Below, one piece after another: positions 1-64,000 of a stretch of 64,000 nt of DNA. Under the pieces are notes generated by a model. The model worked only from the letters and a program-made list of their open reading frames with translations. It ran no database searches and had not been told where the DNA came from. Location: IMG/VR virus record IMGVR_UViG_3300042566_000599, positions 1 to 64,000 of that record; one strand, given 5' to 3'. Source of the stretch: a virus. Positions within the stretch are counted from its first letter, which is position 1; every line of letters starts with the position of its first letter. A program made the position numbers and the translations under genes.

Positions 1-783
1 CAACTTCTTAACCTGTGTTGTTTCGATGAATACTACGTCGTATAGACGACCGATTTCACCGAGCATGAAGTTACCTGGAGCAGCGTACTTTGTAACTTCG
101 ATGAACTCTGGGTTCGAACGAATGTCACGTGACTGCTTTGGGTGTACGAACTGTACGTATGTCTCACCTAAGCGAGGGATGTTCTTACCAGCAAGAGTAA
201 GAGCAGCGTCCTTAACAGCACCTGTAGTCAACTTGAAGTTGCCGTCTAGGTCTGAGAACTGTGTTGCAGCAGTTCCTTCGTTATACCAGTCGTTGACACC
301 CTGAAGTGCAGAGCGGTCGTAACCGAACACTGCAGAAGTTGCTGCAGAAAGTGTGTTACGTGCCTGAATATCTAGGTATTGTGCCATGTGACGGCCAAGA
401 AGACGTGAAGCAGAAGCCATTACGTCATCGAAGGATGCGTTTAGAAGAAGTTCAGAAACTGCTACTGCGTAGCCATGTTCTGCAACTGTAATTGCAATCT
501 GCTCTGCAGTAAGAGCGCTCGTTGTCATACGAACACCTTCTGTTAGAGGAGATGGGTCTACTGCGAAGTTCTTGTAACGAAGGAAGTTCACACGAAGACC
601 AGGAGCAACTCCTAGTTCAGTCTTCTTAACAGCAAACTGTTCAAAACGAAGAATTGGCATTGCCTGGAACAAGATTTCCTTGGACCAGATTGTCTGGATT
701 GCTTGATTCAGAGATGAGTTAGAGCCTGAATAAGCGGTAGGGGCGCTGGCGAGTTGACCAGTACCTGTAATTGCACTTGCCAT
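1..783 (-). CDS. Major capsid protein, N4-gp56 family (3' end outside window)
   Basis: Manual translation from ATG at 783: MASAITGTG...QAIQTIWSKEILFQAMPILRFEQFAVKKTELG...PLTEGV...EHGYAV...GEIGRLYDVVFIET; lies downstream of scaffold and portal. Confidence 0.9.
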   Translation of the reverse strand, partial: MASAITGTGQLASAPTAYSGSNSSLNQAIQTIWSKEILFQAMPILRFEQFAVKKTELGVAPGLRVNFLRYKNFAVDPSPLTEGVRMTTSALTAEQIAITVAEHGYAVAVSELLLNASFDDVMASASRLLGRHMAQYLDIQARNTLSAATSAVFGYDRSALQGVNDWYNEGTAATQFSDLDGNFKLTTGAVKDAALTLAGKNIPRLGETYVQFVHPKQSRDIRSNPEFIEVTKYAAPGNFMLGEIGRLYDVVFIETTQVKKL

Positions 784-816
784 TTAGGTCAAGTCCTTTC
801 TAGATAGATGTTTGGG

Positions 817-1605
817 TTAACCGAACAGTCCCTGACCACGATTGTTTGCTGCATTGCCAAGTAATTTGGCTCTTTGTTTCGCATAGTCTGCCAATGACAT
901 ATCCCTGATTGAATCAGGAGTTAACGATTGTGTGTCCGAATTGGTGTCGAGGGGTCCTGCGGCAGGTGCTGTTACGCGAGGTCCTGCCATTTGTGCTCGT
1001 GCAGACTGCATAGCCTGTTGAGCGGAATCGAGAATTCGAGCAGACTTTTCTACTAAAGTTGCGATGCTCTGCTCAATTGCATCTGGTGAATCACCTTCAA
1101 TTAAATCGATAAGTTCAGGAATGATGTTATTTCGTTCCTGTTCCAATCGAGATTGACGATAATTCATCAACTCTTGGAATTTGCGCTCTTGGTCTAAGAG
1201 TGCAATAGCACGTTCTCTTTCAAGACGTTCATTCTCTAGTTGAGAATGGAATTCTTGCTCCTTCTTTTTGAGAAGGTCTTTAAAGGACAGTTCGTTTTCT
1301 TCCTGTTCCTTCTTCAACTGTGCTGCACGGTTTTCCTCTTCAGCAATACGTGTTTGACGTTCTGCTTCACGAGTTTCCGCTTCCTCACGTTCTTTCTTAA
1401 GGGACGAGAGTTCTTCTTTCATCTTTTCAAGTTGTGGATACAACTTTGCCTTTTCTTGCTCACGAGCCTTTGCAATATCATCGGCTGTGTAAGCAGTAAA
1501 TGACGAATTTGCAGTCTGGGTTTCAGCCTGACTACTCATTGTTAAATTAACTGCAGACAGATTTGCATCTGTCATATCTACTTGGTTATCCATAGCAGTA
1601 TTCAC
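817..1605 (-). CDS. Capsid scaffolding protein
   Basis: Coiled-coil, E/K/Q-rich, located between portal and capsid. Confidence 0.75.
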   Translation of the reverse strand: MNTAMDNQVDMTDANLSAVNLTMSSQAETQTANSSFTAYTADDIAKAREQEKAKLYPQLEKMKEELSSLKKEREEAETREAERQTRIAEEENRAAQLKKEQEENELSFKDLLKKKEQEFHSQLENERLERERAIALLDQERKFQELMNYRQSRLEQERNNIIPELIDLIEGDSPDAIEQSIATLVEKSARILDSAQQAMQSARAQMAGPRVTAPAAGPLDTNSDTQSLTPDSIRDMSLADYAKQRAKLLGNAANNRGQGLFG

Positions 1606-1727
1606 TTATCTTTCTTGTGTAGTTGTCCGTATGCCTTTCGGCGTAGCCCTTGGTTGTTATGAGATAATTGCATTACATTTGTACGCAATTGTCTCGTTAT
1701 ATTCCAAACTTTTTACAGATTGGAAAT

Positions 1728-3464
1728 CTACTCTTTATCTACCGTTCGTCGTTGTGGAATCTTGGTTCCATAGGCTTGAGTAAGCAAGTCATTTCTAATG
1801 CCTGCTTCTGCTTGGTCCTCAATCATCTTTGCTTCTTGAACAGCGGGGTCTTCAACCTTTTCTGGGGTTGGAGCGCCTTCAATACCGTCACCCATAACAT
1901 CCCCATCCCCTAACTGCGTTGGTGCTAGTGGGACTGCGTTTGCGCCATCAGGTCCAGGCATCATTCCTGTTAAATCTTGAATTTGCTTCTGTATTTGAAC
2001 TCGAATAAGGGATAACGCACCGTCCGCCTTGGCATCTTCCATAAGTTCACGGCGAATTTCTTGTAGTTTCTCTTCAGGGAATTCCTCTCCTAGAGTACGA
2101 AGAGCGCCTTCCTTTGACTCAAGGCCCATACCAAGTTTGGTTTGAATTTCATTAAGCACAATAAGTTTGTCTAGAGGAAGAGGAGGTGGGAACTGTACGT
2201 AGTTCATGTACGAGATTGGGTCATTAGGGTCTAATCGGTCTAGTTGACCTGCCTTGATTGGGCCGTCCTCATCTGGGTTGTACAAGAATGTTTGCGGTTC
2301 TTTGATGACAAGGGTGCGAAGTGCAAGTTCATTGATTCGCTCAAGGCCCTTACCATACTGCGCTACCTTTTGTGAGTAGCGGTTCATCAGTGGTTGATAC
2401 TGAATAGACAGAGCAACACCTGATGTGTTTGAGATTGGTTGAACTTGTCCAAGCGCAGTCTCAGGAATATTCATCATTTCGTGCATTGAGCGTTTCAACA
2501 ACTCAAGGTATTTTAATGCGCCATCAATTCCTTGTGCACCACCTTCAAGGTTGAATACTTGGGCGTCTTTTGGAAGACCTCCCCAAACTTTCTTTGCACC
2601 TTTCTCAAGGTTAGAGGCTTTAGCACCAACGATAACTGTCACAGGAGAAGCGTGATAGTTAATGATGTCTGCGACATCGGTGCTGATTTCGTTATATGCA
2701 CGGTTGATAGTGATGATGTCATGTGCGTCCGAGAGACCCCAGGGTGAACCTGAAACAGGAACGTTAGGAATATGTACCACTGGAATAAGTCCAAGTGGAT
2801 TTGGACGTGAATCGATGAGTTCATCATTGATGTACTCTTCAATTACGTCATCAGTTAAAATTTCAGTGTAAGTAAACACTTGACGGGTACCCTCTAGAGA
2901 AGTTCCCCAAAAACGATACTTCTGTTTAAAGCGAAGTAGACGAGTCCTATCATGTGGGTGAAACTCAGGAAAACAAAATGAGGAGTTCATTGGCAGAATG
3001 CGAACACGTCCAGGATGGAACCTTCCAGCAGAATCTGTCCATGGCTCTTCGTATGCTACTTTAACAAACACATCGCCTGTAATGCCGCCTTGTTGTCCCA
3101 TTTCAAGTAAGACACGCATCTTGTCGTTATCTACGTCCCAGATACGCTCTAAACGGTCTGGAATAATGGCCTCAGTTGCTTTTGGCGAACGAAAGTGAAC
3201 ACCGCGACCAAAAACAAATCTTGCAAGGTAGTCATTAAACGCACGATAATAGTTCACTGCAATTTGCATTTCGCCTTGTTCACGACGATAACCCCAGTGA
3301 TGCCCTAAATACATTGCCCAGTTTAGAGAGTAACGGTTTAATCGAGGACCGTGAACCTCAAATTCTTCATCAGCAAGTTCTACAAGACCAAGTGGTGAAA
3401 TAGAAATGGTAAGGTCGGATGACGCTGCGCGGTATGACGGTGGCGTGAAATCAAGAAATGACAT
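1728..3464 (-). CDS. Portal protein (SPP1 gp6-like)
   Basis: 578 aa; NPLGLIPVVHIPN...WGLSD and SGVALSIQYQPL motifs; position in head module. Confidence 0.88.
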   Translation of the reverse strand: MSFLDFTPPSYRAASSDLTISISPLGLVELADEEFEVHGPRLNRYSLNWAMYLGHHWGYRREQGEMQIAVNYYRAFNDYLARFVFGRGVHFRSPKATEAIIPDRLERIWDVDNDKMRVLLEMGQQGGITGDVFVKVAYEEPWTDSAGRFHPGRVRILPMNSSFCFPEFHPHDRTRLLRFKQKYRFWGTSLEGTRQVFTYTEILTDDVIEEYINDELIDSRPNPLGLIPVVHIPNVPVSGSPWGLSDAHDIITINRAYNEISTDVADIINYHASPVTVIVGAKASNLEKGAKKVWGGLPKDAQVFNLEGGAQGIDGALKYLELLKRSMHEMMNIPETALGQVQPISNTSGVALSIQYQPLMNRYSQKVAQYGKGLERINELALRTLVIKEPQTFLYNPDEDGPIKAGQLDRLDPNDPISYMNYVQFPPPLPLDKLIVLNEIQTKLGMGLESKEGALRTLGEEFPEEKLQEIRRELMEDAKADGALSLIRVQIQKQIQDLTGMMPGPDGANAVPLAPTQLGDGDVMGDGIEGAPTPEKVEDPAVQEAKMIEDQAEAGIRNDLLTQAYGTKIPQRRTVDKE

Positions 3465-3736
3465 TACTTCTTGCCTTTATCCTTTTCGGATTTTTGTGTT
3501 TCTTTTTTTGAAACTTCTTTTTTAATATTGCGTTTGTTTTCTTGTTCGTGTTGTTGTTTCTTCTGTGCCATTTTGCGACGACGGTCTTCTTCTGTTGTTT
3601 CTACGTACTGACCACCTGCTTGTTGATATTTTTTTGCAACCCAAGCACTAGCACCAGGATTAGGCCATGTAGAATATTTTGCTTTGGCCTGTGCGATAAA
3701 CATCGCATACAATTTTAAATTAGCAGGTTTTCTCAC
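3464..3736 (-). CDS. Small basic hypothetical protein
   Basis: ORF with SD (GGAG), translationally coupled to portal. Confidence 0.6.
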   Translation of the reverse strand: MRKPANLKLYAMFIAQAKAKYSTWPNPGASAWVAKKYQQAGGQYVETTEEDRRRKMAQKKQQHEQENKRNIKKEVSKKETQKSEKDKGKK

Positions 3737-3807
3737 TGAACTCCTCCGAATGCACCTTGTTCCCGCCCATACACTACCGTATAGGCGGGTTCAGGTTGTC
3801 TAAATAA

Positions 3808-4203
3808 CTAGTCGTTTACGACTGTTGGTGCTTGGCGCTGTTGACGTCCGCCTGAACGAACAACGGTTTCAATCATCTGTTCTGCACGGTCTGTGTATGT
3901 GCCGTGAGCAAACTCGCCGAGCATTGTTGGTGCTTCAATCCATGCAGCCGAACCAACATGTGCACGCTCTGAGAGTGTCTCAGCAGCAGGCTTCTGCCAT
4001 ACAGGTGCATTGCGGTTTGGACGACCTGGAGCAACTGCTGCGCCCTGCTGCATTCCTTTTACGAAATCGTTTGGAACATCAGTATCAGTTGCTACGCCTT
4101 CTTCAAAGCGTAGTGGTCCACGACGAACTGGGTTGTCGCCCATCTTGCGCTCGTAGAGATTAGGTGCACGCTCTGGAAAGCGAGGTGCTGGAGAAATAGC
4201 CAT
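3808..4203 (-). CDS. Hypothetical head-module protein
   Basis: ORF with AAGGAG SD between terminase and portal. Confidence 0.65.
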   Translation of the reverse strand: MAISPAPRFPERAPNLYERKMGDNPVRRGPLRFEEGVATDTDVPNDFVKGMQQGAAVAPGRPNRNAPVWQKPAAETLSERAHVGSAAWIEAPTMLGEFAHGTYTDRAEQMIETVVRSGGRQQRQAPTVVND

Positions 4204-4274
4204 TGGAGACTCCTTGTTTCTAGGTTTAGGTATACCTGGTAATAGTTTCCACCCTTTTAAGTAGTTTGTGTGGC

Positions 4275-5858
4275 TTAACCAAAGAAAGGATTACTTGATG
4301 CAACAATTTCTGGCATAACGAGGTCCTGAGTAAGGGAGCAAGCGATAGACAAGGAGTCCACAAAGTCGTCATGAGCGTAGGATTCGTCAGGGGCGGCTAC
4401 AAGAAAATTAGGACCTTTGTATTGCACCTCTGCATCTACCATCTGTTGGTAGAACCGCTTCCACGTTCTTAGGCGCCTTGTCTTTGCATGAGAAGGCCAT
4501 GAAATCATTTTACGTTGGATTAAAGCCTGTAGGTGTTTCCAACGTTTTGACTGCTCGGATGGGCTTGATGTCAAAGATATAACTTCTGCTCTAGGCAAAA
4601 GAAGTTTTAGTCTTTGTGCAACAGCATCACCTACACCGTTAGCGTCTACGCCAACTGCAAGTACGTCATAGTTCTCAAGGAAGTTAACAATTTGATAATA
4701 CTGCTCTTCCCAGTCATCTCCCTGCATTTCAAGCCAATTGAGAATGCGATGGTCAAAATACCCAAACTCATCAGGCCTATCCCAGTCGACCCAAACAACA
4801 GTTACAACGGTGCTGTCTGTCTTACGAGCAGGGTCGATACCAACAACAACTGGAGTCTTGTGCCAAGACTTTACTAACTCTTGTGATGTGTCACCAAGTT
4901 CATCCATTACTGATGAGGTAACAAACATTCCACGCTCTAACAACCACTTACAGTTGTACGACATTTGAAATTCATCAGAGTCCTCACCAATACGCAACAT
5001 TTCTTTTCTAATAAACTTTTCATAGTTTGCATTAAACTTTGCTACATCTTTCCAATCCCATTGGAAATGGTTTTGACGAGAAGCACGACCTGTCTGTCGT
5101 CTACGGTTTAATTGAATAGCGCGATAGAAGTTGTTTTTACTAGTCGTTGGTGTGCCAGTCTTTACCATTGTTCCTGCGTAGTACGCCAACATAGGAGAGA
5201 TAGACTTAGAAACAACAAAGTCGTCGGCTTCTTGACACTCATCGATTATTACAAGATGAAAAGATTTAGATTCAATTTTTGCTCTTGGGTTTGCAGTCAT
5301 CATTGTGATAGTAGAACCCGATTTCTTTAATCGAATTTGCCTTGTAACACCTCCCACACGTGCGGCTGCATCATCAATTTCAGGGTCATCCATAATTTCT
5401 AAAGCACGCTCTGAACTTAAACGAGTAACAGTACGGCCAAATAACGTTTCAGCCTGAGATTCTGTAGGAGCAAATAAACCAACCCAAATACCGTCTTTAA
5501 ACTTTCCAAGTAAATCAGGATACAGTTTTGCAAGACGGGGAAGTAGAATCATCATAGTTGCTACAGTGTCTGCAACAGTTTCTGATTTACCAGACTGACG
5601 AGAAGCAAGAGCAGTGATTTCTTCACCATCATTAATGATGACGGATTCCATAATACGACGAGCAAGCGGTTTCTGGTAAGCGTGCAGGTCGTGTCCCACA
5701 AGTACTACGAGAAACTCAAGCATCTTGTCTATGAGTTTGTCTACAAACTGTTGCGATAATTCATCTAAGGGTTCATCAACAGACTCTTCTACTGGCTGCT
5801 CATCCTGTAGAAAAAACTCAGGATTGATTTCTTCAAACTTATCTTGTTCCATATGCAC
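4275..5858 (-). CDS. terL: Terminase large subunit
   Basis: ASRQSGKS Walker A, VIIDECQ Walker B, TGTP coupling motif, GIDPA nuclease motif, C-terminal HDDFVDS. Confidence 0.95.
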   Translation of the reverse strand: MHMEQDKFEEINPEFFLQDEQPVEESVDEPLDELSQQFVDKLIDKMLEFLVVLVGHDLHAYQKPLARRIMESVIINDGEEITALASRQSGKSETVADTVATMMILLPRLAKLYPDLLGKFKDGIWVGLFAPTESQAETLFGRTVTRLSSERALEIMDDPEIDDAAARVGGVTRQIRLKKSGSTITMMTANPRAKIESKSFHLVIIDECQEADDFVVSKSISPMLAYYAGTMVKTGTPTTSKNNFYRAIQLNRRRQTGRASRQNHFQWDWKDVAKFNANYEKFIRKEMLRIGEDSDEFQMSYNCKWLLERGMFVTSSVMDELGDTSQELVKSWHKTPVVVGIDPARKTDSTVVTVVWVDWDRPDEFGYFDHRILNWLEMQGDDWEEQYYQIVNFLENYDVLAVGVDANGVGDAVAQRLKLLLPRAEVISLTSSPSEQSKRWKHLQALIQRKMISWPSHAKTRRLRTWKRFYQQMVDAEVQYKGPNFLVAAPDESYAHDDFVDSLSIACSLTQDLVMPEIVASSNPFFG

Positions 5859-5871
5859 CCATTAAACAGCG

Positions 5872-5894
5872 TGACCCACCTTTTGGGTGGGTCA
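5872..5894. terminator. Hairpin upstream of terL
   Basis: TGACCCACC-N5-GGTGGGTCA inverted repeat. Confidence 0.45.
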
Positions 5895-5932
5895 ACGCCA
5901 GACCTGTAGAGAGGTGAAGCAAAGAAATCGTA

Positions 5933-6169
5933 TCACAAAACATGACGTTTCTTTAACTCCTTGGCAATTGCATGAAACGCTTCTGCACCCATAAGAACCT
6001 CATCAAGGTCGGCAGTGCTATTTTGTTTTTGATATATCGTGATATGTTTCCCAATCGAGTACATCGAGTGCTCCATCCAGGCTATCAAGTCTGGGGTGGA
6101 AATCGTCGACACTCTCTTCTCTATCCGAGTCTGGGGCTGGTGTCCATCCTGCTTTTTCCGTAAAATCAT
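5933..6169 (-). CDS. Hypothetical protein (overlaps the next ORF)
   Basis: 78-aa helical-looking ORF. Confidence 0.5.
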   Translation of the reverse strand: MILRKKQDGHQPQTRIEKRVSTISTPDLIAWMEHSMYSIGKHITIYQKQNSTADLDEVLMGAEAFHAIAKELKKRHVL

Positions 6170-6410
6170 CGTAAGTTACATCCCGCCTTTCTAGGGCAGA
6201 GTTTAGCGCTTCTTCTTCATCTTTCGCACCAGTCCAACGGCCAATAACTAGGGCACGATAGTTAGGTAGTTTAAATATTAGGGGTTCAGAAGTTCTAAAG
6301 GGTTCCTCAATCTCTTGAGTCCAACCACGAACAAGCAGTTTTCCATCCCATTCATAGGGGAATTTAGTCACTTGTACAAATAGTGGTCCAATATTGTGTG
6401 CCTTTGGCAT
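6018..6410 (-). CDS. Hypothetical protein
   Basis: ATG directly after the stop of the KTSC gene. Confidence 0.6.
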   Translation of the reverse strand: MPKAHNIGPLFVQVTKFPYEWDGKLLVRGWTQEIEEPFRTSEPLIFKLPNYRALVIGRWTGAKDEEEALNSALERRDVTYDDFTEKAGWTPAPDSDREESVDDFHPRLDSLDGALDVLDWETYHDISKTK

Positions 6411-7244
6411 TTATCTCTTTCTTGGTTTATTTGCCTTTGGTGCTTTAGGGGTGTTCTTTTTAGCCATACGGTCATACTGCTTACGTTCGTTGGTTAACTG
6501 TACAGCGCGGGTTATCTTATACAAAGCCGTGCGTGCGTACGCGGGAAGTGATGAGACACTTGCTGGACCACGTGGTTTGTAGTCTAGAACCTTATAAATG
6601 TATTGGCCTTTAGAGACTCGACGCTTAAAGTCTTGCCATTCTGTAGTATTGACTTCATAATAGTTGTAATAAGTACCGTCACGAAATACGACAGTCAACA
6701 CTGAACGCTGGCGGTCATAACCAGCGGCTACAGTGCGAGGGCGTTCTGGATTAGTTGTAGAGGTTGGCACTAGAGATAACGGCGCTGGAGCGTCAGACTC
6801 GCCAAATTGCGGACCCTTTTCACCAGGAATAACTACTTCACCAGTGTCTAAATCTTCATCGTAGTACTTACGACCAGCAGAACGGTCAACAAAATTACCT
6901 TGTGCGTCTATATAGTAGACGTCTTCACCGAGTCCTGGAAATACTGCCTCACCTGCCTGATTACGACGAGCAACGTCGTCAGGGCTTTGTGGGTTGTAGA
7001 AGCGCAGGGTTTCATCTGCGCTTAATAAGGATACTGTTTCAAAGAATTCACCAGCAGATGCTGCTGTAGGTAATGCAGAAAATGGACTTTGAAATGAGCC
7101 CTCTTGTGACAAGGCCTTCATCATTCCTGCGGTTGTCTTGGAGCCGATTCCATACGGCTTACCCATTGCTCCCAATAATTCTTGAGCAGAGGGGAGGGCA
7201 GGCCGACGACTAGCGCCTGCTCCTCCTCCTCTGACTCGTGCCAT
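6411..7244 (-). CDS. KTSC-domain protein
   Basis: AAGYDRQRSVLTVVFRDGTYYNYYEV...FKRRVSKGQY matches the KTSC pattern. Confidence 0.75.
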   Translation of the reverse strand: MARVRGGGAGASRRPALPSAQELLGAMGKPYGIGSKTTAGMMKALSQEGSFQSPFSALPTAASAGEFFETVSLLSADETLRFYNPQSPDDVARRNQAGEAVFPGLGEDVYYIDAQGNFVDRSAGRKYYDEDLDTGEVVIPGEKGPQFGESDAPAPLSLVPTSTTNPERPRTVAAGYDRQRSVLTVVFRDGTYYNYYEVNTTEWQDFKRRVSKGQYIYKVLDYKPRGPASVSSLPAYARTALYKITRAVQLTNERKQYDRMAKKNTPKAPKANKPRKR

Positions 7245-7252
7245 AACTTATA

Positions 7253-7909
7253 TTAGGACGCTACTGCAAATGGTGTAATTGTTACTGCTGCACCTGGTGC
7301 TGTGTTGTTTGCACCTGCGGCAACTGATTGAGTCTTGATAGTTCCTTCAAGACCGACAGCAGTTGCTGATAGTCCTGTAAGTGCAAGAACATCAGTGTTT
7401 GTACCTGTTGCAGTAAATGAGTTGGTGCTTGAAGTTGCAACGGTGTATGTGCCGTTTGCTGTTGCACTGCCTGAGTTAGCAATAACAACCTTCTGACCAA
7501 CTGAGAATCCGTGAGTTGATGATGTTACTGTAATAGTTGTGCTTCCAGCAGTACGAGCAATTGCTGTTACTGCCTTTGCAGCGTTTGTTGCTGCTGTTGC
7601 AGTTGTAGGAACGAGTGATGCGTCCTTCATTGCGTCAGTTGCTAGTGCTGTTGTAAGACCAATTACTGAAGGAACAAGTACGTAGTCAGTTGCACCAACT
7701 ACATCTTCTCCTGCTGAGTTTGCTGTGAATAGTGGGTATCCGCCCCATCCTGAAAGAGCGATGATGTGGTTATCAAGTGCTGGGTCTAAACGACCTGCCG
7801 TTGTATCTGGGCGAGCGTCATTTGGTTGAATAGGGAAGTTACCCCATACAAAATCAATTGCGACTTCACCTGCGGAATCGAGAAGATTCCCGTTGTTATT
7901 TGTTGCCAT
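7253..7909 (-). CDS. PASTA-like domain, Thr/Ala-rich putative virion protein
   Basis: VPSVIGLT...A...L and GTIKTQSVAAG...VTIT halves separated by a beta-rich insert. Confidence 0.55.
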   Translation of the reverse strand: MATNNNGNLLDSAGEVAIDFVWGNFPIQPNDARPDTTAGRLDPALDNHIIALSGWGGYPLFTANSAGEDVVGATDYVLVPSVIGLTTALATDAMKDASLVPTTATAATNAAKAVTAIARTAGSTTITVTSSTHGFSVGQKVVIANSGSATANGTYTVATSSTNSFTATGTNTDVLALTGLSATAVGLEGTIKTQSVAAGANNTAPGAAVTITPFAVAS

Positions 7910-8145
7910 TAGTTTTCTTCCTCACATGTGTGGTTGTCTAATTCAGTCTCAAAAAGCACCTCTTCGCAGTCGCGACATTTGAAGAAGCGTACTTCGTCTA
8001 GTGCTGGATGTAAGGAATCCGAATGTTCGTCGCCGTAAGCCATCTGAGGCCCTGCTAGGACTTCAGGAGGAAACGGTCCTCTTGGACTGTGTGATGCTGA
8101 TGGTACAGCATGTCCTTGCACTGCGAACTTGCGAATCACTTTCAT
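7909..8145 (-). CDS. Small Zn-finger protein
   Basis: CRDC...H.C. Confidence 0.55.
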   Translation of the reverse strand: MKVIRKFAVQGHAVPSASHSPRGPFPPEVLAGPQMAYGDEHSDSLHPALDEVRFFKCRDCEEVLFETELDNHTCEEEN

Positions 8146-8402
8146 TCTTCGCTCGGTTCTTCAGCCGCCTTCTTCTTGCGTTTTGGCTTAGGTGCTTGAA
8201 CTTCGTCTGTGGGCTCATCTGCGTTGAGTACTGCAATAGCAGACTCTCTTTCGACCTTTAACTGCTCGGTGGTTTTTAAAAGGCCTGCCTTACGACGTGG
8301 CTCTAAGAAGTTTGGCAAATGTTTACCACAATAGAGAATTTCTTTTTGTTTGGTTATTTGGTAAATATAAAAGGCGTCTCTACTGCAGTTAGCACATTTC
8401 AT
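8142..8402 (-). CDS. Small Zn-binding protein
   Basis: CANC...CGKH. Confidence 0.55.
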   Translation of the reverse strand: MKCANCSRDAFYIYQITKQKEILYCGKHLPNFLEPRRKAGLLKTTEQLKVERESAIAVLNADEPTDEVQAPKPKRKKKAAEEPSEE

Positions 8403-8605
8403 TATTTCGCCTTCTTTGCGGCTTTCTTCTTGGCAGCAGCCTTCTTGACAGGGGCCTTCTTTGCTACCTTCTTTGCAACGGTTTTCTTCACTGGAGCCTT
8501 CTTCTTCTTTGCAGATTCAACTGCATCCAGTTCCTTCAATAGGCTTTCAATAATTGCTTTTGGGTCTTTCATTAGACCAAGTTTGATAAGTAGTTTCTTT
8601 AACAT
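8402..8605 (-). CDS. Lys/Ala-rich histone H1-like protein
   Basis: KKAPVKK/AKK repeats. Confidence 0.6.
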   Translation of the reverse strand: MLKKLLIKLGLMKDPKAIIESLLKELDAVESAKKKKAPVKKTVAKKVAKKAPVKKAAAKKKAAKKAK

Positions 8606-8884
8606 TTAGCAGTCCCATGCTCGTAGTGATTTATTAATCCGACTGTTAGGGTCTCTAGCAGTCTTTGAAGAGGTGTTCTTACTCTTCATGCCTTCCATCC
8701 TAGCGCAAAATGATTTGCGACGTGCTGCTGATTTCTTAGACTTTGCAGCCTGTTCTTTTTTAACTGGAGGCTTTAGGTCAGAACCAGGATTTGCACGTTC
8801 GTATGACTTCCGCCCCTTCTCATTTAATCCACCTTTGGCGTTTTTGCCCTCTTTACGTTGCCATGCTTCCGATTTTTTTGCCAT
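8606..8884 (-). CDS. Small basic phage protein (DUF6321-like)
   Basis: GGLNEKGR...RRKSFCARM...SLRAWDC, a common phage family. Confidence 0.65.
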   Translation of the reverse strand: MAKKSEAWQRKEGKNAKGGLNEKGRKSYERANPGSDLKPPVKKEQAAKSKKSAARRKSFCARMEGMKSKNTSSKTARDPNSRINKSLRAWDC

Positions 8885-9219
8885 TACCAATCCAATCCGT
8901 GTGAAAATTGTTTGCTGTCTAAAACAGGTGAGCCACCAGTCATTGGTCCTGGAGTAGACATTAGGTTTGACAAACGACTACGAGTTTGTTTTCCTAGTTG
9001 TGGATGGTCTTTGATAGTCTCTAACTTACGATAGTAATCAACAGAGTGCATTCCAAACCGTGAGCGAATAGCGGCGTCTCTATCAACAAGAGAGCCAAAA
9101 GAACGATTAGAAAATCTAACCATCTTCTTTTCTGAAGGAGTCAGGGGAGCGTGCCTATCTCCGTATCCTGCTCCAAAGTGTTTGTAAGAGTCATCATCTC
9201 CTACTAATGATGCTGGCAT
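8884..9219 (-). CDS. Hypothetical protein (DUF3263-like)
   Basis: AAIRSRFGM..VDYY.KL...DHP resembles actinobacterial DUF3263. Confidence 0.4.
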   Translation of the reverse strand: MPASLVGDDDSYKHFGAGYGDRHAPLTPSEKKMVRFSNRSFGSLVDRDAAIRSRFGMHSVDYYRKLETIKDHPQLGKQTRSRLSNLMSTPGPMTGGSPVLDSKQFSHGLDW

Positions 9220-9638
9220 TATTCAGGTGCTTTCATTGCACGGCCTGTTTTAGGGTCACGTACTGGAAGTGGACGTGTTGTTTTAGTTTCGTCAGTTGGT
9301 GCAGCCTTTGCTGCTCTTACTGTTTTTGGTTTTTTAGTAAACTGAGCACTAGTATCACCAATACTTAAATGAATTGGTGTCTCATGTTTTGCATGTCGAA
9401 GTACGGAACCAAAGAACTCCATGTTACGACCATGTGCAGTAACAGCAGACTGCTCAGCAAGAGCAGCCTTGTGAGACTCCGCTTCTATACCGTATTGATG
9501 GGCTGCATACTGAGCCTGATGAAGTGCCACAGCATGATGGTATTCAGGAGTAGTTTGTTTTGGATACTGCCCTAGTTTATTGGCTATCCACTTAAAGGGG
9601 TTTACGTCACCGCTAGAAAATGAAGGTTGCATGCTCAT
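9219..9638 (-). CDS. Hypothetical protein
   Basis: ORF in frame with the operon. Confidence 0.55.
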   Translation of the reverse strand: MSMQPSFSSGDVNPFKWIANKLGQYPKQTTPEYHHAVALHQAQYAAHQYGIEAESHKAALAEQSAVTAHGRNMEFFGSVLRHAKHETPIHLSIGDTSAQFTKKPKTVRAAKAAPTDETKTTRPLPVRDPKTGRAMKAPE

Positions 9639-9658
9639 GGGCTAATCTTCTCTCAGTC

Positions 9659-10030
9659 TTACTTGTTTTGGGTATTTAACGAGTCCTCAATCTTTATAAG
9701 CCGTTCACCCATCTCTACAAAGGCTTCCAGCATCATGTCAGCCTTTTCTTCAAGTTTTTCTTGTTTATAAAACATCTTGTTTACAACGTCTTTAGTAGAT
9801 TTACCGCCGTTTTGGCTTAACTCACCGTCTAGTTTATTGAGACGCTCCATGACGCCAGGCACGCGGTCACGCCCAGGAGACCCTTCTTCGCCCATCCAAT
9901 CTCTACGAAAATGGTCAAACCAATCCCCAAATTCTTTTGCCTTCTTGTAGCCTGGGCGAAAGATGACGCCTAAAGCAGTTGCAACCGATGCGATAAAAAT
10001 AATTGCACCAGCAATAGCCTCAAGCGTCAT
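9659..10030 (-). CDS. Membrane protein, probably lysis-associated
   Basis: Likely start MTLEA with SD; N-terminal TM helix, then PGVMERL...ELSQNGG.S.KD typical of actinophage lysis-region genes. Confidence 0.6.
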   Translation of the reverse strand: MTLEAIAGAIIFIASVATALGVIFRPGYKKAKEFGDWFDHFRRDWMGEEGSPGRDRVPGVMERLNKLDGELSQNGGKSTKDVVNKMFYKQEKLEEKADMMLEAFVEMGERLIKIEDSLNTQNK

Positions 10031-10043
10031 CCTTCTACCTCTA

Positions 10044-10238
10044 CTACTTCTTCTTGCCGAACCCGTATGACGGGTCTTTTGGATTGAGTGCCTTAGCCAA
10101 TGGTCCGAGAAGACCTGCAATAAATGCATTCAGCAAAGTCTTTGGGTCTGAAATACCGCTCATGTACAAAGCAGCAGTTGCTGCGGCTGCGGCACGTAGG
10201 TATGTACCTACTGCTTCTTCTAGTGCTTTCTTATCCAT
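10044..10238 (-). CDS. Putative holin
   Basis: 64 aa, two hydrophobic segments, LNPKD.SYG plus basic tail. Confidence 0.6.
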   Translation of the reverse strand: MDKKALEEAVGTYLRAAAAATAALYMSGISDPKTLLNAFIAGLLGPLAKALNPKDPSYGFGKKK

Positions 10239-10280
10239 ATCTCTCCTAAATGAGATGCCCTTCTCAAAGTAAATAGTCTC

Positions 10281-10448
10281 TTAATCTTCGCGGTTGCGCA
10301 GGGGATACGTCACCATCCATGCAAATAAAGTTGCAATAGTGGCTACTCCCACTACATCTTTTGCGCTTCCATCAAGCACAATCCAGGCAATAAACATACC
10401 TAGTAGTGTCCATAGTTGGTCGAGCATATCTTTAAGGAATTTAATCAT
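10281..10448 (-). CDS. Small two-TM membrane protein (55 aa, not in ORF track)
   Basis: [55 protein letters not shown]; ATGA overlap with the upstream gene. Confidence 0.65.
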
Positions 10449-12730
10449 TTACGTCGTCTCCTAACGGCCTTACTATCTCCAGTTGGCGCACCGCCACCTG
10501 AACTGCTGCCTCCAGTTGACCCTCCAGTTGTTGTTGCGGCTGCAGCCGCAGCAGCGGCTGCTGTTGCAGCATTGATAGCAGCACCTGCAGCGATTACAGT
10601 TGCTACAACCATCTTTGTTGCTTCTTCGCGTTCTTCTTCGGACATGTCTGCACCGATGCTTCCTAATGCAAGAAGAACTTGACCTGGGTCTTCAAATAGG
10701 GCGCCAAGTAATTCAGAAGGGTTTTCAATAAGTGTGAGAGCGGCGGCAACTTCTGCAGTAATGATAACCTCATTACCGTTCTCATCGGTTCTAACATCGA
10801 CAGGTGTTTGTGGAGGTAAATCACTGTAAGTAATTCCAGCCTCTTGTAGAGTCTCGCTAGACACTGCTTCACCTGGTTGGAGGCTTTCCACAATCGCTGT
10901 GACAACAGCAGCCACCTCTGCGGCTGTTAACTTGCCATCAGCAAGTGCGTCAGAGATGACGGTTTCTGGTGTAGGCTGTGGGGATGATTCTTCAGACTGA
11001 TTTTCTTGCTCTTGGTTGTCTTGTTCTTGCTCTTCTGATTCTTCAGAAGGGAGTTCGTCCACAGGGTCCTCGGTTCCGTCAGTTTCTTCGGGGGTTGTGG
11101 GTTGTGACCCTTCTTCTGTGGGGCTCTGCTCTGGCTCTGTATCTGAATCAGTAGGTTCCTCAGATGAGTCTGGTTGTTGATTATCGGAAGATTCAGGAGT
11201 GTCTTCAGAACTCTCTTCATCGGTTGGAGTGTCTGACGGAGTGTCATCTTCTGGAGCATCCGTTGTCTCCTCTTCCTGATTTTGTGTTTCCTCTTCGGAA
11301 GGTTCTTCTGGATTCTCTTCAGGAGATTCAGGTTCTTCAGTCACTGGTGGCTCCACAGGATTCTCTGGTTGAGGCTGAGGCTCTGGTTGAGGTTCTGGAG
11401 CCGTGGGTTCAGGAGAAGGAGAAGGAGTAGGTACAGGTGAAGGTTCGGGTTGTGGTGTTGGCTCTGGTTGCGGGACTGGTGTTGGCTCTGGTGTTGGTAC
11501 GGGAGTTGGCTCAGGTTCTGGAAGAGGTTGAGGAGTAGGTGATGGAGTTGGTTCTGGTATTGGTTCCACTACTGGTGGGACTACTGGTGTGGGTTCTGGT
11601 TCAATGGGAACAGGAGTAGGCGTTGGAGTTGGTTCTGGGGTTGGTGTTGGGGTTGGTTCTGGCTGCGGTGTTGGTTCTGGTTCTGGTGTTGGTTCTGGTG
11701 TGGGTGTGGGAGTCGGAGTGGGCTCAGGTGATGGCTCGGGCTGAGGCTCAGGAGTCGGTTCAGGTTGAGGAGTAGGCTCTACAACTGGTTCAGGAGTTAA
11801 CTCGATAGGTTGTTCAATTTGAGTAACACCAGCCTCTTCTAGTGTAACAATTGTTCCATCTTGTAAACGCGCACCAGTACGCTCATCACCAAATAGGCGT
11901 CCTTCAACAGAGTATGTGTAAGAAACAGTCCCATCTGTAAGAATTTGACCAGTAATAACAATCTGTGTTGTCTCTCCAGTCATAGAACCGTATGGACGAT
12001 ATTTTCCATCCACTTGAAATCCACCCTCTGAAGTTCTAATAATGAAGTGGGTGTCTGGCATATGATGTGGCAATGCCCACCAGTCTCTAGATTCAATAGA
12101 GATAGACGGAGTATTTGGATAGGTGTGGAATGTTCCATCAGGTTGACCAAAGGTGATTACCGAGTTTGTTGTAGCATAAACATCCGTATATTCAACGCCG
12201 TTAAACATTACAGTTGTCTCTAGTGGAATTCGATAAGAAGTGTCATCTCCACCACCAGTGATTGTTTCTGTTACAACAGGTGGAGGAGTAGGTTGGGAGG
12301 TAACCGCAGGTGGAGTATCAGTGGATGTTGTTGTTGTTGTTGAGTTTTCTGCTGGGGATGGTTGTTGGGTGGATTCAGGGGACGGCTCCGTTGAAACAGA
12401 GGGTGAAGGTTCTACAACGGCTTCTTGAGTTGAACTCGTCCCAGAAGATGGAGAGGATTCTCCAGTGGGAGCAGAGGAATCGGAAGTTGGCTGAGGAGTT
12501 AAAGTGGGCGAAGGCTCGGACGTTGGCTCTTGAGTCGGACTTGGAACGGGTTCAGTCGAAGTTGATGTGGAAGGACTAACCGTAGAGTTTGAGGCAATAG
12601 TAACTGTTGATGTTTCTTCTGCATATGAAGGGATGACAGTTAAAAGCAAGTAGATAAAACTTGCACCTAATAAAAATGATAAACGATTAAAGAAACCAGA
12701 TTGTGCTGCGGATGAACGCAGTAGTGTCAA
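10445..12730 (-). CDS. Large Pro/Thr/Glu-rich surface or membrane-anchored protein
   Basis: N-terminal signal/TM, S/T/P linker, globular beta domain, (PE/PT)n, acidic tract, C-terminal hydrophobic helix, RRRRK tail. Confidence 0.75.
11360..11800. repeat. Coding low-complexity repeat (PEPTP/PQPE)n
   Basis: Repeated ggttctggtgtt/ggctcagg units. Confidence 0.8.
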
Positions 12731-12774
12731 GAAACCCCTCGGAATCTTTTTATTTGTACCCCTCGAAGATTAAA

Positions 12775-13005
12775 TTATACTGGTTTCCAGTTTCTTCGCA
12801 CTACTAATTTAGAGGCAGGATTTTGTGAATTGACTGATTCTCCCTGCACACCTTTGCCACGATTTGACCACGATACAACGCTAGGTTCTGCTTTTGATTT
12901 ATAGCCTAAATTAGCGTTGTAACCAAAGTGCTGTGTTATTCTACGACGTTGATTAACGCGTAGTGTTTGCCTTTGCATTTTTGGTGAACCAAATACTTCG
13001 TCCAT
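12775..13005 (-). CDS. Small basic hypothetical protein
   Basis: Coupled ORF. Confidence 0.5.
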   Translation of the reverse strand: MDEVFGSPKMQRQTLRVNQRRRITQHFGYNANLGYKSKAEPSVVSWSNRGKGVQGESVNSQNPASKLVVRRNWKPV

Positions 13006-13361
13006 TAACTTACTCCTGCTGCACCATTAAATGTTGTTCCACCAATTCCCATAGTGTCAACAGTATTTGTAGTTTTCTTTGACTTGCTCATTTTTTTAGG
13101 AGGATTTGGAACTTCATTAGTAACCCCACCAGAACCCATTGCTCCAATCATATTTGGATAGTTGCTGTACCAATAGCCCGCACCTGTGTATCCAGATTCT
13201 TTTTTACGTCCAAATCTACGCATCTGTTGTTCTTCAACATTTGGACTTTTATTAAACTGAGGTGCAAGCCCACTTACTCGTGGTCCAATACTGTAGCGTC
13301 CGTAGGTGCCTGTACGGCCACCCATCATTCCTACGCCAACTCTATACAGATTGCTTGCCAT
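13005..13361 (-). CDS. Gly-rich hypothetical protein
   Basis: Likely start MASNL. Confidence 0.5.
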   Translation of the reverse strand: MASNLYRVGVGMMGGRTGTYGRYSIGPRVSGLAPQFNKSPNVEEQQMRRFGRKKESGYTGAGYWYSNYPNMIGAMGSGGVTNEVPNPPKKMSKSKKTTNTVDTMGIGGTTFNGAAGVS

Positions 13362-13551
13362 AGTTAAACACGCCTTCTGGGTCATAGACCTCTATAGATT
13401 GAGTTACTAGTGTAGAGCCTACTTGACGTGCATGGTGGCCACAAAAGTATAACTGTCCCGCTATCAAGGTTGCTCTTACCATGGCTTGTGCACCGCACTT
13501 ATCACATCTATCAAAAGACGTAATTGGAGCCCTAGTATCGACTGCAGTCAT
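13342..13551 (-). CDS. Small Zn-binding protein (actinobacterial type)
   Basis: DRCDKCGAQA...LYFCGHH. Confidence 0.65.
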   Translation of the reverse strand: MTAVDTRAPITSFDRCDKCGAQAMVRATLIAGQLYFCGHHARQVGSTLVTQSIEVYDPEGVFNYGKQSV

Positions 13552-13595
13552 GACACAATTTTGCCCTATTTACTGAATCTGGTAAGGTGCAACTC

Positions 13596-13727
13596 ATGAT
13601 AAGAGAATTTATAAAAGCATTTACTTGTAGGCACAAGACTTTTGAGAAGAGTTCATGTCCTTTTACAGGATATACCTACGAAATGTGTGTTTCCTGTGGA
13701 AAACGATTAAGCGCAATTAAGTCTTAA
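13596..13727 (+). CDS. 43-aa Cys-rich protein, leaderless (not in ORF track)
   Basis: MIREFIKAFTCRHK...SCPFTGYTYEMCVSCGKR; TGgTAAGGT extended -10 just upstream. Confidence 0.55.
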   Translation: MIREFIKAFTCRHKTFEKSSCPFTGYTYEMCVSCGKRLSAIKS

Positions 13728-14299
13728 AGAGGACGTTTGCACTCGCTGCAAACTTTTGGTTCTGCAGACTGTGTTGTTGCAGGCTTCGATGCTCCTGCAC
13801 CTTTAAACTTTGGACGACCAAAGCCAACGATTGAAATCATAACACCAGCCTTGTTCTTCTTGTAGGCACGCAGTTGCTTGCAAACTTCTCCGCCATTTCG
13901 TTGACTTCCAGATTTCTTCGAAGATGTGTTTCCTTCGATACACCAAACGGTTCCATCTTCGTTGTCTTTGATAACAATTCCAACGTGAGAAATTCTATCG
14001 ACACCGTCTGCGGGGAAATCAAAATAGGCTATATCTCCTGGTTCTGGGTCTGCAACATCTCCGTCAATCCATGAGCCAGCCTTTTTAAATGCCTGTGCAC
14101 CACTTGGAGTGTAAACAGTGTTAGGCACCTTTACGCCACTTTCGGAGGCCACCCAATTTACGAAACTTCCGCACCATGGTTGGAAGTTTGCTTTCATAAA
14201 AGCGCCATATTTAGTTTCGTTATCTTTAGGGCCTTCAATGACCCCAATCTCTGCTGTAGCAACTTCAATAAGTCGTTTTGCTGTTCCTTGTTCGGCCAT
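13724..14299 (-). CDS. CHAP-domain endolysin/amidase
   Basis: PWCGSFV, PGDIAYF, HVGIV, IEGNT motifs. Confidence 0.9.
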   Translation of the reverse strand: MAEQGTAKRLIEVATAEIGVIEGPKDNETKYGAFMKANFQPWCGSFVNWVASESGVKVPNTVYTPSGAQAFKKAGSWIDGDVADPEPGDIAYFDFPADGVDRISHVGIVIKDNEDGTVWCIEGNTSSKKSGSQRNGGEVCKQLRAYKKNKAGVMISIVGFGRPKFKGAGASKPATTQSAEPKVCSECKRPL

Positions 14300-14709
14300 T
14301 AGTCCTTGTCCCAATCTGTATCAACTGGTTGTTCTTCTGGCATTGCGCCATTAGGCTTTGCTGCAAGACGTGCTGCGGTAGCATCAATCTCTGCTTCTAA
14401 TTTTTTATCTTCTAGTGTGTTCTTTGCATCAACTTCTTTATTCGCTATCTGTGCTGCCATTACATCTTTTGCACCGCTCTGACCAATCAATAGACCAGCA
14501 AGAGTTCCTGTAATAAAGGTTGCAACGCTTCCTAGAACGTTAAAAAACATCTTGTCGTTCTCAGATTGTGCTCCGATTGGTTGAGTAACAAACAGAAGGC
14601 CGTAGAGGATTCCTACAGCAGTGAGGAACAAGATAGACCCTAATGTAATTCCTAAAATAAACTTAAGGCGAGCATCAAGGTCTTGTGGTGTAAGTTTTTC
14701 TTTAGCCAT
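14299..14709 (-). CDS. Two-TM membrane protein
   Basis: Two hydrophobic helices; coupled to the endolysin. Confidence 0.7.
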   Translation of the reverse strand: MAKEKLTPQDLDARLKFILGITLGSILFLTAVGILYGLLFVTQPIGAQSENDKMFFNVLGSVATFITGTLAGLLIGQSGAKDVMAAQIANKEVDAKNTLEDKKLEAEIDATAARLAAKPNGAMPEEQPVDTDWDKD

Positions 14710-14908
14710 TTGTTGTTCCTTCTGTTTCTACTGTGATGTTAGTGTTTAGGTCTTTTGGACAAGTCTTGTTCACTTCACAAACGGGCGGTTTGCACTCTGC
14801 CATCTCCCAGTTTGCTGGGTCTTGGCAAGGATAGCGGTAGAACCCCTGGTAACTGCAACTTGATAGTACGGCCGCTAGGACCGACGCAAGAAGAATTCGT
14901 TTAAACAC
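14702..14908 (-). CDS. Small Cys-rich lipoprotein
   Basis: Signal peptide with lipobox LSS-C; RYPCQDPANW motif. Confidence 0.65.
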   Translation of the reverse strand: MFKRILLASVLAAVLSSCSYQGFYRYPCQDPANWEMAECKPPVCEVNKTCPKDLNTNITVETEGTTNG

Positions 14909-14918
14909 AGGACAATTA

Positions 14919-15182
14919 TCAGTCCTGTTGAATTCCCATACGTTCTAAATACAATTCTTTTTCGCTCATGAGGTACTCCTCAATCCGCTTGTACTGCTCC
15001 TGAGCCTTCTCTTCAGTCGCCTTTACCTGCTCCTCTGTTAACTCACCCATAGCATCCTTGAAGGACTCTACGGCTAGGTCCAGGTCAGTCTTAGCAAGGG
15101 CGGCACGTAGTTGTGCCTGTTTCCATATAAACTCTGCGTGTTCGATTTTTCTTTGCTTTCTCTTATCTTGTGTTTTAGACAT
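14919..15182 (-). CDS. Hypothetical helical protein
   Basis: Likely start MSKTQ. Confidence 0.55.
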   Translation of the reverse strand: MSKTQDKRKQRKIEHAEFIWKQAQLRAALAKTDLDLAVESFKDAMGELTEEQVKATEEKAQEQYKRIEEYLMSEKELYLERMGIQQD

Positions 15183-15681
15183 GAATGACCTCTGGTATCG
15201 AGTCATTAAACTCTGTTAATGGGATTCTCCATGAACCCTCTGGTGTGTATTTCCATTCGTCTCGCTGTACATCTTCCATTCTTATCCATCCATAAATCTC
15301 AACTTCAGAATAGTAATCTCTGTCAAGCACTCTTGCACCAACAAGAAGGTTTCCAGGCTTTATATCTTTTGGAAACACAGGAATCTCATCACGTGTTCGT
15401 ATACTTTTAACTTCAATATTTGAACCGACGTCAGGAATGTGTTGACGATATATGTGTTCTTCATTTGGATAGAACGGAAATGTCAATGGCATTTTATAGA
15501 GTTTTGCAACTGCATACTCTGCAACGATAGTGCGAACATTTGCTGCAATCTCTGGTTCTAATTTGCTTTTGTTATCTCCTGCATAGTTAGGGCGGTCAAT
15601 TGAACCCCACTTCATCATCCATCGGTTTAATGCGATGTCTGCACAGGCTCTTACTTCTTCTTTACTTAGGCTAACAATCAT
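15175..15681 (-). CDS. Hypothetical protein, possible PD-(D/E)XK fold
   Basis: AEYAVAK...PDVG.NIEVKS pattern. Confidence 0.5.
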   Translation of the reverse strand: MIVSLSKEEVRACADIALNRWMMKWGSIDRPNYAGDNKSKLEPEIAANVRTIVAEYAVAKLYKMPLTFPFYPNEEHIYRQHIPDVGSNIEVKSIRTRDEIPVFPKDIKPGNLLVGARVLDRDYYSEVEIYGWIRMEDVQRDEWKYTPEGSWRIPLTEFNDSIPEVIHV

Positions 15682-15705
15682 GACGTGAGCCTACCAGATG
15701 TTGGT

Positions 15706-15736
15706 GGGCAGTTTTTGCGTGCTCGTACCCAGGAGC
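15706..15736 (-). other. Predicted H-type RNA pseudoknot 3' of hsp20
   Basis: GCUC/GAGC stem; loop GGGUA pairs with the downstream UGCCC after an A5 linker. Confidence 0.45.
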
Positions 15737-15760
15737 CTCTTATGAAGTTGTACCAGTATG

Positions 15761-16249
15761 TTATTGGATGTCTATGGTGCGTGGCTTCTTATGCTCAGGT
15801 ATTTCTCGCTCTAGACGAATGGTCAAAATACCATCCTTCATGTGAGCAGAGATAACTTTTACATCATCGGCTAATGCAAACTTTTGCTCAAAATTACGAG
15901 CGGCTATGCCTTTATGGACATAATCTGCTGCATCGTCGTCTTTTTTACCTGTAACGGTAAGGCTGTTGTCTTGAAATGTGATTTCAATGTCAGATTTAGT
16001 AAACCCAGCGGCCGCTATTTCGATGAGGTAAGTCTCCTCATCATCGACCTGGACGATGTTATATGGAGGATAAGTTGACTTATTCTCTTTTCGTAGTTGT
16101 TCAAGAAGTTCAAAATGTCGTTCAAAACCGACAGTCCACGAACTTAAGAAGGGGGTTAGAAGTTGAAAGGGGTCCGTAGGCCTCTCAACTTTAGTAGACT
16201 CATAATGAGGGTATTTAGCAAACTGTTTGCCTTTTTGCATAGGGTACAT
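15761..16249 (-). CDS. hsp20: Small heat-shock protein (Hsp20/IbpA)
   Basis: YPPYNI...IEIAAAGF...HKGIAARNF..KF.LAD...DGILTI.L. Confidence 0.95.
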   Translation of the reverse strand: MYPMQKGKQFAKYPHYESTKVERPTDPFQLLTPFLSSWTVGFERHFELLEQLRKENKSTYPPYNIVQVDDEETYLIEIAAAGFTKSDIEITFQDNSLTVTGKKDDDAADYVHKGIAARNFEQKFALADDVKVISAHMKDGILTIRLEREIPEHKKPRTIDIQ

Positions 16250-16250
16250 A

Positions 16251-16298
16251 ATCTCTCCTTAGACGAGATGGGTGAATGGCTCCCAAACGGCAAGCCAT
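16251..16298 (-). promoter_or_regulatory. Putative RNA thermometer in the hsp20 5'UTR
   Basis: AUCUC/GAGAU hairpin encloses the SD AAGGAG; second hairpin AUGGCU/AGCCAU upstream. Confidence 0.4.
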
Positions 16299-16337
16299 AG
16301 ATGTAACTCTACAGGAGTGTGATTTATTTCACAAAAC

Positions 16338-16889
16338 TTACTTTTTGTGTTGAAGTTCCTTTTGAAAAGGTCCAGATGTGTTTACATCTATTTTTTCAGC
16401 AACAGTCATTGCTTTTTCTGGCTTCACGCCCGCGTACAGGGCTCCAAGAGCATATGGGGAGCCAGACCCAACACCATAAAACCCTACATCGGACATACAC
16501 ACTGATAAATCATCAGCAATATCAAATATCTGACCGTTGACAGCAATTAGCAAGTTAAACCGCATTTCACTTGCTTTTCCTTCAGATTTTCCTTCGTTAA
16601 AATCATAGCCATTGTTTTCTAAGCAGAGGCGTAGTGATGGCATCAATTTAGCGATAACAAAGTGATACGTGTCTTTTCTGTCTTTAGCAGCCATTGCAGG
16701 TGGAACCCATAGGTGTTGCGCAATATCGCAAGGTGCAACCTCTCCAGAACCAGCAACTAAGTACTCTCCTACAAGACTGATTTTTTTCATGGCTGGATGA
16801 TTACTGCGACGTCCACCATCAAGTGTTACTTGATTGTCTGCCATAAGCAGGCAGTGGTCTTCATACTGGACACCAATAATCGTAGTCAT
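16338..16889 (-). CDS. Ntn-hydrolase protease (HslV/proteasome-beta-like)
   Basis: MTTIIG N-terminal Thr, ADNQVT, KKI, GSGS.YALGAL, D..TSGP. Confidence 0.85.
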   Translation of the reverse strand: MTTIIGVQYEDHCLLMADNQVTLDGGRRSNHPAMKKISLVGEYLVAGSGEVAPCDIAQHLWVPPAMAAKDRKDTYHFVIAKLMPSLRLCLENNGYDFNEGKSEGKASEMRFNLLIAVNGQIFDIADDLSVCMSDVGFYGVGSGSPYALGALYAGVKPEKAMTVAEKIDVNTSGPFQKELQHKK

Positions 16890-16984
16890 GGTTTTCGACC
16901 TCTTTCCTGACTTAAGGATACCAGGGGTCTATAAAAGGCAATAAGCCTAAACTAAGTCCTATATGTCCGTTTTGTCCAGTTTGT

Positions 16985-17680
16985 CTAATTATATGACTTC
17001 TTATGCCAGAAGGTGTCGCGGTACCACCCGCTTACGCGACTAAGAGACCGTCTACCGTTGTCCAATGCTTCCTTAGTAAGTCCTTTTGAGTGCTCAAGAA
17101 CCCAAGACTCTCTCTTAAATGGGATTACCTGTGCCATAGGAGTTCCTTGAGGAATTATGCCTGAAAACCCCTTTTGTAAAAAGAAGGGGATGCTTCCACG
17201 GTTTAATGCAAATTGTAAATCTACAACACCCGTCAGCGTATAGAAGGGTAAATCTAGCCTGTTAAACGGATGAGTAAATAGGAGACTGTAACCTTTTGGA
17301 AGTTGCAATGTTATTGGAGTGACCCAAGCAAATGCTGTCTTTTCAAACGAATCTGGGATTGGAATTCCTTGACTAATTTCGGGAGTTCGTTTATGGACCA
17401 TAGGAGTTTCAGTATCTTTCCAAACAATTGTTGAAGGAAAGCCCTCACCATTATTTTCCACAAAAATGTCCATAGGTAAAGTCAAGTAATAACCGACGGT
17501 AAGTGCGTCAAAAAATGGCATGCATATTTTAAAGGTCTTTCTAAACTCACTTGTTATCTGCCTATTCACCCATGGTGATTCGTCCTTATACCATTTAGGC
17601 ACGAGTGTTTTTGCTGGTACAACGCTTTGAGGTATGTGAGACTCAAAATTATCAAACAAAATCTTTTTTGCATTTTTCAT
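16985..17680 (-). CDS. Hypothetical protein, DUF6065-like paralog 1
   Basis: K.CMPFFD...GY...GYSLLFTHP...GVVD...GTPMAQVIPFKRE. Confidence 0.6.
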   Translation of the reverse strand: MKNAKKILFDNFESHIPQSVVPAKTLVPKWYKDESPWVNRQITSEFRKTFKICMPFFDALTVGYYLTLPMDIFVENNGEGFPSTIVWKDTETPMVHKRTPEISQGIPIPDSFEKTAFAWVTPITLQLPKGYSLLFTHPFNRLDLPFYTLTGVVDLQFALNRGSIPFFLQKGFSGIIPQGTPMAQVIPFKRESWVLEHSKGLTKEALDNGRRSLSRVSGWYRDTFWHKKSYN

Positions 17681-17686
17681 GCGTAG

Positions 17687-18148
17687 TTATTCCGTTTCTG
17701 TGGAAATAAAGTTTGCTTTAAACACCTGCCAAAATGAAGCGAAGTCTTTGTGAAGAAGTAGTAGAGATACCTTTTCAAAAGGAACCCACATTGCTTCTTC
17801 TACTTCGTCGGTGTCTATTGTTGGAACTAACTCTTCATCTGTTGTTGCTAAGAAGGTGTGAAACTGCCAATTTCCATGGTCGCTGACAACTGAATCATAG
17901 ACAATTATTTTTCCAGGATTTAATCCGAGTTCTTCTTGAGTCTCTCGATATGCAGCCATCGAGTAGTCTTCGTCATAACGACGAGCACCACCAGGAATAC
18001 CCCAAGTGTTGGGTTGTTGACTTACGTTCTTAGAACGTAGTTCCAACAAAACTTTATTGTTGTGGACGATAAGAATGCCTGCTGCACCATACTTGCCCCA
18101 ATGCTTAGCGCCACATTCACACGGTAGTAATGCTTCTTCATCATTCAT
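17687..18148 (-). CDS. NUDIX hydrolase
   Basis: Nudix box GGARRYDEDYSMAAYRETQEELG. Confidence 0.92.
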   Translation of the reverse strand: MNDEEALLPCECGAKHWGKYGAAGILIVHNNKVLLELRSKNVSQQPNTWGIPGGARRYDEDYSMAAYRETQEELGLNPGKIIVYDSVVSDHGNWQFHTFLATTDEELVPTIDTDEVEEAMWVPFEKVSLLLLHKDFASFWQVFKANFISTETE

Positions 18149-18169
18149 ATTGCCACCCTATCACAAAAA

Positions 18170-18292
18170 TTAACGGTTCTTGTGTTTCTTCTTTCTTGTA
18201 TACACCTTTTTAGAGGGAACAGGAACCGCAGCGTTCGACCGTCTTAATTCCTGAACTTTCTTGACCCTGGCAGGATTAGGACTCTTCCTCAT
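18170..18292 (-). CDS. 40-aa basic peptide (not in ORF track)
   Basis: MRKSPNPARVKKVQELRRSNAAVPVPSKKVYTRKKKHKNR; ATGA overlap. Confidence 0.55.
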   Translation of the reverse strand: MRKSPNPARVKKVQELRRSNAAVPVPSKKVYTRKKKHKNR

Positions 18293-18552
18293 CGCTTTTT
18301 AGGGGTGAAGTGCTCGTGCTCGTGGTCTACTTCAAACTTACCATCCTCGTGCATCTGCATGTGTATCTTATGATGGTGGCTATAGTCATGTGAAAGGATG
18401 CCGTCACCACCAAATGACTTTGCATTAGAAGGTCCTCTACCCTTCGTGTGCCACTTAAGAATGTGCCAGCCAATAGAGTGGCCTTGTTGGTCTGGTACCC
18501 AACGCTTCTTGTTAGGCACATCATCAAATTGACTACTTAAGTTATCAGACAT
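18289..18552 (-). CDS. His-rich small protein with LSSQF leader
   Basis: MSDNLSSQF; many His in the C-terminal half. Confidence 0.6.
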   Translation of the reverse strand: MSDNLSSQFDDVPNKKRWVPDQQGHSIGWHILKWHTKGRGPSNAKSFGGDGILSHDYSHHHKIHMQMHEDGKFEVDHEHEHFTPKKR

Positions 18553-18554
18553 GG

Positions 18555-18653
18555 CTACTTCTTCTCACAGATACATTTGCAGGTGTCTATAGTACAGCAC
18601 CCATACAACATCTCGTGAAAGCAAAGACGGCACTCTTCTTTAGAAACGCTCAC
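18555..18653 (-). CDS. 32-aa Cys-rich peptide (not in ORF track)
   Basis: MSVSKEECRLCFHEMLYGCCTIDTCKCICEKK; GTGA overlap. Confidence 0.45.
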   Translation of the reverse strand: MSVSKEECRLCFHEMLYGCCTIDTCKCICEKK

Positions 18654-18967
18654 TTATGCTCTCCCAGTACCATGAAACCGTGAGGAGATGAGAAGAACCG
18701 CTCGTGCTCTACATTTCCTGATTCTATTTTTACATTGTCACTAACTGGTGTAACTCTATAGACCTTTACTGGTCTCTTCTCCGCCCCTATAGGCAGTTTT
18801 GTTTCGCCAAAGAAACGTGCTTGACCAGGGTCACTGGTAGCCCACGCACGTGCGACAGGTCCTTCGCCTTCAGTTACTGCAGGCAAGATGAACCCGCCAC
18901 TTACATCTGCACGAGTTCCGTGGTACATAGGACCAAACTGTTGCTCAGAGAGATTACGACGAGTCAT
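18650..18967 (-). CDS. Arr-like ADP-ribosyltransferase
   Basis: MYHGT, AWATSD, VYRVTP, FSSPHGFMVLGE; start MTRRNLSEQQF via ATGA overlap. Confidence 0.65.
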   Translation of the reverse strand: MTRRNLSEQQFGPMYHGTRADVSGGFILPAVTEGEGPVARAWATSDPGQARFFGETKLPIGAEKRPVKVYRVTPVSDNVKIESGNVEHERFFSSPHGFMVLGEHK

Positions 18968-19125
18968 ATGCTCCACCATCCATTAGGAGAGCCGTTTGGA
19001 TTATCAATCTTATGTTGCTCATGAGCATCGTTAACTGTGCGCCAATTAATCTCATGAGTAGGTTTGCCACATAATGGGCATGGGTCAACGCCAGTTAACT
19101 TATAGACGTGCTCGCATGTGTTCAT
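18964..19125 (-). CDS. 53-aa Zn-binding protein (not in ORF track)
   Basis: MNTCEHVY...CPLCGKPTHEINW; coupled on both sides. Confidence 0.55.
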   Translation of the reverse strand: MNTCEHVYKLTGVDPCPLCGKPTHEINWRTVNDAHEQHKIDNPNGSPNGWWSI

Positions 19126-19511
19126 TAGATACCTCTAAAGTAAGCGCTGTTTGTAATTGGGTCTCTACCTGCTCGTGCCTCAATATACGGGTTTAATACT
19201 GATGCCACATGTTTTTTTACAATAAAACCTATATTACTAGAACGTGCTCCAGGAAAGTCTTTACTTGATGCATCAGAGTGTAAGTTAGGGGCAAGTGGTT
19301 CTACTTCGTAAATATTACCGTGGTGTGGATGCTTACCCACAGAGTCAAAACCTAATCCGCTGCTAATGCGGTCTTGAGTGTGTTTCTCTGCATCTGCCAA
19401 ACTAGGCGTTGCCCAGGCAGCGGCACCGCTATGGCGAGGCTTTACAAGGTCACCTGGTTTTAGTGTTTCGATAGTGCCGTGAAATAACTGACCTGATAGT
19501 GGAGCGCTCAT
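19125..19511 (-). CDS. Arr-like ADP-ribosyltransferase
   Basis: LFHGT..L.PGDLV.P, AWATPS, IYEVEP, DFPG..SS..GFIV. Confidence 0.7.
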   Translation of the reverse strand: MSAPLSGQLFHGTIETLKPGDLVKPRHSGAAAWATPSLADAEKHTQDRISSGLGFDSVGKHPHHGNIYEVEPLAPNLHSDASSKDFPGARSSNIGFIVKKHVASVLNPYIEARAGRDPITNSAYFRGI

Positions 19512-19834
19512 CCGACATCGTTCCTTGGTACAGAGAAGTCGTGAAGTCCTATGACTTTAAAACCCTTTTGACTTCTATAAGTTTGTTTTGTTATGGTGTC
19601 TTTGTTGGTCAAGGTCTTATCGTTTTCTAATGGGGCTACTTTGTAAACCATGCCAAAGAGATGACCCTTACGTGATAACCGCTGGTCACTTGAGGCATAG
19701 ATATGTGCCGATAATTCGTGCGTAGTCGCGTAAGCGCCAGGACCCATTGCTGCATCAGACGGTTTTACTATATCTCCAACTTTTAAAGTCTCTGTAGTTC
19801 CGTGAAATAGTTGTTTAGATAAAGGTGCACTCAT
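19508..19834 (-). CDS. Arr-like ADP-ribosyltransferase
   Basis: LFHGT..LKVGDIV.P, AYATT, VYKVAP, YRSQKGFKVIG. Confidence 0.7.
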   Translation of the reverse strand: MSAPLSKQLFHGTTETLKVGDIVKPSDAAMGPGAYATTHELSAHIYASSDQRLSRKGHLFGMVYKVAPLENDKTLTNKDTITKQTYRSQKGFKVIGLHDFSVPRNDVG

Positions 19835-20274
19835 GCCTTCTTCTCCCTAGGTGGGTTAAAGGTGCGCTTGCGAGACTTAACTGCCTCTCCTGATTTGCGT
19901 AGGTTGGTCACTCCAGTAATTTTAACAGGAGCGCCTTCTTTTACCATGACTTCTTTTTCTTCATGAGGGTCTTGGCTACTAAAGTTTGCAAAACCACCTT
20001 GTCGCATTTTTTCCGTGTTTGTCTCTACAGAAGACATAGGAACTTGGGCATGCACTACGTGTGCGTAGTCAGTACGCCAGTGTGGTGTGAGAGCACGGCT
20101 GTTAGGGCTATTGGCAAACTCTTTAGCCACCTGTGAGTCTGCACTCCAGTGAGTACCTAGGTTGTTCATGTCCAACTTGTATTGTGACGACTTGCCACCT
20201 TTAGGATAATGAGGGTACGAGGTGTTGATGCCACGATGTGCTTCAAAGAATAACTCGTTAGATAGAACGCTCAC
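19831..20274 (-). CDS. R-S-E clade ADP-ribosyltransferase-like protein
   Basis: AHRG (R), HWSAD..VA..FA (S), EEKEV (ExE). Confidence 0.65.
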   Translation of the reverse strand: MSVLSNELFFEAHRGINTSYPHYPKGGKSSQYKLDMNNLGTHWSADSQVAKEFANSPNSRALTPHWRTDYAHVVHAQVPMSSVETNTEKMRQGGFANFSSQDPHEEKEVMVKEGAPVKITGVTNLRKSGEAVKSRKRTFNPPREKKA

Positions 20275-20609
20275 CAGTCCCAGCCCTTTTCATGTGGTTC
20301 CTTGTGCTCGACAGGAATTAACATATTGGGATTAACATCCATAGCAGATGCGATGCGATGATGTCCTTCTCCTAGCATCGGCCCTTTTTCACCGTGAATA
20401 ATCTCGACAGGATTTTGTACACCAATCTTTTTAATAGATTCGTACATACCTTTTGAATCTTCCCACTTGTCCTCTTTGGCCGACTTGAGTTTGCGTGCGA
20501 GCACCTCTTCATTGGGCTCGCCCCTGTGCGCATCCGTCATAGGCATCTTCGCTATCTCACGCGCAGGCAAAAACATAGCCAACTGATTACTTGACACGCT
20601 GCGGCTCAT
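20271..20609 (-). CDS. ParB/Sulfiredoxin-like N-terminal domain protein
   Basis: SIKKIGVQNPV...LGEGHHRIASA. Confidence 0.75.
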   Translation of the reverse strand: MSRSVSSNQLAMFLPAREIAKMPMTDAHRGEPNEEVLARKLKSAKEDKWEDSKGMYESIKKIGVQNPVEIIHGEKGPMLGEGHHRIASAMDVNPNMLIPVEHKEPHEKGWDW

Positions 20610-20629
20610 TTTTTTCTCTCCAGAAACGA

Positions 20630-21037
20630 CTAGTGGTGGAAGTGCTCTCCATTGAGAGTGGTGTGTGGATAATCTTCGTGAAATTTGCGATGGTCATGTT
20701 CATGTGCTGCAATTAACTCACGATGAGTCATGCGGTCTGCTTCACCTTCAGCATTCTCGTCCTTCGGACGCACACCAGGGATATGGTCGTCATAGCCATC
20801 GTGGTGTGAACGCCACTCTGCATAGTCGATACCGTGGCCGTTGTAGGACTTCATGTGGTCGAGCAGGTCAGCGTGGTCATGAATTTGTACAGTACGAGTG
20901 CGTTCGATGTTTGCACCCATGGCAGATAACTTTCCTGCCTCGGCCATCGCCTTGTAGGCATTGACAGAGTGTTCATCTAAGTGAATGTGGTCTTGTGGTT
21001 CATTGCACCATTCGCTACCGCAATGTTGATTTGCCAT
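20630..21037 (-). CDS. His-rich hypothetical protein
   Basis: Very His-rich (HEHDH, HFHH); SD present. Confidence 0.6.
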   Translation of the reverse strand: MANQHCGSEWCNEPQDHIHLDEHSVNAYKAMAEAGKLSAMGANIERTRTVQIHDHADLLDHMKSYNGHGIDYAEWRSHHDGYDDHIPGVRPKDENAEGEADRMTHRELIAAHEHDHRKFHEDYPHTTLNGEHFHH

Positions 21038-21048
21038 TGATTCTCTCC

Positions 21049-21165
21049 CTACGCCTTTGTGCTACTTGCAGTATTGGATGCTTTACTGGGCGGCATCATC
21101 TGCATAGCCACATTGACGTATTGGTCTTTGGGCATTACGAATTGATTTGCAGACAGGCTACTCAT
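21049..21165 (-). CDS. 38-aa peptide with LSANQF leader, first gene of the operon (not in ORF track)
   Basis: MSSLSANQFVMPKDQYVNVAMQMMPPSKASNTASSTKA; CATAAT -10 a few nt upstream (leaderless). Confidence 0.55.
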   Translation of the reverse strand: MSSLSANQFVMPKDQYVNVAMQMMPPSKASNTASSTKA

Positions 21166-21188
21166 AGCACTAATTATGCGGCTAAGAG

Positions 21189-21395
21189 TTAGTTCTTACG
21201 TCCCCAACTAATAAGGTTCCACACGCGCTCGTGCCAATAATAAATGAAGACCTTGATTACTGTTTCCCAGAAAGCGATAATCGCCGCCAGGGTACCTTTT
21301 CCAGTAATGGCAAAGACGACAGCCCAAGAACTAAGTGTTCCCCAGATGCGGTACGAAAGAGCCTTAACAAAAGAGCGAGAACGAGTGACCTTCAT
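21189..21395 (-). CDS. DUF2061-like small membrane protein
   Basis: RSFVKALSYRI.GT...YYWHERVW..I.WG. Confidence 0.8.
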   Translation of the reverse strand: MKVTRSRSFVKALSYRIWGTLSSWAVVFAITGKGTLAAIIAFWETVIKVFIYYWHERVWNLISWGRKN

Positions 21396-21428
21396 GCAGG
21401 CCACTCCATCTTGTCATTAGTAATTAGC

Positions 21429-22184
21429 CTATAGACCCATCTCGCGACGCTTTTGAGTAGCCGATATAGCCTCAATACTATCTTCAAGTTTTACCTGCTC
21501 AATCTTGTATCCGACATCGCGACCATACACGATGTTAGTAATGTTAGGCATGCGCAACACCATTGCACCCCTCATTGCTGGGTCTTCCTCAATAAAGGAC
21601 TTGACTTGAGAGAACGTGAGTGGGTCCTTCTCACTTGTTCCTTGAGTATTTCGAACACCTAGTACAACCTGCGGAGTTCTTTTTTCTGCTTCGTTATAGA
21701 GAGCGTGATGACCTTCATGCCATGGCTGATAGCGTCCAAGCATAAGAGTCGTTGGCTTCTTCCAATCATGTAACCCAAAGACTCTGATGACATCTTCTAC
21801 CTCTTGCTCAACTGTACGCCCATCAAGAATTACTAAATCAACATTGGTTGGGTTTTCCCATATCTTGTTGGTGTCTTCGTAACGGCCAGCCTCAATACGA
21901 TTAACCCAGATAAGGATGTCGGGCTTTCCAAATGCTTCACGAGTCTCATGAGTAGGACATATGAAATCTACAATAACTGTACGCCCCTGAGCATGTAGCA
22001 ATCGTGCAAGGGCGCCTAACCTTCTTGATTGCTCAATGCGGTCTTCAGGAGTAAATCCTAGGTCTTTGTTTAAATCGGCACGGACTTCATCTGCATTCAA
22101 GTGGATGGCATCAATGTGCTCCATCAATGTCTTTGCAAGAACTGTCTTACCTGAACCTGGAAGTCCAATAATCTGAATAATCAT
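21429..22184 (-). CDS. cysC: Adenylylsulfate (APS) kinase fused to an HxGH nucleotidyltransferase domain
   Basis: GLPGSGKT, LNADEVR..L..DLGFT.EDR; C-terminal GRYQPWHEGH. Confidence 0.8.
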   Translation of the reverse strand: MIIQIIGLPGSGKTVLAKTLMEHIDAIHLNADEVRADLNKDLGFTPEDRIEQSRRLGALARLLHAQGRTVIVDFICPTHETREAFGKPDILIWVNRIEAGRYEDTNKIWENPTNVDLVILDGRTVEQEVEDVIRVFGLHDWKKPTTLMLGRYQPWHEGHHALYNEAEKRTPQVVLGVRNTQGTSEKDPLTFSQVKSFIEEDPAMRGAMVLRMPNITNIVYGRDVGYKIEQVKLEDSIEAISATQKRREMGL

Positions 22185-22216
22185 GGGCTACTGCCTTATC
22201 TCTCAAGTGAAAAATC

Positions 22217-22462
22217 TTATTGGTTAGGGGAGGTAAAGAAGTCTCGGTTGAGTTCGATAAAGACCTTCTTATCTTCTGGAACATCGTCAACGTAGTAGAT
22301 GGCGTTTGTTGGGCACACAGGCTCGCACGCACCGCAGTCGACACAGTCGTTGGGATTTATAAATAACTGATTGTCTCCTTCATAGATGCAGTCTACTGGA
22401 CACTCTTCGATGCAAGACTTGTCTTTTACATCAATACATGCATCTGTAATAACGTATGTCAC
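22217..22462 (-). CDS. fdxA: 7Fe-type ferredoxin
   Basis: TYVITDACIDVKDKSCIEECPVDCIY...CVDCGACEPVCP; actinobacterial FdxA type. Confidence 0.9.
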   Translation of the reverse strand: MTYVITDACIDVKDKSCIEECPVDCIYEGDNQLFINPNDCVDCGACEPVCPTNAIYYVDDVPEDKKVFIELNRDFFTSPNQ

Positions 22463-23172
22463 GAGTTCTCCGTCCATTGAGTTGGCTCATAGTTAAAGCG
22501 GGTGGTGTACTTCTCGTCAATAGACTTGAAGTACTCCAAATCCTTGAGTGTGAGTTCCCTCTTCCAACGTCCACTTCCATCAAATATAGGCTGTTGTACC
22601 TGCCACGCTCGCATCTGGAAGAAGGCCTTCATGTCTGTAGGCTCTATGTACTCTGGATTTTTATGTTCCCACCATTGTTGACGATTCTCATAGTAGCGAG
22701 TCATCTGCTCGTCATACTCGAGCCCTAGGTGTTCGCACATCTTTTTGCAATGGCCTTCTAAATCTTTAATTAACTCTTCATATTTAATAAGTAGCACATC
22801 TTCTCGGTCTGCTACCTCTATGGTTTTGGTTAAATACTCTAGAACTGTCTTGTCTCTTTCTGGAAATGGCGCAGCATGGGTGTTTTTAACAGAGGCTACG
22901 ACATCGCGGTAATCTCTAACCGTCATAATAAACTTGACATCAGGATATAAGGACTCGATGGTGTCCATAGCAAATAAATGAGATGGGGTCTTCTCTATAA
23001 CTCCGATGGTCCCGTACTTCTTAGGGTCTAAGATTGAAGGCACAACATTTGCGCGATTATTTAAAAACATCCAAGTTTCTTTTGGAATCAGATGCAGGTC
23101 TTTGTGCGCTCCAAGAATGGTGGCTACAAGGGTTGTAGAAGAGTGCATAGAACCGACTACCGATACAAGCAT
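22459..23172 (-). CDS. Sulfotransferase family protein
   Basis: G.MHSSTTL (5'-PSB), EKTP.H, VRDYRDVVAS (3'-PB), YEEL, GRWK. Confidence 0.85.
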   Translation of the reverse strand: MLVSVVGSMHSSTTLVATILGAHKDLHLIPKETWMFLNNRANVVPSILDPKKYGTIGVIEKTPSHLFAMDTIESLYPDVKFIMTVRDYRDVVASVKNTHAAPFPERDKTVLEYLTKTIEVADREDVLLIKYEELIKDLEGHCKKMCEHLGLEYDEQMTRYYENRQQWWEHKNPEYIEPTDMKAFFQMRAWQVQQPIFDGSGRWKRELTLKDLEYFKSIDEKYTTRFNYEPTQWTENS

Positions 23173-23241
23173 TTGTCTTTAATCTCCTTATTTCATACAA
23201 ATATTGGGCACCCTATCATAAGGCGCGTCTTGAAACGTTGA

Positions 23242-23412
23242 TTACCCACCCGTCTTGTAGAAGCCCTTACCTTTGAATATGACGCCATTGGGCGTGTAGA
23301 TGCGCTTCATATCGTGATTACAGCAGGCGGGCATCTTTTTCATCTCGTCAAATGAGCGATGTATCTCTTGAACTGTGTTACAAATTGAACAGAGGAAGTC
23401 ATAGGTCGGCAT
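23242..23412 (-). CDS. FmdB-family Zn-ribbon protein
   Basis: MPTYDFLCSIC...CC...VIFKGKGFYKT. Confidence 0.8.
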   Translation of the reverse strand: MPTYDFLCSICNTVQEIHRSFDEMKKMPACCNHDMKRIYTPNGVIFKGKGFYKTGG

Positions 23413-23656
23413 CGTCAAAGACCAATTCTTCATGTGGTACATAGACAATCATGGGAAGGCGTGGGTCGCCCAGCACTGGTGCCCATTCTTGTGTCGGATA
23501 ATCCATCTCTTGATTCATTTCTTTCAGTAACTGCTTCCAGGTATAGCGCCAAGAGCCATCTCCACAAGCAGATGTCCAACCAACTGGGTTACGTTGCCAT
23601 GCATTGCCACGTACATCGATGACCACCGAGCCCATAGGTGGCTCTTTCATGCTCAT
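23399..23656 (-). CDS. Hypothetical protein
   Basis: EPPMGSVVID..G.AWQR. Confidence 0.55.
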   Translation of the reverse strand: MSMKEPPMGSVVIDVRGNAWQRNPVGWTSACGDGSWRYTWKQLLKEMNQEMDYPTQEWAPVLGDPRLPMIVYVPHEELVFDDADL

Positions 23657-23829
23657 CTGCTCTTCCTTATCTTTGGAAAGGTGACTACTACCCAGTAGTG
23701 CCAGAAGTGTCCTGACCAGGATGGTGCAGGTGAGTTATCTTTAAACACCATCCGCTTAAACCACCTGTACTGGGGCTCTCTATCTGCACCTGCTAATCGC
23801 ATATCAACTGCTCTAATCATGTGACCCTC

Positions 23830-24024
23830 CTAGTCATTACTGAGAAAGGGACGTATCTTCCACAATCTCAGGCGAAAGAATACATGACCCCACACCACAA
23901 ACTCCAATTCTAGGTACCCAGGAGCCGTTTTAAGGCCATTTGGGTAGCAGTAGAGCCTTCTGATGCCACTTCTGCGTTCGTACTTGCGTACGATGGCCTC
24001 TAGCCGCTTATCTTCGTCGTCCAT
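23830..24024 (-). CDS. Hypothetical protein
   Basis: ORF with SD. Confidence 0.4.
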   Translation of the reverse strand: MDDEDKRLEAIVRKYERRSGIRRLYCYPNGLKTAPGYLELEFVVWGHVFFRLRLWKIRPFLSND

Positions 24025-24199
24025 TTTGCTCTAATCCTCCTCTAGATGGTCATTTTCGCACATTCTGGCCAATTCAGGCACAGCGTAGACCTTGCCACAC
24101 AACTGGCAGGTCCACTGAGCGAGCCTATCCTTCATCAGGAGCAGTCTACGGCTACTGCCTAACCTCCAACCCCTCAACCATGTCTCCAACCTGGGGGTT

Positions 24200-25100
24200 C
24201 CCTTGGGGAGTTTGACTTAATGGTGGGGGGTGTTATGTCAGTTGTATGTGTTGTTACTTCACCACCTGACTACTAATCAGGTGGTTGTTGTTCAACTCAT
24301 GCTTTGTTATCAGGTGTGAATAATTATTTGGTGACAACATTGGTGACAATAACTTCGGCTACTGTGCAGATTGCAACATGGTCTGTGCGAATACCACCAA
24401 GCCAACAGACCACCTCACCAGTTGTTATCACATACTTTGTTACTCGCTTCGCGTTGCTATGTGTTGTTATGTAGTTAGTTATTAGTTGTTACAACTAACG
24501 ATTCGTTATGTGTAGATAGTTACTATGACTAACTGGGTTATTCCCTAGTAATTAAGTGACTCACTCAGTCATTCCCTAGTAAGCCCAGTAACTTCAGCAC
24601 TAGACATCTTGGTAAGTTACTTCGTGACTGGTCTGGTGATGTAGCCAGTTAGTGATGAAGTAACTTTAGTTTCGCCATTCCTACTTACTTGTTTTATCCA
24701 CAGGTGTAACTCTTCATACGCACGACAGCAGAACACCTAGTTACTTATCTCTATTCCTAAAGTGTTTATTTGTATTAGGTGTATCTCTATCTATTCTTTA
24801 TGTATCTATTGCAATCTTTGTATTAGTCATTACTGAAAAGAAAAACCTCTTGGCGCGAATAGTTATGTGGGGGCGCACGCTCAAACACGAACTAACCAAC
24901 TTTCATAACGGGGATACAGGTGGGTTACTTGTAGGCACACAGGGCGCACAGGCACAACAGGCACACACAAAAACGCGAACTAACTTGGAATGGCAGCCAC
25001 GAAGTTAGTTGAAGATTCAACTACCTCATGAGGGGGCTGGGGCGCATACAGGGCTATCTAGGCTCAAAACCCCTATGAACACGCCTGTACAACTCAGTCG
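24200..25100. other. Non-coding divergence region, putative origin or genome-end region
   Basis: No long ORFs; about 8 TGTTA(T/C) motifs, TTATCCACA at 24694-24702, AT-rich tract 24740-24845; strand switch. Confidence 0.5.
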
Positions 25101-25108
25101 GTCATCTA

Positions 25109-25117
25109 TGGCATAAT
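25109..25117 (+). promoter_or_regulatory. Extended -10 promoter element
   Basis: TGgCATAAT immediately before the structured region. Confidence 0.55.
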
Positions 25118-25123
25118 TGGGTC

Positions 25124-25795
25124 TGCACACGCGACCAACGCGATTCGGAAAAGTAGCACCTGTCGAGTGATTCCGAATCTCTAGTAGTCAGAGTGAAAAA
25201 GGCAAAGCGCAATTACAAACTGCGGTGTATCTGTTTATAGAACTTCGGTTCGCGGTTGATAACCAAAACAGAGTGACGAAAGAGTTTAGGTGCGTAAATT
25301 AAATAGTGACTAAGAAGCACGCGATAACTAATTGTGTTTCAGTTAATTAACATAACGATTACCAATAGTGAATCTACCTATTGCTAACGGATTAACTGGA
25401 AACAATTACATTACGAAAGTTAGGAATAAAAACTTTCTTGCGAAGACTTGTTATACGCCATGACTAACTTGTTTATTCAACGCACCGAATAAATAAATTA
25501 CGAGCGATTAAATGTAACAACGAGCGATTAAGTAATAAACGATAACGACGAACGATTAGGAAACTAATTGTGTATAGCGTGTGGCTTAGAAGAGTTATGG
25601 AAAGTTGTATAACTCAGATTGTCAGTTGTTCATGGATTGCCAACTTTGTTGGTGCAGACAGTAACCAATCTGTTCGACAGAACAATGAAGACAACTGAAC
25701 AATCTAGTTATACATACTTAGTAATTCCGCTATGTGCTTTCTGCGATTGTTAGTGACAACCACTCAGCGAAGTGACTCACTAACAATCGTGGTGA
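25124..25795 (+). ncRNA. Putative large structured non-coding RNA of unknown class
   Basis: No sense ORF; at least 8 helices, UUCG and GAAA tetraloops, complementary loops GGUGCG/CGCACC; boundaries approximate. Confidence 0.65.
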
Positions 25796-25818
25796 ATACA
25801 TAGGAAGGTAATAAACAA

Positions 25819-25989
25819 ATGCAAATCACATACACAGTCGGTGACTTATTCACCTCTACTAAATCACGAGTGACTGGAACTATCCAAGAGATTGTTCCCA
25901 TTAGCGATTCCCTAGTAAAAGTCAGATTAGATGTTGAAGGCGTTACTCGCTGGACTACATGGACACCTGATGTTGAACCTACTGAATAA
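25819..25989 (+). CDS. 56-aa small beta protein (not in ORF track)
   Basis: MQITYTVGDLFTSTKSRVTGTIQEIVP...VRLDVEGVTRWTTW; SD AGGAAGG. Confidence 0.65.
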   Translation: MQITYTVGDLFTSTKSRVTGTIQEIVPISDSLVKVRLDVEGVTRWTTWTPDVEPTE

Positions 25990-26015
25990 ACCAATACAAG
26001 AAAAAGGAGAAATAA

Positions 26016-26303
26016 ATGGGCGAAAGAATGTACGACTTCAACGATAGAGAGATAAGTGTTCTCGACCTAGCGTTGAGTTCAGTAATCGAAGCAACAAAAC
26101 ACGCACTTCTCGAAGGTATGACACCACCTGACGGACTACTGGAAACGCTGATAACAACTAATGAAAAACTACAACAGGTAATCCAATGGCGTTGTGACGA
26201 TTTCAATGAGTTCCAAGAGATAACACAAACTCTCTTTGATGTTGAATCAACGGCAAAACAGATAGAAAAAGACCCTGAAGTATCTACACCTGATTACAAC
26301 TAA
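26016..26303 (+). CDS. Hypothetical protein
   Basis: Strong SD AAGGAG. Confidence 0.65.
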   Translation: MGERMYDFNDREISVLDLALSSVIEATKHALLEGMTPPDGLLETLITTNEKLQQVIQWRCDDFNEFQEITQTLFDVESTAKQIEKDPEVSTPDYN

Positions 26304-26340
26304 ATAAACCAAATACCAATCACCTAGAGAAAGAAAACAA

Positions 26341-27723
26341 ATGACAACAAATTACGGCGTACTACTCGTTTCACAACCTGCTGATGTAAATGTAACTCGA
26401 CAGGTATTTATCGCAAACATAAACGGACAGACTGTTGTTCGTTCTCGATTCACAAATGGTAAGCAAGGAAAGCAGAACGCTTGGATAACTGAACCATTCA
26501 GTTATGAAAGTGGTGAGCCACTTATCGGTGACCCAGTTGCAATTCCTGTATCACAGAATGATGTTGAAGACTTCAGAGAAAACGGATTCCCACGAGTTCT
26601 GATTCAGAAACTAATTCGTAAGCACTCACTTGGTAATCAAGACATCACAGAAGAGGCGATAGCAGTTGCCGATTCAGTCTTCAGCGCAGTAGATAACGAC
26701 CCTGCTTCGCTTGCTCAGTATTACACCGACAATCGCGGTCAGCGTTCAGTAAAGGATTCAATCGTGGCAAACAATTCAGTTATTCGTATCAAGCCAGTCG
26801 CTTCTAACGAGTTAGTTAGTGAGCGTTCGTTGTATCTACCTAGTGTCGGTGAGTTCTCGCACTACATCTCACGAAAGTTTGCTGGTGATGTTGATGAACT
26901 CGCTATGTACCAATTCGCATTGAAGAACAAGATGAATGTTCTTCTTTATGGAGACGCTGGAACTGGAAAGACAACATCTTCAATGTGGGTATCTTCATTG
27001 TTAGGTCTTCCTTACTTTGCGATTCCTTCCAACTCTGCACTTGATTACACACAAATTGTTGGTGGCTATGTACCAAACGCCAATGGTTCTTTGTCATGGA
27101 GTGACGGCGCAGTAACTCGCTTAGTTCGTAATGGTGGAGTTCTTCTTATCGGTGAAGTAAATACACTTGCTAAGAATGTTCAACAATTCCTAATGCCACT
27201 ACTTGATTACCGCCGTTCAATTACTGTCATGGAGAATGGCAACGAAGTTATCAAGGCGCACGACAACTTGTTAATTATCGCTGACATGAATCCAAATTAT
27301 CGTGGCACTCAACTACTTAATGAAGCATGGAAAGACCGCTTCGAGATTAAGTTGAACTTCGATTATGACCGCAAGATTGAAGAGAAGATTCTCAAATCAG
27401 AATCACTCTTGGAACTTGCTTACGGCATGAGGTCGCGTTCTCGTGGTGCGAGTAACTACTCAAACACAGATAGCACCGCAATCTTCGATACTCCTGTTTC
27501 AACTCGTATCCTCAAAACATTTGAGAAGTTAGCAACAGAGTTGTCATTCGACTTTGCTTGTGAGGTCTTCATAAATAACTTTGATGAAAACGAACGACCA
27601 GCAGTAAAGATGTTGTTGGAATCAAATGCTTACAATCTCAAAGAAGATTTAGGTATTACTGATTCATCTTCTGTCACACGCGACAGAATCATTGAAGAAC
27701 ACTTAACTCGTCTTGATTCCTAG
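26341..27723 (+). CDS. MoxR-class AAA+ ATPase (CbbQ/NirQ/CobS-like)
   Basis: GDAGTGKT, WSDG.VT..VRNGGVLLIGEVN, MNPNYRGT..LNEAWKDRF. Confidence 0.88.
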   Translation: MTTNYGVLLVSQPADVNVTRQVFIANINGQTVVRSRFTNGKQGKQNAWITEPFSYESGEPLIGDPVAIPVSQNDVEDFRENGFPRVLIQKLIRKHSLGNQDITEEAIAVADSVFSAVDNDPASLAQYYTDNRGQRSVKDSIVANNSVIRIKPVASNELVSERSLYLPSVGEFSHYISRKFAGDVDELAMYQFALKNKMNVLLYGDAGTGKTTSSMWVSSLLGLPYFAIPSNSALDYTQIVGGYVPNANGSLSWSDGAVTRLVRNGGVLLIGEVNTLAKNVQQFLMPLLDYRRSITVMENGNEVIKAHDNLLIIADMNPNYRGTQLLNEAWKDRFEIKLNFDYDRKIEEKILKSESLLELAYGMRSRSRGASNYSNTDSTAIFDTPVSTRILKTFEKLATELSFDFACEVFINNFDENERPAVKMLLESNAYNLKEDLGITDSSSVTRDRIIEEHLTRLDS

Positions 27724-27734
27724 AAGGGAATGTC

Positions 27735-29657
27735 ATGTCACAACCAAAACTAACTGAGTTCGTTAATAGAGCGACTCAGATTCAACAGGAAGAAGAGCAG
27801 AACCGCGCTCGTGTCGAGCGACTAACTCGTTACTTCTCTCGTGTTAATTCAGCACTTACATTTCGTGAAATAAAAGTAACTGTTGAATCATCAGAACTAA
27901 ATGCACCTGCTTGGTCAGGTGCTAGTGACATCACACTTAATTCACGACTTATCAACGACTTTAACAAAGGCGTTAATGTTGCGAATCTTCGTGGTCTTAA
28001 CTTTCACGAGTTATCACACATTCTCTATACACCGCGTACAGGTTCAGAGATTGTCACATGGGTCAATGAACAGGGTTATCGCCAAGCGTTTAATGCACTA
28101 GAAGACCAGCGCATTGAAACTCTATTTACTTCACGATTCCCTTCAACTGTTGATTGGTTCGTAGTAACTGTTCTGACTTACTTTGTTAATGATGAACAAC
28201 AATTCGCAAACTCTTATCCGTTGCTTCGTGGTCGTAAGTATCTGCCACTAGAAGTGCGTACTAAGTCGCGTGAGTTGTTTATACACAAAGATAAGTTAGA
28301 TGAACTGTGTTCAATCATTGACGAATACAGAACACTTATTTACCCACTTGATACAGAGCGTGGCAAAGTTCTTGTTGAACAATTCCACAAACTCATTGAC
28401 TCACTACCTCAGCATGACAACGGAAGCGAAAGTGGAAGTGGCGAAAGTGGTGAAGGCAGTAATGAAGTTGTTGATTACAACGACATGGCTGAGTGGGAGA
28501 AAGAGATACTAAAGAACGCCACACCTGCTGACGGCACTATAAAGAACACTAAGACAGTTCTTAATTGCCCATTTGGTCACGAAGAGCGACCAACTGAAGG
28601 TATCGAACCAACAGTTGCTTCACGACCACAACCATTGAAACAACAGAAGCGCGATAGTGAAAGAGCAAAGCAATTAGATAGTGTGATTGAAGATGAAGCC
28701 GATTCATTCTTTGATTCACAATTTGATTCTGATTCACAATCTAACTCTGAGTCATTCGGTCAATCTGCTGGTACTGAAACTTCTCTTTCAGAACTTCTCA
28801 ATACCGCTATTACTGATGTTATGGATAAGCACGAAGTTGCTAACGAAATTAACAACATCATTCGTGTAATGAAGGGTCTTCCTTCTTTATCTTCTAACAA
28901 CCTAGAAGAACCTGAACCTGCTCGTTACCACAATCTAATTCCCGACAGTAGGACACTCTCTGCTTCAGTTTCATTCGCTCGTGAGTTAGAGCGATTGAAA
29001 GCAAAGTTTGACCCTGCTTGGGATAAGTACGAATCTCGTGGCAAATTAAATGCTTCTCGATTCATGCGTGGTGATGATTTAGATACAGTCTTTGATTCAT
29101 GGAATGAAGGTCGTGAAGATGTTACTGAGATTGAAGCAGTAATCATTCTTGATAATTCAGGTTCTATGAATGGAGAAAAAGCAACTCAGTCTTATCGTGC
29201 TATGTATGCAGTTAAATACGCACTCGACAAGATTGGTGCTAATTGTTCTGTTCTTACTTTCAACACACAAACTCGAACTCTTTATCACGCAACTGAAAAG
29301 GCAAACAATTCAGTTCGTGATAGTGGAACAACAGGTGGCACAGAAGCCGAGTATGCAGTTCGTTATGCAACTAAGTTACTTGCTGAATCAACCAAGCCTG
29401 TAAAACTATTCTTTGCAATTACTGACGGAGAATGGTCTGACACAAAGGTTTGTGATGAAGAGATTAAGAAACTCTCTCGTGCTGGCGTGCTAACCGCGTT
29501 TGCATACATTCCTGAATCACATGAAGAAGTTGTGCTGACTCACGAGAAGGCGCACTACTCAGATGTTGCTTCAGTAATTCGTAATCCGTTTGACCTTGTT
29601 GGTATGGCTCGAATAATCGTGCAAAACGCGATTAGTCGCAGACTTACTAACGCTTAG
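27735..29657 (+). CDS. vWA-domain protein with N-terminal HExxH (CobT-like)
   Basis: HELSH...NALEDQRIE; MIDAS DNSGSM, GGT, ITDG. Confidence 0.85.
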   Translation: MSQPKLTEFVNRATQIQQEEEQNRARVERLTRYFSRVNSALTFREIKVTVESSELNAPAWSGASDITLNSRLINDFNKGVNVANLRGLNFHELSHILYTPRTGSEIVTWVNEQGYRQAFNALEDQRIETLFTSRFPSTVDWFVVTVLTYFVNDEQQFANSYPLLRGRKYLPLEVRTKSRELFIHKDKLDELCSIIDEYRTLIYPLDTERGKVLVEQFHKLIDSLPQHDNGSESGSGESGEGSNEVVDYNDMAEWEKEILKNATPADGTIKNTKTVLNCPFGHEERPTEGIEPTVASRPQPLKQQKRDSERAKQLDSVIEDEADSFFDSQFDSDSQSNSESFGQSAGTETSLSELLNTAITDVMDKHEVANEINNIIRVMKGLPSLSSNNLEEPEPARYHNLIPDSRTLSASVSFARELERLKAKFDPAWDKYESRGKLNASRFMRGDDLDTVFDSWNEGREDVTEIEAVIILDNSGSMNGEKATQSYRAMYAVKYALDKIGANCSVLTFNTQTRTLYHATEKANNSVRDSGTTGGTEAEYAVRYATKLLAESTKPVKLFFAITDGEWSDTKVCDEEIKKLSRAGVLTAFAYIPESHEEVVLTHEKAHYSDVASVIRNPFDLVGMARIIVQNAISRRLTNA

Positions 29658-29679
29658 ATGTCACTCTCTAGGTGACTAG

Positions 29680-29723
29680 GTGTGGAGTGTGCTTTATTTT
29701 GGATTGCACACTCCACACTTTTT
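29680..29723 (+). terminator. Rho-independent terminator
   Basis: 13-bp perfect stem GTGTGGAGTGTGC/GCACACTCCACAC followed by T5. Confidence 0.8.
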
Positions 29724-29768
29724 AATTACTAATACAAACATTCACAATAACAATTAGGAGAAAAACAA

Positions 29769-30380
29769 ATGAAGTTTAATGAACTAGAACTCGGTGTTGC
29801 ATACGCAGTAATTCCTTCATGGACTTATTCATCACGAGATAAGAAAGACCCAACTCGTGTTCGTGCGATAGATGTTGAAAAAGCAACTCTTGTTAATTTA
29901 ACAAAGTATGAATACAAGGTGTATCGCTCTGACATTCCGAATCACCCTGAGTTTGTAAAAGCACCAACAGGTTCTCGCTCTGTCGGTTATCTATTTACTA
30001 ACAACGACTTAAACAATCCGACTTACTGGCTTGCACGACCACAGGACATTGTTGAGAAGTGGTCTGTATTAGAACCACGCTGGGCAGAACAGGAACGCCT
30101 AGAGAGGGAAGTAAGAGAGAAGCAACGATTAGAACAAGAGAAGCGCGAACAAGAGCGTAAGCACGCACAAGAGCAACGCCAGCGACTAGAGAAGGCAACG
30201 ATTGAATCTCTAGTTTCTATTCTCGGTAATCGCGCTAATAACACCAACATTCGATTCGATACTCGAAGTGGTCGTGACAACGAAGGTAACTACAAAGAGA
30301 TAAACATTGTGCAACTAGATGTTGATGTTGCACAAATACTTATTGAGAGAGTCCTAGAAGCGAAAGAGGTATTGGGATAA
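29769..30380 (+). CDS. Hypothetical protein with coiled coil
   Basis: SD AGGAG; 203 aa. Confidence 0.65.
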   Translation: MKFNELELGVAYAVIPSWTYSSRDKKDPTRVRAIDVEKATLVNLTKYEYKVYRSDIPNHPEFVKAPTGSRSVGYLFTNNDLNNPTYWLARPQDIVEKWSVLEPRWAEQERLEREVREKQRLEQEKREQERKHAQEQRQRLEKATIESLVSILGNRANNTNIRFDTRSGRDNEGNYKEINIVQLDVDVAQILIERVLEAKEVLG

Positions 30381-31012
30381 TGACAACAGAACTAGCAACT
30401 CAATCTCCTGTTAATACAGTCATTCGAGTTCGTGATGAATCTTTTTATTTAGACAGATTCAAGAAGGCAGTTAAGACCGCTTGGATTCCTAATGGTCGAA
30501 TCGTTGATACTGATTACTATTGTGAAATCTATAAAGAGTTTGCAATAGTAATTTGGAAACAAGAGATAAAGAAACCTGACGGCACGATACGACTTCACTT
30601 TAATAATTACATTTGGGAAGTCGGCTCAATCTATGACAACTTGCATAATCTAAATTGGATTTCACAAGGTTGTGTATCAACAGGCTATGGCGCAGTTTCA
30701 TTTGATAAGACAGTCGCTAAGGCTCACAAGAAAGTTGATTTACTATCTCTTCTTTATAGTGAGAAGTCGGAGTTACAAGCCCTATCACATACTTACGGCA
30801 GAACTCTCTTGCATGATGAAGAACCTATCTACAACGCACTTATTGGTGATGTAGTTGCTCTTCGTGCATTTGGTCGCGTACGACTTGGAAAGATTGTGAA
30901 ACTAACTGGCAGTCGTTTCGTTGTTGCTTACATGACACCCAGCAATTCACAAGATGTTCATTACAAAACTCTTCCACTTAATTACATCTACCCTAGAGAA
31001 AGGAAAAACTAA
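30380..31012 (+). CDS. Hypothetical protein
   Basis: Coupled ORF, 210 aa. Confidence 0.6.
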   Translation: MTTELATQSPVNTVIRVRDESFYLDRFKKAVKTAWIPNGRIVDTDYYCEIYKEFAIVIWKQEIKKPDGTIRLHFNNYIWEVGSIYDNLHNLNWISQGCVSTGYGAVSFDKTVAKAHKKVDLLSLLYSEKSELQALSHTYGRTLLHDEEPIYNALIGDVVALRAFGRVRLGKIVKLTGSRFVVAYMTPSNSQDVHYKTLPLNYIYPRERKN

Positions 31013-31188
31013 TGGCAACTCGATTAACTCGCAGAGGTTGGATTGTTCTTGTAATCATTCCTGCACTTCTACTTGCACTTCTAGTGTCGTGGGCAACTCG
31101 TGATGTTTGTTATGTAGGCGATAAGCCTTATGCAAACTTTCTCGGTTATGGCTCATGTGAAAAGTTAATAGATGAGGTGACAAAGTGA
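31012..31188 (+). CDS. Small membrane protein (not in ORF track)
   Basis: MATRLTRRGWIVLVIIPALLLALLVSW... Confidence 0.55.
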   Translation: MATRLTRRGWIVLVIIPALLLALLVSWATRDVCYVGDKPYANFLGYGSCEKLIDEVTK

Positions 31189-31442
31189 TTACATTCTTTG
31201 TATTGGTGACTATTGCGACTCTTATCGGGGTCGCAATAGCACTTTCATCTCCAATGATTGACGGAGAGTAACTATGGGATTTGCAGAAATAATCCATGTC
31301 AGCACAGAAGAACTAGAGATGTGCGATTCCTGTAATCAAGAAGGGCGTTTGATAAAAGGTCAATTCATAACAGATAGTTCAGGACAACCTGTTATGTGGT
31401 TCTGTTTTAACTGTGTTAATAAAGTTATTACTTAGGAGAATA

Positions 31443-32078
31443 ATGAAAACAAAAGTTTGCATAGGTTGTTTCTATGACTTACCGCTATCAAAGTTTAATA
31501 AACACATACAGGGTCAATACGGAAAGAGGGCAAGGTGTAAGAAGTGCCAAGCAATCTTGCGTAAGGGTTCTGTCGCACGAATGGCAAAGCGTAAAGCGTT
31601 ACTGGCACAAGGTAAGCGACCTTGTAATGGTTGCGGTAAAGCAAAGCCGTTATCTGCCTTTCAACCTAAGACACAGGCAAATGGTAAAGAAGGTTGGGAA
31701 GGTAAATGCAAGCCTTGTGTTTCTTTACGACAAAAGAGAAGCAGTATCTCTCGTAATAAAGAAGCAAGACAATTAGTGTTTGAGTATCTGAAGAAGAACC
31801 CTTGTATTGACTGTGGGGAAACTAATGTATTGGCATTGGAGTTCGACCATGTTTATAGCAAGAAGTTCAACATAGGTAATGCACTAAATAGCAACACCGC
31901 TATTGACTTGCTAAAAAAAGAGATAAAGAAGTGTGTTGTCAGGTGTTCTACTTGCCACAGAATAAAGACACACTTGGAAATTAACTCATGGCGTTTCCAA
32001 ATGTCTATTGAAGATAAAGCAACGAGTCGTAAAGTAAAAAGCACAAAACAATACAAAGCCTTAAAGAAGGTTTCGTGA
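31443..32078 (+). CDS. HNH-like endonuclease with Zn-finger repeats
   Basis: CxxC pairs; PCIDCGE...LEFDHV...KCVVRCSTCHRIKT. Confidence 0.8.
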   Translation: MKTKVCIGCFYDLPLSKFNKHIQGQYGKRARCKKCQAILRKGSVARMAKRKALLAQGKRPCNGCGKAKPLSAFQPKTQANGKEGWEGKCKPCVSLRQKRSSISRNKEARQLVFEYLKKNPCIDCGETNVLALEFDHVYSKKFNIGNALNSNTAIDLLKKEIKKCVVRCSTCHRIKTHLEINSWRFQMSIEDKATSRKVKSTKQYKALKKVS

Positions 32079-32626
32079 TGAATACAAAAGTTTGCAGTAG
32101 GTGTCGCAAGACAAAACCAACTACTTCATTCAATCGTAAGCGGTCTAGTGGGATAAGCGGTCAATACCAGCCTTACTGCCGACCCTGCCAAAGTGAGTAC
32201 CAAAGACAACACTACAAAGTAAGAACGCAAGACCAATTACAAAAGATGTATAAGAATCGAAGAAGGCGAAAGAAAGAGATTCATGAGTTCTTAGCCAATT
32301 ACTTTAAGAAAAACACCTGTGTTGATTGTGCTAAAAAGAAAGTTCGCATTAAGAAGTTACTTAGTGGGAAAGTTCCGACTTCAACAATCAACCAAATCAT
32401 AAAGATTGTGGATTCCGACATTCGCACCTTGACCTTCGACCACCTACACACAAGGGGCGATAAGGAACACACAATCGCTAACATGATTCGTGACATTCAA
32501 CCATTACACAAGATTAAAAAAGAAATACAAAAGTGTGTAGTGCGTTGTCATAACTGCCACGACATTATTACTGTGAAGCGTGCTAAAAATTGGAGATACC
32601 ACGCCCACAAACAAGTAACTAAATAA
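32075..32626 (+). CDS. HNH-like endonuclease
   Basis: CVDC...LTFDHL...KCVVRCHNCH. Confidence 0.75.
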   Translation: MMNTKVCSRCRKTKPTTSFNRKRSSGISGQYQPYCRPCQSEYQRQHYKVRTQDQLQKMYKNRRRRKKEIHEFLANYFKKNTCVDCAKKKVRIKKLLSGKVPTSTINQIIKIVDSDIRTLTFDHLHTRGDKEHTIANMIRDIQPLHKIKKEIQKCVVRCHNCHDIITVKRAKNWRYHAHKQVTK

Positions 32627-32630
32627 ATGT

Positions 32631-32778
32631 ATCTAGTGGGGGTTAAAGCGAGTGACCTTTGTAGGTTTCTATTCATTCCCTACAAACTGTTCAAGGCTAA
32701 GAACAACCATGACCTCTCATGGGTCTTTGTATTACTCCTTTCAACCATGAAAGCGAGTTGTATCTGCCCCCACTAGAT
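32631..32778 (+). ncRNA. Putative ~150-nt multibranch structured RNA or 5' leader
   Basis: 12-bp closing stem ATCTAGTGGGGG/CCCCCACTAGAT with four internal hairpins. Confidence 0.55.
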
Positions 32779-32802
32779 TCCCAATTAAGAAAGGAAGTAG
32801 AA

Positions 32803-33438
32803 ATGCCAAACTGGTGTTTTAACGCTCTTAACATCTCAGTTGAGAGTCCAAAACAATTACAAAAGTTAATGCAAGCAATTACAAATGATTCAGAACAACC
32901 TTTCGACTTCAATCGAATAATTCCAATACCTGAAGAACTCGCTAACACTTCATCACCTAATAAAGATAACGCTGATGAAATGAAAAAGAAGTATGGGTTC
33001 TCTGATTGGTATGACTGGCGAGTTACTAACTGGGGAACTAAATGGAACGCCTCTGATGTTGAACTCGACATTGAAACATCACAACAGATTCGTATTCGAT
33101 TCAATACCGCTTGGTCACCACCAACACCAGTTATTACAAAGATTGCAGAGAAGTTTCCTTTTGCTTTCATAACTTTGGATTGGGAAGAAGAAGGTGGTTA
33201 CTACGGCAACTCTGAGTACGAGAACGGCAGACTCACTTTAGAACACGAAGGCGAAATGGATTGTGACTATCGCTGGGAGAAGTGGGGGGAGTGTGCTGAG
33301 TGGTGCGAACAATGTGGTGTTTGTGATTGCGAAGTTTGTAATTGCGAGTATCGCTCACAACAAACGCTTTGTGAAAGATGTAATGACGGCGAACATGGAC
33401 AACTAAAAGGAGAAACAGATGAACCAACGACAGACTGA
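32803..33438 (+). CDS. DUF1281/YubB ferredoxin-like-fold protein with Cys-rich tail
   Basis: MPNWC.N, FDFN.IIP.P, WYDWRV.NWGTKWNA, F.TAWSPP. Confidence 0.8.
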   Translation: MPNWCFNALNISVESPKQLQKLMQAITNDSEQPFDFNRIIPIPEELANTSSPNKDNADEMKKKYGFSDWYDWRVTNWGTKWNASDVELDIETSQQIRIRFNTAWSPPTPVITKIAEKFPFAFITLDWEEEGGYYGNSEYENGRLTLEHEGEMDCDYRWEKWGECAEWCEQCGVCDCEVCNCEYRSQQTLCERCNDGEHGQLKGETDEPTTD

Positions 33439-33727
33439 CATAGTTAAAGGACTTACTCTTGCAAATGAGTTTCTAAAGATTCTTCGTGCGTTTAAGGTGG
33501 AACAAGCACATGAGAATCCAATTCCGTTTGAGGTAACTCATTCATTAGCAAACGCTCAATTAAATCTCGTAATGGAGAAATACAATTCAGACCCCGAAGA
33601 TTTAATTTGGGGTCTTGTGCAGGTTGTTGAGATGTTCCTAAAACTAACTGACACAGACCCCGAAGATTTATCGGGCGCACTAGACCAATTCATTCGCTTC
33701 ATTGAAGAACAGGAAAACGACAAATGA
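33419..33727 (+). CDS. Hypothetical protein
   Basis: SD AAGGAG. Confidence 0.6.
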   Translation: MNQRQTDIVKGLTLANEFLKILRAFKVEQAHENPIPFEVTHSLANAQLNLVMEKYNSDPEDLIWGLVQVVEMFLKLTDTDPEDLSGALDQFIRFIEEQENDK

Positions 33728-34059
33728 AAAAAGTAAAAGTAAAAACACTTCCTTCATCACAACCAAAGAGAGCGACTAACAATCCTGTCTTCAATCTCAA
33801 AGTGCCAACACCACGCGACATTGACCAAACTCCATGTCAAAAGAATGACCCTGAGATTTGGTTTCCTAGTGGAGAGAACCTTCCTGAAGACACCGAGAAG
33901 ATAAAAACTGCTAAATCACTATGCGCTCAATGCCACGAAACAACTAAGTGCCTTTCATTCGCATTATCGAATCGGATTCGTTATGGGATTTGGGGTGGCA
34001 CTACTGAATCAGAACGACAGACACTTATTCGTAGAGCAGAACGGAGTAAAACTAAATGA
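33724..34059 (+). CDS. whiB: WhiB-family transcription factor
   Basis: C..DPEIWFP...C.QC....C, GIWGG. Confidence 0.9.
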   Translation: MKKVKVKTLPSSQPKRATNNPVFNLKVPTPRDIDQTPCQKNDPEIWFPSGENLPEDTEKIKTAKSLCAQCHETTKCLSFALSNRIRYGIWGGTTESERQTLIRRAERSKTK

Positions 34060-34307
34060 CACCTACCTACACAGTTCGCGTATCTCTTAACTCAGTTACT
34101 TATGAAGTGACGGCAGATGATGAAGAACAAGCAATCGAGAAAGCCCACGAGTTTATCTTGGAAGAATCAACTTACGATTTAGCAAAGTGGGCAGACTATG
34201 AAGTAAGTATTGAAGAGTGTGATGTCTGCGAAGCACCTGACGGAACACCTCATTGTGATTGTGGTCAATGTGATTGTGGCGAAGACACAGAAGGGAATGA
34301 ATCATGA
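34056..34307 (+). CDS. Acidic Cys-rich hypothetical protein
   Basis: Coupled ORF. Confidence 0.55.
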   Translation: MTPTYTVRVSLNSVTYEVTADDEEQAIEKAHEFILEESTYDLAKWADYEVSIEECDVCEAPDGTPHCDCGQCDCGEDTEGNES

Positions 34308-34407
34308 AGTGTAACGATTGTGGCGCAAAAGTTACTTACGAGAGTATGACGGAAGAAGGCAACTGGTCATGCTCTGATTGTGGTTGGGATACAGGGGTGA
34401 GTGACTA

Positions 34408-34851
34408 ATGGTTAATACATTCCTTCCGTATCCCGACTTTGTTCAATCTGCACAAGCACTCGATTACAAACGACTTGGCAAACAACGAGTAGAAGCGTGG
34501 CAGATACTTCGTGCGCTTCGTGGAGAGACAAAAGGTTGGCGTAATCACCCAGCAACTAACTTGTGGCGTGGTCACGAGAAGTTACTTTGTGAATACGGAA
34601 TCGCAGTCTGTGATGAATGGATTGCTCGTGGTTACAAAGACACAATGCGTGAGAGATTCGTTGCAATACATTCGACTTACCCTGATTGTGAAATACCAAA
34701 ATGGTTTGGTAATACAAACTTTCATAATTCACATCAGAGTAATCTCAATCGCAAAGATTCGACTTACTATCACTTCAACATCACAAACGATTTACCTTAT
34801 TTGTGGTTCGACAATGAAACAGAACAACTCTATGAAAAGGAATCAAAGTGA
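34408..34851 (+). CDS. Pyrimidine-dimer DNA glycosylase (T4 DenV-like)
   Basis: TFLPY...LD.KRLGKQRVEA.QIL...HPA...W.G...EW..RGY. Confidence 0.8.
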   Translation: MVNTFLPYPDFVQSAQALDYKRLGKQRVEAWQILRALRGETKGWRNHPATNLWRGHEKLLCEYGIAVCDEWIARGYKDTMRERFVAIHSTYPDCEIPKWFGNTNFHNSHQSNLNRKDSTYYHFNITNDLPYLWFDNETEQLYEKESK

Positions 34852-35081
34852 CCGAGAAATCAGAATGGCTAACAAACGAACAGGTAAGTGAGTTACTGGG
34901 GTTGAAGTATTCAACTCTCTACACTTATCGAAGAAGGAACACTCTTCCTGAACCCGATACATACATTGGAAGAACTCCTGTATGGAATCGAAAGACAATC
35001 GAAGAATGGAAAAACAATCGCAGAGAAACTGAGATTGAGTTAATACCCGACCAACTAACAGAACAGGAAAACAAATCATGA
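34848..35081 (+). CDS. AlpA/excisionase-like HTH protein
   Basis: LT..QV...LG....TLY.Y....LPEPD...GRTP.W. Confidence 0.75.
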   Translation: MTEKSEWLTNEQVSELLGLKYSTLYTYRRRNTLPEPDTYIGRTPVWNRKTIEEWKNNRRETEIELIPDQLTEQENKS

Positions 35082-35356
35082 GAATAAAATTAAATAAGGA
35101 ATCAAATCCAAATACATCTTTTGTAATTGGTGTAATGAACAGTTATGAATTGAAATCAGGAATTGGAATTGGGTTCTCTTACTTCAATGACGGAACTTTA
35201 GATTTTGGATTCGTAATTGGTAAGAGTTACTTCAATCTTGAACTATTGTGGGGAAGAGCAGAAGAACTCTCTTACTATGAAGAAGAAGATGAAGCCGAAC
35301 AGGAACTTGAAGACTGGCTTGGTGAATTAGCAGAACAGGAAAGACAGAAGAACTAA
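35078..35356 (+). CDS. Hypothetical protein
   Basis: Coupled ORF. Confidence 0.55.
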   Translation: MRIKLNKESNPNTSFVIGVMNSYELKSGIGIGFSYFNDGTLDFGFVIGKSYFNLELLWGRAEELSYYEEEDEAEQELEDWLGELAEQERQKN

Positions 35357-35403
35357 CACATAGCGGAATAACTCAACTCTTCTAAGTTACTTGGTCACTA
35401 CCT

Positions 35404-35440
35404 AGACCCTCATTCCCGATACGGAATGGGGGTCTTTTTT
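35404..35440 (+). terminator. Rho-independent terminator
   Basis: AGACCCTCATTCC/GGAATGGGGGTCT stem followed by a T-run. Confidence 0.8.
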
Positions 35441-35450
35441 ATGCCCTCTA

Positions 35451-35552
35451 AGTTACTGACCAGTAGAGGGGCTTGCGATTTGCGCTAGATGTTACTGGTG
35501 GGTAACTTACTGGTTGTTACTAGCCAGTAACTTACTCGCCAGTAGAGGGGGC
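35451..35552. repeat. Array of GTTAC-N6-GTAAC-like palindromes before the recombinase
   Basis: Copies at 35452, 35491, 35516 and 35531. Confidence 0.75.
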
Positions 35553-35557
35553 GTTTT

Positions 35558-36835
35558 ATGGCGTATGTCGTTCAGCGTGGGTCACGATTTACAGGCTATT
35601 ACCGCATGGGCAAAAAACGCCTGTCTGCTGGCACATGGGGCAGTTTCAAGGAAGCCCAGTATCAGGCACTACGCATGGAGAATGGGGCTTCTGAGGGGCT
35701 TTCAAGGGCTAATTTGACCCTCTCTGAGTATGCCGATAAATGGCTTCAGAGGGCTGAATTACTGCCTATCACGAAAAAGGGGTATGAATCCCTATGGAAG
35801 AGGTACTTAGCCCCTCAAATCGGCTCTAAACAGGTTTCTGAGGTATCCACGCTTGAAGTGAGGGAATTGCTGGGCGAATTGAAGGCTCAGGGGGTAGGGG
35901 GCGCGACTCTCGCTCAAATCAAGGCGTGTCTAGGCTCTCTCTACAAATGGTTACAAGAGGGGCAAATTACTCAAACCAACCCAACTAGGGGCATAAAGGT
36001 CAAAGTGGGCAAATCGGACATCTCCAATGTGGTCGAGCCTGACCAGTTCAAGAAGATTGTGACCCACCTACCAACAGAGGGTGCAAAGTTATTTGCAAAG
36101 TTCTTAGTTGCTTCAGGGGCGAGATTCGGTGAGGCAAGTGAGATTCGATTAAAAGATTTTAATTTCAATACAAAAGAAGTTTTTATTCAGAGGCGTGTCA
36201 GCGAGTTAGGCAAGAAGCACAACAAGGGAGAAAGATTCCTAGTCGTAGATGCCACTAAGTCGGGTTACAAGCGTGTAGTGGTGCTACCTGAAGCCCTACT
36301 ACAAGAGATTCAAGCGTATGTCATGCTAAATCGCATAGGGAAAGACGACCTAGTGTTTGAGAAAAGCAAAGTCATACCAAAAGATAAACTAAAGAGTTCT
36401 CGTGGCACAGAAAAGTCTTCACGACCATTCGTGAAAGACGGAAAACTGTTCCAACATGGCACGCTCAGGGCTTACGCAAGTGGGTCTTGTAGGTGTGATG
36501 AGTGTAAGGCGATAGTTCGAGAGTATCGAAGGTCGCAAAGAGCAAAGTCATACCAAAAGGGTGAGGTCATACCAAAAGAACCGAGCCACTTGCCACGAGA
36601 TACATGGAGAACCATTTGGAACAAAGCAATAGCCAAATCAGGCATGGGTTGGAGTCCAAGAACTCACGATTTGCGTCACGCAAACGCAACGCAGTTACTT
36701 AAAAACGGCGTTGATGTGCATGAAGTAAAAGAGCGATTGGGTCACCAGTCCATCAAAACTACCGAACGCTATCTCCACCGCGTTCGTCACCAGAAATCAA
36801 AGGCGAGTGAAGTTGTCAATGACTTTCTGGGTTAG
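35558..36835 (+). CDS. int: Tyrosine recombinase/integrase with an inserted Zn-finger
   Basis: SGARFGE (R), TKSG (K), HDLRH, LGHQS..TT.RY; insert HGT..AY..G.CRCDEC. Confidence 0.92.
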   Translation: MAYVVQRGSRFTGYYRMGKKRLSAGTWGSFKEAQYQALRMENGASEGLSRANLTLSEYADKWLQRAELLPITKKGYESLWKRYLAPQIGSKQVSEVSTLEVRELLGELKAQGVGGATLAQIKACLGSLYKWLQEGQITQTNPTRGIKVKVGKSDISNVVEPDQFKKIVTHLPTEGAKLFAKFLVASGARFGEASEIRLKDFNFNTKEVFIQRRVSELGKKHNKGERFLVVDATKSGYKRVVVLPEALLQEIQAYVMLNRIGKDDLVFEKSKVIPKDKLKSSRGTEKSSRPFVKDGKLFQHGTLRAYASGSCRCDECKAIVREYRRSQRAKSYQKGEVIPKEPSHLPRDTWRTIWNKAIAKSGMGWSPRTHDLRHANATQLLKNGVDVHEVKERLGHQSIKTTERYLHRVRHQKSKASEVVNDFLG

Positions 36836-37468
36836 GAGAACTGATGAAACTAGAAACACAGAATCGGCTTGTAGTGCTAATTCTCAGCACCGCCTTCCTT
36901 TCGGGGTTGTTTGGTGTAGGCAGAGTTAGCCCAGCGTTTAGTCCAACACGGGCAGAGGCGTTGGTAGTGCAGGTCGAGCAAGAGTCCAGCGACAAGTTGC
37001 TTGTTAAGTTCGAGAACTCTCACAAGTTGAGTGACCTAGAACTAGTAGCCCTATTGAAAGCAGTAGGGTTCGAAGGCAAAGCATTACGAGAAGCATGGGC
37101 AGTTGCGAAGAAAGAATCGACAGGAAGACCGCTCGCGCACAATGGGAACGCCTCAACAGGCGACAACTCATACGGCTTGTTTCAAATAAACATGCTTGGA
37201 GAGTTGGGAGAAGAGCGTCGAAAGAAGTTTGGATTGGATTCCAATGCCGAACTGCTAAACCCTGTGGTTAATGCCCAAATCGCTTATCACATGAGCGGTG
37301 GGGGCGACAACTGGAGTGCGTGGAAGGGAATGACTCAGCGAACCAGAGAATGGATAGCAAAGTTCCCTGACACTAAACCAAAAGCCAAAGCAATAGCAAA
37401 AGGCAAAGGTAATAACTAAATAGGTAAAGCAATAGGTAAAGGCTAGTAAAGCAAAGTCTTACCAAAAG
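36366..37468 (+). repeat. Dispersed GCAAAGTCATACCAAAAG direct repeats
   Basis: 36366-36383, 36542-36559, partial 36566-36578, one-mismatch 37451-37468. Confidence 0.75.
36844..37419 (+). CDS. Secreted lysozyme-like/lytic transglycosylase
   Basis: N-terminal signal; AVAKKES.G...SYGLFQIN...L.NP..NA..AY......W.AW. Confidence 0.85.
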   Translation: MKLETQNRLVVLILSTAFLSGLFGVGRVSPAFSPTRAEALVVQVEQESSDKLLVKFENSHKLSDLELVALLKAVGFEGKALREAWAVAKKESTGRPLAHNGNASTGDNSYGLFQINMLGELGEERRKKFGLDSNAELLNPVVNAQIAYHMSGGGDNWSAWKGMTQRTREWIAKFPDTKPKAKAIAKGKGNN

Positions 37469-37476
37469 CAATACCA

Positions 37477-37512
37477 AGTGGAGTAGCCCTCTTGATTGGG
37501 GGTTACTCCACT
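37477..37512. terminator. Hairpin at the convergent junction
   Basis: AGTGGAGTAGCCCTC/GGGGGTTACTCCACT. Confidence 0.6.
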
Positions 37513-38252
37513 AAGTTTTTGTTTATTAAAAACCTCACTTGTTCCATGACCTTAGTTCTTTTTGCAGTCAAATATCTTTCTTTTAATGGTTTGAAAGAAG
37601 AATATGTATTTGGAGCAGTACTAATTTCTTCTTCTATGTTTTTTAAAACAGTTGAGTTTATGTAACGTTTAAAAACAATTTTTTTATTAGTCATAAACTC
37701 TACATAAAATAAAGGGTCTCCTTCATTAAAGACCATTGTTCTAGAAGTTTTTGGTAAAAAGTAATTTAAATGATAAGGCCTATACCAAGAACCAATATCA
37801 AACTCTCCTGCAGTTAATATAGCCCCAGGTGCAGGAGTATGAGTGGGAAAATAAGGAGCAGTAAACTTAGCAATTAGGGGCTCATCAGCAACAAAGTTCC
37901 ACGACAAATCTATGCTTATGTCATCGTAATTTTCGATAGAAGATGGTCTTGGTTTATAAGAATCAATTAAACAAGTTGAGTCTAGAGTGTCAAACATGAC
38001 CTTATACTCATCAATGTTCTTAGGGATGTTTGCTTGAAAAGACACTTCATTATAAACAGCATAAACGTTCTTTAACAAAGAGGTTGTCGCTGGACATGCA
38101 AATATTGTTTTTGGACCGCTATCACTTACTTTTTGTTTTCTAAGTGCATTAAACACATGCACTGGTTCTGCATAAAGCAGAGTTCTAGAGAATGCCTCTG
38201 GGTTATAACCAGAGGCAGTCCAATAGATTGTTATTGTGTCTTTGTCCTTCAC
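37503..38252 (-). CDS. Hypothetical protein, DUF6065-like paralog 2 (more divergent)
   Basis: ACPA, GEFDIGSWYRP, GDPLFYV.F; AT-rich. Confidence 0.55.
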   Translation of the reverse strand: MKDKDTITIYWTASGYNPEAFSRTLLYAEPVHVFNALRKQKVSDSGPKTIFACPATTSLLKNVYAVYNEVSFQANIPKNIDEYKVMFDTLDSTCLIDSYKPRPSSIENYDDISIDLSWNFVADEPLIAKFTAPYFPTHTPAPGAILTAGEFDIGSWYRPYHLNYFLPKTSRTMVFNEGDPLFYVEFMTNKKIVFKRYINSTVLKNIEEEISTAPNTYSSFKPLKERYLTAKRTKVMEQVRFLINKNLVE

Positions 38253-40276
38253 ACGTTGTCCTTAATGAGTTTTATTTCGCAAGCATCGGTTGTGCAGTAC
38301 GCTTCTCCGATTGCATCTGCTGCCATTCCAGCATACACTCCGCTGAAATCAATTGGAAAAACTTCCATTGTTGCTGCTTCATACGCTTCTTTAGTTGTTT
38401 GGGTGTACGGCATTTGGGGATAAACATGGTTGCCACTTGGTAAAAACGAGACTGTCTTTAACTGACCGTCATACATGTGCAACACAGTACCGATAGCAGA
38501 AGACTCTGTCTCTGGGTCAAAACTAATAGTGACACTTACAGAGTTGTCTGACCAGTATCTCTGGGCTGTAGCAGCAAGTGCCATTTTTTCATAAACACTT
38601 ACCTCTTTCTCTGAACGTATAGCATCTGACTTTACAGGGAAGAATACGACAGAAGTTGTATCTGGAGATTCGTTTGCTGGTTCAACTTTGTAATTAGCCA
38701 TTTTGAAGAGCGGCAACATAGGGTCATTGTTAGCAAAACGAATAGCACGCATGAAGTACTCGCCGCCAACAGACCAGTGAACTCCAGGAGATTCTCCAGC
38801 AAGAATAGAGACTGTTCCACTTGGCTTTACAGTCGTAGTCTTTATTGATTCACGAATACCCAACCACTCAGAATAGTTTTTATCGTAGTTTTGAATAATG
38901 GAATAACCTTTATCCATCCACTCACGTAAGGTTGGCAAACCTTTGTTATCTGCAAAGTTTGCGACTCCAGAGATAGATGTTCCAATGCGACGATTGCGCT
39001 GCATGATGGCGTTGGTCTCTTCCCAGTGAGTAGGAAGAAGCGTTACAGTCTTTGCATAGAGATATGCAAACTTTAGGGTGCGCAGGAAGTCTTCCAAGTT
39101 CTCGTGGCGATTTAAGTAGGTTTCAACCAAAGTACAGCACTCATACGATTCAAGAGACTGTTCGGCACAGGGGTTGTAGCCAGCAGCACGCCAATCTTTA
39201 TTGTTTGCAGGGTCAGCAAGCCGACCGTACTTACGAGTAACATCCATCCAGATAACTCCAGGCTCACCATTACGAGCAATGCCGTCAATGATTGGGGTCA
39301 AGTCTTGGCCAACAGATACCTCAACAGAGTTGTTGGACATCCAGCCGTGAGTCATACGCTCTGGATACTTGTCGTAGTTCTTTAAATTTAAGAAGTCTTC
39401 ATCGTCAAGTCGTCCCATTAACAACTCGGCAGAACGACGAACATTTCCAGACACAACACAAACACCAATCATGTTTCCAATGTCTGCAATGTCTCTACGA
39501 GTTAACTTTTGACCTGCACGACCGTTAAACATCGAACGAATCAAGTCGTGAAGTTTGATTAGTGGGTCTGGTCCTGCTGCGGTTCCACCGAACGTCTTGA
39601 TTGGTTCGCCTGCTGGACGGACTGCTTCGTAATTAAATACTGGATTCTTCGAATCTGGTCGTAAGTAGGAATTGATGAGGGCTGCGGTCGATTCGACCCA
39701 GCCTTCTCTGGTGTCTGGGATGTCATACGGTTGGTCTCCTTGTGGTGCGTAGATAGTGAACTCTTTGTCTGCGCCCTTATCATCAAAGCCAACTCCAACT
39801 CCAAGCATTGATGCTTCCATTAAGAATGCGAATGGTTTTGCTGGGTCTGTCTTTGTCATGGAACCAGTTGATACAAATGCACAGTTCTGTAGGGCTGCTG
39901 AATTTCGTTGAACATTCACTAGAGGAGTGCCCATAACCCACAGTCCGCGTCCTGGCGGTGTCCACTTCAAGTTAAATAGTCGGTCAAAGGCTTCTTTAGC
40001 AGAGGCTGCTGCTTTGGCGTCAGACCAAGGGAGTCGTTGACTTTTGGCGTGGTCCTTTTGAAGAGAGTACATACCGTTGATGACGCGTTCACATACGTCG
40101 ACCCATGTCTCTTTCTGACCATCTTGCTTTAGGCGAGAATAGGTTCGAAGGAAAGTGATTTCACCAACCGAGTTTCCACCAGCATCTCGATAGCCAAACG
40201 GTGCTTTCTTGTCCTTGTACTGGGCAATAAAGTCGTCAGTTAATTTAAAAGAAAAGTAATTCATTTCCCCTACCAT
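38249..40276 (-). CDS. nrdJ: Class II (B12-dependent) ribonucleotide reductase
   Basis: PPGRGLW, NCAF, GNVRRSA, NPCAEQ.L...CCTL, TTVKPSGT, C-terminal CTTDAC. Confidence 0.95.
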   Translation of the reverse strand: MVGEMNYFSFKLTDDFIAQYKDKKAPFGYRDAGGNSVGEITFLRTYSRLKQDGQKETWVDVCERVINGMYSLQKDHAKSQRLPWSDAKAAASAKEAFDRLFNLKWTPPGRGLWVMGTPLVNVQRNSAALQNCAFVSTGSMTKTDPAKPFAFLMEASMLGVGVGFDDKGADKEFTIYAPQGDQPYDIPDTREGWVESTAALINSYLRPDSKNPVFNYEAVRPAGEPIKTFGGTAAGPDPLIKLHDLIRSMFNGRAGQKLTRRDIADIGNMIGVCVVSGNVRRSAELLMGRLDDEDFLNLKNYDKYPERMTHGWMSNNSVEVSVGQDLTPIIDGIARNGEPGVIWMDVTRKYGRLADPANNKDWRAAGYNPCAEQSLESYECCTLVETYLNRHENLEDFLRTLKFAYLYAKTVTLLPTHWEETNAIMQRNRRIGTSISGVANFADNKGLPTLREWMDKGYSIIQNYDKNYSEWLGIRESIKTTTVKPSGTVSILAGESPGVHWSVGGEYFMRAIRFANNDPMLPLFKMANYKVEPANESPDTTSVVFFPVKSDAIRSEKEVSVYEKMALAATAQRYWSDNSVSVTISFDPETESSAIGTVLHMYDGQLKTVSFLPSGNHVYPQMPYTQTTKEAYEAATMEVFPIDFSGVYAGMAADAIGEAYCTTDACEIKLIKDNV

Positions 40277-40421
40277 TTCATCAGATTATCAAATACCCCA
40301 TAAGGGGAGACCTATTGTGCTTGTGTAAAACCTATCATGCACTTGTTAACTTCGTTTAATACTTTTTTCAACCTATGCAGTATGAACCCTGTTTCATACC
40401 TTGATAATTGCTGTTATCAGA

Positions 40422-41927
40422 TTATTGGTCTTCTATTGACCCAGAAATAATCTTTGTTACTGTATCTTCTTTAAGCGTCTCAGGCAACTCTTTTAATGCT
40501 TGAGCACGGTCACCAAAGATGGCGGAAAGCACTCCACCAGCACTCTGACGCTGGGCTGTAATCTGTATAAACTCTTTATTGGTCTCCATTTCCTTAACCT
40601 GATTGACCAGTTTGAATAGGCGGTCAATCTCCTGTGAGACGTTAGGGTCCGCATATCCGCCATTCATTTCTTCGGCAAAACGCATGAACGCCACACGCTG
40701 TCCTTGCATCTCAATTATGGCTGTGAGCAGGGATTTTAATTGTTCTTTAGTCTTTACCTCTACTGGAAGATTGAAGGCACAAGAATTATTAGGCTTGAAA
40801 GCAGGGCAATTAGCAGCGACAAAGCAAGTGTTGCACTGACGAATTGAACCACTCTGCGTTTGAACGACGGGTACATCTTTTAAAACATCCCTTCCATTCT
40901 CATCTGTTTCTACTACAGTCTTTATATTGAAGCCAAATACAGGTAAATTCTGCATCTCTTCAGGGGCTCTTTGAACCACTTCACTTCGCTCCACTTTCCT
41001 CCCTTCTACTCCACTGTTATCAGAAGGTACCCCCATCATTTCCATCAAACCTGTCATTAGTGGGGTATCGCTGTTATCAGATACTTCCTCAATTTTGCCA
41101 CCCTCAATGATGTGTAAATCAGGCTTCTTTTTATCCATTGACTTCTCCAACTGTAGATACGACCACACGGCAACTCTAGTGGCTTCAAGGGTACTATCTT
41201 TGACGAACTCTGAATAGTCTAGACCTGCGCCCTCAACAATTGCCTTGTATCGAAGCCTGGCTTGGTCTTTCATCTTCTTTGGATATCTAACTAACTTGGT
41301 CCCATCCCAGATGATTGTTTCGCCTCTTCTCATGGGCGATAACCATGACAATGTGCTTGCTGTAGCAAATGGTATCTGTCTTAGGTTGTCTGGCTTGGCA
41401 CACCCCAGAGCATGATAGCGAGTTCCAAACTGTCTTTCATAGGCTCTGGTTATGCCTGATAGGTTGGTGACTGATTCAATCTCTTCATTAGGTATTGCAA
41501 TGTTTTGGAATTGCTGTGAAAGTTCTTTTAGGTTGAGTAGCCCGTACTCTTGATGCCATATTACCCATAGTTTGGGGTCATTACTGAAAAAGGGACGTTG
41601 TTGTGCTACCCACTCTTGGCCCAAAATCTGTGAGTCGAATTCTTGAAAGGCCTCGGCTCTGTCAGCGTTATTGACCAAAAACTCCTGGTAGTCAGCAGCC
41701 AAGTCTAGTAACTCTTGTCTGGACAGGCCAGCCTTGTCCGCCTGAGATGCTCCAGACTCAATATAAACCTTTACATTACTATCAAAATGTTCAGAGATAA
41801 GCCAAGACTTTGTTTTAGGCAACCCACGTTTGCGTAAACCCCAATAGTTGAGTCCCATCGACTCAACTTTGAGACCTTCAAGAAGGGTACGGTTACTTCC
41901 AACCTCTGTTCCTGAGAAGATAAGCAT
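40422..41927 (-). CDS. TGT/DpdA-like TIM-barrel protein with degenerate active site plus Cys-cluster C-terminal domain
   Basis: VYIESGA, VIWH, YHALG, PF.TAST.SW echo DSG/PVxH/HxxG/SxDSxSW; C-terminal CNTC....CP.....C. Confidence 0.5.
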   Translation of the reverse strand: MLIFSGTEVGSNRTLLEGLKVESMGLNYWGLRKRGLPKTKSWLISEHFDSNVKVYIESGASQADKAGLSRQELLDLAADYQEFLVNNADRAEAFQEFDSQILGQEWVAQQRPFFSNDPKLWVIWHQEYGLLNLKELSQQFQNIAIPNEEIESVTNLSGITRAYERQFGTRYHALGCAKPDNLRQIPFATASTLSWLSPMRRGETIIWDGTKLVRYPKKMKDQARLRYKAIVEGAGLDYSEFVKDSTLEATRVAVWSYLQLEKSMDKKKPDLHIIEGGKIEEVSDNSDTPLMTGLMEMMGVPSDNSGVEGRKVERSEVVQRAPEEMQNLPVFGFNIKTVVETDENGRDVLKDVPVVQTQSGSIRQCNTCFVAANCPAFKPNNSCAFNLPVEVKTKEQLKSLLTAIIEMQGQRVAFMRFAEEMNGGYADPNVSQEIDRLFKLVNQVKEMETNKEFIQITAQRQSAGGVLSAIFGDRAQALKELPETLKEDTVTKIISGSIEDQ

Positions 41928-42412
41928 TAGTCATCCCAGAGTTGTGCGTCTTTGGGCTGGGATGCATACTTTGACTTAGCAATATTAACTTTTGTAATAG
42001 CGTCCTCTATGTCTGACCATTTGCGAACTTTACTTGGAGCATCAGGCCTGTGTTCGATAGGTAAGTAACTTGGGTTACTCACCAGTAGTGTGGGTATACC
42101 TTGCTCCATAACCCAGGCACACATTGATGGGTCAGAGTCAACGTACATCTCTACAGGAGCCTTTTGACGACTTAACTTAAATTGACGTTTCTTTAGGTCT
42201 TCTCCAGTCAAGTCAACAACGTTGTCCAGTAGGTCATCAAAACCAATAATTCCGTGAGAGTTTAACCAGTGTTTTGCATCAGAAGAAGTGCCCTTAGTAA
42301 TCAAGGCAACACGATGTAAATTATTTAATGCATAGTAAACCAGTACACCCGCTCTGTTTGGTTCCCCAGATTCGGCTCTGAGCACTCCATCTAATGAAAA
42401 TATTATGTTCAT
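41927..42412 (-). CDS. HAD-like protein
   Basis: IIFSLDGVL (motif I with first Asp replaced), YVDSDP. Confidence 0.6.
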   Translation of the reverse strand: MNIIFSLDGVLRAESGEPNRAGVLVYYALNNLHRVALITKGTSSDAKHWLNSHGIIGFDDLLDNVVDLTGEDLKKRQFKLSRQKAPVEMYVDSDPSMCAWVMEQGIPTLLVSNPSYLPIEHRPDAPSKVRKWSDIEDAITKVNIAKSKYASQPKDAQLWDD

Positions 42413-42416
42413 AAGC

Positions 42417-42854
42417 CTATTCCTTGTACCTTAATAAGTCGTTGTCTTTTATGTATTCAAAAATTTCTTTGTTAGTTTTGTTTAAGATATAACTAGGTAT
42501 TGATAAAGAACTCAAAGAAGATACCCAACAATGTATTGACAAAACATAAAAACCTTCAGAACAAGAGTAGATACTAGGGTCTAACCGTGGTCTGTTAAGT
42601 AAAGCCTCTGTATTCTTTGGAACAACTACATATATAGGATTAAACAAAGGTTCTTCGTCAGTAACAGAAGTTTGTGTTCCGCCAAAAATAGGGGGCAATC
42701 CCAAAGCATATCTGGTTGCTAACTCAAGATGAGTCGTGGCAAATGCTTGTGCTCCAATTTCAGGAATACTGTAACCAGGAGTTATAAGGGTACCTATTTC
42801 CATCTGGTGTGGGCTTCCGTGAAACAATTTTAATTCTCCAATATTTTGCTCCAT
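42417..42854 (-). CDS. Arr-like ADP-ribosyltransferase
   Basis: LFHGS...IGTLITP, AFATT....A..YA, IYVVVP, YSC.EGFYV. Confidence 0.6.
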   Translation of the reverse strand: MEQNIGELKLFHGSPHQMEIGTLITPGYSIPEIGAQAFATTHLELATRYALGLPPIFGGTQTSVTDEEPLFNPIYVVVPKNTEALLNRPRLDPSIYSCSEGFYVLSIHCWVSSLSSLSIPSYILNKTNKEIFEYIKDNDLLRYKE

Positions 42855-42863
42855 TTAGAGTTA

Positions 42864-43802
42864 CTAATCTCCGATTCGATAAGTTGCTGCTCTACGAATA
42901 AGGGTTTGAGTATCAGGCAATTCAACTCCATACGTCTCTTCTGCCTGCTTTCCCTCGTAAGCCTTTAAGTAGTCATGCATCTGACGAAGAGCGGGAACAG
43001 TCCCATACTTCTTTCCTGCTTGCCAACGATAATTATAGAAGTCGTCATAACCCTTACCAAATTCACCAAATGCAAGTTTGCGAGATTGATGGATGTCCTC
43101 AAATAACATCGCTCCCTGCTGTAGTGATTGCTGTAACTTGTACTCGGCATTACGACGTATAGCGTCATTAGGAGCAGACTGCACTTCAATCAATGCCCTT
43201 GAATAACGAGTAACAATATCCATAGCCATAGAACGGTCACGTTGTGTTGCTTTTTCCCATGCAGGATTACTTGGAGCAGTTGTTCGACGTGGAAATACTG
43301 TCCACTCATTGTGCTTTAAGTCATATGCTGCATACGGATGTATGGTGCGAATATCTGTAGCACCAGGATTTACATAAAAAGTTACTTCAAATCCATGCCA
43401 ATTAGAAGTCTCTGGTTGTAAGTGATTTCTAAAGTCTTCATTAAGCATTTTACTAATTTCTGTATCAGACAATCCAACATATTCAGGATGGGCTCTACGG
43501 AACTGTACATAATCAACGCCAATCAACACATCCATGTCACCTGGGTCACGATGGGCTGACCATTGGTATGAGACTGCAGAACCTGCAATCCATGTGTGAG
43601 CCCAAAGGTCTGAGTGTCGGTACTGCTCATTCAAAAATCCAAATAGAAGTTGCAGAATTCCGTTCCGCACCCAGCCCTTGAGAACTGTGCCAGTAAATAA
43701 CTGAGGGTCTAAATCTTCTTCTGGTTGTGAGAAGTACGAAGTAGAACCTTGTTGAATCTCAACAGGCTCTGCTCCTTGTTCTATGCTTAACTGGCGTTTC
43801 AT
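42864..43802 (-). CDS. Pol-beta superfamily nucleotidyltransferase
   Basis: AGS.VSYQW...GDMDVL and EVTFYV. Confidence 0.75.
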   Translation of the reverse strand: MKRQLSIEQGAEPVEIQQGSTSYFSQPEEDLDPQLFTGTVLKGWVRNGILQLLFGFLNEQYRHSDLWAHTWIAGSAVSYQWSAHRDPGDMDVLIGVDYVQFRRAHPEYVGLSDTEISKMLNEDFRNHLQPETSNWHGFEVTFYVNPGATDIRTIHPYAAYDLKHNEWTVFPRRTTAPSNPAWEKATQRDRSMAMDIVTRYSRALIEVQSAPNDAIRRNAEYKLQQSLQQGAMLFEDIHQSRKLAFGEFGKGYDDFYNYRWQAGKKYGTVPALRQMHDYLKAYEGKQAEETYGVELPDTQTLIRRAATYRIGD

Positions 43803-43821
43803 ACGCCTAGTCTATGTCTCT

Positions 43822-44157
43822 TTAGGCTTTCGAGGTATCTATGCCACGTTCAGAGAGTGCAGAACGCAGTTTTTCTTTTGCTTCATCGGCAGGATTTGCT
43901 GATAAAGCCATCAAAACAGACTTTGTAATACGGTCTGTTAATAGTAAAGATTCAATGTCCTCCACTATTTCGCGGCAAGAATGGAACACATCAAAAGTGC
44001 TTGCTTTACGTTGTACACGGTCTCCCTCTACAGCCTCTGTACTAACCGCGCCGTCTTCATGAACCACTACGGTAAAAGCATATTGAAACCTTGGTTCAGG
44101 TCTTCCAAGGTCTTCCCAAGCCTTTTCTTTTTCTACGGGGTCGTTTATATGCTCCAT
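43822..44157 (-). CDS. Hypothetical protein
   Basis: Coupled ORF. Confidence 0.55.
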   Translation of the reverse strand: MEHINDPVEKEKAWEDLGRPEPRFQYAFTVVVHEDGAVSTEAVEGDRVQRKASTFDVFHSCREIVEDIESLLLTDRITKSVLMALSANPADEAKEKLRSALSERGIDTSKA

Positions 44158-44705
44158 TAACTCAACCCCATCAATTTTTGTTTACGTTGGGCTACACCAA
44201 CTGCTACAGGACAAAAATCACACAAGTAAGTTTTTGGACCTACTTCGTCTTGGTATTTGCCCATACCTTCTGCTTTACGTTCTTTAACAGTATTTGGAAC
44301 TAACATCTTCTCTTTTATGTGCCAATCAGCGCAGCCATCTTTCGGTTGGTTATGCGCTTTGTAGCACTGCATTGCACCTTCCATGAAGGTTGAACGAGAT
44401 TCGTAAAACTTGTCATCAACCTCGTCAAGACCTTTAGAGCCTCCGCTTTTTAGTTGACGAATAATCTCTTTCTTCTTACTTGCGTCAGCCCAATACTTAA
44501 TGGGTAAAACAAACAACTTTCCTTTGTGAGGGTCTCCTGATGGAAATACGTGGTTTTCACAGGCAATGGCAAGAAGATAATCCTGTTCTACAGGACCTTC
44601 ATAGGGAGGAAGTTCTTCAAGAGAATCACAGACTAGGCAATGTAAAAGCCTGAATACAGGACCGCCTACATCCTTCTTTTCTCCAAGTATAGGTATATTA
44701 CTCAT
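44157..44705 (-). CDS. Cys/His-rich hypothetical protein
   Basis: CLVC, C..H, LCDFCP; SD AAGGAG. Confidence 0.6.
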   Translation of the reverse strand: MSNIPILGEKKDVGGPVFRLLHCLVCDSLEELPPYEGPVEQDYLLAIACENHVFPSGDPHKGKLFVLPIKYWADASKKKEIIRQLKSGGSKGLDEVDDKFYESRSTFMEGAMQCYKAHNQPKDGCADWHIKEKMLVPNTVKERKAEGMGKYQDEVGPKTYLCDFCPVAVGVAQRKQKLMGLS

Positions 44706-44757
44706 TGTGCTCCTTGTAGTAGTCCAGTTATCTTAACAGATAACTACATAAGTTAGT

Positions 44758-45039
44758 TTAGTAGTCGTTGTCAGTTGGCTTTAGCCAAGCGTGAAGGTGA
44801 TGTTGTTCGACGATAGCGTGTGCTGGAGCATGCTTCTCGCCTCTGTATAAGACACCTTCTGGAAGTTTAATCTTTGCGTCATGGTTTCCACGATTGACAG
44901 CGGAAATTGCACGCTTTGATGGGCCAAGCATGGAGGCAGGAACTGGTGGGTAGTGATTCCCTTGTAAATGAGCAAGAAGACCTAAGTCCTTGTTCTTGCC
45001 CTTCATTGAAGCAAATTCTTCAGCATGCATGTTTCCCAT
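44758..45039 (-). CDS. Hypothetical protein
   Basis: HLQGNHYPPVP...AIVEQHHL.AW conserved-looking motif. Confidence 0.6.
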   Translation of the reverse strand: MGNMHAEEFASMKGKNKDLGLLAHLQGNHYPPVPASMLGPSKRAISAVNRGNHDAKIKLPEGVLYRGEKHAPAHAIVEQHHLHAWLKPTDNDY

Positions 45040-45041
45040 GG

Positions 45042-45365
45042 TTATCCCTTCGCTCCGTCATGTCCATCAACAAAGTGTTGATTAATAGAACGCTTTATGT
45101 TCCCCTGTAACCGTGATGTTGTACGGCTGTATTTAAGGTCTGGAACAACCCAACCCTGGTCTCCGTGCCATGCAACTGGAGTGTTGTATGACTTAACTAC
45201 ATATGATGGATTGTGTGAACGCATTGTTTCTGCGACATCTGACGGCAACATTCCTGTGCCATGTCCAACGTCTTCCATTGCACCACCACGGCTGCTTGGA
45301 CCTACAAAAGGTTCTTTAGCAGCAACTGCTTCACCAAGATTCTTGTGTGTAACTCTTTTTGCCAT
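45042..45365 (-). CDS. Hypothetical protein
   Basis: YVVKSYNTPVAW...YSRTTSR.Q motif. Confidence 0.6.
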   Translation of the reverse strand: MAKRVTHKNLGEAVAAKEPFVGPSSRGGAMEDVGHGTGMLPSDVAETMRSHNPSYVVKSYNTPVAWHGDQGWVVPDLKYSRTTSRLQGNIKRSINQHFVDGHDGAKG

Positions 45366-45367
45366 AA

Positions 45368-45517
45368 TTAAAATCCTAACTCAACAGCGCAAGACTGACA
45401 GACTCGTCCTTGTCCTGCATAATCCATTGCGCCTTTGCCTCCACAATTGTCACATTTCCAATTAGGGTTGTCACTAACTTTACGCTTTGGGTCATTGGAA
45501 CGGTCTGGAACTCCCAT
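45368..45517 (-). CDS. 49-aa Zn-ribbon peptide (not in ORF track)
   Basis: MGVPDRSNDPKRKV...CDNC...CQSC. Confidence 0.5.
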   Translation of the reverse strand: MGVPDRSNDPKRKVSDNPNWKCDNCGGKGAMDYAGQGRVCQSCAVELGF

Positions 45518-45519
45518 GA

Positions 45520-45723
45520 TTACTTACCTGGGTTTACTTTGTTTGGATACTCAGTAGTAGTAAAGCCATATCCATAGAATGGATGTAGAGACTGACGATT
45601 AGCCTCAGTTGCTGAGGTGTTCATTGCATTCTCTTCTGTGTCAGGGCGAACTTTACGGTACTTGCCGTCGGTTGCTCCTGCATCAAGGGATTTGTTCATC
45701 GAACGAGATGAGTTAACTGCCAT
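45520..45723 (-). CDS. Hypothetical protein
   Basis: Coupled ORF. Confidence 0.55.
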   Translation of the reverse strand: MAVNSSRSMNKSLDAGATDGKYRKVRPDTEENAMNTSATEANRQSLHPFYGYGFTTTEYPNKVNPGK

Positions 45724-45918
45724 TTATTTGCCTTTCTTTCTTGATTTAGGAGCAGACTTAATGCTTCCAGCACGGCCTGCAGCAAGTACAGATGCTCTGG
45801 CTTCCCAACTTTCTACAGAACGCTTCTTCTTTGTAGCACCTGGAAGATTAGTGCCGTACTTTTGAGTTAAAGACTCAATGCTAGGAAGAGCCGCTCCTCT
45901 GCGGTCGTTAAACATCAT
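45724..45918 (-). CDS. Small basic protein
   Basis: Coupled ORF. Confidence 0.5.
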   Translation of the reverse strand: MMFNDRRGAALPSIESLTQKYGTNLPGATKKKRSVESWEARASVLAAGRAGSIKSAPKSRKKGK

Positions 45919-46106
45919 TGCATTAATTCCTTTGCTCTCTTCTGCCGTTTGGCTGTAGTGCAGCCAGTGCAGTGCCCCTGGTTTGTTAGGAATTCTACAG
46001 GGTTAATTATCATCCCACAGGTTGGACAGTTGGAAGACCCATTGTATCTTGTAAGATTTTCAGCCTGTAGTTCCACAGTTAGCATGCCATCGCCATCGTC
46101 AGCCAT
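45915..46106 (-). CDS. Small Zn-ribbon protein
   Basis: CPTC...CTGC. Confidence 0.55.
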   Translation of the reverse strand: MADDGDGMLTVELQAENLTRYNGSSNCPTCGMIINPVEFLTNQGHCTGCTTAKRQKRAKELMQ

Positions 46107-46302
46107 TGTTCATCTCCCTACGCATTCTAGACTCAAACAAAACTTTTGAAAGCAGGTTAGCACCTGAAGTAGTTGCCTTGTACAGGGGATAGTCTCCCTC
46201 TAACTGAGAAACTGGAACGGCTGCGGCCCTCATTACTGCTCCGTGTTGTTCGGCTTGTGACATTCCTTTTTGCGCAAGAAAATCAGAAGAGTTATCAGCC
46301 AT
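46099..46302 (-). CDS. Hypothetical protein
   Basis: Coupled ORF. Confidence 0.5.
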   Translation of the reverse strand: MADNSSDFLAQKGMSQAEQHGAVMRAAAVPVSQLEGDYPLYKATTSGANLLSKVLFESRMRREMNNG

Positions 46303-46661
46303 TACTCACTCCCTAACGTGTTTCTAGATGCTCCAGTGTAGCCTGCTGGGCTTCCTGAGTACCATGAAGTGCGAGGTTCTACGTAGTTGCGGTCTACTGT
46401 TACAACATCATCAATGCCCACAGCACGACGGTCGTATCCATAGCGGTCTGGAAATAATCGAATCTGTGGAAGTGGTGGACGAACCATCTCTGCAATCTCT
46501 GTTCCAGGAATAGTTGCAACCATAAGTGCTTGCTGTGTTAGGCGCTCCATGTTAGAAGACCATGGACCGTTGTATTGCCAACGTTTTGCTACTTGGTCAG
46601 GTTGAACAGGAGCACGCCATGGCTTTGTGTGGTCATACACTCCATCATACTTCTGCGTCAT
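46302..46661 (-). CDS. Hypothetical protein
   Basis: Coupled ORF. Confidence 0.6.
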   Translation of the reverse strand: MTQKYDGVYDHTKPWRAPVQPDQVAKRWQYNGPWSSNMERLTQQALMVATIPGTEIAEMVRPPLPQIRLFPDRYGYDRRAVGIDDVVTVDRNYVEPRTSWYSGSPAGYTGASRNTLGSE

Positions 46662-47311
46662 AGTGCACCTCTATGAGAAACCCAAGATACTGCTTGAGTT
46701 TTATTAGGGATGTCTACACCAAGTTGTTCAGAAGCAGACTTGTATGCGTGCACAAAATGTTGATAACGACCCATAGCAGAAAGGCCGATGTCAGGCGACA
46801 TCTTTCCTCCACCACCACGTGGTGTTGATTTACGCCCAGTTCCTACAAAAGGATGTCCCATAGCAATGTCATAAGCATGACGGTCAATTGTTACTGGTTC
46901 TTTGTTACTTGGGTCGTGAATATTCTCAAAAAAACTACGGACTTTATGTCCACCCAGTACTTCGTGTGGGTCTTCTCCACTGTGAATTCGTCTTGCTTTT
47001 TCTACGTTTGCTGGAAGAAGTGCTCCTGGTACAGAGCCTGTTGTTCTAAGTTCGTGTGCTTGAGCAACATTCTTATCCCAATCATTGAGAGGAGATAATG
47101 CAGCAAGAATTCCTGCTCCTTTACGAACGTCTCCACTACCAACTTTTTTGGCTTCGTCATGAGCACGCTCATACCACTCAGAACCGCCCTTAAGTAGTTC
47201 AGGACTAGACTGGTTATACTTATTTAAAATATTTTGAACATGAACGTGAAACTGTTCTTGGGCTAAATTTTTATCCCAACTACCATGTTCGTTAACTCCA
47301 AAGAATGCCAT
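46658..47311 (-). CDS. HhH-glycosylase-like fold protein (DUF7178-like)
   Basis: WY..AH, AALSP...W..N, G.KV.SF..NI, VTIDRHA, QA.SW. Confidence 0.55.
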   Translation of the reverse strand: MAFFGVNEHGSWDKNLAQEQFHVHVQNILNKYNQSSPELLKGGSEWYERAHDEAKKVGSGDVRKGAGILAALSPLNDWDKNVAQAHELRTTGSVPGALLPANVEKARRIHSGEDPHEVLGGHKVRSFFENIHDPSNKEPVTIDRHAYDIAMGHPFVGTGRKSTPRGGGGKMSPDIGLSAMGRYQHFVHAYKSASEQLGVDIPNKTQAVSWVSHRGAL

Positions 47312-47844
47312 TATTGCCACGCAGGTTTCAAATAAGCCATCATGTTTTGACGGCGTACATCAATTTGACCTGGAGCATCTGATACTAAATTTGACTTACC
47401 ATCATTTACTAGGTGTGGAGCAGGAGTTAGTTGAGTTTGTGGAGCAAAACGCGGTGCACGGTAAACTACCGCACCTTTGCTTGCGTCTGCTTGTGCCAAC
47501 ATTTGACGACGAATACCCATATCTGACGTAAACTCTTGAGGCCAAAAGTACATAGATGGCTCAATACGTTCACCTTTATGAACACCTCGTTGATAAGCCT
47601 TTTGATTTACACGACTCTTTACTGAGTCAAGAAGTCTGTCATCTCGACGTGAGCGGATTGTTCCTAAATAACCGTCTGGATACTCAGCAGATGGGACGCG
47701 GCCAACACCAATACGTGTTGCATCCAGAAGGTCACGAGCAACTGGAGTTCCTGCCCCACCCTGGTTGTTATAACCAGCAAGTCCTCCGCCACCTAATGAT
47801 TGCCAGTTTTGACTAGCGGAAAAGTTATTAGCGCCTGTAGGCAT
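47311..47844 (-). CDS. Hypothetical protein
   Basis: Coupled ORF. Confidence 0.6.
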   Translation of the reverse strand: MPTGANNFSASQNWQSLGGGGLAGYNNQGGAGTPVARDLLDATRIGVGRVPSAEYPDGYLGTIRSRRDDRLLDSVKSRVNQKAYQRGVHKGERIEPSMYFWPQEFTSDMGIRRQMLAQADASKGAVVYRAPRFAPQTQLTPAPHLVNDGKSNLVSDAPGQIDVRRQNMMAYLKPAWQ

Positions 47845-48422
47845 CAGACACCTCTTCCTCTACGGTTCTTTGCAATCTTTGCATAAACTTCATTAATAGA
47901 AATTGGCTTTCCTCGTAAACGTGCGCCACGACTAATGTGAGATTGCTCAGCAAACTCCATAGCCTTTGGTTTTGGCTCCATACGTTCAGCAGCACTCGAC
48001 CCTGTTGAAGTACTACGAAATTCTGGATTAGATTCAATGCCCCTTAATTGACGGCTAAAATAAAGGTTGCCACCTTCTGGACGACGAGTATCCGTACCAC
48101 CGAGGTCATAACCAGCAATCTGCTTATCACGTTCTCCTGCTGAACGAGCAGACTCTAAACTTGTGTGCTTTTGACTTACGTCTTGAAATATTTTATTACC
48201 AGATTTCCAAGCACCCTGATAGTCACTACTAGTTGCTTGTACTTCATGTTCTTTTCTAAAAGACTTTGCTTGTTCAGGAGTTAACGGAGCATCTGTTATC
48301 TTTTCAGCACCTGGTTTTGAGACCATAATGCCAGGTCCTTTTGCAGGTTGAAAGGTTCGTAAATTGCGGCTTGCTCCGCCTTCATTTGCTAGTTTTGCAA
48401 ATTCAGAATTACTCAGCACCAC
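47844..48422 (-). CDS. Hypothetical protein with LSNSEF leader
   Basis: MVLSNSEF; GAW...DVS...Q.A.YDL. Confidence 0.6.
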   Translation of the reverse strand: MVLSNSEFAKLANEGGASRNLRTFQPAKGPGIMVSKPGAEKITDAPLTPEQAKSFRKEHEVQATSSDYQGAWKSGNKIFQDVSQKHTSLESARSAGERDKQIAGYDLGGTDTRRPEGGNLYFSRQLRGIESNPEFRSTSTGSSAAERMEPKPKAMEFAEQSHISRGARLRGKPISINEVYAKIAKNRRGRGV

Positions 48423-48678
48423 GACCTACCCCCTTGTCAGAACGAGGCAAACTAGGGGTAGCGTCATCATCAAACTTGTACACAGAACCAGAACTCTTTT
48501 TTGAGTAAGGTAGAGGTCCGCCCTTACCCATATCACGGGTACGCCAAGCAGTGCGTTGTTCATAGGTTCCGCGAGTAGCAGAACCGTACGATACTGGTGA
48601 CTCTATTTCAGGAGTGACTGGCGTAACAATGCTGTTGTCATCCCCGAACTGTGAATAAGAACGAGGTTGTGTTGGCAC
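48409..48678 (-). CDS. Hypothetical protein
   Basis: MPTQPRSYSQF... Confidence 0.5.
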   Translation of the reverse strand: MPTQPRSYSQFGDDNSIVTPVTPEIESPVSYGSATRGTYEQRTAWRTRDMGKGGPLPYSKKSSGSVYKFDDDATPSLPRSDKGVGRGAE

Positions 48679-48680
48679 TT

Positions 48681-49139
48681 TTAGTTACCGTTGTCCATCC
48701 CGTATGTGAAGTCAGCACTTTGACGTCCACGAACTGAAGGAACAACTTTTGCATTTGAAAGAGTTGCTGATGCTTCAATTGAGTGAACTGCTGGAAACTT
48801 TGCTCCAACAACATAGCGAGCACCCATACGCTCAGACTGTGCTGCATTTCCTGCAGGAACATTCTTGCGATTTGCTTTGTTCATAATTGTTGGGTCGCCA
48901 GCCTGTGTGTTCTTCTTAGGCATCAGTTTTCCACGTAGTGGTTTTGCACTGATGTTAGTTACACCAGAGTAGTCTGTGCCTACGTAACGACGTGGACTCG
49001 ACATGTGTGCTGCTGATGCTAAAACTTCTTCTGGGGTGTCAATACTTCTGTTTTTCATAGTACCTACCGATTCGAGATGACTTGTAGGAGCACCCATGCG
49101 ACGGCGCATTGCGTGACCCATTCCTGACCAAGTTGCCAT
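48681..49139 (-). CDS. Hypothetical protein
   Basis: SD AAGGAG. Confidence 0.6.
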   Translation of the reverse strand: MATWSGMGHAMRRRMGAPTSHLESVGTMKNRSIDTPEEVLASAAHMSSPRRYVGTDYSGVTNISAKPLRGKLMPKKNTQAGDPTIMNKANRKNVPAGNAAQSERMGARYVVGAKFPAVHSIEASATLSNAKVVPSVRGRQSADFTYGMDNGN

Positions 49140-49175
49140 AATAACTCCCTTGCTTACTCCAAGGATAAGCCCGTT

Positions 49176-49463
49176 TTAACTGGCTGTAATGACGAATACG
49201 ATGGCGCTTATCTCTCCATCGCGGCTTTCAATTGTCGTAAAACCTGGCTTACAGGTTAAGTCCATGCCACGAGGAGCGACATAGCCACGAGAAATTGCGA
49301 TTGCTTTTACAGCCTGGTTCACTGCTCCAGCGCCTACAGCACGTAGTTTGACCTCGTGCTTTTCATAGATTGCATGAGCGATTGCTGATGCAACGGATTG
49401 AGGGTTTGACCCTGCGCTTACTCGTAAAAACGGTTCTTCTGTAGAGGTTACTTCTATAGTCAC
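49176..49463 (-). CDS. spoVS: SpoVS-family protein
   Basis: LRVSA.SNP.SVA.AIA...AVGAGAVNQAVKAIAI.RG.VAP.G.DL...PGF. Confidence 0.92.
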   Translation of the reverse strand: MTIEVTSTEEPFLRVSAGSNPQSVASAIAHAIYEKHEVKLRAVGAGAVNQAVKAIAISRGYVAPRGMDLTCKPGFTTIESRDGEISAIVFVITAS

Positions 49464-49518
49464 AGATATGAGTCCTTTGGGTTCGATGTAGTGCCACTCC
49501 TAAGACAAAATAGTAGAA

Positions 49519-50097
49519 CTAATCTCTGGATTGGTCTCGATATTTGATGTCCTGAATTTGGGTTACGACAGCCTCTTCTACCTTGTCCTTGGCTATACCA
49601 GCAGCCAATCTAGCCAGAGCGTATGAGTCGGCAGCATTATCGTCGTTGAATTCTATGCCCCATCTTTTATATATTTGCAGCAACATCTCTTGCTTTTTAG
49701 CGTTCCCTTTACCTGCTGCATACTTCTTTAAAGTCATTGGAGGAACCATTACTGGAAATCTAATGTCGTCATCAAAGTAGTCGTAGATGGTCAACTTTAC
49801 TAGAGCAGATAGTTCACCCAGTACTAATGCGGAATGACTAGCAAGCACAGTGCCTTCCATCGCAATTTTCTGTATGGCATGAGTTTCAGAAATGTAGTCA
49901 AGATGGTCAAACAAAAATTGACGAATGTCTACTAGACGCTCAACACCAAAGTAAGGTGATTTGTATACCCAAGTGTGATACTTAGACGGTTGATTAATTT
50001 GCAAAGCAGTGAAGGCAAATCCAGTAAGAGATTGGTCAATGCCTATTGTTACCGAGTTACCATCTTCAAGATTACCGTCAAATGATTTGGTCGGCAC
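49519..50097 (-). CDS. ruvC: RuvC-like Holliday junction resolvase
   Basis: IGIDQSLTG, AMEG, LKKYAAGKGNAKK, DDNAADS. Confidence 0.85.
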   Translation of the reverse strand: MPTKSFDGNLEDGNSVTIGIDQSLTGFAFTALQINQPSKYHTWVYKSPYFGVERLVDIRQFLFDHLDYISETHAIQKIAMEGTVLASHSALVLGELSALVKLTIYDYFDDDIRFPVMVPPMTLKKYAAGKGNAKKQEMLLQIYKRWGIEFNDDNAADSYALARLAAGIAKDKVEEAVVTQIQDIKYRDQSRD

Positions 50098-50362
50098 GGC
50101 GCTCTCTTTCGGTAATTACCATGTCAACAGTTCCTAGATAACCAGCGCCGTCTACCAAGTTATCCCTCTTATGTTTGTAGGCTTCTCTTGCAATCTTTAC
50201 CCAAGTCATAGCAAGACCGACCTGTTCTTCTGTAAGTTCTATATTAAAGATTACTTCCCATCCCTTTTTGATTCGATTAAAGTTATCAAGGGGATGGTCG
50301 TAAGACTCATTTCTGTCATTGTTTATTAACTGGTGTGCTTCAGGCAAAATTGGTTCACTCAT
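50078..50362 (-). CDS. DUF6378-like protein
   Basis: DR..SY..P..NF.RI...W...KIAR...KRDN.VD.AGY. Confidence 0.75.
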   Translation of the reverse strand: MSEPILPEAHQLINNDRNESYDHPLDNFNRIKKGWEVIFNIELTEEQVGLAMTWVKIAREAYKHKRDNLVDGAGYLGTVDMVITERERRADQII

Positions 50363-51234
50363 GGAATTAGTACATACCTTCCTGTTAGCCATTGGTTAGA
50401 TGCAGTTGTTGTTGCGATGCTTGCGTATGTCTCATTAATTGTTGACTTCAAGTTCTTCATCCACCACCCAGCAAAAGCAGCAGTGGAATTGGACGTGCCT
50501 ACAGCAAATTGTTTTGTGCCATTCATTGCAGTATGAAAGAAACGACCATTAGTGTAGAAGTCAGTAGATGTGTGGCCATTGCTGTACAAAGCAATAGTTG
50601 GAGTTGCGTCTTTATTCCAAGCCTCGCCACCTCGTAATGCAGGATTATCGGTTGCTCCAACAGAGACTACATCAGCAATACAAGCAGGAACAGCGATATT
50701 GGCTCTGTTCTTTTCATTACCAGTGGAAGCAATTACTGCTACCTCTTGTTGTTTCAAGGAAGAAATTGTTCCAGTTAATTCGGATGTTGCTCTACATGGA
50801 GCGTTTACTTTTCCTTGAGAGATGCTAACGGCTTTAATATTGTGTTTAGAAGCATTTGCTACAACCCATTCAAGAGCCTTGGTAATATCGTCAATGGTGT
50901 AAGCACCTGCTCTACCATTAGTGCTCAATCCAAGAACTCGAATTAACACAACTTTTGCATTAGGATTTACTCCTGTAAGAATTGAAAGCATGGTTGTCCC
51001 ATGAGCAAAGGCTGGAAGTGAATTGGCTGCAACCGACGCTGCTCCAGTGCCTTCTTGAAAACGTGTTCCGTTAGGACAGGCTGCGTTAGAAACAATACAA
51101 ACTTCGTGAACTACATTGTTTGGAAACAAAGATGCATTAAACCCAACATCAATAATTGCAACAGTAGGCGATTGTGCGTTGGCTGGATATAAACCCCCAA
51201 CCAATAGTAAAACTACAACCAATAACTTTTTCAT
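50359..51234 (-). CDS. Secreted subtilisin-like (S8) protease
   Basis: Signal peptide; VAIID, HGT, GN, GTS triad motifs. Confidence 0.85.
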   Translation of the reverse strand: MKKLLVVVLLLVGGLYPANAQSPTVAIIDVGFNASLFPNNVVHEVCIVSNAACPNGTRFQEGTGAASVAANSLPAFAHGTTMLSILTGVNPNAKVVLIRVLGLSTNGRAGAYTIDDITKALEWVVANASKHNIKAVSISQGKVNAPCRATSELTGTISSLKQQEVAVIASTGNEKNRANIAVPACIADVVSVGATDNPALRGGEAWNKDATPTIALYSNGHTSTDFYTNGRFFHTAMNGTKQFAVGTSNSTAAFAGWWMKNLKSTINETYASIATTTASNQWLTGRYVLIP

Positions 51235-51698
51235 ACGTATTCCCTCCTTGGCCCTCCAGCCGTTCTACGAGTTATCTCTCTTGAAACTAAAGTGATGTCT
51301 CGTTCTTGGTTATTAAGCATCATTTCTAGAATCTTGCGACGAGCATACTTCTCTTCGAACTTATCTTCAAGTTCTAAAACTTCAGAATCAACTGCAATCT
51401 GTGCTCTAATCAAAGTTACTTTATCGCCTTTTGTTGCAGAACCCATTTTCTCTACCATTAGACGATTAGTCTTTAGGTCTAAGGCTCGTTGAGCCCCTCT
51501 TTCCTGTAACTGCGATTCCGCTAACTGAGAGGCTATGTAATCGGCCCAACCAGTTAACACAGTAAACAACTCAGCCAACTGCTCACTACTAAGAGAAGTA
51601 ATGTCTGGCGGTAGAGGAGTTAACTCATAGGTGGGTTTTGGTACTTCAACAGCCTTTTCTAATAAAGGGTCCCAAGTATTTACGGAATTAAGTCGCAT
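51231..51698 (-). CDS. Helical protein, possible recombination mediator
   Basis: Coiled coil ending in SREITRR, within the recombination cluster. Confidence 0.5.
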   Translation of the reverse strand: MRLNSVNTWDPLLEKAVEVPKPTYELTPLPPDITSLSSEQLAELFTVLTGWADYIASQLAESQLQERGAQRALDLKTNRLMVEKMGSATKGDKVTLIRAQIAVDSEVLELEDKFEEKYARRKILEMMLNNQERDITLVSREITRRTAGGPRREYV

Positions 51699-52528
51699 TG
51701 TTTACACCCATCTCTAGATACGTTGCATTTAGGTATAACATCAGCATCTACTGCATCAATTACTTTTTTAGCAGCGTTAAAAATTCTTTCAACAATTTCA
51801 AAATCAGCCTTTACTGTGAACTCTTTGTAGTCCTGGTCTGCTTTCAACTCATAAAGAAACACAATTTCTTTAGGCGCTTCATCTCCATACATACGACTAG
51901 CCAGTTCTAAGTACATTTGACCCTGCAATAGGTGACTGCGAAATGGTCTACGAATATTCTTCCAAGCCCTTGTAACATCACCATCAGCATCGTACAAAAG
52001 GTCTGGAGCCTCAAACCTCAGAGTTCCTGCTCCAATAGACTTTATTTCTATCAAACAATCTTCACCAAGGTTCTTAATCCAACCATCTGTATGACCAGAA
52101 ATACGTAATGAGTCTTCTCTAAGACTTACTTCACCGTACTCTAAAACATCACATCCGCAATGCTCACACTCTTTAGGTGACAGTCCAAAAGTAATACCTT
52201 TGCAATAAACACAATTAAACTTTCCATACAAGTTACCCATTTCATAAAAACGGTTTTGCCATTTTTCATGGATGGCGTGCCCTTCGTCAAAGATGTTCTG
52301 TAGTCTAAGAGACGGTTTGTCTGGCTTCTTTTTACCGCCTTTTAATAGGTAAAAAGAATACCTATGACACCAATCAGACTTGATAATTTCAGATGGGTGT
52401 AAAACATCTGTTCTTCGGTCTGACTCTGGGCTACGCAAAAGGTGTCTCTCTACATCACCTATAAGACGTGTTTCAGTCTTTTTGGCATCCAAGAACTTCT
52501 TTAGGTCTTTCGACGCTTGAACTGGCAT
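51680..52528 (-). CDS. Cas4-like/PD-(D/E)XK exonuclease
   Basis: HPSE...C.R, G.AIH, GHTDG, IEIKS, Q..MY, C-terminal Cys. Confidence 0.8.
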   Translation of the reverse strand: MPVQASKDLKKFLDAKKTETRLIGDVERHLLRSPESDRRTDVLHPSEIIKSDWCHRYSFYLLKGGKKKPDKPSLRLQNIFDEGHAIHEKWQNRFYEMGNLYGKFNCVYCKGITFGLSPKECEHCGCDVLEYGEVSLREDSLRISGHTDGWIKNLGEDCLIEIKSIGAGTLRFEAPDLLYDADGDVTRAWKNIRRPFRSHLLQGQMYLELASRMYGDEAPKEIVFLYELKADQDYKEFTVKADFEIVERIFNAAKKVIDAVDADVIPKCNVSRDGCKQCDLIP

Positions 52529-52845
52529 TACACATCCTTACTAAATATAAACTCTTCTAAGGTCATTTTCTTTTTGTATTTTTTTTGCCACTTTCGTACT
52601 AAAGCGTTCCTTTCTCGATGAGAGAGTCCTCCCCAAATTCCATGAGGCTCGTCTCTAGAGACTGCGTCCCATAAACATGCGTTTTTAACTGGACAGTGAG
52701 TTTTTCCGTTCTCACCAAAACAAAAAGCCTTTGCTTTTTCAGCAATGACTTTGTACTGCTCCTTATCTCGTGGTGGATAAAAGAGGTCAGTATCTTCTCC
52801 TGAGCATTTAGCCTGATATCTCCAGGCGTACTCTGGTTCTTCCAT
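52528..52845 (-). CDS. whiB: WhiB-family transcription factor
   Basis: W...AKC...D.DLFYP, CPV...CL, GIWGGLS..ER. Confidence 0.9.
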   Translation of the reverse strand: MEEPEYAWRYQAKCSGEDTDLFYPPRDKEQYKVIAEKAKAFCFGENGKTHCPVKNACLWDAVSRDEPHGIWGGLSHRERNALVRKWQKKYKKKMTLEEFIFSKDV

Positions 52846-52848
52846 ATG

Positions 52849-53166
52849 TTAGGCATCCTTTGTCTTGTCTCGCATCTCTAGGAAATCATTCTCAAGAAGA
52901 ATGACGTAATCTTCCCCATCGAGATGAATGCCTAAAACTGGCATTCTTCCTTCAAGGATTGCCTCTCTAACGTTCTTTTTTAAAACATCGGACTTTACAG
53001 TGAATTGTTTTTTTCCAGTCCACTTGTGCTCAATCAGCAGGTCGTCTGAACGCACATCGCCCTTTCTTGCCCAAAGAGCACCCGACGCCGCATTACGTGT
53101 TCCACCAATGGTTTTGGCAAGACGTTTCTCATGCTTCAGGGACTCTTTTTGCCCTTTACTCCTCAA
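52849..53166 (-). CDS. PD-(D/E)XK resolvase-like endonuclease
   Basis: HEKRLA...SGA...KGDV.....IEHK. Confidence 0.7.
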   Translation of the reverse strand: MRSKGQKESLKHEKRLAKTIGGTRNAASGALWARKGDVRSDDLLIEHKWTGKKQFTVKSDVLKKNVREAILEGRMPVLGIHLDGEDYVILLENDFLEMRDKTKDA

Positions 53167-53404
53167 GTTCTATTTTGCCTTCCTCGTAACCGTGAAGCAA
53201 CTTAGGAACTATATAGAACAAGGTCTCTCTCCAAAAACACCTGTTACAGCCACAAAAAGGTTCTCCCGATAATGTTTCAGTGACCTCTTCATCTGCTCCT
53301 TCAGAATAAACGGCTTCGAATAACATGTCGGTGTAGGTCTCTACCCCTCGTTCTAACTCTTCTGCCCATTCTGGGTCATTTACAAAAAACTCCTTCTCAG
53401 TCAT
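53156..53404 (-). CDS. Hypothetical protein
   Basis: FCGC..C..RE. Confidence 0.55.
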   Translation of the reverse strand: MTEKEFFVNDPEWAEELERGVETYTDMLFEAVYSEGADEEVTETLSGEPFCGCNRCFWRETLFYIVPKLLHGYEEGKIELEE

Positions 53405-54443
53405 CGGAACCTACTGATATCGCGTCTGTAGATTCAAGAACAAGTTTTTCTAACTCTTCTTTTAAATCCAATTCACTGCGAAGACTGTCAATGACAGACT
53501 CAGTGCCTTGCCATTTTCTTTCACCGTAGTAATACCATCCACCCTTACGCTCTATAACCCCTTTGACGACTGCAAGAGCAGCGATTTCTTTAGCAAAGTC
53601 ATACTCTCCAGGAAGGCAAGCGCCACCATTTGTAAAGTAAAAGTCAAAATATGCAACTCTTTGTGGGGGAGCCGTTTTATTCTTAAGAGTCCTAACCTTG
53701 ATTCGTTGACCAATTCGGACCTTATTGTTACCTGAACCAAGTTCAATCCATTCATCTCGACGGATTTCACACCGAGTAAAAAATGCATAATTCTTTCCCT
53801 CACCTCCAGGAGTGGTGCGAGGGTCTCCGTGCATTACACCAATCTTCATGCGGTACTGATTGATGACAATACCCAATACTGGGCGTTCTGCTTCAACAAG
53901 GCTTCTTTTCATTGCAGTACCGACAACTCTAAAGAACTTGTTAGTTAGTAGTGCTCCTCTTCCTACAGTTGCTTCGTCCATATTCTTTTCTAACTCAGGA
54001 GAAGGTGATAAGGCTGGAAGAGAGTCGATAACAATTGCGTCTACAGACTTAGACTCAGCAAAAGCAATGACTGCATCATAGGCTTCTTCCATAACGCTAG
54101 TCTCAACGACAATAACTCTGCTGGTATCGACACCACACATTTCAGCATATTCAGGTACCCATGCTTCTGCTGCAACCCAAACAGTTGTGAAGTTTGGGTC
54201 TTTCTCTTGATTAGCAGCGATAGTTTTTAAGGCTACTGCTGTCTTTCCATGAGACGGTTCGCCAATTAATTCATTCCATTGATTTCCAGGAAATCCACCG
54301 CCCAAGACATAGTCGAGAGTTGTAGAACCGCTGGTAAACCTAGGAACAAGGTCAGAACGAATATCATTAGCAAACACAACAACGCCATCACCAAACTTTT
54401 TATTAAGTTGTGCGACAATCTTTTTTGCCTCATCAGTTATCAT
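53397..54443 (-). CDS. recA: RecA recombinase
   Basis: SGS..LD..LGGG.P, GEPSHGKT, VIDS, INQ.R.KIGVM.GDP.TTPGG. Confidence 0.95.
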   Translation of the reverse strand: MITDEAKKIVAQLNKKFGDGVVVFANDIRSDLVPRFTSGSTTLDYVLGGGFPGNQWNELIGEPSHGKTAVALKTIAANQEKDPNFTTVWVAAEAWVPEYAEMCGVDTSRVIVVETSVMEEAYDAVIAFAESKSVDAIVIDSLPALSPSPELEKNMDEATVGRGALLTNKFFRVVGTAMKRSLVEAERPVLGIVINQYRMKIGVMHGDPRTTPGGEGKNYAFFTRCEIRRDEWIELGSGNNKVRIGQRIKVRTLKNKTAPPQRVAYFDFYFTNGGACLPGEYDFAKEIAALAVVKGVIERKGGWYYYGERKWQGTESVIDSLRSELDLKEELEKLVLESTDAISVGSDD

Positions 54444-54817
54444 CCATCAATCCTTCCAACTATCTGTTGTGGGTTAAAGTTATTTGTTACATCGTTTCCT
54501 CGGGCTGACTTTGTTGTCCCCTCTACTTTTGCTCCAGTTAAAGAACCGTATCGACTACCAGATTGCTCAAGAGGATACCCGCAGTCATAGCAACGTAACT
54601 TTGCGCCAGCAACACTCATGTAGTTGTTAGAAGAACAATTTGGACAAGACTGTGTCTGTGCAGCACTCTGTGCCTTTGATAAAGGAGCAGAAGGCTGTGA
54701 AGGAACATACTGAGTCATAGGCTGTTGAGACGGTGGCATAGGCATGTTTGTTGGACGCGATTGTTGTGGGGGTGTTTGTTGTCCTAGTTTATCTGCCCAC
54801 CAGTTTGCATTACTCAT
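54440..54817 (-). CDS. Zn-ribbon protein
   Basis: CPNC...CYDCGYP. Confidence 0.6.
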   Translation of the reverse strand: MSNANWWADKLGQQTPPQQSRPTNMPMPPSQQPMTQYVPSQPSAPLSKAQSAAQTQSCPNCSSNNYMSVAGAKLRCYDCGYPLEQSGSRYGSLTGAKVEGTTKSARGNDVTNNFNPQQIVGRIDG

Positions 54818-55557
54818 CTTCCATCCCTTTCAACTTTTTTTCTTTTTGAAATATACTGCTTACTTCCAGAAAATTGAGTAAAAAAAGGCATTCTAAAATT
54901 TTCAAATCTTTTTTTGTCTTGTTCTGTTTGGTAACGAACCTCTAAGTTTAAAGGCTCTCTTTTAAATGGCACATATTGAACAAGAGGAGTTCCTCTTTTA
55001 ATAAAAATTTCGTCTTTTTCTGAGGTTAACAACACTTGTTGGTTTACAACATGGTGTGTATCAGTATCTATAATTCCAGGTAACACCGTAAACTCATTCG
55101 TGTAGTGATAAAACAAGGGTAATTGAAGCACTGAATAACCAGGAGGGGTTATAATATACCATGGGCAGTCTGACTTAAAAATAAAATTGCCATTTTGATT
55201 TAAGTGTTTAAAAGGAACGTGGGATAAAAACTGTTGGTTAGAGTGACTACTCCAACGAAATTTTTCATGAGAAGTTCTCCAAGAATATTGTTCTGTATTT
55301 CTGTCATATTTTAAAATACTATCTGCCCACATAGGAATGACTATTCCTGCGGAAAAATAGTCGGGAAATGAAGGACAATTTTTTACGTTTCCTACAGTCA
55401 CCTCTTTACTAGTTACTACGGTTTCTATTAAAGAAGTGGTCTTCCACCACTCTGGAATAAATTTGTTTGCTGGTTTTGGCAATACTTCTTCAACCAACTC
55501 TAATCCTTCAAGTGTAGATACAACCTCTATTAAAGGAGTTACTTGTTTTTTAAACAC
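54814..55557 (-). CDS. Hypothetical protein, DUF6065-like paralog 3
   Basis: KNCPSF.D...G, PW...TPPGYS, PGIIDTD, RGTPLVQYVPFKRE. Confidence 0.6.
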   Translation of the reverse strand: MFKKQVTPLIEVVSTLEGLELVEEVLPKPANKFIPEWWKTTSLIETVVTSKEVTVGNVKNCPSFPDYFSAGIVIPMWADSILKYDRNTEQYSWRTSHEKFRWSSHSNQQFLSHVPFKHLNQNGNFIFKSDCPWYIITPPGYSVLQLPLFYHYTNEFTVLPGIIDTDTHHVVNQQVLLTSEKDEIFIKRGTPLVQYVPFKREPLNLEVRYQTEQDKKRFENFRMPFFTQFSGSKQYISKRKKVERDGR

Positions 55558-57560
55558 TATTTAGCCTCTCCCCACTTGTTTACTATTTTTACGTCTGCAA
55601 TAAGAGGAAATGTAATCTCTGGTAGGTGAATACCTTCCATCGACACACGAATTGCTTCGGCGGTCTCTTCTGCTAAATCTTCACGAGCAACAGTAACCAA
55701 TTCGTCGTGTACAGTCAAAACGACGTTGGCTGCTGGCTCATCTACAAAACAAGAGTGTGCCCTTACAATTGCCAGTTTCATGATGTCTGCTGCAGACCCT
55801 TGAATTACCGTGTTAAACGCTTGACGTTCTGCTCTGGACCTTAATCCCTGGTCTCTGCTCTTTAAGTCAGGTATATAACGACGTCGTCCAAATAGGGTAG
55901 ATACAAACGGAGTCGGTGCCTGAGCGGAAGCCATACGGATAACTCGTGCTCGATATTTTGCAATGTCGTTGAACTGCTTACTGAATCGGTCTAACAGGTC
56001 TCTTGCATCTTTTACAGTACACCCAATGCTTTGAGCAATCTTCTCGGGTCCAACACCATAAGCGATAGATAGAACAAGAACTTTTCCAGCCTTACGGTCT
56101 ACTCCCATCGTGTCACCAATAGTCGTGTATATGTCCCCGCCATCTACATAATTTTTAACCATAATTGGGTCACCTGAAAAGGCTGCAATAATACGAGGCT
56201 CAATCTGGCTGTAGTCAGCAACAATCAATTTGTGACCAGGTGGAGCGATAAACAAATCTCGAATTAGTTTCCCGTACTCTCCGCCACTAGGGATGTTCTG
56301 AAGATTTGGGTCACTGCTAGAGAAACGACCTGTCTCTGCTCCATGCGATTTAAAATTTGTGTGCACTTTTTGATTTATTAAAAGTGACTTCTTCTCTACA
56401 ATCTTTGTCTTTCCCATTACTGTGTGGGTAATCTCGCCACCTAAGTAGGGCATTACATAAGTTGTCATTAATTTATTTAAATCTTGGTACTCAAGAATTG
56501 CATCAACCAACTCGTCTTTATTGCGGTAGAACTCCAACGCATCAGATGAAACAGAGTAGTGCTGGATTCCTAAGTTTTGAGGAGCAGTAGCAGCCACCTC
56601 TTGTCCTTTTGTAGTTAACGCTACTTTAATACGGAGGTTTGGCCTTATCCCTCTTCCGCCATCTTCTTTTGAAGAAAACAACAACTTCTGCTTTTCCTGC
56701 ACAGAGTTCATGGAAAATGGAGTACCTACTAACTTCCAAGCCTTGGCCTTAGCAACGTCTATGTCTTTTTCAAGGCGATGCTTCAACTTAGTAAGTTCTA
56801 CAACATCGATAGTTGCTCCAGCAAGTTCCATATCGCATAAAGAAGCAATTACGTCCATTTCAAGGTTCCAAACTCGGCTCAAATCCCCCTCAAGTTTAGG
56901 AGCCATAACTTTGTAGAGTTTGTAGGTAGCATCAGCATCGAGTCCTGAATAGTTTGCTACATCACTAAAAGAGTGAACCTCTACTTGTGCGCCAACACCT
57001 TTTTCAACAATAATTCCAAGTTCTCTCTTTGCGCAGTCAGCAAGCCCTAAGTAACCACGGTTTCGGTTGTTAACAATAAAGCCAGCCATCATTGTGTCAA
57101 AGAATGGTTTAGAGGGTACAACGCCACGGTAATACTTTGCAATAGACTTTAAATCAAACTTTACATTGTGACCAATCTTTAACTTGTCACTAAAAAACAA
57201 AGGCTTAAGTGCTTTGAAAACATCACCTGGCAACAACTGGTCAGGAGCAGGACCGAATACTGGGGTCCACTTAGTTTGGTTTTTTGAGTAGTCTGTGTCC
57301 TTCAACTCTTTACCAGCGGCTAATTTACGTTGACCACTGAGTAACAACTCTTTATCCCAATGCAAAAACTCACCATTAGGGTGACCCATCGGTATTACAT
57401 CTACCCTGTCTTCTGTTGCAAGAGAAATCCACAGCACGTCGTTAACAACGGGTTGGACTCGATTTTCTCCAACTGTTTCCACGTCAAATGCAAAAGCGTC
57501 TACGCGCTCATAGTGTGAAACTAAGTCGTCTAATTGTTTTTTGGTTGTAATAATGTTCAT
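55557..57560 (-). CDS. polA: Family A DNA polymerase with 3'-5' exonuclease
   Basis: FDVET, HNVKFD, TGRFSSSDPNLQNIP, ADYSQIEPR, YG, IQGSAADI.K, VHDE. Confidence 0.95.
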   Translation of the reverse strand: MNIITTKKQLDDLVSHYERVDAFAFDVETVGENRVQPVVNDVLWISLATEDRVDVIPMGHPNGEFLHWDKELLLSGQRKLAAGKELKDTDYSKNQTKWTPVFGPAPDQLLPGDVFKALKPLFFSDKLKIGHNVKFDLKSIAKYYRGVVPSKPFFDTMMAGFIVNNRNRGYLGLADCAKRELGIIVEKGVGAQVEVHSFSDVANYSGLDADATYKLYKVMAPKLEGDLSRVWNLEMDVIASLCDMELAGATIDVVELTKLKHRLEKDIDVAKAKAWKLVGTPFSMNSVQEKQKLLFSSKEDGGRGIRPNLRIKVALTTKGQEVAATAPQNLGIQHYSVSSDALEFYRNKDELVDAILEYQDLNKLMTTYVMPYLGGEITHTVMGKTKIVEKKSLLINQKVHTNFKSHGAETGRFSSSDPNLQNIPSGGEYGKLIRDLFIAPPGHKLIVADYSQIEPRIIAAFSGDPIMVKNYVDGGDIYTTIGDTMGVDRKAGKVLVLSIAYGVGPEKIAQSIGCTVKDARDLLDRFSKQFNDIAKYRARVIRMASAQAPTPFVSTLFGRRRYIPDLKSRDQGLRSRAERQAFNTVIQGSAADIMKLAIVRAHSCFVDEPAANVVLTVHDELVTVAREDLAEETAEAIRVSMEGIHLPEITFPLIADVKIVNKWGEAK

Positions 57561-57577
57561 ATAATCCCTCTAGTTAG

Positions 57578-57617
57578 AGTAAGAGAGCCTGAAACCTAAG
57601 TAACAGGCTCCCTTACT
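57578..57617. terminator. Hairpin between ssb and polA
   Basis: AGTAAGAGAGCCTG/CAGGCTCCCTTACT. Confidence 0.5.
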
Positions 57618-57628
57618 TGTGGAACGTC

Positions 57629-58276
57629 TTAAGCGACTGAGCGAGCAACCTCTAGTAGTTCAGAGCGAGGGGTCTCTCGAATTACTTCTGCTGTATAAGG
57701 TTCAGCGGATGCTACTAACTCATTAACCGTATCAGGGTTAAGTTTCCACTCCTCGGCAAGGTCACGACCACGGACGAAGTTGAGGGTGTACTGCGTCGTT
57801 GGGCCAGTGCCTAGTCGAGAAATCTCCCAGAACTCTTTTGAAAGAGGCCCTTTGCGCTCATCGTCATGTGCTTTCTTAATCTGACGAGCCAGTGATGGAG
57901 GAGCAGTAAGGATTTGTAGTCCCTCTGTCTCTCCAGCGAGTACGAGTACGTTAAATGCAAACTTACCACGAGGCTTGTCCCCAAGAATCTCGCACAACGG
58001 GCACTCGTCACCCATACATACAAAGGACTTCTTACCCTTAGGTCGCTCAATCCAGTGCTGTTCGTAAGTTGCAAATGGTGAATCCTCTAGGAACTTAACA
58101 AGTTGTGGTTCCTCAGAGAAACGGAAGTCGGTTGGATATTCAGAGTTCTCTGTGTTGAGAAGTGCATCAACGGCATCCCAGCCTTGTTGCACAGTTGTTC
58201 CAACCTTAGGTGTTGCTGTTTCGCTGTCTTCATCTAAGTAAGAATCAGCGTTTACTGCTGGTTTTGTAATTGGCAT
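57629..58276 (-). CDS. Single-stranded DNA-binding protein (gp32-like)
   Basis: QHW...SFVC...CPLC, ISR.G.G..TQY; next to the polymerase. Confidence 0.7.
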   Translation of the reverse strand: MPITKPAVNADSYLDEDSETATPKVGTTVQQGWDAVDALLNTENSEYPTDFRFSEEPQLVKFLEDSPFATYEQHWIERPKGKKSFVCMGDECPLCEILGDKPRGKFAFNVLVLAGETEGLQILTAPPSLARQIKKAHDDERKGPLSKEFWEISRLGTGPTTQYTLNFVRGRDLAEEWKLNPDTVNELVASAEPYTAEVIRETPRSELLEVARSVA

Positions 58277-58300
58277 TTGTTTCTTTCTAGGTAATGAGGC

Positions 58301-58777
58301 CTATTGGCTCTCGGTGGATGTGATTTCCTTCCAGCGCTTTAATAAAGCCTCTGTAAGGTCTTCGTGTTGGCTCCACTCTACACGAGCAGAGCCAAGTAGG
58401 TTTCGCTTAGAAAACTCATCAACTGCAGACTCTATGAGATTGCGGGTATAAACCCGATTTCCTCCAGTCTTTTGACCTTTTAAAGTCTTAGACCTAAGTC
58501 GATACGGGGCACGTGGGATATATCCTTTGCGTTCCCATAAACGAACAGTGACGATTGTCTTTTCCAATGCTTGTGCTAGTGCACCGATTGTAAAGACTTC
58601 TGTTTCTTTGCCTCCTAATGTTTTAACGATTGGGTTTTCATCCCAACCATTAGTCTCACCGCTTTTACGGCGAGAAACTTTTGGGTCTGGTTCACGACGC
58701 TTCTTCTTTGAACCAGGAATGTATTCGAGGTCTTTAAAGGCCTCATAAATCTCGTCTTCTCCTCTTAATCCTGGCAT
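58301..58777 (-). CDS. MerR-like HTH protein
   Basis: FTIG.LA.AL.K...TVR.WE..G.IP...R.YT. Confidence 0.75.
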   Translation of the reverse strand: MPGLRGEDEIYEAFKDLEYIPGSKKKRREPDPKVSRRKSGETNGWDENPIVKTLGGKETEVFTIGALAQALEKTIVTVRLWERKGYIPRAPYRLRSKTLKGQKTGGNRVYTRNLIESAVDEFSKRNLLGSARVEWSQHEDLTEALLKRWKEITSTESQ

Positions 58778-58915
58778 GTTATTCCTTACGTAAAAACATT
58801 GGGACAATAGAGCCACATGGACAGATTGGCCGTTCTTTTTTTGAAGACAAATCAATATCAGTTGTGATTGTTAGAGTAGTCGTAGTGCATCCACCGCAAT
58901 CAAATGTATAGGAAT

Positions 58916-59356
58916 TCATCGTTTGTTCATCACCAATGCCCACACAACAGTTTGCGGATACATTTCGTCAACTTCTTCTTCAGTAAGTTCATCGCTGTAA
59001 AGGGATGCCATCAGTGCATCCTCATCAATTACTTCTACAGTCTTTATCAACTTATCGCGTAAACCGCGTTCATCAATAATTTCAAACGCAACATCTTCAT
59101 CAATCTTTCTAGTAACTCGACGCTGCTTTGTCATAGAAGTAAAGCCTTCAATTTCTTTTGGCAATTCAAAGATGATGTTTCCTTTGTCATCCTTTTCACC
59201 GCTGTCATCAATTACGGAGAAGAGGTCTTCACGTAAATCTTTCATCTGTTGTTGAAAGTACTCAACTTGTTTTTTATAAAAAATGTACTGCTGTGCCTGT
59301 GAAAGGGTGTCGTCTTTGTCAACACCTCTTGGCTCTTGGTTTGCTACGCGTGCCAT
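58916..59356 (-). CDS. Hypothetical protein
   Basis: SD GGAGG; N-terminal coiled coil. Confidence 0.6.
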   Translation of the reverse strand: MARVANQEPRGVDKDDTLSQAQQYIFYKKQVEYFQQQMKDLREDLFSVIDDSGEKDDKGNIIFELPKEIEGFTSMTKQRRVTRKIDEDVAFEIIDERGLRDKLIKTVEVIDEDALMASLYSDELTEEEVDEMYPQTVVWALVMNKR

Positions 59357-59364
59357 TACCCCTC

Positions 59365-60870
59365 CTACGATTTCATAAGGAAGTTCAAAAGACTTCCTAC
59401 TGTTAAGTCTACACCACCACGAGAGTTGATTCCCGCACCGTCAAGTACGGCGTTAGCCACAGCGCCCTTCTGCTGGAGCATCTCATGTTGGCGTTCTTCT
59501 ATTGAGTTTTTCATCAGTATATCCTGAATGGTGATAGTAGGCCAACGGCTTGACGTACGCTTTATACGCCCATTTCTTTGAACCGCCAGACCAGCATTCC
59601 ATGGCAGGTCATAGTTAATTAAAAGGTTTGCATTAGGCAGGTCTACTCCATAGCCCCCAGCATCTGATGAAATAAAGACCCTACATTCTGGGTCAGTTAA
59701 AAACTTTTCTTTGCTCCTTTCTTTTTCTTTGGAATTCATTTCTCCTGTATAAATTGTTCCTCCAAGTTTGTCAAAGATTAAAGCGACGGCATCAAGGTAA
59801 GAAGTGAATACGACTATCTTTGCATCTGGGTCGGTCTCTAGATGTTCTTTGGCGTAGTCTACAAGAACGTCTAATTTGGGAGATTTAGCGCCTTGAAGTT
59901 TTACATGACCTTCCGCTACTAAATACTGAGCATATTGAGACTCACTACCTGCAAGAAGCAATGGACTGTCACAGACCATTCGCAGAGCGGTTATCTTTGA
60001 CATTATCGACCCACGCATTAAGTCTGCAGGACTACCAGGCTTATACCCCTCCCCATAATGTGCAGCGATGGAAAAACTTGCACCCAACAATTGCTTTGCT
60101 TCTACTAGTTCATTCATTAGTTCTTCTGCAATGAAGTGATACAACTTGCGACCAGTCGAATCAAAAGGAACAAGCAGAGGGTCACGGTTAATAACGCTAG
60201 GAAGGTGAGGGGCTACATCAGGGTCTGTCTGTACCTTCCTTACAGAACAAGCCTTCATCTTTTCGTGAAAAATAGGAAGATTACGGTAACGCTGCACTCC
60301 ACCGAAGTGATTGCGAACAATAAAGGTTTGGTCAAATAAATCAAAACGACCAAGAAGAGTTGGATTAACAAACTGCATAATGCTATACAACTCTTCTGGC
60401 CTACCATTTTCGATAGGTGTTCCTGTTAGAGCAAACTTAATAGAAACGCTACGAGATAGTTCCTTGACCTTTTTGGAGCGCTTAGACTTAAATCCCTTTA
60501 TAGCCGTGGCTTCGTCGCAGACGATTGCGTCCAAATATAGGTTTTTTACTATATCCCAGTCATTAACGATGGACTCGTAATTAGTGATTAAATACCTAGC
60601 ATTGGAGGAGTATTGAGCCTCTCTAGTCTTCTTATTACCATCAATGACCTGAACTGTAGAATCAGAAAACTTCTTTATTTCTTTTTCCCACTGATACTTA
60701 AGACTCGATAAAGCAACCACAAGAACCTTTTTAGGCGATAGTTGTTCAAGTGCTGCAATCGTCATGCAGGTTTTACCAAGACCCATCTCATAAGCAACTA
60801 ACATCCTTTTCTCGCCAACCATACGACTGACTGCTTCTACCTGATAAGGTTTTAAGGTTCCGTTAAACAA
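59365..60870 (-). CDS. SNF2-family helicase
   Basis: EMGLGKT, CDEA, LTGTPIEN, DLPWN....QR.GRI.R. Confidence 0.92.
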   Translation of the reverse strand: MFNGTLKPYQVEAVSRMVGEKRMLVAYEMGLGKTCMTIAALEQLSPKKVLVVALSSLKYQWEKEIKKFSDSTVQVIDGNKKTREAQYSSNARYLITNYESIVNDWDIVKNLYLDAIVCDEATAIKGFKSKRSKKVKELSRSVSIKFALTGTPIENGRPEELYSIMQFVNPTLLGRFDLFDQTFIVRNHFGGVQRYRNLPIFHEKMKACSVRKVQTDPDVAPHLPSVINRDPLLVPFDSTGRKLYHFIAEELMNELVEAKQLLGASFSIAAHYGEGYKPGSPADLMRGSIMSKITALRMVCDSPLLLAGSESQYAQYLVAEGHVKLQGAKSPKLDVLVDYAKEHLETDPDAKIVVFTSYLDAVALIFDKLGGTIYTGEMNSKEKERSKEKFLTDPECRVFISSDAGGYGVDLPNANLLINYDLPWNAGLAVQRNGRIKRTSSRWPTITIQDILMKNSIEERQHEMLQQKGAVANAVLDGAGINSRGGVDLTVGSLLNFLMKS

Positions 60871-61801
60871 AGAATGCCTCTTTGCCTAATACGTAAGACT
60901 TGGCGTTCTCAATACCCTGATGAATCTCATTAATAGTCATGTCACCTGGGTCTTTTACATCAATGCCCTTGTAATCAAAAAAGAACAAGTTCAAACCATA
61001 CTTTCGAGCATAAGGACGCATTGATTCTGCAGCCTTCAACCCCGCCTCATCTTTATCAAAAGCAGCAATTACTTTGTCCGCTCTTCGCATAATCTTTGCT
61101 TGGTCTTCGCTAACTATTGCGCCAAAAGTAGATACAGCACCCTCAACACCAGCACAACGAAGACGTACAACATCTAATGGAGATTCAACAACCACAAGAA
61201 TGTCGGTTGCCATTACCTCGACACCAAATACTGTTTTTGACTTTTTAACTCCCGTTGGTTGATTGCGAAAGAAGCGGCCCGAAGCACCCTTCTCTTGCCA
61301 TCCCATTAACTCGTGTGTATCAGGATTACGGATAGGAAGAATCCATGCTGAGTTGTTTACATCCCAAAATACTCCGTGATGTTTTGCTGCTTCTGCAGTT
61401 AAAAATCTTTTCTTTAACTCTAATGCGGGAGGCTCTGAGTAGACGGCCAAACGAGCCTCTGACATGCCGATTGGCTCTGCTTCTGGCTGTACATATTGTG
61501 GCAAGTCTTTAATACGGCGTAATAAAGCATCTATGGGAAATTCTTCTTGACCATCAATAAACTCTTTTGCGTCGTGGTAATCAATGCCGCGCAAATCACG
61601 AACAAGCGTGTATAAGTTTCCCTTGTAACCGCAAGAAAAACAAATGTGTGCACCAGTCATAATGTTTATCCACCATGATGGGTGGTGGTCTTCTTTTCCT
61701 GTGCGCTTCTTGTGCATAGGACAAAGGCCGTTAACCTCATCACCACGTTGCGCTGCAAGAGGTAAATCAAGTGATAGGAGAACCTTCTCTACATCCATCA
61801 C
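60863..61801 (-). CDS. dnaG: DNA primase (Zn finger + TOPRIM)
   Basis: CPMH...CFSC; VVES.LD; FDKD.AG; KDPGD. Confidence 0.9.
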   Translation of the reverse strand: MMDVEKVLLSLDLPLAAQRGDEVNGLCPMHKKRTGKEDHHPSWWINIMTGAHICFSCGYKGNLYTLVRDLRGIDYHDAKEFIDGQEEFPIDALLRRIKDLPQYVQPEAEPIGMSEARLAVYSEPPALELKKRFLTAEAAKHHGVFWDVNNSAWILPIRNPDTHELMGWQEKGASGRFFRNQPTGVKKSKTVFGVEVMATDILVVVESPLDVVRLRCAGVEGAVSTFGAIVSEDQAKIMRRADKVIAAFDKDEAGLKAAESMRPYARKYGLNLFFFDYKGIDVKDPGDMTINEIHQGIENAKSYVLGKEAFFV

Positions 61802-63045
61802 TTGCTCCAATTCATGCAGTATGCGCACTTAGTCATGAAGGACTCATCATGAAAGCACCCAGTCTCCCAACGCCAAGTAATCGCAGTCTCACTTGGAGGA
61901 CAGTTACGTGATTGAACAATCTTTAAAAGCCTAATCTCTTCATCCTCTTCTACTGGCTCAAGGCCAAGGATTACATCTGAGTCTTGGAAGAAGGAAGACG
62001 AGTAACCAATTGAGTCTGCAGTCACCTTTCCAGCACGCATCTTCCATAGAAGAGTTTGAGTAGTAATAACTACTGGCTTATTTATCTTCTGAGCCAGCCT
62101 CTTTAGTGCACGTGTTATGTTAGTGATTGCTTGAGGTGTGTTCATTTCACCAGTAATCTCATCAAGCATCAAGTAGACACCGTCTACAAACACAATGTCA
62201 GGACTGCACTGCTCAATCTTTGCTGATAAAGCAGACACAGTAATACCGTTAACGGCATCTACCAAATGGAATGAGTGCTCCTTCTCCATGGCGTTTAAAG
62301 TATCGATGTAACGAGATTCTTCTGCTGGCAATAATTTTCCACGACGCAGACGGCCATGAGATATGTGGGAACGCATCGCATCGTGACGCTGCTGTTGCTC
62401 GTGATTGTTCATCTCAAAGGATTGGAACATAGGGGTGTATCCCAATGTGTGAATGTTTATTGCAACCTGAAGAGCAATCTGAGACTTACCAGTCTTTGGT
62501 GGAGCAATGACCGTGATTAATTGTCCGCCTTGCAGTCCCGCTGTTGCTTCATCAATCTTTTCAAACCCTGTTGGTATTCCTAAAAACTTTTTATCTTGTA
62601 ACGCTTTGTATTCTGCGTAGCGTTCTTCAGTGTTCTTTGACAAGTCAACTTCATGAGTGCCAAGTACGCCCTGTTCATTAACTTTTGCAATCGCCTGCTC
62701 CATAGCAAGAAGAGCAGCATCATGATTGTTGTCTTGCAGTAACTCGACCGCGTTCTCTAAACCTTGACGAGTAAGTAGTCGACGGCGGAAGTCGACCATC
62801 GTGTCTAGTAGATACTCAACGGAGTCTTCTACATCAAGAATCTTGTAATTTGGGTAATGGTCTTTGACTGTTACGCCAGTTGGAACTTCACGATATTCGC
62901 TGTAGTGCTTGCGAACAAAACTCCATACCTTGCGATTGTCTTCGTCTAAAAACCATCCGTCTTGAACACCTCGTGAAAGGGCAGGGACGATGTCACGGTC
63001 ACGAATTACTTTACTGACCAGACGGTGTTCGTTATCTGCTGCCAT
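61798..63045 (-). CDS. dnaB: Replicative DnaB-like helicase
   Basis: GIPTGF..ID..T.G.Q.GQL, APPKTGKS, SFEM, VDG, QDSDV. Confidence 0.92.
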   Translation of the reverse strand: MAADNEHRLVSKVIRDRDIVPALSRGVQDGWFLDEDNRKVWSFVRKHYSEYREVPTGVTVKDHYPNYKILDVEDSVEYLLDTMVDFRRRLLTRQGLENAVELLQDNNHDAALLAMEQAIAKVNEQGVLGTHEVDLSKNTEERYAEYKALQDKKFLGIPTGFEKIDEATAGLQGGQLITVIAPPKTGKSQIALQVAINIHTLGYTPMFQSFEMNNHEQQQRHDAMRSHISHGRLRRGKLLPAEESRYIDTLNAMEKEHSFHLVDAVNGITVSALSAKIEQCSPDIVFVDGVYLMLDEITGEMNTPQAITNITRALKRLAQKINKPVVITTQTLLWKMRAGKVTADSIGYSSSFFQDSDVILGLEPVEEDEEIRLLKIVQSRNCPPSETAITWRWETGCFHDESFMTKCAYCMNWSK

Positions 63046-63062
63046 ATCGCCCCCTCAAGGCT

Positions 63063-63479
63063 CTAAAGATTGGCTAGTTCTACTCCTGCTGAACCATATC
63101 GCGCAACTCGGTCGGGCTTGTCGATAACGCCCTTCAAATTTGGTCGATACGGAAGTGTTGCGACTAACTCATCTACACTCTCGTACAACTGCCAGTAGTT
63201 AAACGGGTTAACTACACGACGCTCTAACTTTTCAAAAGATTTTTCAAGAAGTTCTTCTGTCCAACCTTCTGTCTCAAAACCAGCAAGTTCTAAGGAAATG
63301 CCGTAGTTGTTAGCAAGTATCCACAATCTGTTGGCTCCAAGCAAATCGACTTCGCCAAGTTTATAGGTAATCTTCTTACCTAGTAGCCGACGTGTCTCTT
63401 CTTCAACTAATTTAATTACTACATCAGTAGTAGCAATAACTTGTGGAGAGGAGACATTTGATATGTCTCCGTTTTTCAT
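63063..63479 (-). CDS. Hypothetical protein
   Basis: Coupled ORF. Confidence 0.6.
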   Translation of the reverse strand: MKNGDISNVSSPQVIATTDVVIKLVEEETRRLLGKKITYKLGEVDLLGANRLWILANNYGISLELAGFETEGWTEELLEKSFEKLERRVVNPFNYWQLYESVDELVATLPYRPNLKGVIDKPDRVARYGSAGVELANL

Positions 63480-63784
63480 AGTACTTCTATCTTAGCGTAC
63501 TTTAAAACAAACTCACGAAACTTCTCCGCAGTATCGCTTGCGTCTAGCGCAAGTTCCTCAGGAATCTCTTCGGGCACAAGAATGGAGTAGTGCCCATCGT
63601 TCATGTACATACGGTCATCAACAAAGCGAACATGCTTGCAATTAAACGTCTTCTTCCACTTTGGACAATTGCATCGAAGTTTTTTACTGTCAGTGTCGAG
63701 TTCGACTTCGAAAATTCCAGCAGCCTGCGCAGAGATGAACAGTTGTACTGTTCTCCACGAAGCCTTCACGCTGCCGCCTTTCAC
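63476..63784 (-). CDS. SWIM Zn-finger protein
   Basis: CNCP.....CKH. Confidence 0.75.
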   Translation of the reverse strand: MKGGSVKASWRTVQLFISAQAAGIFEVELDTDSKKLRCNCPKWKKTFNCKHVRFVDDRMYMNDGHYSILVPEEIPEELALDASDTAEKFREFVLKYAKIEVL

Positions 63785-64000
63785 TGTGCACCCCTCAAAT
63801 CAGAACCAAAAATTGGAACACGTACGAATGCTTCTTGAGCAAAACTGCCCATCGCTTCACTGTACTTGTCATTCCAGTTTTCCAGCATAACGTTCGTTGT
63901 CACAATAGTGGGCAACGCCTTGTCATACCTTGCACGAAGTATCTCATCAAAGGACGCATCGTCGTACTTTGAACCATACTCTTTTCCTAAGTCATCTATG
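63781..64000 (-). CDS. DnaC/IstB-like ATPase, putative helicase loader (5' end outside window)
   Basis: Manual translation IDDLGKEY...EILRARYDKALPTIVTTN...GSDLRGAQ*. Confidence 0.8.
   Translation of the reverse strand, partial: IDDLGKEYGSKYDDASFDEILRARYDKALPTIVTTNVMLENWNDKYSEAMGSFAQEAFVRVPIFGSDLRGAQ

Follow-up and report, generated by a model that had tools for sequence, protein, structure and literature searches.

A lineage-specific N-terminal peptide on small effector-like proteins of freshwater actinophages as a candidate address signal

We analyzed a window of 64,000 nucleotides from the virus record IMGVR_UViG_3300042566_000599 and identified a short N-terminal peptide that recurs on small proteins encoded in one gene array. 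The sequences support a modular, portable peptide that is carried by different folds and kept by protein-level selection, and the best explanation is that it is specific to one lineage of freshwater actinophages, in which it would act as an address or docking signal. As the main reading, we assign a probability of roughly 45% to the proposal that this portable address peptide loads split "polyvalent" effector modules into the phage head.

Composition of the tagged array

All 7 strong instances of the shared N-terminal tag described in the first-pass annotation were confirmed in the window. Each is on the minus strand, at 21,049 to 21,165, 19,831 to 20,274, 19,508 to 19,834, 19,125 to 19,511, 18,650 to 18,967, 18,289 to 18,552, and 47,844 to 48,419. 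Across the lineage, the tagged kinds comprise R-S-E ADP-ribosyltransferases (ARTs), Arr-like ARTs, ParB/Srx-like proteins, GNAT proteins (above the Pfam threshold), His-rich proteins, and a 38-aa peptide. This "tag-only" peptide (21,049 to 21,165, minus strand), starting MSSLSANQF, is usually the first gene of the array and is kept in at least 10 related loci, with a conserved tail (YVNVAMQMMPPS..ASNTASSTKA) and the variant tags MNNLSQEQF, MNAKDNLNKSQF, and MISQQQF. A TAGCC..CATAAT box upstream of its gene is unique in the genome and is not conserved in all relatives.

An untagged His-rich protein of 135 aa (20,630 to 21,037, minus) lies inside the array, followed by a ParB/Srx-like protein (20,271 to 20,609, minus), recognized by profile search and alignment, with a DGHHR motif and the degenerate tag MSRSVSSNQL. 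The latter matched ParB and sulfiredoxin in a PDB profile search, and its orthologues bear out the proposed copy of the tag with starts of the form MSAQDNLS..Q[FL], for example MS-AQNLSYQQL. The R-S-E type ART (19,831 to 20,274, minus, GTG start) carries the tag MSVLSNELF together with R14, HWS, and ExE, and has a conserved C-terminal tail, R-x-R-T-[YF]-N-P-P-R-E; its best Foldseek matches were the pertussis, cholera, and PltA ARTs, all of them weak. Three minimal Arr-like ARTs are encoded next on the minus strand, at 19,508 to 19,834 (tag MSAPLSKQLF; H-G-T motif; Pfam Arr-ms and ART-PolyVal below threshold, the profile match beginning at residue 9), 19,125 to 19,511 (tag MSAPLSGQLF; cluster 1), and 18,650 to 18,967 (tag MTRRNLSEQQF, 3 residues before YHGT). 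A His-rich protein of 87 aa (18,289 to 18,552, minus; cluster 9) starts with the short-spacing tag MSDNLSSQF, which its G005 orthologue has lost. Two small untagged Cys-rich, zinc-ribbon-like genes (18,555 to 18,653 and 18,964 to 19,125, minus) are interleaved in the array, and a Lys-rich protein of 40 aa (18,170 to 18,292, minus) is untagged in the window and starts with MAAQDNLSKVQ in the L044 relative.

Enrichment and spread of the motif

The tag spans 9 to 12 residues; its full form reads M-S-A-x-D-N-L-S-x-x-Q-F, and a short form reads M-S-N-L-S-x-x-Q-F. A variable spacing of 2 or 3 residues had been suggested, but the spacing turned out to be fixed, with L-S-x-x-(Q/L)-F as the refined core. 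The pattern as first described gave 7 N-terminal matches among 158 proteins against 0.2 expected, the expectation being derived from 4 internal matches over 28,454 positions. In four complete related genomes, LS..[QL]F with fixed spacing occurred at N-termini 4, 5, 8, and 1 times, where 0.08 to 0.43 matches per genome were expected, an enrichment of 20 to 50 fold.

A scan of IMG/VR with a DNA pattern that required the MSA prefix recovered 117 distinct tagged ORFs in about 29 clusters (BLAST on the protein bodies only) and about 40 contigs, all of one lake-phage lineage, with F at position L+5 in 99 of the 117. In some families the tag lies 15 to 25 residues inward of the start. Outside the phage lineage, the tag was found in only one duplicated ORF of an Actinomycetota MAG; this 159-aa ORF, with the exact tag, matched nothing in Pfam or the Atlas, was not homologous to any of the tagged families, and was set aside. 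No description of the peptide was found in the literature searched. Compared with GenBank phages at the nucleotide level, the array gave no match, nor did its ART in a tblastn phage search, and nothing was confirmed in a search for related loci with an Arr-like protein. The sequencing runs holding the stretch are of lake-water DNA only, with no RNA run listed.

Selection on the tag and its structure

All six Leu and all six Ser codons are used within the tag, those of the AGY and TCN types included, which indicates that selection acts on the peptide. Substitutions are conservative (Q/E/L and F/W/L), and the tag residues are as conserved as catalytic residues across orthologues that are 22 to 50% identical; in the R-S-E ART alignment, L4, S5, and F9 of the tag are invariant, like the catalytic R14. 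These observations weigh against the reading in which the peptide has no function and the shared start is a remnant of cassettes that were duplicated in tandem and shuffled, be it a recombination junction or a favorable translation-initiation region for coupled genes. That reading would suit the tight coupling of the array genes by ATGA and GTGA overlaps, the different gene content of the array among relatives, and the over-use of TCT and CTA codons within the tag; it fits poorly with the inward position of the tag in some families as well, and we consider it very improbable.

AlphaFold (AF2) models place the tag as a disordered segment ahead of two different folds. In the ParB-like model, residues 1 to 5 have a pLDDT below 50, and in that of the R-S-E ART (pLDDT 81) the tag is disordered and strand beta-1 starts from F9. 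In both the R-S-E and the Arr-like proteins, the final F of the tag is adjacent to beta-1 or part of it, and in the Arr-like proteins the tag continues straight into the catalytic H-G-T strand. No cleavage site or motif is evident in the tag. The claim that the tagged proteins have unrelated folds stands in part: the ART, ParB/Srx, and GNAT folds differ, whereas the R-S-E and Arr-like proteins are two kinds within the ART superfamily. Its companion claim, that the tag is more than a piece of the ART fold, is supported by the disorder in the models, by the presence of the tag on ParB/Srx, GNAT, His-rich, and 38-aa proteins, and by its absence from the ART modules of giant proteins and from the Arr-like gene at 42,417.

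No C-terminal motif common to the tagged proteins was found, their tails being family-specific. With a median pI of 8.7 versus 6.4, the tagged proteins are basic; they are also small and nearly devoid of Cys (9 in about 14,400 residues). Cys depletion was considered as a mark of virion proteins and rejected, as it was not significant per family (p 0.19 to 0.3) and several untagged families are also Cys-free.

Genome setting and tagged genes outside the array

The array is set apart from the head genes: it lies near the start of a leftward operon, beside a putative early region, with the terminase gene about 12 kb downstream on the same strand. This position fits early-expressed effectors rather than packaged ones, and it would also suit early effectors that share a docking partner. 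A scan for promoters, terminators, and shared intergenic words gave nothing above shuffled sequences. Directly downstream of the array lies an untagged NUDIX hydrolase (17,687 to 18,148, minus), which is a module type of four giant proteins described below (BLASTP E 2e-23 to P0007, in which Pfam NUDIX is found). The Arr-like gene at 42,417 likewise lacks the tag, as had been stated before; both absences count against head loading.

Tagged genes also occur in the DNA-metabolism block, beside RuvC-like and exonuclease genes. A 191-aa protein (47,844 to 48,419, minus) starts with the short tag MLSNSEF, its G005 orthologue reading MSDNRPILSDAQF, and an 89-aa protein (48,409 to 48,678, minus) has the tag-like start MPTQPRSYSQF, a copy upheld by the orthologous starts MPLSSTQF, MPNSVAQF, and MSILSSSEF. 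Orthologues gave no such support to the weaker examples proposed at 46,302 and 45,039. A DUF7178 protein (46,658 to 47,311, minus) carries the tag-like NLAQEQF at residues 14 to 21, and its membership of the tagged set is uncertain.

The placement in the DNA-metabolism block and the proximity of the array to the putative early arm would suit a motif that docks proteins on a shared hub in the cytoplasm, comparable to the clamp-binding pentapeptide, by which enzymes made after infection would be brought to a host or phage complex, for example the replisome clamp, RNA polymerase, or ribosome, with the tag-only peptide acting in competition or regulation. In favor of such docking, unrelated proteins share a brief, disordered motif at one terminus in which two hydrophobic residues could serve as anchors, and the ParB-like family has an additional Q-L-x-M-F motif that resembles the clamp-binding motif. 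The tag itself, however, does not match QL[SD]LF or QxxLxF, and its confinement to one phage lineage and one MAG ORF, as seen with the MSA-prefix pattern, sits poorly with a conserved host hub, which should be exploited more widely. Hub docking also gives no account of the tag-free modules in giant proteins encoded among head genes, and we regard it as unlikely, if credible.

Giant multi-enzyme proteins and the head module

Four of the 52 gene families of these loci, the large tagged ones only, match 44 giant proteins on other contigs. The giants have 600 to 3,714 aa and carry 2 to 10 such modules in addition to NUDIX and LigT, some with Cys/His-rich stretches between modules, and the fused state was seen only in the relatives P0003 to P0153. 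A scan of viral contigs with the giant P0003 gave no match. The ART modules of the giants are without the tag. Across the giants, spacer positions included, 0 tags were seen against about 0.7 expected, so that this absence alone is weak evidence; set against the tag on 68 of 106 stand-alone ART representatives, it suggests that the tag goes with the split state. The giants have a leader of their own, [VLIM][VLIM][AG]HF[EADG], in 14 of 45 proteins, with 58 occurrences, all between modules, against 0.15 expected, and several giants start with a similar D-hydrophobic-hydrophobic-x-H-F peptide. A TDWD..YP.LP stretch before HRG is confined to the ART family.

The one located giant, in L071, is encoded between the portal gene and the genes for a fusion of DUF7178 to the head maturation protease and for the major head protein. 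Portal-adjacent in L071 is also a 636-aa LigT fusion protein, whose C-terminal domain is homologous to the core domain of the 191-aa protein of the window (BLASTP E 1e-8), and phrog_3170 matches both. All 3 of the G000 proteins that match the L071 head module have a tag or tag-like start. Since the enzyme types that carry the tag are those fused in giants among head genes, the peptide probably serves as an address label that would load them into the virus particle. At the level of sequence, a head payload is indirectly supported by the tagged families being the module types of the giants and by the one readable giant lying among head genes.

In the terminase-portal-scaffold-capsid module, no prohead protease was found with PHROGs and Pfam. 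The capsid proteins of this phage are assigned to 1 to 783 and 95,874 to 96,284 of the record, the scaffold to 817 to 1,605, and the portal to 1,728 to 3,464. The scaffold was considered as a carrier of the motif and set aside, because the DANLSAVNL stretch of the window is not conserved in five relatives. A 761-aa gene (10,445 to 12,730) was also rejected as head cargo; its signal peptide and Pro/Thr-rich linkers indicate a secreted protein.

A gene for an HslV/proteasome-beta-like Ntn peptidase with an intact M-T-T start (16,338 to 16,889, minus), a candidate partner only, follows the array downstream, both in the window and in each of the 6 first relatives. It raises the alternative that the tag serves as a degron, or as a signal for processing, read by this peptidase or by a host AAA+ protease, by which the lifetime of toxic enzymes would be limited or the enzymes would be activated. 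The tag is exposed and disordered, and a protease might cut at the motif that lies between the modules of the giants. The synteny of peptidase and array, however, is genome-wide in the lineage and hence not specific evidence, and no gene for an ATPase partner, which HslV normally requires, was seen close to the array. In the Arr-like proteins, where the tag enters the catalytic strand, a cut behind F would destroy the fold, and the motif at residues 2 to 8 of giants cannot be a useful cleavage site, so that we judge this alternative improbable.

Discussion

The tag heads single-domain versions of effectors (R-S-E ART, Arr-like ART, ParB/Srx, GNAT, and small His-rich proteins), and the same modules are joined covalently into giant polyvalent proteins by other actinophage-like elements. 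Under head loading, the preferred reading, the flexible tag of each free module would attach to a single receptor, encoded by the phage and shared by all modules, in the head under assembly, with the capsid inner surface, the scaffold, or the portal as candidates. The tagged enzymes would then travel in the virion and reach the next host together with the DNA. Receptor binding, packaging, and injection of the tagged proteins are what we infer from these patterns.

A close parallel is found in T-even phages, in which the capsid-targeting sequence (CTS) is the only part shared by the internal proteins (PMC3012670). As with IPI to IPIII and Alt, an N-terminal peptide alone is common to diverse, fast-changing, small basic anti-host proteins (PMC3012670, PMC5512222), and both sets of proteins include an ART. 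The tag sequence is unrelated to the T4 CTS, which is removed by a gp21-type prohead protease at an (L/I)-x-E site, and T4 internal proteins assemble on a scaffolding core. Here neither protease nor cleavage site was found, and the tag abuts a catalytic strand. The hosts here are actinobacteria, and packaging is a proposal from sequence.

Phage P1 DarB is targeted by an N-terminal signal of about 30 residues or fewer, which directs this polyvalent anti-restriction protein, and likewise a reporter, into the head (PMC9024508). Its module types overlap with the tagged set in ParB-like and GNAT-like regions, and tblastn matches fall on "DarB-like" proteins. DarB is a single fusion of 250 kDa and depends on helper proteins, in contrast to the many single-domain proteins with a tag each described here, and the 2 signals are unrelated in sequence. 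Iyer et al. (2017) argue that polyvalent phage proteins are packaged (PMC5512222). The same repertoire of ART, GNAT, ParB, NUDIX, and 2H/LigT recurs here, with direct homology to the 44 giants; polyvalent proteins link 2 to 15 domains covalently in one polypeptide, whereas the window encodes single-domain proteins of 38 to 191 aa in a split state with a shared leader.

N-terminal motifs also load cargo into the HK97-fold encapsulin, where a disordered N-terminal motif of the Family 2A cysteine desulfurase binds the shell interior and is sufficient for loading (PMC8049743). Encapsulins are cellular nanocompartments and not viruses. The encapsulin peptide LARLANEFFS may resemble LSNELFF. The beta-clamp motif, QL[SD]LF or QLxLxL, is similar in that a short terminal motif docks unrelated proteins on one hub; the tag has no match to it, and only the Q-L-x-M-F of the ParB-like family does.

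More broadly, and tentatively, phage effector modules may come with short leader peptides that differ by lineage and are recognizable in the sequence. The leader would be DNLSxxQF on the free modules here and D-hydrophobic-hydrophobic-x-H-F in high-GC relatives, where it would stand N-terminally as well as between modules in giant head-encoded proteins. Fused and split forms would in that case be interchangeable ways to load an enzyme arsenal into a capsid without a maturation protease, and the virion-delivered effector set of uncultured phages would be predictable from the tag alone.

Should head loading hold, capsid cargo targeting would extend beyond T4 and P1 to a phage without a recognizable prohead protease, and giant polyvalent proteins and small tagged gene arrays would be two states of one system. 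The tag could be a handle for putting foreign proteins into such capsids. Even if it serves docking on a cytoplasmic hub, it would add to the known short linear motifs a new one whose partner could be tested. As a loading signal, it would provide a sequence rule to find the proteins that abundant uncultured phages of lake actinobacteria deliver with their DNA, a set of ARTs, acetyltransferases, and ParB-like enzymes for host takeover or counter-defense.

The tagged gene array and its phage

The array lies on a 96,345-bp phage contig, of which the window covers the first 64 kb and whose ends repeat at least 100 bases, indicating a circular assembly; the window stretch was present in lake-water metagenomes only. 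Small, tightly coupled genes occupy 18.2-21.2 kb on the minus strand, and the seven starts listed in the first-pass annotation were confirmed letter for letter in the translations. These head a 38-aa peptide (21049-21165, MSSLSANQF), a ParB/Srx-like protein (20271-20609, MSRSVSSNQL), the R-S-E ART (19831-20274, MSVLSNELF, with a GTG start codon), Arr-like ARTs (19508-19834, MSAPLSKQLF; 19125-19511, MSAPLSGQLF; and 18650-18967, MTRRNLSEQQF), and a His-rich protein (18289-18552, MSDNLSSQF), all on the minus strand. The 38-aa peptide was conserved among related loci. Tagged proteins were basic (median pI 8.7 vs 6.4) and nearly free of Cys (9 in ~14,400 residues of 18289-21165 and related loci), a scarcity that is only suggestive when judged family by family; the interleaved untagged zinc-ribbon genes were Cys-rich.

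Spacing and distribution of the tag

We called genes ourselves (157 genes) and scored the originally proposed pattern on their proteins, obtaining 7 N-terminal matches against 0.2 expected from the internal rate (4 in 28,454 positions). Because this pattern had been devised post hoc from the same data, the test was moved to independent sequence. Six related IMG/VR loci were recovered through the R-S-E ART protein, and in these, different neighbor proteins start with a longer version of the tag, M-S-A-x-D-N-L-S-x-x-Q-F. An IMG/VR scan with a degenerate DNA pattern for this long tag, for which we estimated only a handful of chance matches, returned 43 loci, ~40 of them from one phage lineage, judged by a portal identity of 83-89% in the 4 of 5 records where the portal was found; of 6 pattern-scan loci inspected individually, 3 look like chance matches.

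Among 117 distinct tagged ORFs gathered from these loci and aligned on L-S, F stood at +5 in 99, position +4 was Q in 78 and L in 30, N preceded the L in 88, and the initiator Met lay 6 or 3 residues ahead of the L in 91. The spacing is therefore fixed, as L-S-x-x-[Q/L]-F, and not a gap of 2 to 3 residues as first proposed. This core was found at 4, 1, 8, and 5 N-termini in four complete genomes, the window's own (G000) and 3 related ones (G004, G005, and G006), respectively, where 0.08-0.43 were expected from internal frequency. Every one of the six Leu and six Ser codons occurs at the fixed positions, placing the conservation at the peptide level. In the R-S-E ART family alignment, where mean column identity is 34%, no variation was seen at L4, S5, and F9 of the tag or at the catalytic R14. 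That the tag is a functionless legacy of shuffling is less likely.

Across 185,579 species genomes, with ~2 chance matches expected, the exact tag was identified only on a duplicated 159-aa ORF of one Actinomycetota MAG (L072:5665-6144 and L073:3055-3534; start MSAQDNLS[RK]AQF), beside transposase genes. No known domain was found in this ORF, which could have matched by chance or be a tagged gene carried by a mobile element. Our literature search returned mentions of ARTs in freshwater phages and no description of this tag.

Proteins carrying the tag

The tag-stripped bodies of the 117 ORFs formed ~29 BLAST clusters, some of which are probably remote relatives of one another. Carriers include R-S-E ART, Arr-like ART, ParB/Srx, GNAT (a match above the Pfam cut-off), His-rich proteins, and the 38-aa peptide, in agreement with the earlier view that unrelated proteins share the tag. 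The AF2 model of the R-S-E ART (pLDDT 81) had its best fold matches, all weak, to pertussis, cholera, and PltA toxins. In this model and that of the ParB/Srx protein, residues 1 to 5-8 were of low confidence and the fold began directly behind the tag. The final F of the tag abuts or merges with strand beta-1 in ARTs (QLF-HGT and ELFF-EAHRG), and in other members 3-6 residues separate the tag from YHGT; this variable distance and the low-confidence, disordered N-terminus bear out the suggestion that the tag is not part of the ART fold. More distant starts proposed as similar were backed by orthologues at 47844 and 48409 and not at 46302 and 45039.

Several other sequence features were observed. 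In the ParB/Srx-like family a conserved Q-L-x-M-F-x-P, similar to the bacterial beta-clamp-binding pentapeptide, stands right behind the tag or overlaps it, and members of the R-S-E ART family share a basic, strongly conserved C-terminus, K-x-R-x-R-T-[YF]-N-P-P-R-E-M-K-A. A Gly-rich 177-aa protein (47311-47844, minus strand), 74-92% conserved in 3 relatives, starts with the tag-like N-N-[FY]-S-x-x-Q-N-W; its gene has the DUF7178 gene on one side and that of the tagged 191-aa protein on the other.

Giant multi-module relatives

Searching the R-S-E ART family profile against 1.84 billion representative proteins yielded 655 relatives. The strict tag was present on 68 of 106 small representatives, with variants on many others, and 44 further matches were giants, 600-3,714 aa long and bearing several ART modules. 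Arr-like, GNAT, ParB, NUDIX, and LigT modules were also placed in the giants, by Pfam and by family profiles of our own. Among the 52 gene families of related loci, matches to the giants came from the 4 large tagged families only. The tag was absent from the giants, which is weak evidence alone, since only ~0.7 copies were expected. Their own motif, [VLIM][VLIM][AG]HF[EADG], occurred 58 times in 14 of 45 giants (0.15 expected), always between modules, and several giants start with a similar D-hydrophobic-hydrophobic-x-H-F peptide (M-D-L-L-x-H-F). This motif may itself serve as a signal for processing or docking. Fused and split lineages thus share the design of a short leader before each module, its sequence differing between them. 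We conclude that the tag is a genuine peptide motif, portable between proteins and maintained by selection, and that it accompanies polyvalent-type effector modules in their split state. Separately, a 312-aa protein of the DpdA-like cassette (42864-43802, minus strand) has matches in 12 giants (E 1e-22) and in Streptomyces phage genes; this cassette, too, thus has a module in common with the giants.

Head genes and a possible role for the tag

The window's head module runs terminase (4275-5852), portal (1728-3464), coiled-coil scaffold (817-1605), and an HK97-type major capsid gene spanning the contig ends (1-783, minus strand, plus genome 95874-96284); a prohead protease was not found in this module. 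A 761-aa protein (10445-12730, minus strand), whose gene separates the terminase gene from the lysis genes, has a signal peptide and linkers that are very long and rich in Pro, Thr, and Glu; it is probably secreted or surface-displayed. Directly behind the array, in the window as in all 6 first relatives, lies an HslV/proteasome-beta-like Ntn peptidase gene (16338-16889, minus strand; M-T-T start), followed by an Hsp20 gene. A degron tied to this peptidase is a less likely role for the tag. The array's place next to a putative early region fits a rival reading, in which the tag would dock proteins on a cytoplasmic hub.

The only giant that could be placed, P0153 (1,769 aa), is encoded on a 135-kb metagenome contig (64.5% GC), flanked by the portal and a head-protease-DUF7178 fusion, with the major head protein next. 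The portal-adjacent 636-aa LigT protein of this contig and the tagged 191-aa protein of the window have a domain in common (E 1e-8), and the contig's DUF7178 matches window 46658-47311, where NLAQEQF stands at residues 14-21. By these matches, all 3 window-genome proteins related to that head module have a tag or tag-like start.

Polyvalent proteins of this kind have been described, and those of phages are argued to be capsid-packaged (Iyer et al. 2017, PMC5512222). Models for an address to the head are provided by the T-even CTS (PMC3012670) and the N-terminal signal of P1 DarB (PMC9024508), and HK97-fold encapsulins illustrate a shell able to bind N-terminal motifs of this kind directly (PMC8049743). 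The most economical reading is that the tag would stand in for covalent linkage of effector modules: each free module would bear its own address to one common receptor, which would most likely be located in the assembling head.

Follow-up and report, generated by a model that had tools for sequence, protein, structure and literature searches.

Gene content and borders of the plus-strand arm

The analysed window (64,000 nt) is part of the complete 96-kb genome (96,345 bases) of an uncultured myovirus from lake water that infects Actinobacteria and is related to the Streptomyces myophage BRock (Borockvirus). Its plus-strand operon (genes at 25819-37419) and the leader in front of it form an arm of 13.4 kb (24193-37512) that is transcribed inward from the end, and everything outside this arm makes up the other 83 kb (Table 1). 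tRNAs were not found in the window.

Table 1 Features of the arm and its borders (window coordinates)
Feature	Position	Strand	Remarks
Conserved word TYGGCTACTGCC, upstream copy	24146..24160	.	End of minus-strand (right) arm, ~45 nt before predicted terminus
Predicted short direct terminal repeat, ~207 bp	24193..24400	.	Predicted physical left end
Operon leader, 1.4 kb, ORF-poor	24401..25818	+	Without purged words
First two small ORFs, 56 aa then 95 aa	25819..26303	+	
MoxR/CobS-like AAA_5 ATPase (460 aa) and von Willebrand A (VWA) domain protein (640 aa)	26341..29657	+	Pfam AAA_5, 3.7e-25; Pfam VWA, 3e-8
Two conserved proteins, 203 and 210 aa	29769..31012	+	Homologues in 14/14 relatives
Two basic Cys-rich HNH / endonuclease VII-like proteins	31413..32626	+	PHROG 2255, 6.5e-33
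Acidic protein, Api92-like ferredoxin domain	32719..33438	+	Pfam DUF1281_C, 5e-14
WhiB-type regulator	33724..34059	+	Pfam Whib, 3.7e-19
Very acidic 83-aa protein, net charge -20, 6 Cys	34056..34307	+	Lineage-specific
DenV-like pyrimidine-dimer glycosylase, then HTH_17 (Xis/AlpA-like) DNA-binding protein	34408..35081	+	Pfam Pyr_excise, 7.1e-23; Pfam HTH_17, 1.7e-8
Tyrosine integrase (425 aa) and SLT-type lytic transglycosylase (191 aa)	35558..37419	+	Final arm genes; Pfam Phage_integrase, 5.6e-24; Pfam SLT_3, 2.5e-16
Strong intrinsic terminator, 15-bp stem and T run	37477..37512	+	Closes operon
Last genes of the minus-strand body: 249-aa protein, class II-like ribonucleotide reductase	37503..40276	-	Site density normal

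The 95-aa protein near the start of the operon is acidic (pI 4.1, net charge -13), conserved in 12 relatives and predicted to fold into a helical hairpin (pLDDT 88). A Foldseek search against the PDB returned no Ocr-like or other fold match at E <= 0.001. The ATPase and the VWA protein are kept as a pair in all relatives (14 related loci), and the 203- and 210-aa proteins have no match in Pfam or PHROG. The first HNH protein shows an N-terminal match to a Lar-like zinc ribbon (PHROG 5558, Lar-like restriction alleviation, 5.5e-15), beyond which PHROG and fold searches found no known anti-restriction fold or family in the arm. The WhiB-type regulator indicates an actinobacterial host.

Kinship with BRock extends over much of the genome. 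TerL is 52-54% identical to its counterparts in BRock and GiJojo-like phages; in tblastn against BRock, TerL reached 52%, the portal protein 57% and the capsid protein 61%. The 41 tblastn matches between the two genomes, among them terminase, portal, capsid, sheath and replication genes, are collinear apart from the reductase, and ~35 genes stand in BRock order when the genome is cut open at 24195. BRock likewise has a plus-strand arm (12 kb) at its left end, and an opposite-strand terminal arm of 10-12 kb is found in BRock and GiJojo-like phages. However, the BRock arm has no detectable protein in common with the arm described here, and BRock encodes 29 tRNAs and no integrase (PMC7453282), whereas an integrase is present in our phage.

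At the left edge, positions 24193-24400 align to the experimentally defined terminal repeats of BRock (221 bp, defined by double coverage; PMC7453282) and GiJojo (197 bp), with base 1 of BRock falling on 24193 +/- 3. This segment contains TTAATGGTGGGGGG (24217), the inverted repeat CACCTGA..TCAGGTG, two copies of TTGGTGAC and TTCGGCTACTG (24354). TTAAAGGT(G/A)GGGGG and GGCTACTGC are common to all three repeats, with unchanged order and similar distances between them. Further upstream, the copy of TYGGCTACTGCC listed in Table 1 is conserved in all aligned relatives and lies 67-68 nt ahead of TTAATGGTGGGGGG in 26 of the 27 related loci. The homology therefore suggests a physical left end at ~24193, where the loss of restriction words described below begins. 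Synteny with BRock and the homologous terminal repeats support a position of the arm at the genome terminus, and judged from sequence, the ends of the virion DNA are most likely fixed and carry a terminal repeat of ~207 bp that begins at ~24193. Only one IMG/VR contig (start ~24161) and one Logan contig (run X6, exactly 24193) end near the predicted terminus; related IMG/VR contigs have their ends concentrated within the variable leader (24.4-25.8 kb) and not at 24193. The leader differs among relatives and is a hot spot for contig breaks; Rfam families were not found in it.

An earlier note on this DNA had described repeat arrays at both ends of the block, which is only partly true: the left end carries the conserved terminal element, in which GGCTACTG and TTGGTGAC recur, and the right end A-rich repeats of 16-19 nt before the terminator. 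The close relative L004 has an equivalent terminator with a 13-bp stem.

Restriction words are purged from the arm

Between 24193 and 37570, ACGT, ATAT, GGCC, CCWGG, GGWCC and GTNNAC are absent and GCWGC occurs once, while the remaining genome holds 78-365 copies of each. The earlier note had reported gaps in GGCC and CCWGG and had suspected that GGWCC and GCWGC were missing or rare. All four observations were reproduced: consecutive copies lie at 24067 and 37777 (GGCC), 24190 and 37825 (CCWGG) and 24109 and 38113 (GGWCC), and a lone GCWGC at 24993 stands between copies at 22871 and 38319. Our counts confirmed that the depletion is stronger than described there. Missed had been ACGT (gap 23851-37665, 285 copies elsewhere), ATAT (gap 23801-37572, 229 copies elsewhere), GTNNAC (0 observed versus 59 expected in the block) and the loss of six-base palindromes (23 observed versus 139 expected in the block). 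About 35 known restriction motifs have 0-1 copies each in the block, versus 9-59 expected, and many non-palindromic type IIS-like words also remain at 0-1 copies (for example GGATG, GCATC, CCATC, CASTG and GGGAC).

The loss is selective. Only TTGCAA, TAATTA and TCATGA occur at normal frequency among hexamer palindromes in the block; for TTGCAA and TAATTA, the two commonest retained, the REBASE-derived list names no enzyme. Gapped palindromes are not generally depleted in the block, but the specific words GTNNAC, CCNNGG, GGNNCC, CCNGG, GCNGC and GGNCC are, which is the signature of enzyme specificities. GATC, CCGG and AGCT have zero copies across all 96,345 bases.

The purge has sharp edges. 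As claimed before, it coincides with the sole plus-strand operon: the purged words return from 37572 on, past the operon terminator, which is its right edge. At the opposite genome end (23.0-24.19 kb) the site density is normal, and genome-wide no 2-kb bin outside the block is similarly palindrome-poor.

Composition does not account for these losses. The word composition of the arm is skewed, and base, codon or amino-acid composition, or chance, might have caused the depletion. Expected copy numbers were derived from maximal-order Markov models and from 200 synonymous-codon shuffles of 18 block genes; an observed/expected word test of this kind had been asked for in the earlier note. The Markov expectations for the block were 33 (ACGT), 35 (ATAT) and 16 (GGCC), and the shuffle means for the 18 genes were 37, 36 and 13.5, with 32 for GTNNAC, that is, Markov and shuffle expectations of 13-37 copies for words observed 0 times. 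The same shuffles gave a mean of 130 hexamer palindromes versus 15 observed, and their lowest value for ACGT and ATAT was 22-25. Since the shuffled counts far exceed the observed ones, composition or chance is refuted as the cause and we assign it next to no probability.

The purge is conserved in 14 of 14 relatives, at an identical location of the arm, with motif sets that vary by lineage. GGCC, CCWGG, GGWCC and GCWGC have been lost from the arm in all 14; some lineages have also shed ACGT and ATAT, others TGCA and GTAC, and in one relative (G004) only few words are lost. In 27 related contigs or loci the onset is one conserved ACCTGG, with 6.4 sites per kb before it versus 0.46 per kb after it. 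That is, the purge is polar and runs from a single start point. The arm also diverges faster than the body (VWA protein 50-76% identical among relatives versus 89-96% for TerL), and fast divergence has been reported for leading regions (PMC12455610). The left arm of BRock, unlike that of our phage, is not purged of palindromes, so the arm architecture by itself does not imply a purge. As a side observation, GATC, TCGA and GANTC seem to be in excess in the arms, but trinucleotide content accounts for this.

Proposed cause of the purge and competing explanations

The explanation we favour, and consider probable though by no means secure, is that the terminal early arm faces host restriction before phage counter-measures and that selection has stripped restriction words from it. 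The arm consists of the leader and one plus-strand operon at the predicted terminus, and all remaining genes are read from the opposite strand, in the direction of the arm. Because the arm would meet restriction enzymes at a time when the phage has no counter-measure yet, selection would have removed nearly every 4-6-base word cut by enzymes of the host population, and the removed set would differ by lineage. The other 83 kb would enter the cytoplasm, or become accessible, only after arm products neutralise restriction; first-step transfer as in T5 or transcription-limited entry as in T7 might serve as models for this delay. We infer the order of entry, its staging and an anti-restriction role of arm genes, including the anti-defence role that the earlier note suggested for the small ORFs. 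DNA methyltransferases of the three main families and QueC were not found in the genome, so a methyltransferase of the phage does not account for how the remaining genome is protected.

A region-specific modification would explain the purge differently, and we regard it as unlikely, if still the best of the alternatives. Here a modified base would protect the main body and the whole genome may enter at once, whereas the arm would be left unmodified, for example for reading by host RNA polymerase, WhiB or integrase, and would therefore have to avoid restriction words. Candidate modification genes do lie at 40.4-43.8 kb (TGT/DpdA-like, nucleotidyltransferase, ART and HAD). The TGT/DpdA-like gene (501 aa; PHROG 887, 4.6e-58) is located just outside the arm, and its GiJojo homologue is annotated as a dpdA-like transglycosylase. 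With this gene nearby, the main body may carry some DNA modification. However, a motif-directed guanine modification offers no protection to ATAT, TTTAAA and RAATTY, which the body keeps and the arm lacks, and a non-specific one would extend to the arm too. The missing QueC and DNA methyltransferase also speak against modification, and the lineage-dependent purged set corresponds to the specificities of dozens of unrelated enzymes and not to a single modification word.

The size of the block resembles the terminal repeats of T5 and SPO1. Together with the location at the predicted terminus, this would suit a collapsed 13-kb repeat of the T5/SPO1 type, present in two copies per virion. But k-mer depths in the block versus its flanks were 6.0 versus 5.9, 6.6 versus 7.7 and 5.3 versus 5.3 (runs X3, X4 and X6; short contigs in three independent low-depth runs, ratios about 0.86-1.0). 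Moreover, a single 62-kb contig of the source run spans both block edges, and the homologous repeats are short (221 bp in BRock, PMC7453282; 197 bp in GiJojo). A long terminal repeat was rejected because contig depth in the block equals that of the flanks in all three runs, and we consider it most improbable. Of the first-injected or terminal-repeat module proposed in the earlier note, the terminal position is supported by synteny and repeat homology, while its 10-13-kb repeat falls with the undoubled depth and with homologous repeats of 197-221 bp.

We give equally little credence to a foreign island. In this alternative, offered in the earlier note, a mobile element that is integrated or can invert would have come from another host background, bringing an integrase and a Xis-like gene of its own. 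The block does contain an integrase and an HTH_17 gene, lies on the opposite strand, is slightly lower in G+C and encodes proteins that diverge faster than the structural proteins. Yet its location and orientation are constant in 14 relatives, BRock-like phages have an analogous arm, and its left edge is the homologue of a terminal repeat. The block also lacks GATC, CCGG and AGCT, as the whole genome does. No att-like direct repeat and no inverted repeat joins the two edges (best direct match 9 nt, E 1.7; best inverted match 11 nt, E 0.11), and joints that skip or invert the block were not found in four runs. The island was rejected because of its conserved position and the absence of att-like repeats.

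Returning to early exposure of the arm, a more far-reaching version appears possible to us but doubtful: a contractile-tailed actinophage would deliver its genome in two stages, with an arm module acting as broad shield or 83-kb motor and a purge list that mirrors host restriction. To our knowledge, no phage with a contractile tail has been described to bring in its genome by stages, a point that also weighs against the favoured explanation. The site-free 13.4-kb arm would enter and be expressed alone. Its conserved module (the acidic helical protein, the MoxR-like AAA+ ATPase, the VWA protein and two further proteins) would then be either a sequence-independent shield against type II restriction or a motor that imports the remaining 83 kb. 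The purged words would form a negative image of the restriction repertoire of the uncultured host population, including an ATAT-specific enzyme, a kind absent from the enzyme list checked.

Likeness to known systems and significance

By analogy, the inward-transcribed, selectively purged terminal arm is supported as an instance of the pattern known for first-exposed DNA in T5 and Murciavirus (PMC12455610). In T5, an EcoRI site gained in the first-transfer DNA sensitises the phage, and Murciavirus is affected by type I motifs only where these lie in the region injected early (PMC12455610).

In the first-step-transfer DNA of T5/Tequintavirus, as in our phage, early genes lie in an end segment that takes up about 8-14% of the genome and lacks restriction sites found in the remainder. 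The remaining T5 genome is insensitive to restriction, a likeness that may hold here as well. Homology to T5 pre-early proteins was not seen in the PHROG and Pfam annotation. The T5 segment lies inside a ~10.2-kb terminal repeat, whereas the repeat of our phage is predicted to span ~207 bp and its depth is not doubled. T5 is a siphovirus and our phage a BRock-like myovirus, and the T5 case concerns single hexamer sites, compared to ~35 motifs and nearly all hexamer palindromes in the arm.

T7-like phages (the T7 class I region with Ocr; Murciavirus) have fixed ends and a short terminal repeat, which homology suggests for our phage too. Their early genes run inward from the entering end to a terminator, as does the operon up to 37477-37512; their restriction sensitivity is set only by motifs in the leading region, and this region is highly variable, like the arm. 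However, the whole T7 genome is co-oriented, which allows RNA polymerase to draw in its full length, whereas the 83 kb here are oriented against the arm, so a second entry step would have to differ from that of T7. In Murciavirus a single type I motif is concerned, compared with dozens of motifs of various kinds in the arm.

Restriction avoidance limited to first-entering DNA was already known from single T5 sites and one Murciavirus type I motif. New is that the principle spans a whole 13-kb arm, dozens of motifs and lineage-specific sets in uncultured lake actinophages. It offers a computational marker for the genome end that faces the host first, a read-out of restriction specificities in unculturable hosts and a short list of conserved early genes as broad anti-restriction candidates. 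If true for a myovirus, staged entry would be extended beyond T5-, T7-, N4- and phi29-like phages. The arm is also a natural counterpart of the 'stealth DNA' design for transforming intractable bacteria. A further parallel is provided by conjugative plasmids, whose leading region, the first to reach the recipient, is, as cited in PMC12455610, poor in restriction targets and encodes anti-defence genes. Unlike entry of the phage arm, plasmid transfer is single-stranded and involves neither a virion nor a terminal repeat.

Restriction-type words in the arm

Reading by eye, the earlier note had found several restriction-type words missing or rare in a block of about 13 kb. These gaps are all real, and the pattern extends much further than had been seen. 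GATC, CCGG and AGCT have zero copies in the entire genome.

Copies of short words in the arm and in the remaining genome
Word	24195-37570	Rest of genome
ACGT	0	285
ATAT	0	229
GGCC	0	100
CCWGG	0	138
GGWCC	0	78
GCWGC	1	178

Using a REBASE-derived site list in Biopython, with expectations for the block taken from the density of the remaining genome, we found about 35 distinct short motifs at 0-1 copies where 9-59 were predicted. They include GTNNAC (0 versus 59), GCNGC, CCATC, GCATC, GGATG, CASTG, CTRYAG, GDGCHC, CTYRAG, RAATTY, GGNNCC and CCNNGG. Ungapped six-base palindromes were likewise reduced in the block (23 versus 139 expected); no general depletion was found there for palindromes of 3+3 bases with a gap of 1-6. 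Only TTGCAA (8 copies), TAATTA (7) and TCATGA (4) survive at normal frequency among the hexamer palindromes, and a stop/start overlap accounts for at least one TCATGA. Eight hexamer palindromes, TTGCAA and TAATTA among them, have no exact-site enzyme in the REBASE-derived list, and these two are the only ones of the eight that longer degenerate sites in the list also leave uncovered. ATAT was purged from the arm (0 versus ~36 expected) although the list contains no enzyme for it. Its loss, which recurs in several lineages and always alongside that of ACGT, suggests that the host population may have a specificity not yet characterised. AYRT as a single degenerate motif behind both words was rejected, because ACAT and ATGT are not depleted.

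Base or codon composition, named in the earlier note as what could undo its reading, does not explain the depletion. A maximal-order Markov model predicts 33 ACGT, 35 ATAT and 16 GGCC within the block. When synonymous codons were shuffled 200 times within each of 18 arm genes, the means were 37 ACGT, 36 ATAT, 13.5 GGCC, 32 GTNNAC and 130 hexamer palindromes, against 0, 0, 0, 0 and 15 observed, and the counts of ACGT and ATAT never fell below 22.

With the VWA protein of the block as query, 14 related IMG/VR loci were retrieved (44-76% identity), and 14 of 14 showed a block-specific purge at the corresponding place, with varying word sets. GGCC, CCWGG, GGWCC and GCWGC are lost from the block in all relatives, ACGT and ATAT in the lineage of the window and several others, and TGCA and GTAC in L002-L004 only. 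The related genome G004 has lost no more than a few words, and its hexamer palindromes are retained. Strong lineage-specific selection acts against restriction-type words and is confined to exactly one transcription unit. In genomes whose VWA proteins are 50-76% identical, TerL is 89-96% identical, which indicates faster evolution or exchange of the arm. GATC is absent genome-wide from some lineages and present in many copies in others. Apparent enrichment of GATC, TCGA and GANTC in arm blocks was rejected as a signal: the excess matches trinucleotide expectation (GATC observed/expected 113/105 and 140/132) and is therefore a side effect of the purge, which squeezes the vocabulary. CGCG shows the reverse polarity in this genome (G000) and three relatives (G002, G003, G004), with a strong deficit in the main body and a milder one in the arm; 61 copies were seen versus 112 expected in the main body of G000 (arm, 24 versus 33) and 6 versus 95 in that of G003 (arm, 7 versus 36).

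Genome layout and the predicted physical end

The 64-kb window makes up the initial two thirds of an IMG/VR contig of 96,345 bases rated complete by CheckV. Its 127-base "terminal repeat" (1-127 and 96219-96345) is an exact overlap of both contig ends, which usually indicates a circular assembly path rather than a physical end. Being such an overlap, and lying far from the homology-predicted terminus, it led us to reject the IMG/VR "direct terminal repeats" flag as an indication of virion ends. The minus strand carries every large gene (those for portal, TerL, ribonucleotide reductase, the TGT/DpdA-like protein, DNA polymerase and helicases among them); the sole exception is one plus-strand operon (~25.8-37.4 kb). 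The window contains no tRNA, and the region 24000-38000 gave no Rfam hit at E <= 0.1; megablast searches with the block and with 20 kb of main-body sequence found no match among 50,697 phage records.

Features of the arm and its surroundings
Feature	Coordinates	Strand	Remarks
Leader	24401-25818	+	1.4 kb, ORF-poor; precedes first arm ORFs
First two ORFs		+	56 aa, then acidic 95-aa helical protein, the latter conserved in 12 relatives
MoxR/CobS-like AAA_5 ATPase, VWA protein, two unknown proteins (203, 210 aa)		+	Next in order; all four kept in all relatives
Five-gene core (95-aa, AAA_5, VWA, 203 aa, 210 aa)	26016-31012	+	Kept in relatives (L002-L015), where presence of the remaining arm genes varies
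Two basic HNH proteins		+	One with Lar-like zinc ribbon
Acidic Api92-like protein		+
WhiB; further small acidic proteins		+
DenV-like glycosylase; Xis-like HTH protein		+
Tyrosine integrase; SLT lysozyme		+
A-rich 16-19-nt repeats	37374-37477		Upstream of terminator
Intrinsic terminator	37477-37512		15-bp stem
TGT/DpdA-like gene	40422-41927	-	Homologue of BRock gp36 and GiJojo "dpdA-like transglycosylase"

The nearest cultured TerL is that of the Streptomyces myophage BRock (52%). With the genome opened at 24195, ~35 genes are collinear with BRock, on the minus strand in both. The left physical end of BRock is formed by a plus-strand arm of 12 kb (gp1-27), the layout predicted for the window phage, and the similar phage GiJojo has the mirror-image arrangement. 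As a second case of purge the BRock left arm was rejected, since it is not purged. The ends of BRock are experimental, with a 221-bp direct terminal repeat visible as double coverage with sharp margins (PMC7453282), and the GiJojo record has an identical 197-bp sequence at both ends. The sole non-coding stretch conserved among the lake phages, 24146-24430, aligns to both repeats: TTAATGGTGGGGGG at 24217 matches TTAAAGGTGGGGGG at BRock base 27 and TTAAAGGTAGGGGG at GiJojo base 27, and TTCGGCTACTG at 24354 matches TTCGGCTACTG at ~BRock base 175 and GGCTACTG at GiJojo base 154. We estimate the probability of both words occurring by chance, so ordered and spaced within 221 bases, at far below 1e-4. 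In this alignment, the BRock repeat runs from window position 24193 +/- 3, where the first base of BRock falls, to ~24400. Homology supports a start of the purged transcription unit at the predicted physical end. Two contigs starting 69 nt before a match to TTAATGGTGGGGGG were discarded as chance hits, with the second word absent.

The predicted terminus falls within the last CCWGG (24190-24194). Across 27 loci carrying the terminal element, the final upstream site is the identical ACCTGG in every case, and the combined density of GGCC, CCWGG, GGWCC and GCWGC drops across it from 6.4 to 0.46 per kb. Directly left of 24193, at the predicted other end of the virion DNA, site density is normal, and the purge is therefore polar. 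The invariant ACCTGG (24190-24195 in the window, and in the 27 related loci) is the only CCWGG tolerated adjoining the arm and may contribute to the signal at which terminase cuts. One Logan contig from the sequencing run X6 begins exactly at 24193 and one IMG/VR contig at ~24161, which lends weak support to the terminus. By contrast, the ends of related IMG/VR contigs are concentrated in the variable leader (24.4-25.8 kb), not at 24193. Many independent IMG/VR contigs break in this leader from both sides (L003, L009, L011, L013, L063, L103, L137 and others). Its nucleotide conservation between relatives is almost nil, and it is probably hypervariable within populations, hence the broken assemblies.

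At the right edge, the purge ends at the intrinsic terminator, at the junction of the plus-strand operon and the last minus-strand gene, and ATAT first reappears at 37572. An equivalent terminator is present in the close relative L004; more distant relatives have weak candidates only. Antisense matches between the A-rich repeat region and the leader (24475-25385) span just 10-11 nt (E 0.06-0.4) and are not significant on their own, so leader-trailer RNA pairing was rejected.

Proposed entry order, alternatives and host

We infer that the arm DNA meets host enzymes before the phage has any defence, and that the remaining genome does not. If the whole genome entered at once, hundreds of main-body sites would be cut before protein synthesis could begin; the rest would therefore have to enter later, be shielded or be neutralised in time. 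With main-body transcription running towards the arm, RNA polymerase acting as in T7 could draw in the arm only, up to its terminator, and main-body entry would need a second step that, as in T5, depends on protein. Restriction avoidance as a principle is known from T5 first-step-transfer DNA and T7-like early regions (PMC12455610, PMC8594841). What is new compared to these cases is how broad the purge is, how it varies by lineage, that it occurs in a BRock-like myovirus, apparently of uncultured lake Actinobacteria, with a short repeat only, and that it coincides exactly with a homology-predicted terminus.

Alternatively, the main body might carry a protective DNA modification that the arm lacks. 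The genome encodes the TGT/DpdA-like protein; it contains neither QueC nor any member of the three main families of DNA methyltransferases. This explanation is weakened by the AT-only sites retained in the main body and by a purged set that spans many unrelated specificities. The long terminal repeat proposed in the earlier note does not hold up in Logan contigs, where all 24 datasets with the sequence are lake-water metagenomes and none listed is RNA: in three runs other than the probable source (5-8x) the short-contig k-mer depth inside versus outside the block was 6.0/5.9, 6.6/7.7 and 5.3/5.3, that is, not doubled, and in the probable source run a single 62-kb contig spans both block edges. 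An integrated or invertible element, the note's second suggestion, found no support: Logan contigs showed no joint skipping or inverting the block, and no att-like or inverted repeat links its edges.

Phages of Gordonia, Microbacterium, Brevibacterium and Listeria likewise carry the AAA_5/VWA pair. The acidic 95-aa protein is confidently predicted to form a helical hairpin; a search with its predicted fold returned no known anti-restriction fold, and its sole matches were ribosomal protein L29-like hairpins (E > 0.3). TerL-bearing contigs were found in MAGs labelled Nanopelagicaceae, Saccharimonadales and Armatimonadota, placements that are probably binning artefacts; against these genomes the integrase gave weak Xer-like matches only. 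WhiB in the arm points to an actinobacterial host.

Follow-up and report, generated by a model that had tools for sequence, protein, structure and literature searches.

The window, that is, the whole stretch of 64,000 nucleotides analysed here, comprises positions 1 to 64,000 of an IMG/VR phage record that measures 96,345 bp and bears direct terminal repeats. It encodes a portal protein, a terminase, a ribonucleotide reductase, a DNA polymerase A, helicases and a tyrosine recombinase. It also carries two genes of the WhiB family (33826-34026 on the plus strand and 52600-52824 on the minus strand), and this family is the usual marker of actinobacterial phages (PMC6802176). With WhiB genes present, the hosts of these phages are probably actinobacteria. 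All 24 public sequencing runs listed as containing the stretch are lake or freshwater DNA metagenomes, and there is no RNA run among them. Our study concerns an ORF-poor gap of 1.63 kb (24190-25818), which lies between leftward small genes on one side and a rightward gene block on the other. This gap houses an RNA tract that occurs once in the phage genome.

The rightward block is on the plus strand. It begins with a Shine-Dalgarno sequence, GGAAGG (25803-25808), and a 56-aa gene (25819-25989; together 25803-25989), the first gene of the operon. A 95-aa gene follows, then a MoxR/CobS-like ATPase of the AAA_5 type (26341-27723) and a vWA protein (27735-29657), and after these come WhiB, a pyrimidine-dimer glycosylase, a recombinase and a lysozyme-like protein. 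The only strong intrinsic terminators on the plus strand are found at 35404-35435 and 37477-37512 (stems of 13 and 15 bp with T runs), and the one at 35404-35435 separates the MoxR-WhiB part from the recombinase and lysozyme-like genes. The operon is about 10 kb long and reaches to about 35.4 kb. The vWA protein (640 aa) is paired with the CobS/MoxR-like ATPase and has an HExxH motif at residues 91-95, which is invariant in 19 homologues; its N-terminal region is otherwise unassigned. This motif suggests a metallopeptidase-like domain fused to the vWA domain. We also considered an analogy to Ro60 and its Y RNA and rejected it: Pfam finds no TROVE domain in the vWA protein, and its N-terminal part has the HExxH motif instead.

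Ahead of the RNA lies a predicted extended -10 promoter, TGG-CATAAT (TGGCATAAT, 25109-25117, plus strand). The sequence-only reading had placed this promoter in front of the tract, and its -10 positions are indeed kept in relatives. At the same site relatives have TGnCATAAT, TTCAAT, TTTAAT, CATACT, TACTAT or AATAGT, so that the A at position 2 and the T at position 6 of the hexamer are invariant. Because the promoter sits 7-10 nt before the conserved sequence GCACACGC in the relatives, we infer that the RNA starts near 25124, with transcription initiating at about 25123-25126.

The DNA upstream of the promoter has conserved features of its own. A block at 24800-24880 (within 24796-24984) is invariant in close relatives and ends in GGGGGCGCACGC, which resembles the 5′ end of the RNA, and a pair of direct repeats lies at 24872-24896 and 24960-24984. 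The features within 24796-24984 may be extra upstream promoters or duplicated leader starts. A second conserved non-coding block (24216-24430) is found together with the RNA in all relatives, in the same orientation and 0.6-1.8 kb ahead of it. It contains TTAATGGTGGGGGG, the inverted repeat CACCTGA...TCAGGTG, a palindrome (GTTGTTCAAC/GTGTTAACAC), two direct repeats of TTGGTGACA, and CTTCGGCTACTG, and it is followed by an AT-rich repeat tract. Changes in the inverted repeat are uncompensated in relatives L044 and L021. This block, which lies outside the RNA, looks like a set of DNA-level signals for protein binding, such as an origin or operators.

Relatives of the RNA were collected by three routes: via the MoxR and 56-aa proteins; by scanning IMG/VR with an 18-base pattern of invariant core positions (24 contigs); and by applying the 18-base pattern to JGI and ENA metagenomes, where 22 of the 41 stretches found are true members. 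A variant with one base fewer between P5 and the junction escaped the pattern scans. After de-duplication there are 35 distinct relatives, the window not counted, and every one of them comes from an uncultured freshwater phage. In 185,579 bacterial and archaeal species genomes the pattern matched seven times, and the profile and the covariance model rejected all seven. Hence, these genomes hold no host or prophage copy, and the RNA itself does not lead to a host assignment. A blastn search of the GenBank phage collection gave zero matches. Since neither the species genomes nor the GenBank phages hold a true match, the family is, as far as it is known, restricted to uncultured freshwater phages. 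Our literature searches did not find it described. It is an uncatalogued RNA family, present in about 36 uncultured freshwater phages and heading the same operon in them. The RNA is about 690 nt long in the window and, from its start to the AUG, about 370 nt in the most compact relatives, such as L044 and L071.

That the tract is highly structured had been claimed from the sequence-only reading, and folding against shuffled sequences bears this out (z = -6.3 on the plus strand and -3.1 on the minus strand). The comparison of relatives is more telling. In a set of 20 sequences and 42 pairs, 95.0% of the cells are paired, compared with 79.3% after shuffling (a value as high is reached in 0 of 500 shuffles) and 25-44% when the arms are slid. 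Changes on both sides occur in 25 of the 42 pairs, where 18.1 would be expected (0 of 500). The check for covariation that had been proposed for this tract thus finds compensatory changes in the core helices. G-U pairs fill 128 cells and A-C pairs only 11, and reading the opposite strand drops pairing to 81%. This imbalance shows that the RNA is read from the plus strand, as had been supposed from the letters alone, and that the tract is not a DNA cruciform. There is also no conserved reading frame between 25124 and 25818, which agrees with the earlier description of the tract as ORF-free: stop-free stretches are short and differ between relatives, insertions and deletions do not come in threes, and the sole long ORF (in L011) is missing in the close relatives of L011.

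The tract 25109-25818 is therefore a real, elaborately folded plus-strand RNA. One could argue that there is no RNA element at all: the conservation would then reflect signals in the DNA itself (an origin or operators) or small genes missed by annotation, or the structure would be due to chance. The neighbouring block at 24216-24430 does resemble DNA-level signals, with its palindromes, its direct repeats and its lack of compensated stems. However, the excess of G-U over A-C shows selection on one RNA strand, every core helix has compensatory changes, and both the missing frame and the pattern of insertions and deletions speak against genes. Covariation and strand asymmetry already contradict this explanation, and we give it almost no credence.

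The 5′ domain (25125-25317) is the more variable part of the RNA. RNAalifold found almost nothing in a MAFFT alignment of this domain, as the stems are out of register. The helices were therefore tested by anchoring, which was done for hairpin H1 and for the closing stem of the three-way junction. The domain begins (25125-25179) with the 5′ end GCACACGC, a small hairpin CGCG/CGCG (25130-25142) and H1, whose arms covary. H1 pairs 25142-25150 with 25171-25179 and encloses a conserved AG-A-C motif and an inner hairpin. Its arms read UCGGAA/UUCCGA, CUCGAAU/AUUCGAG, UGAAUU/AAUUCA, UGCGAU/AUCGCG, CCGAUUU/AAAUCGG or CUGAUCU/AGAUCAG in different relatives. In the anchor-based test, 17 of 19 sequences have 5-11 contiguous pairs at this place, with at least nine different arm sequences, and in the shuffled control a helix of at least 7 bp appears in 3% of trials. 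The helix GATTCGGAA/TTCCGAATC, proposed for 25142-25179, is thus recovered well beyond the window.

The next segment (25193-25227) consists of invariant or near-invariant columns (alignments A4 and A5): a single-stranded GUGAAAAAGGC (25193-25203), the hairpin H2 (25208-25211/25221-25224) and the sequence GCGGUG (25222-25227). It is present in all groups, the compact GC-rich members included. It leads into a three-way junction (25230-25278) with a closing stem at 25230-25236/25266-25272, two inner hairpins (GAAC-UUCG-GUUC and GGUU-GAU-AACC) and a conserved GUGACG (25273-25278) directly after it. The register of the closing stem is fixed, 2 nt from GGUG at one end and directly before GUGAC at the other, and the stem nevertheless comes in four versions: UCUGUUU/AAACAGA, GUUCGUUG/UGGCGAAU, CUGAU/AUCAG and CUGAUUCGAA/UUCGAAUCAG. 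The junction TCTGTTT/AAACAGA, which had been drawn from the window, is therefore a feature of the family. In a subgroup comprising L011, L013, L014, L017 and their relatives, an AU-rich insertion of about 45 nt lies within this junction. We had also considered the CCCUAGGG palindromes as dimerisation sites and dropped the idea, because relatives have UUCG, UUAG or CAAG tetraloop hairpins there.

The last part of the domain (25284-25317) holds a hairpin at 25284-25299 with the loop GGUGCG, which is found in most relatives with varying loop sequences, and the conserved AAUUAAAUAGUGACUAAGAAG (25297-25317). The domain finishes with AAUUA-AUAG-G-CUA, of which AUAG-G-CUA is near-invariant. Searched with a profile of the 5′ domain, almost every locus that extends far enough shows this domain immediately ahead of the core and in the same orientation. 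In the five compact GC-rich members the 5′ domain is joined to the core within about 10 nt.

Between the two domains of the window lies an expansion (25318-25550) with the stem 25330-25347/25391-25407, the hairpin GAAAGUU/AACUUUC, a hairpin at 25469-25496 with the loop CGCACC and two ACGAGCGAUUAA repeats. It is shared only by the window and L004, and in part by L005. It is deleted in L002, L025 and L006 and absent from the compact members. Of 75 pairs in the predicted fold, five are compensatory and eight broken between the window and L004; the 17-bp stem has two compensatory pairs and a broken outer part in this comparison. Similar segments flank the expansion, 25297-25317 (AAUUAAAUAGUGACUAAGAAG) and 25566-25592 (AAUUGUGUAUAGCGUGUGGCUUAGAAG), and in compact relatives this segment is single. 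The expansion of about 250 nt may have arisen by an insertion with duplication.

Several elements singled out by the sequence-only reading belong to this expansion or to the window itself, and here that reading needs revision. The 17-bp stem 25330-25347/25391-25407 and the hairpin GAAAGTT/AACTTTC are found in the window, in L004 and in part also in L005 but not elsewhere in the family, and the ACGAGCGATTAA repeat, with the same distribution, is likewise absent from L002, L025, L006 and the compact members. The proposed loop-loop pairing GGUGCG/CGCACC is confined to the window: L002, L025 and L006 lack the partner hairpin, and in L004 the GGUGCG loop is kept but faces a CAAUGAG loop. The proposed pairing of the 5′ CACACGC with GCGUGUG is perfect in the window only. 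Overall, the fold, the strand, the promoter and the core helices of the earlier reading stand, whereas the kissing loop and the 5′-3′ pairing fall away as features of the family.

The 3′ domain is where conservation is strongest. It starts (25552-25586) with P1 (25552-25558/25565-25571, loop GGAAAC) and a small hairpin AGC/GCU (25576-25586). The pairs of P1 are maintained by two-sided changes in alignment A2; P1 is missing from the compact members. The universally conserved core (25593-25726, covariance model R1) is closed by P2 (25593-25598 with 25721-25726, supported in alignment A2), which is followed by P2a/P3 (25605-25630 with 25690-25714). P4 (25639-25653) lies between the junction sequence CAUGGAUU and UGCAG, and P5 (25657-25675, loop UAACCAAU) is followed by the junction sequence GACAGAACAAUGAA. 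All these helices are on the plus strand. The invariant bases of the core three-way junction are A-GGA--G, UGC-G, GUA--CA-UC and A--G-AC--UGA. Covariance model R1 gives 75-122 bits for each of the 36 members and no match in the controls. Over the 36 members, 94.9% of the cells in the 17 core pairs are paired, compared with 73.9% after shuffling and 26-45% when slid, and 14 of the 17 pairs have changed on both sides. A pseudoknot between the junction and the P5 loop (GAUUG/CAAUC) was examined by eye and rejected, as the pairing is lost in relatives.

The core is followed by P6, a long covarying hairpin (25730-25803) with its base at UAUGUG/UACAUA (25731-25736/25797-25802). It contains the 13-bp stem 25744-25756/25777-25789 and is capped by a 4-bp stem with the conserved hexaloop CAGCGA (25765-25770). 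Both partners have changed in 12 of 15 stem pairs. The apical stem covaries as well, and its loop stays fixed as C(A/U)GCGA. The predicted energy is -32.2 kcal/mol, and the whole forms a stable duplex of about 30 bp. Compensatory changes are thus present in each of the 3′ helices predicted beforehand, namely ATTAG-GAAA-CTAAT, the interrupted stem 25607-25633/25685-25713 with its multiloop, and the 13-bp stem. In the L011/L013/L014/L017 subgroup a further hairpin, GAAUACAU/AUGUAUUC, comes after P6 and competes with the P6 base.

How is the RNA connected to the genes that follow? P6 ends at the Shine-Dalgarno site of the 56-aa gene. The position and orientation of the RNA are identical in every locus, and it is never found outside the operon head. 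Even the loci found by the RNA pattern only all carry g95-MoxR-vWA 0.7-2.1 kb downstream on the same strand, provided there is enough downstream sequence. The claim that the RNA heads the MoxR-vWA block directly after a conserved promoter consequently holds wherever a locus leaves room for these genes. In about 30 relatives the end of the RNA is separated from the ribosome-binding site and start codon by 10-100 nt, and no terminator-like site lies in between; in the window there is none within 25100-25830. The RNA thus fills the space between the conserved promoter and the first gene's ribosome-binding site and forms an untranslated operon head. The first gene itself varies among seven kinds, as does the distance from P6 to the start codon. 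Hence, what the RNA goes with is the operon head, not any one gene or the masking of one ribosome-binding site. The RNA is also more conserved than the gene that follows it.

Two families of small proteins recur behind the RNA, and in 28 of 31 loci the first or the second gene encodes one or the other. Type A, to which the 56-aa gene belongs, is conserved in at least ten relatives, and homologues also occur at loci without the RNA (L026, L027 and L029-L031). Type B (about 57 aa; …IVARG-I…IDL-L-DGTRFYSTKSD-Y…) is found at L014:4867-5037 and 11 other loci (alignment A8), has no Pfam or PHROG match, and replaces the 56-aa gene right after the RNA in many relatives. No homology between the two types is detectable (hhalign probability 2%). 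The predicted model of type A is a small beta-barrel of the KOW/Tudor/SH3 type (pLDDT 84), with the KOW domain of NusG as its best structural match (Z 5.7, rmsd 1.6 Å over 44 residues). A Foldseek search gave KOW/Tudor/SH3 matches below threshold and none with an E-value of 0.001 or better. The likeness to KOW domains is a hint, below the level at which it would mean more than a common fold.

Does the RNA belong to a class that is already known? Rfam 15 gives nothing at gathering scores across the 64 kb. With permissive filters and E-values up to 10, searches with 731 and 2201 bases returned only noise (mir-606, Hatchet, McaS, pRNA, snoRNAs). The RNA therefore remains without a match to a known family, as had been suspected. 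ARAGORN detects no tRNA or tmRNA in the window and Rfam no RNase P or intron, which agrees with the earlier exclusion of tmRNA, RNase P and introns. Bacterial RNase P RNA in particular has no Rfam match at E-values up to 10. The look-alike motifs GGAAAGU, CGACAGAAC and GUGAAA-GG stand in what we take to be the wrong order relative to the E. coli sequence. Hatchet (RF02678) was rejected too. Its match reaches 18.5 bits (E = 0.68-2), covers model positions 35-125 only and is absent in L044. Furthermore, the 3′ partners of the Hatchet helix GGCG/CGUGC pair within P4, where they covary (CG 19, UG 8, UA 6) while GGCUUAG stays fixed. An expression platform as in riboswitches or T-boxes was rejected on the terminator-free stretch 25100-25830, on the spacing of 10-100 nt between P6 and the start codon, and on the restriction of the competing hairpin to one subgroup.

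Immediately preceded by a promoter, not followed by a terminator and placed at the head of the same operon whatever the first gene, the RNA is best read as a cis-acting leader that would bind a macromolecule during transcription and set the elongation or stability of the operon transcript. We give this reading an even chance of being correct. Under it, the 5′ domain and the three-way-junction core would fold into one defined shape as they are transcribed. The partner bound by this shape could be a host factor, RNA polymerase itself or the small beta-barrel protein whose gene comes next, and the binding would set the output of the operon of about 10 kb. The likely level of control would be transcript elongation, as for lambda nut and HK022 put, or transcript stability; P6, lying beside the ribosome-binding site, would be a plausible 5′ stabiliser or RNase III processing site. 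The genome has one copy, and its place and orientation are constant, which speaks for a leader; the small protein in the first two genes of most loci recalls the lambda order pL, nutL, N. The RNA does not look like a single-gene operator or a classical attenuator. Some observations fit a leader less well. At 370-690 nt the RNA far exceeds known antitermination or protein-binding leaders, and its many unpaired yet invariant bases are what one sees in ribozymes and large ornate RNAs. There is no strong internal terminator before 35.4 kb that would need to be overridden, and we found no switch between alternative structures that is conserved across the whole family.

These reservations lead to the most serious competitor, in which the tract is a large non-coding RNA in its own right that is cut or partly terminated, for example at P6, and acts in trans as a scaffold, as a decoy for a host protein or a defence system, or as a self-assembling particle like GOLLD and ROOL. 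Size, ornateness, conserved junction bases, a 3′ core present throughout the family, a 5′ domain of weaker conservation and a variable linker are what one would expect of such an RNA, and the layout is that of GOLLD (PMC12286853). Conservation beyond that of the following gene also fits, as does the stable P6 duplex of about 30 bp with its conserved apical loop. Yet in no relative is there a terminator or a gap ahead of the next gene, tRNA genes are not nearby as they are for GOLLD and ROOL, the only candidate pairing between loops is not conserved, and the RNA always stays at the operon head. We consider an independent RNA unlikely, if well worth keeping in mind. The more specific version, an RNP subunit together with the KOW-like protein and perhaps MoxR-vWA, or a scaffold or decoy released at P6, is slightly more doubtful still. 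The sequence-only reading had inferred a possibly new class of large non-coding RNA: large, conserved, structured and without a match in Rfam 15 it is, but the anatomy of the locus favours a 5′ leader over an independent RNA gene. A riboswitch-type sensor, in which a small molecule or a tRNA would be the ligand of the junction core and turn the operon on or off, is improbable. A three-way junction with invariant unpaired bases would suit a sensor, and the GAAUACAU/AUGUAUUC hairpin does compete with the base of P6 in one subgroup. But this hairpin is missing in the group of the window, no terminator or stem sequestering the ribosome-binding site is conserved, the downstream genes are neither metabolic nor concerned with transport, the size is far above that of known aptamers, and no Rfam riboswitch or T-box matches at E-values up to 10. 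Many small ribozymes are carried by phages, and the weak Hatchet match, which runs through GGCUUA...GUGCAGAC-GUAA, raises the question whether the message has its 5′ end trimmed by a self-cleaving ribozyme, be it hatchet-like or new. However, 18.5 bits is far under the gathering threshold of 51 bits, model positions 1-34, which include the cleavage site, are unmatched, and the bases paired in Hatchet sit in P4, which covaries itself. Since the compact members also have neither GGCUUAG nor a Hatchet match, we think a ribozyme very improbable.

Returning to the cis-acting leader, it is useful to compare the RNA with the two kinds of known system that it resembles. Like GOLLD and ROOL it is phage-borne, several hundred nucleotides long and built of several domains, with strong 3′ conservation, weaker 5′ conservation and a variable linker, and like them it comes from lake metagenomes (PMC12286853). 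GOLLD itself is described as well conserved towards the 3′ end and less so in the 5′ part, with a linker that varies (PMC12286853). Unlike GOLLD and ROOL, which often lie beside tRNA genes, our RNA has no tRNA neighbours. It matches neither of their Rfam models and is followed immediately by a ribosome-binding site, not by its own terminator. We did not detect conserved loop-loop contacts in it, such as the intermolecular kissing loops that hold together the homo-oligomeric cages of GOLLD and ROOL. The second comparison is with lambda nutL and N and with HK022 put, where leader RNAs make RNA polymerase resistant to terminators. The RNA (25125-25803) likewise comes directly after an early-type promoter (25109-25117) and precedes a long operon (to about 35.4 kb), most relatives encode a small protein within one or two genes, and a conserved hairpin carries a fixed loop (CAGCGA at the tip of P6). 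In contrast to nut and put, it is 5-10 times larger, has no boxA-like sequence after the promoter, and is followed by a small protein that is a predicted beta-barrel and not an arginine-rich peptide. Nor are there strong internal terminators before 35.4 kb.

To our knowledge, there are very few conserved bacterial or phage RNA classes longer than about 350 nt, and each large class that has been studied (RNase P, group I and II introns, OLE, GOLLD, ROOL) has proved to be catalytic or architecturally remarkable. The family described here has a conserved 5′ domain, compact forms of about 370 nt and a firm linkage to g95-MoxR-vWA and to two families of small proteins. Its well-defined core and its minimal form of about 370 nt are suited to structural work. 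Its genomic partners are strict: small proteins predicted to be beta-barrels, a MoxR ATPase and the vWA protein that bears the HExxH motif. Its carriers are phages whose hosts are abundant freshwater bacteria and difficult to grow in the laboratory. If the RNA is a leader only, it would be among the largest cis-acting phage leaders known to us, and it would help to understand how an operon that has WhiB and a recombinase among its genes is controlled in these phages.
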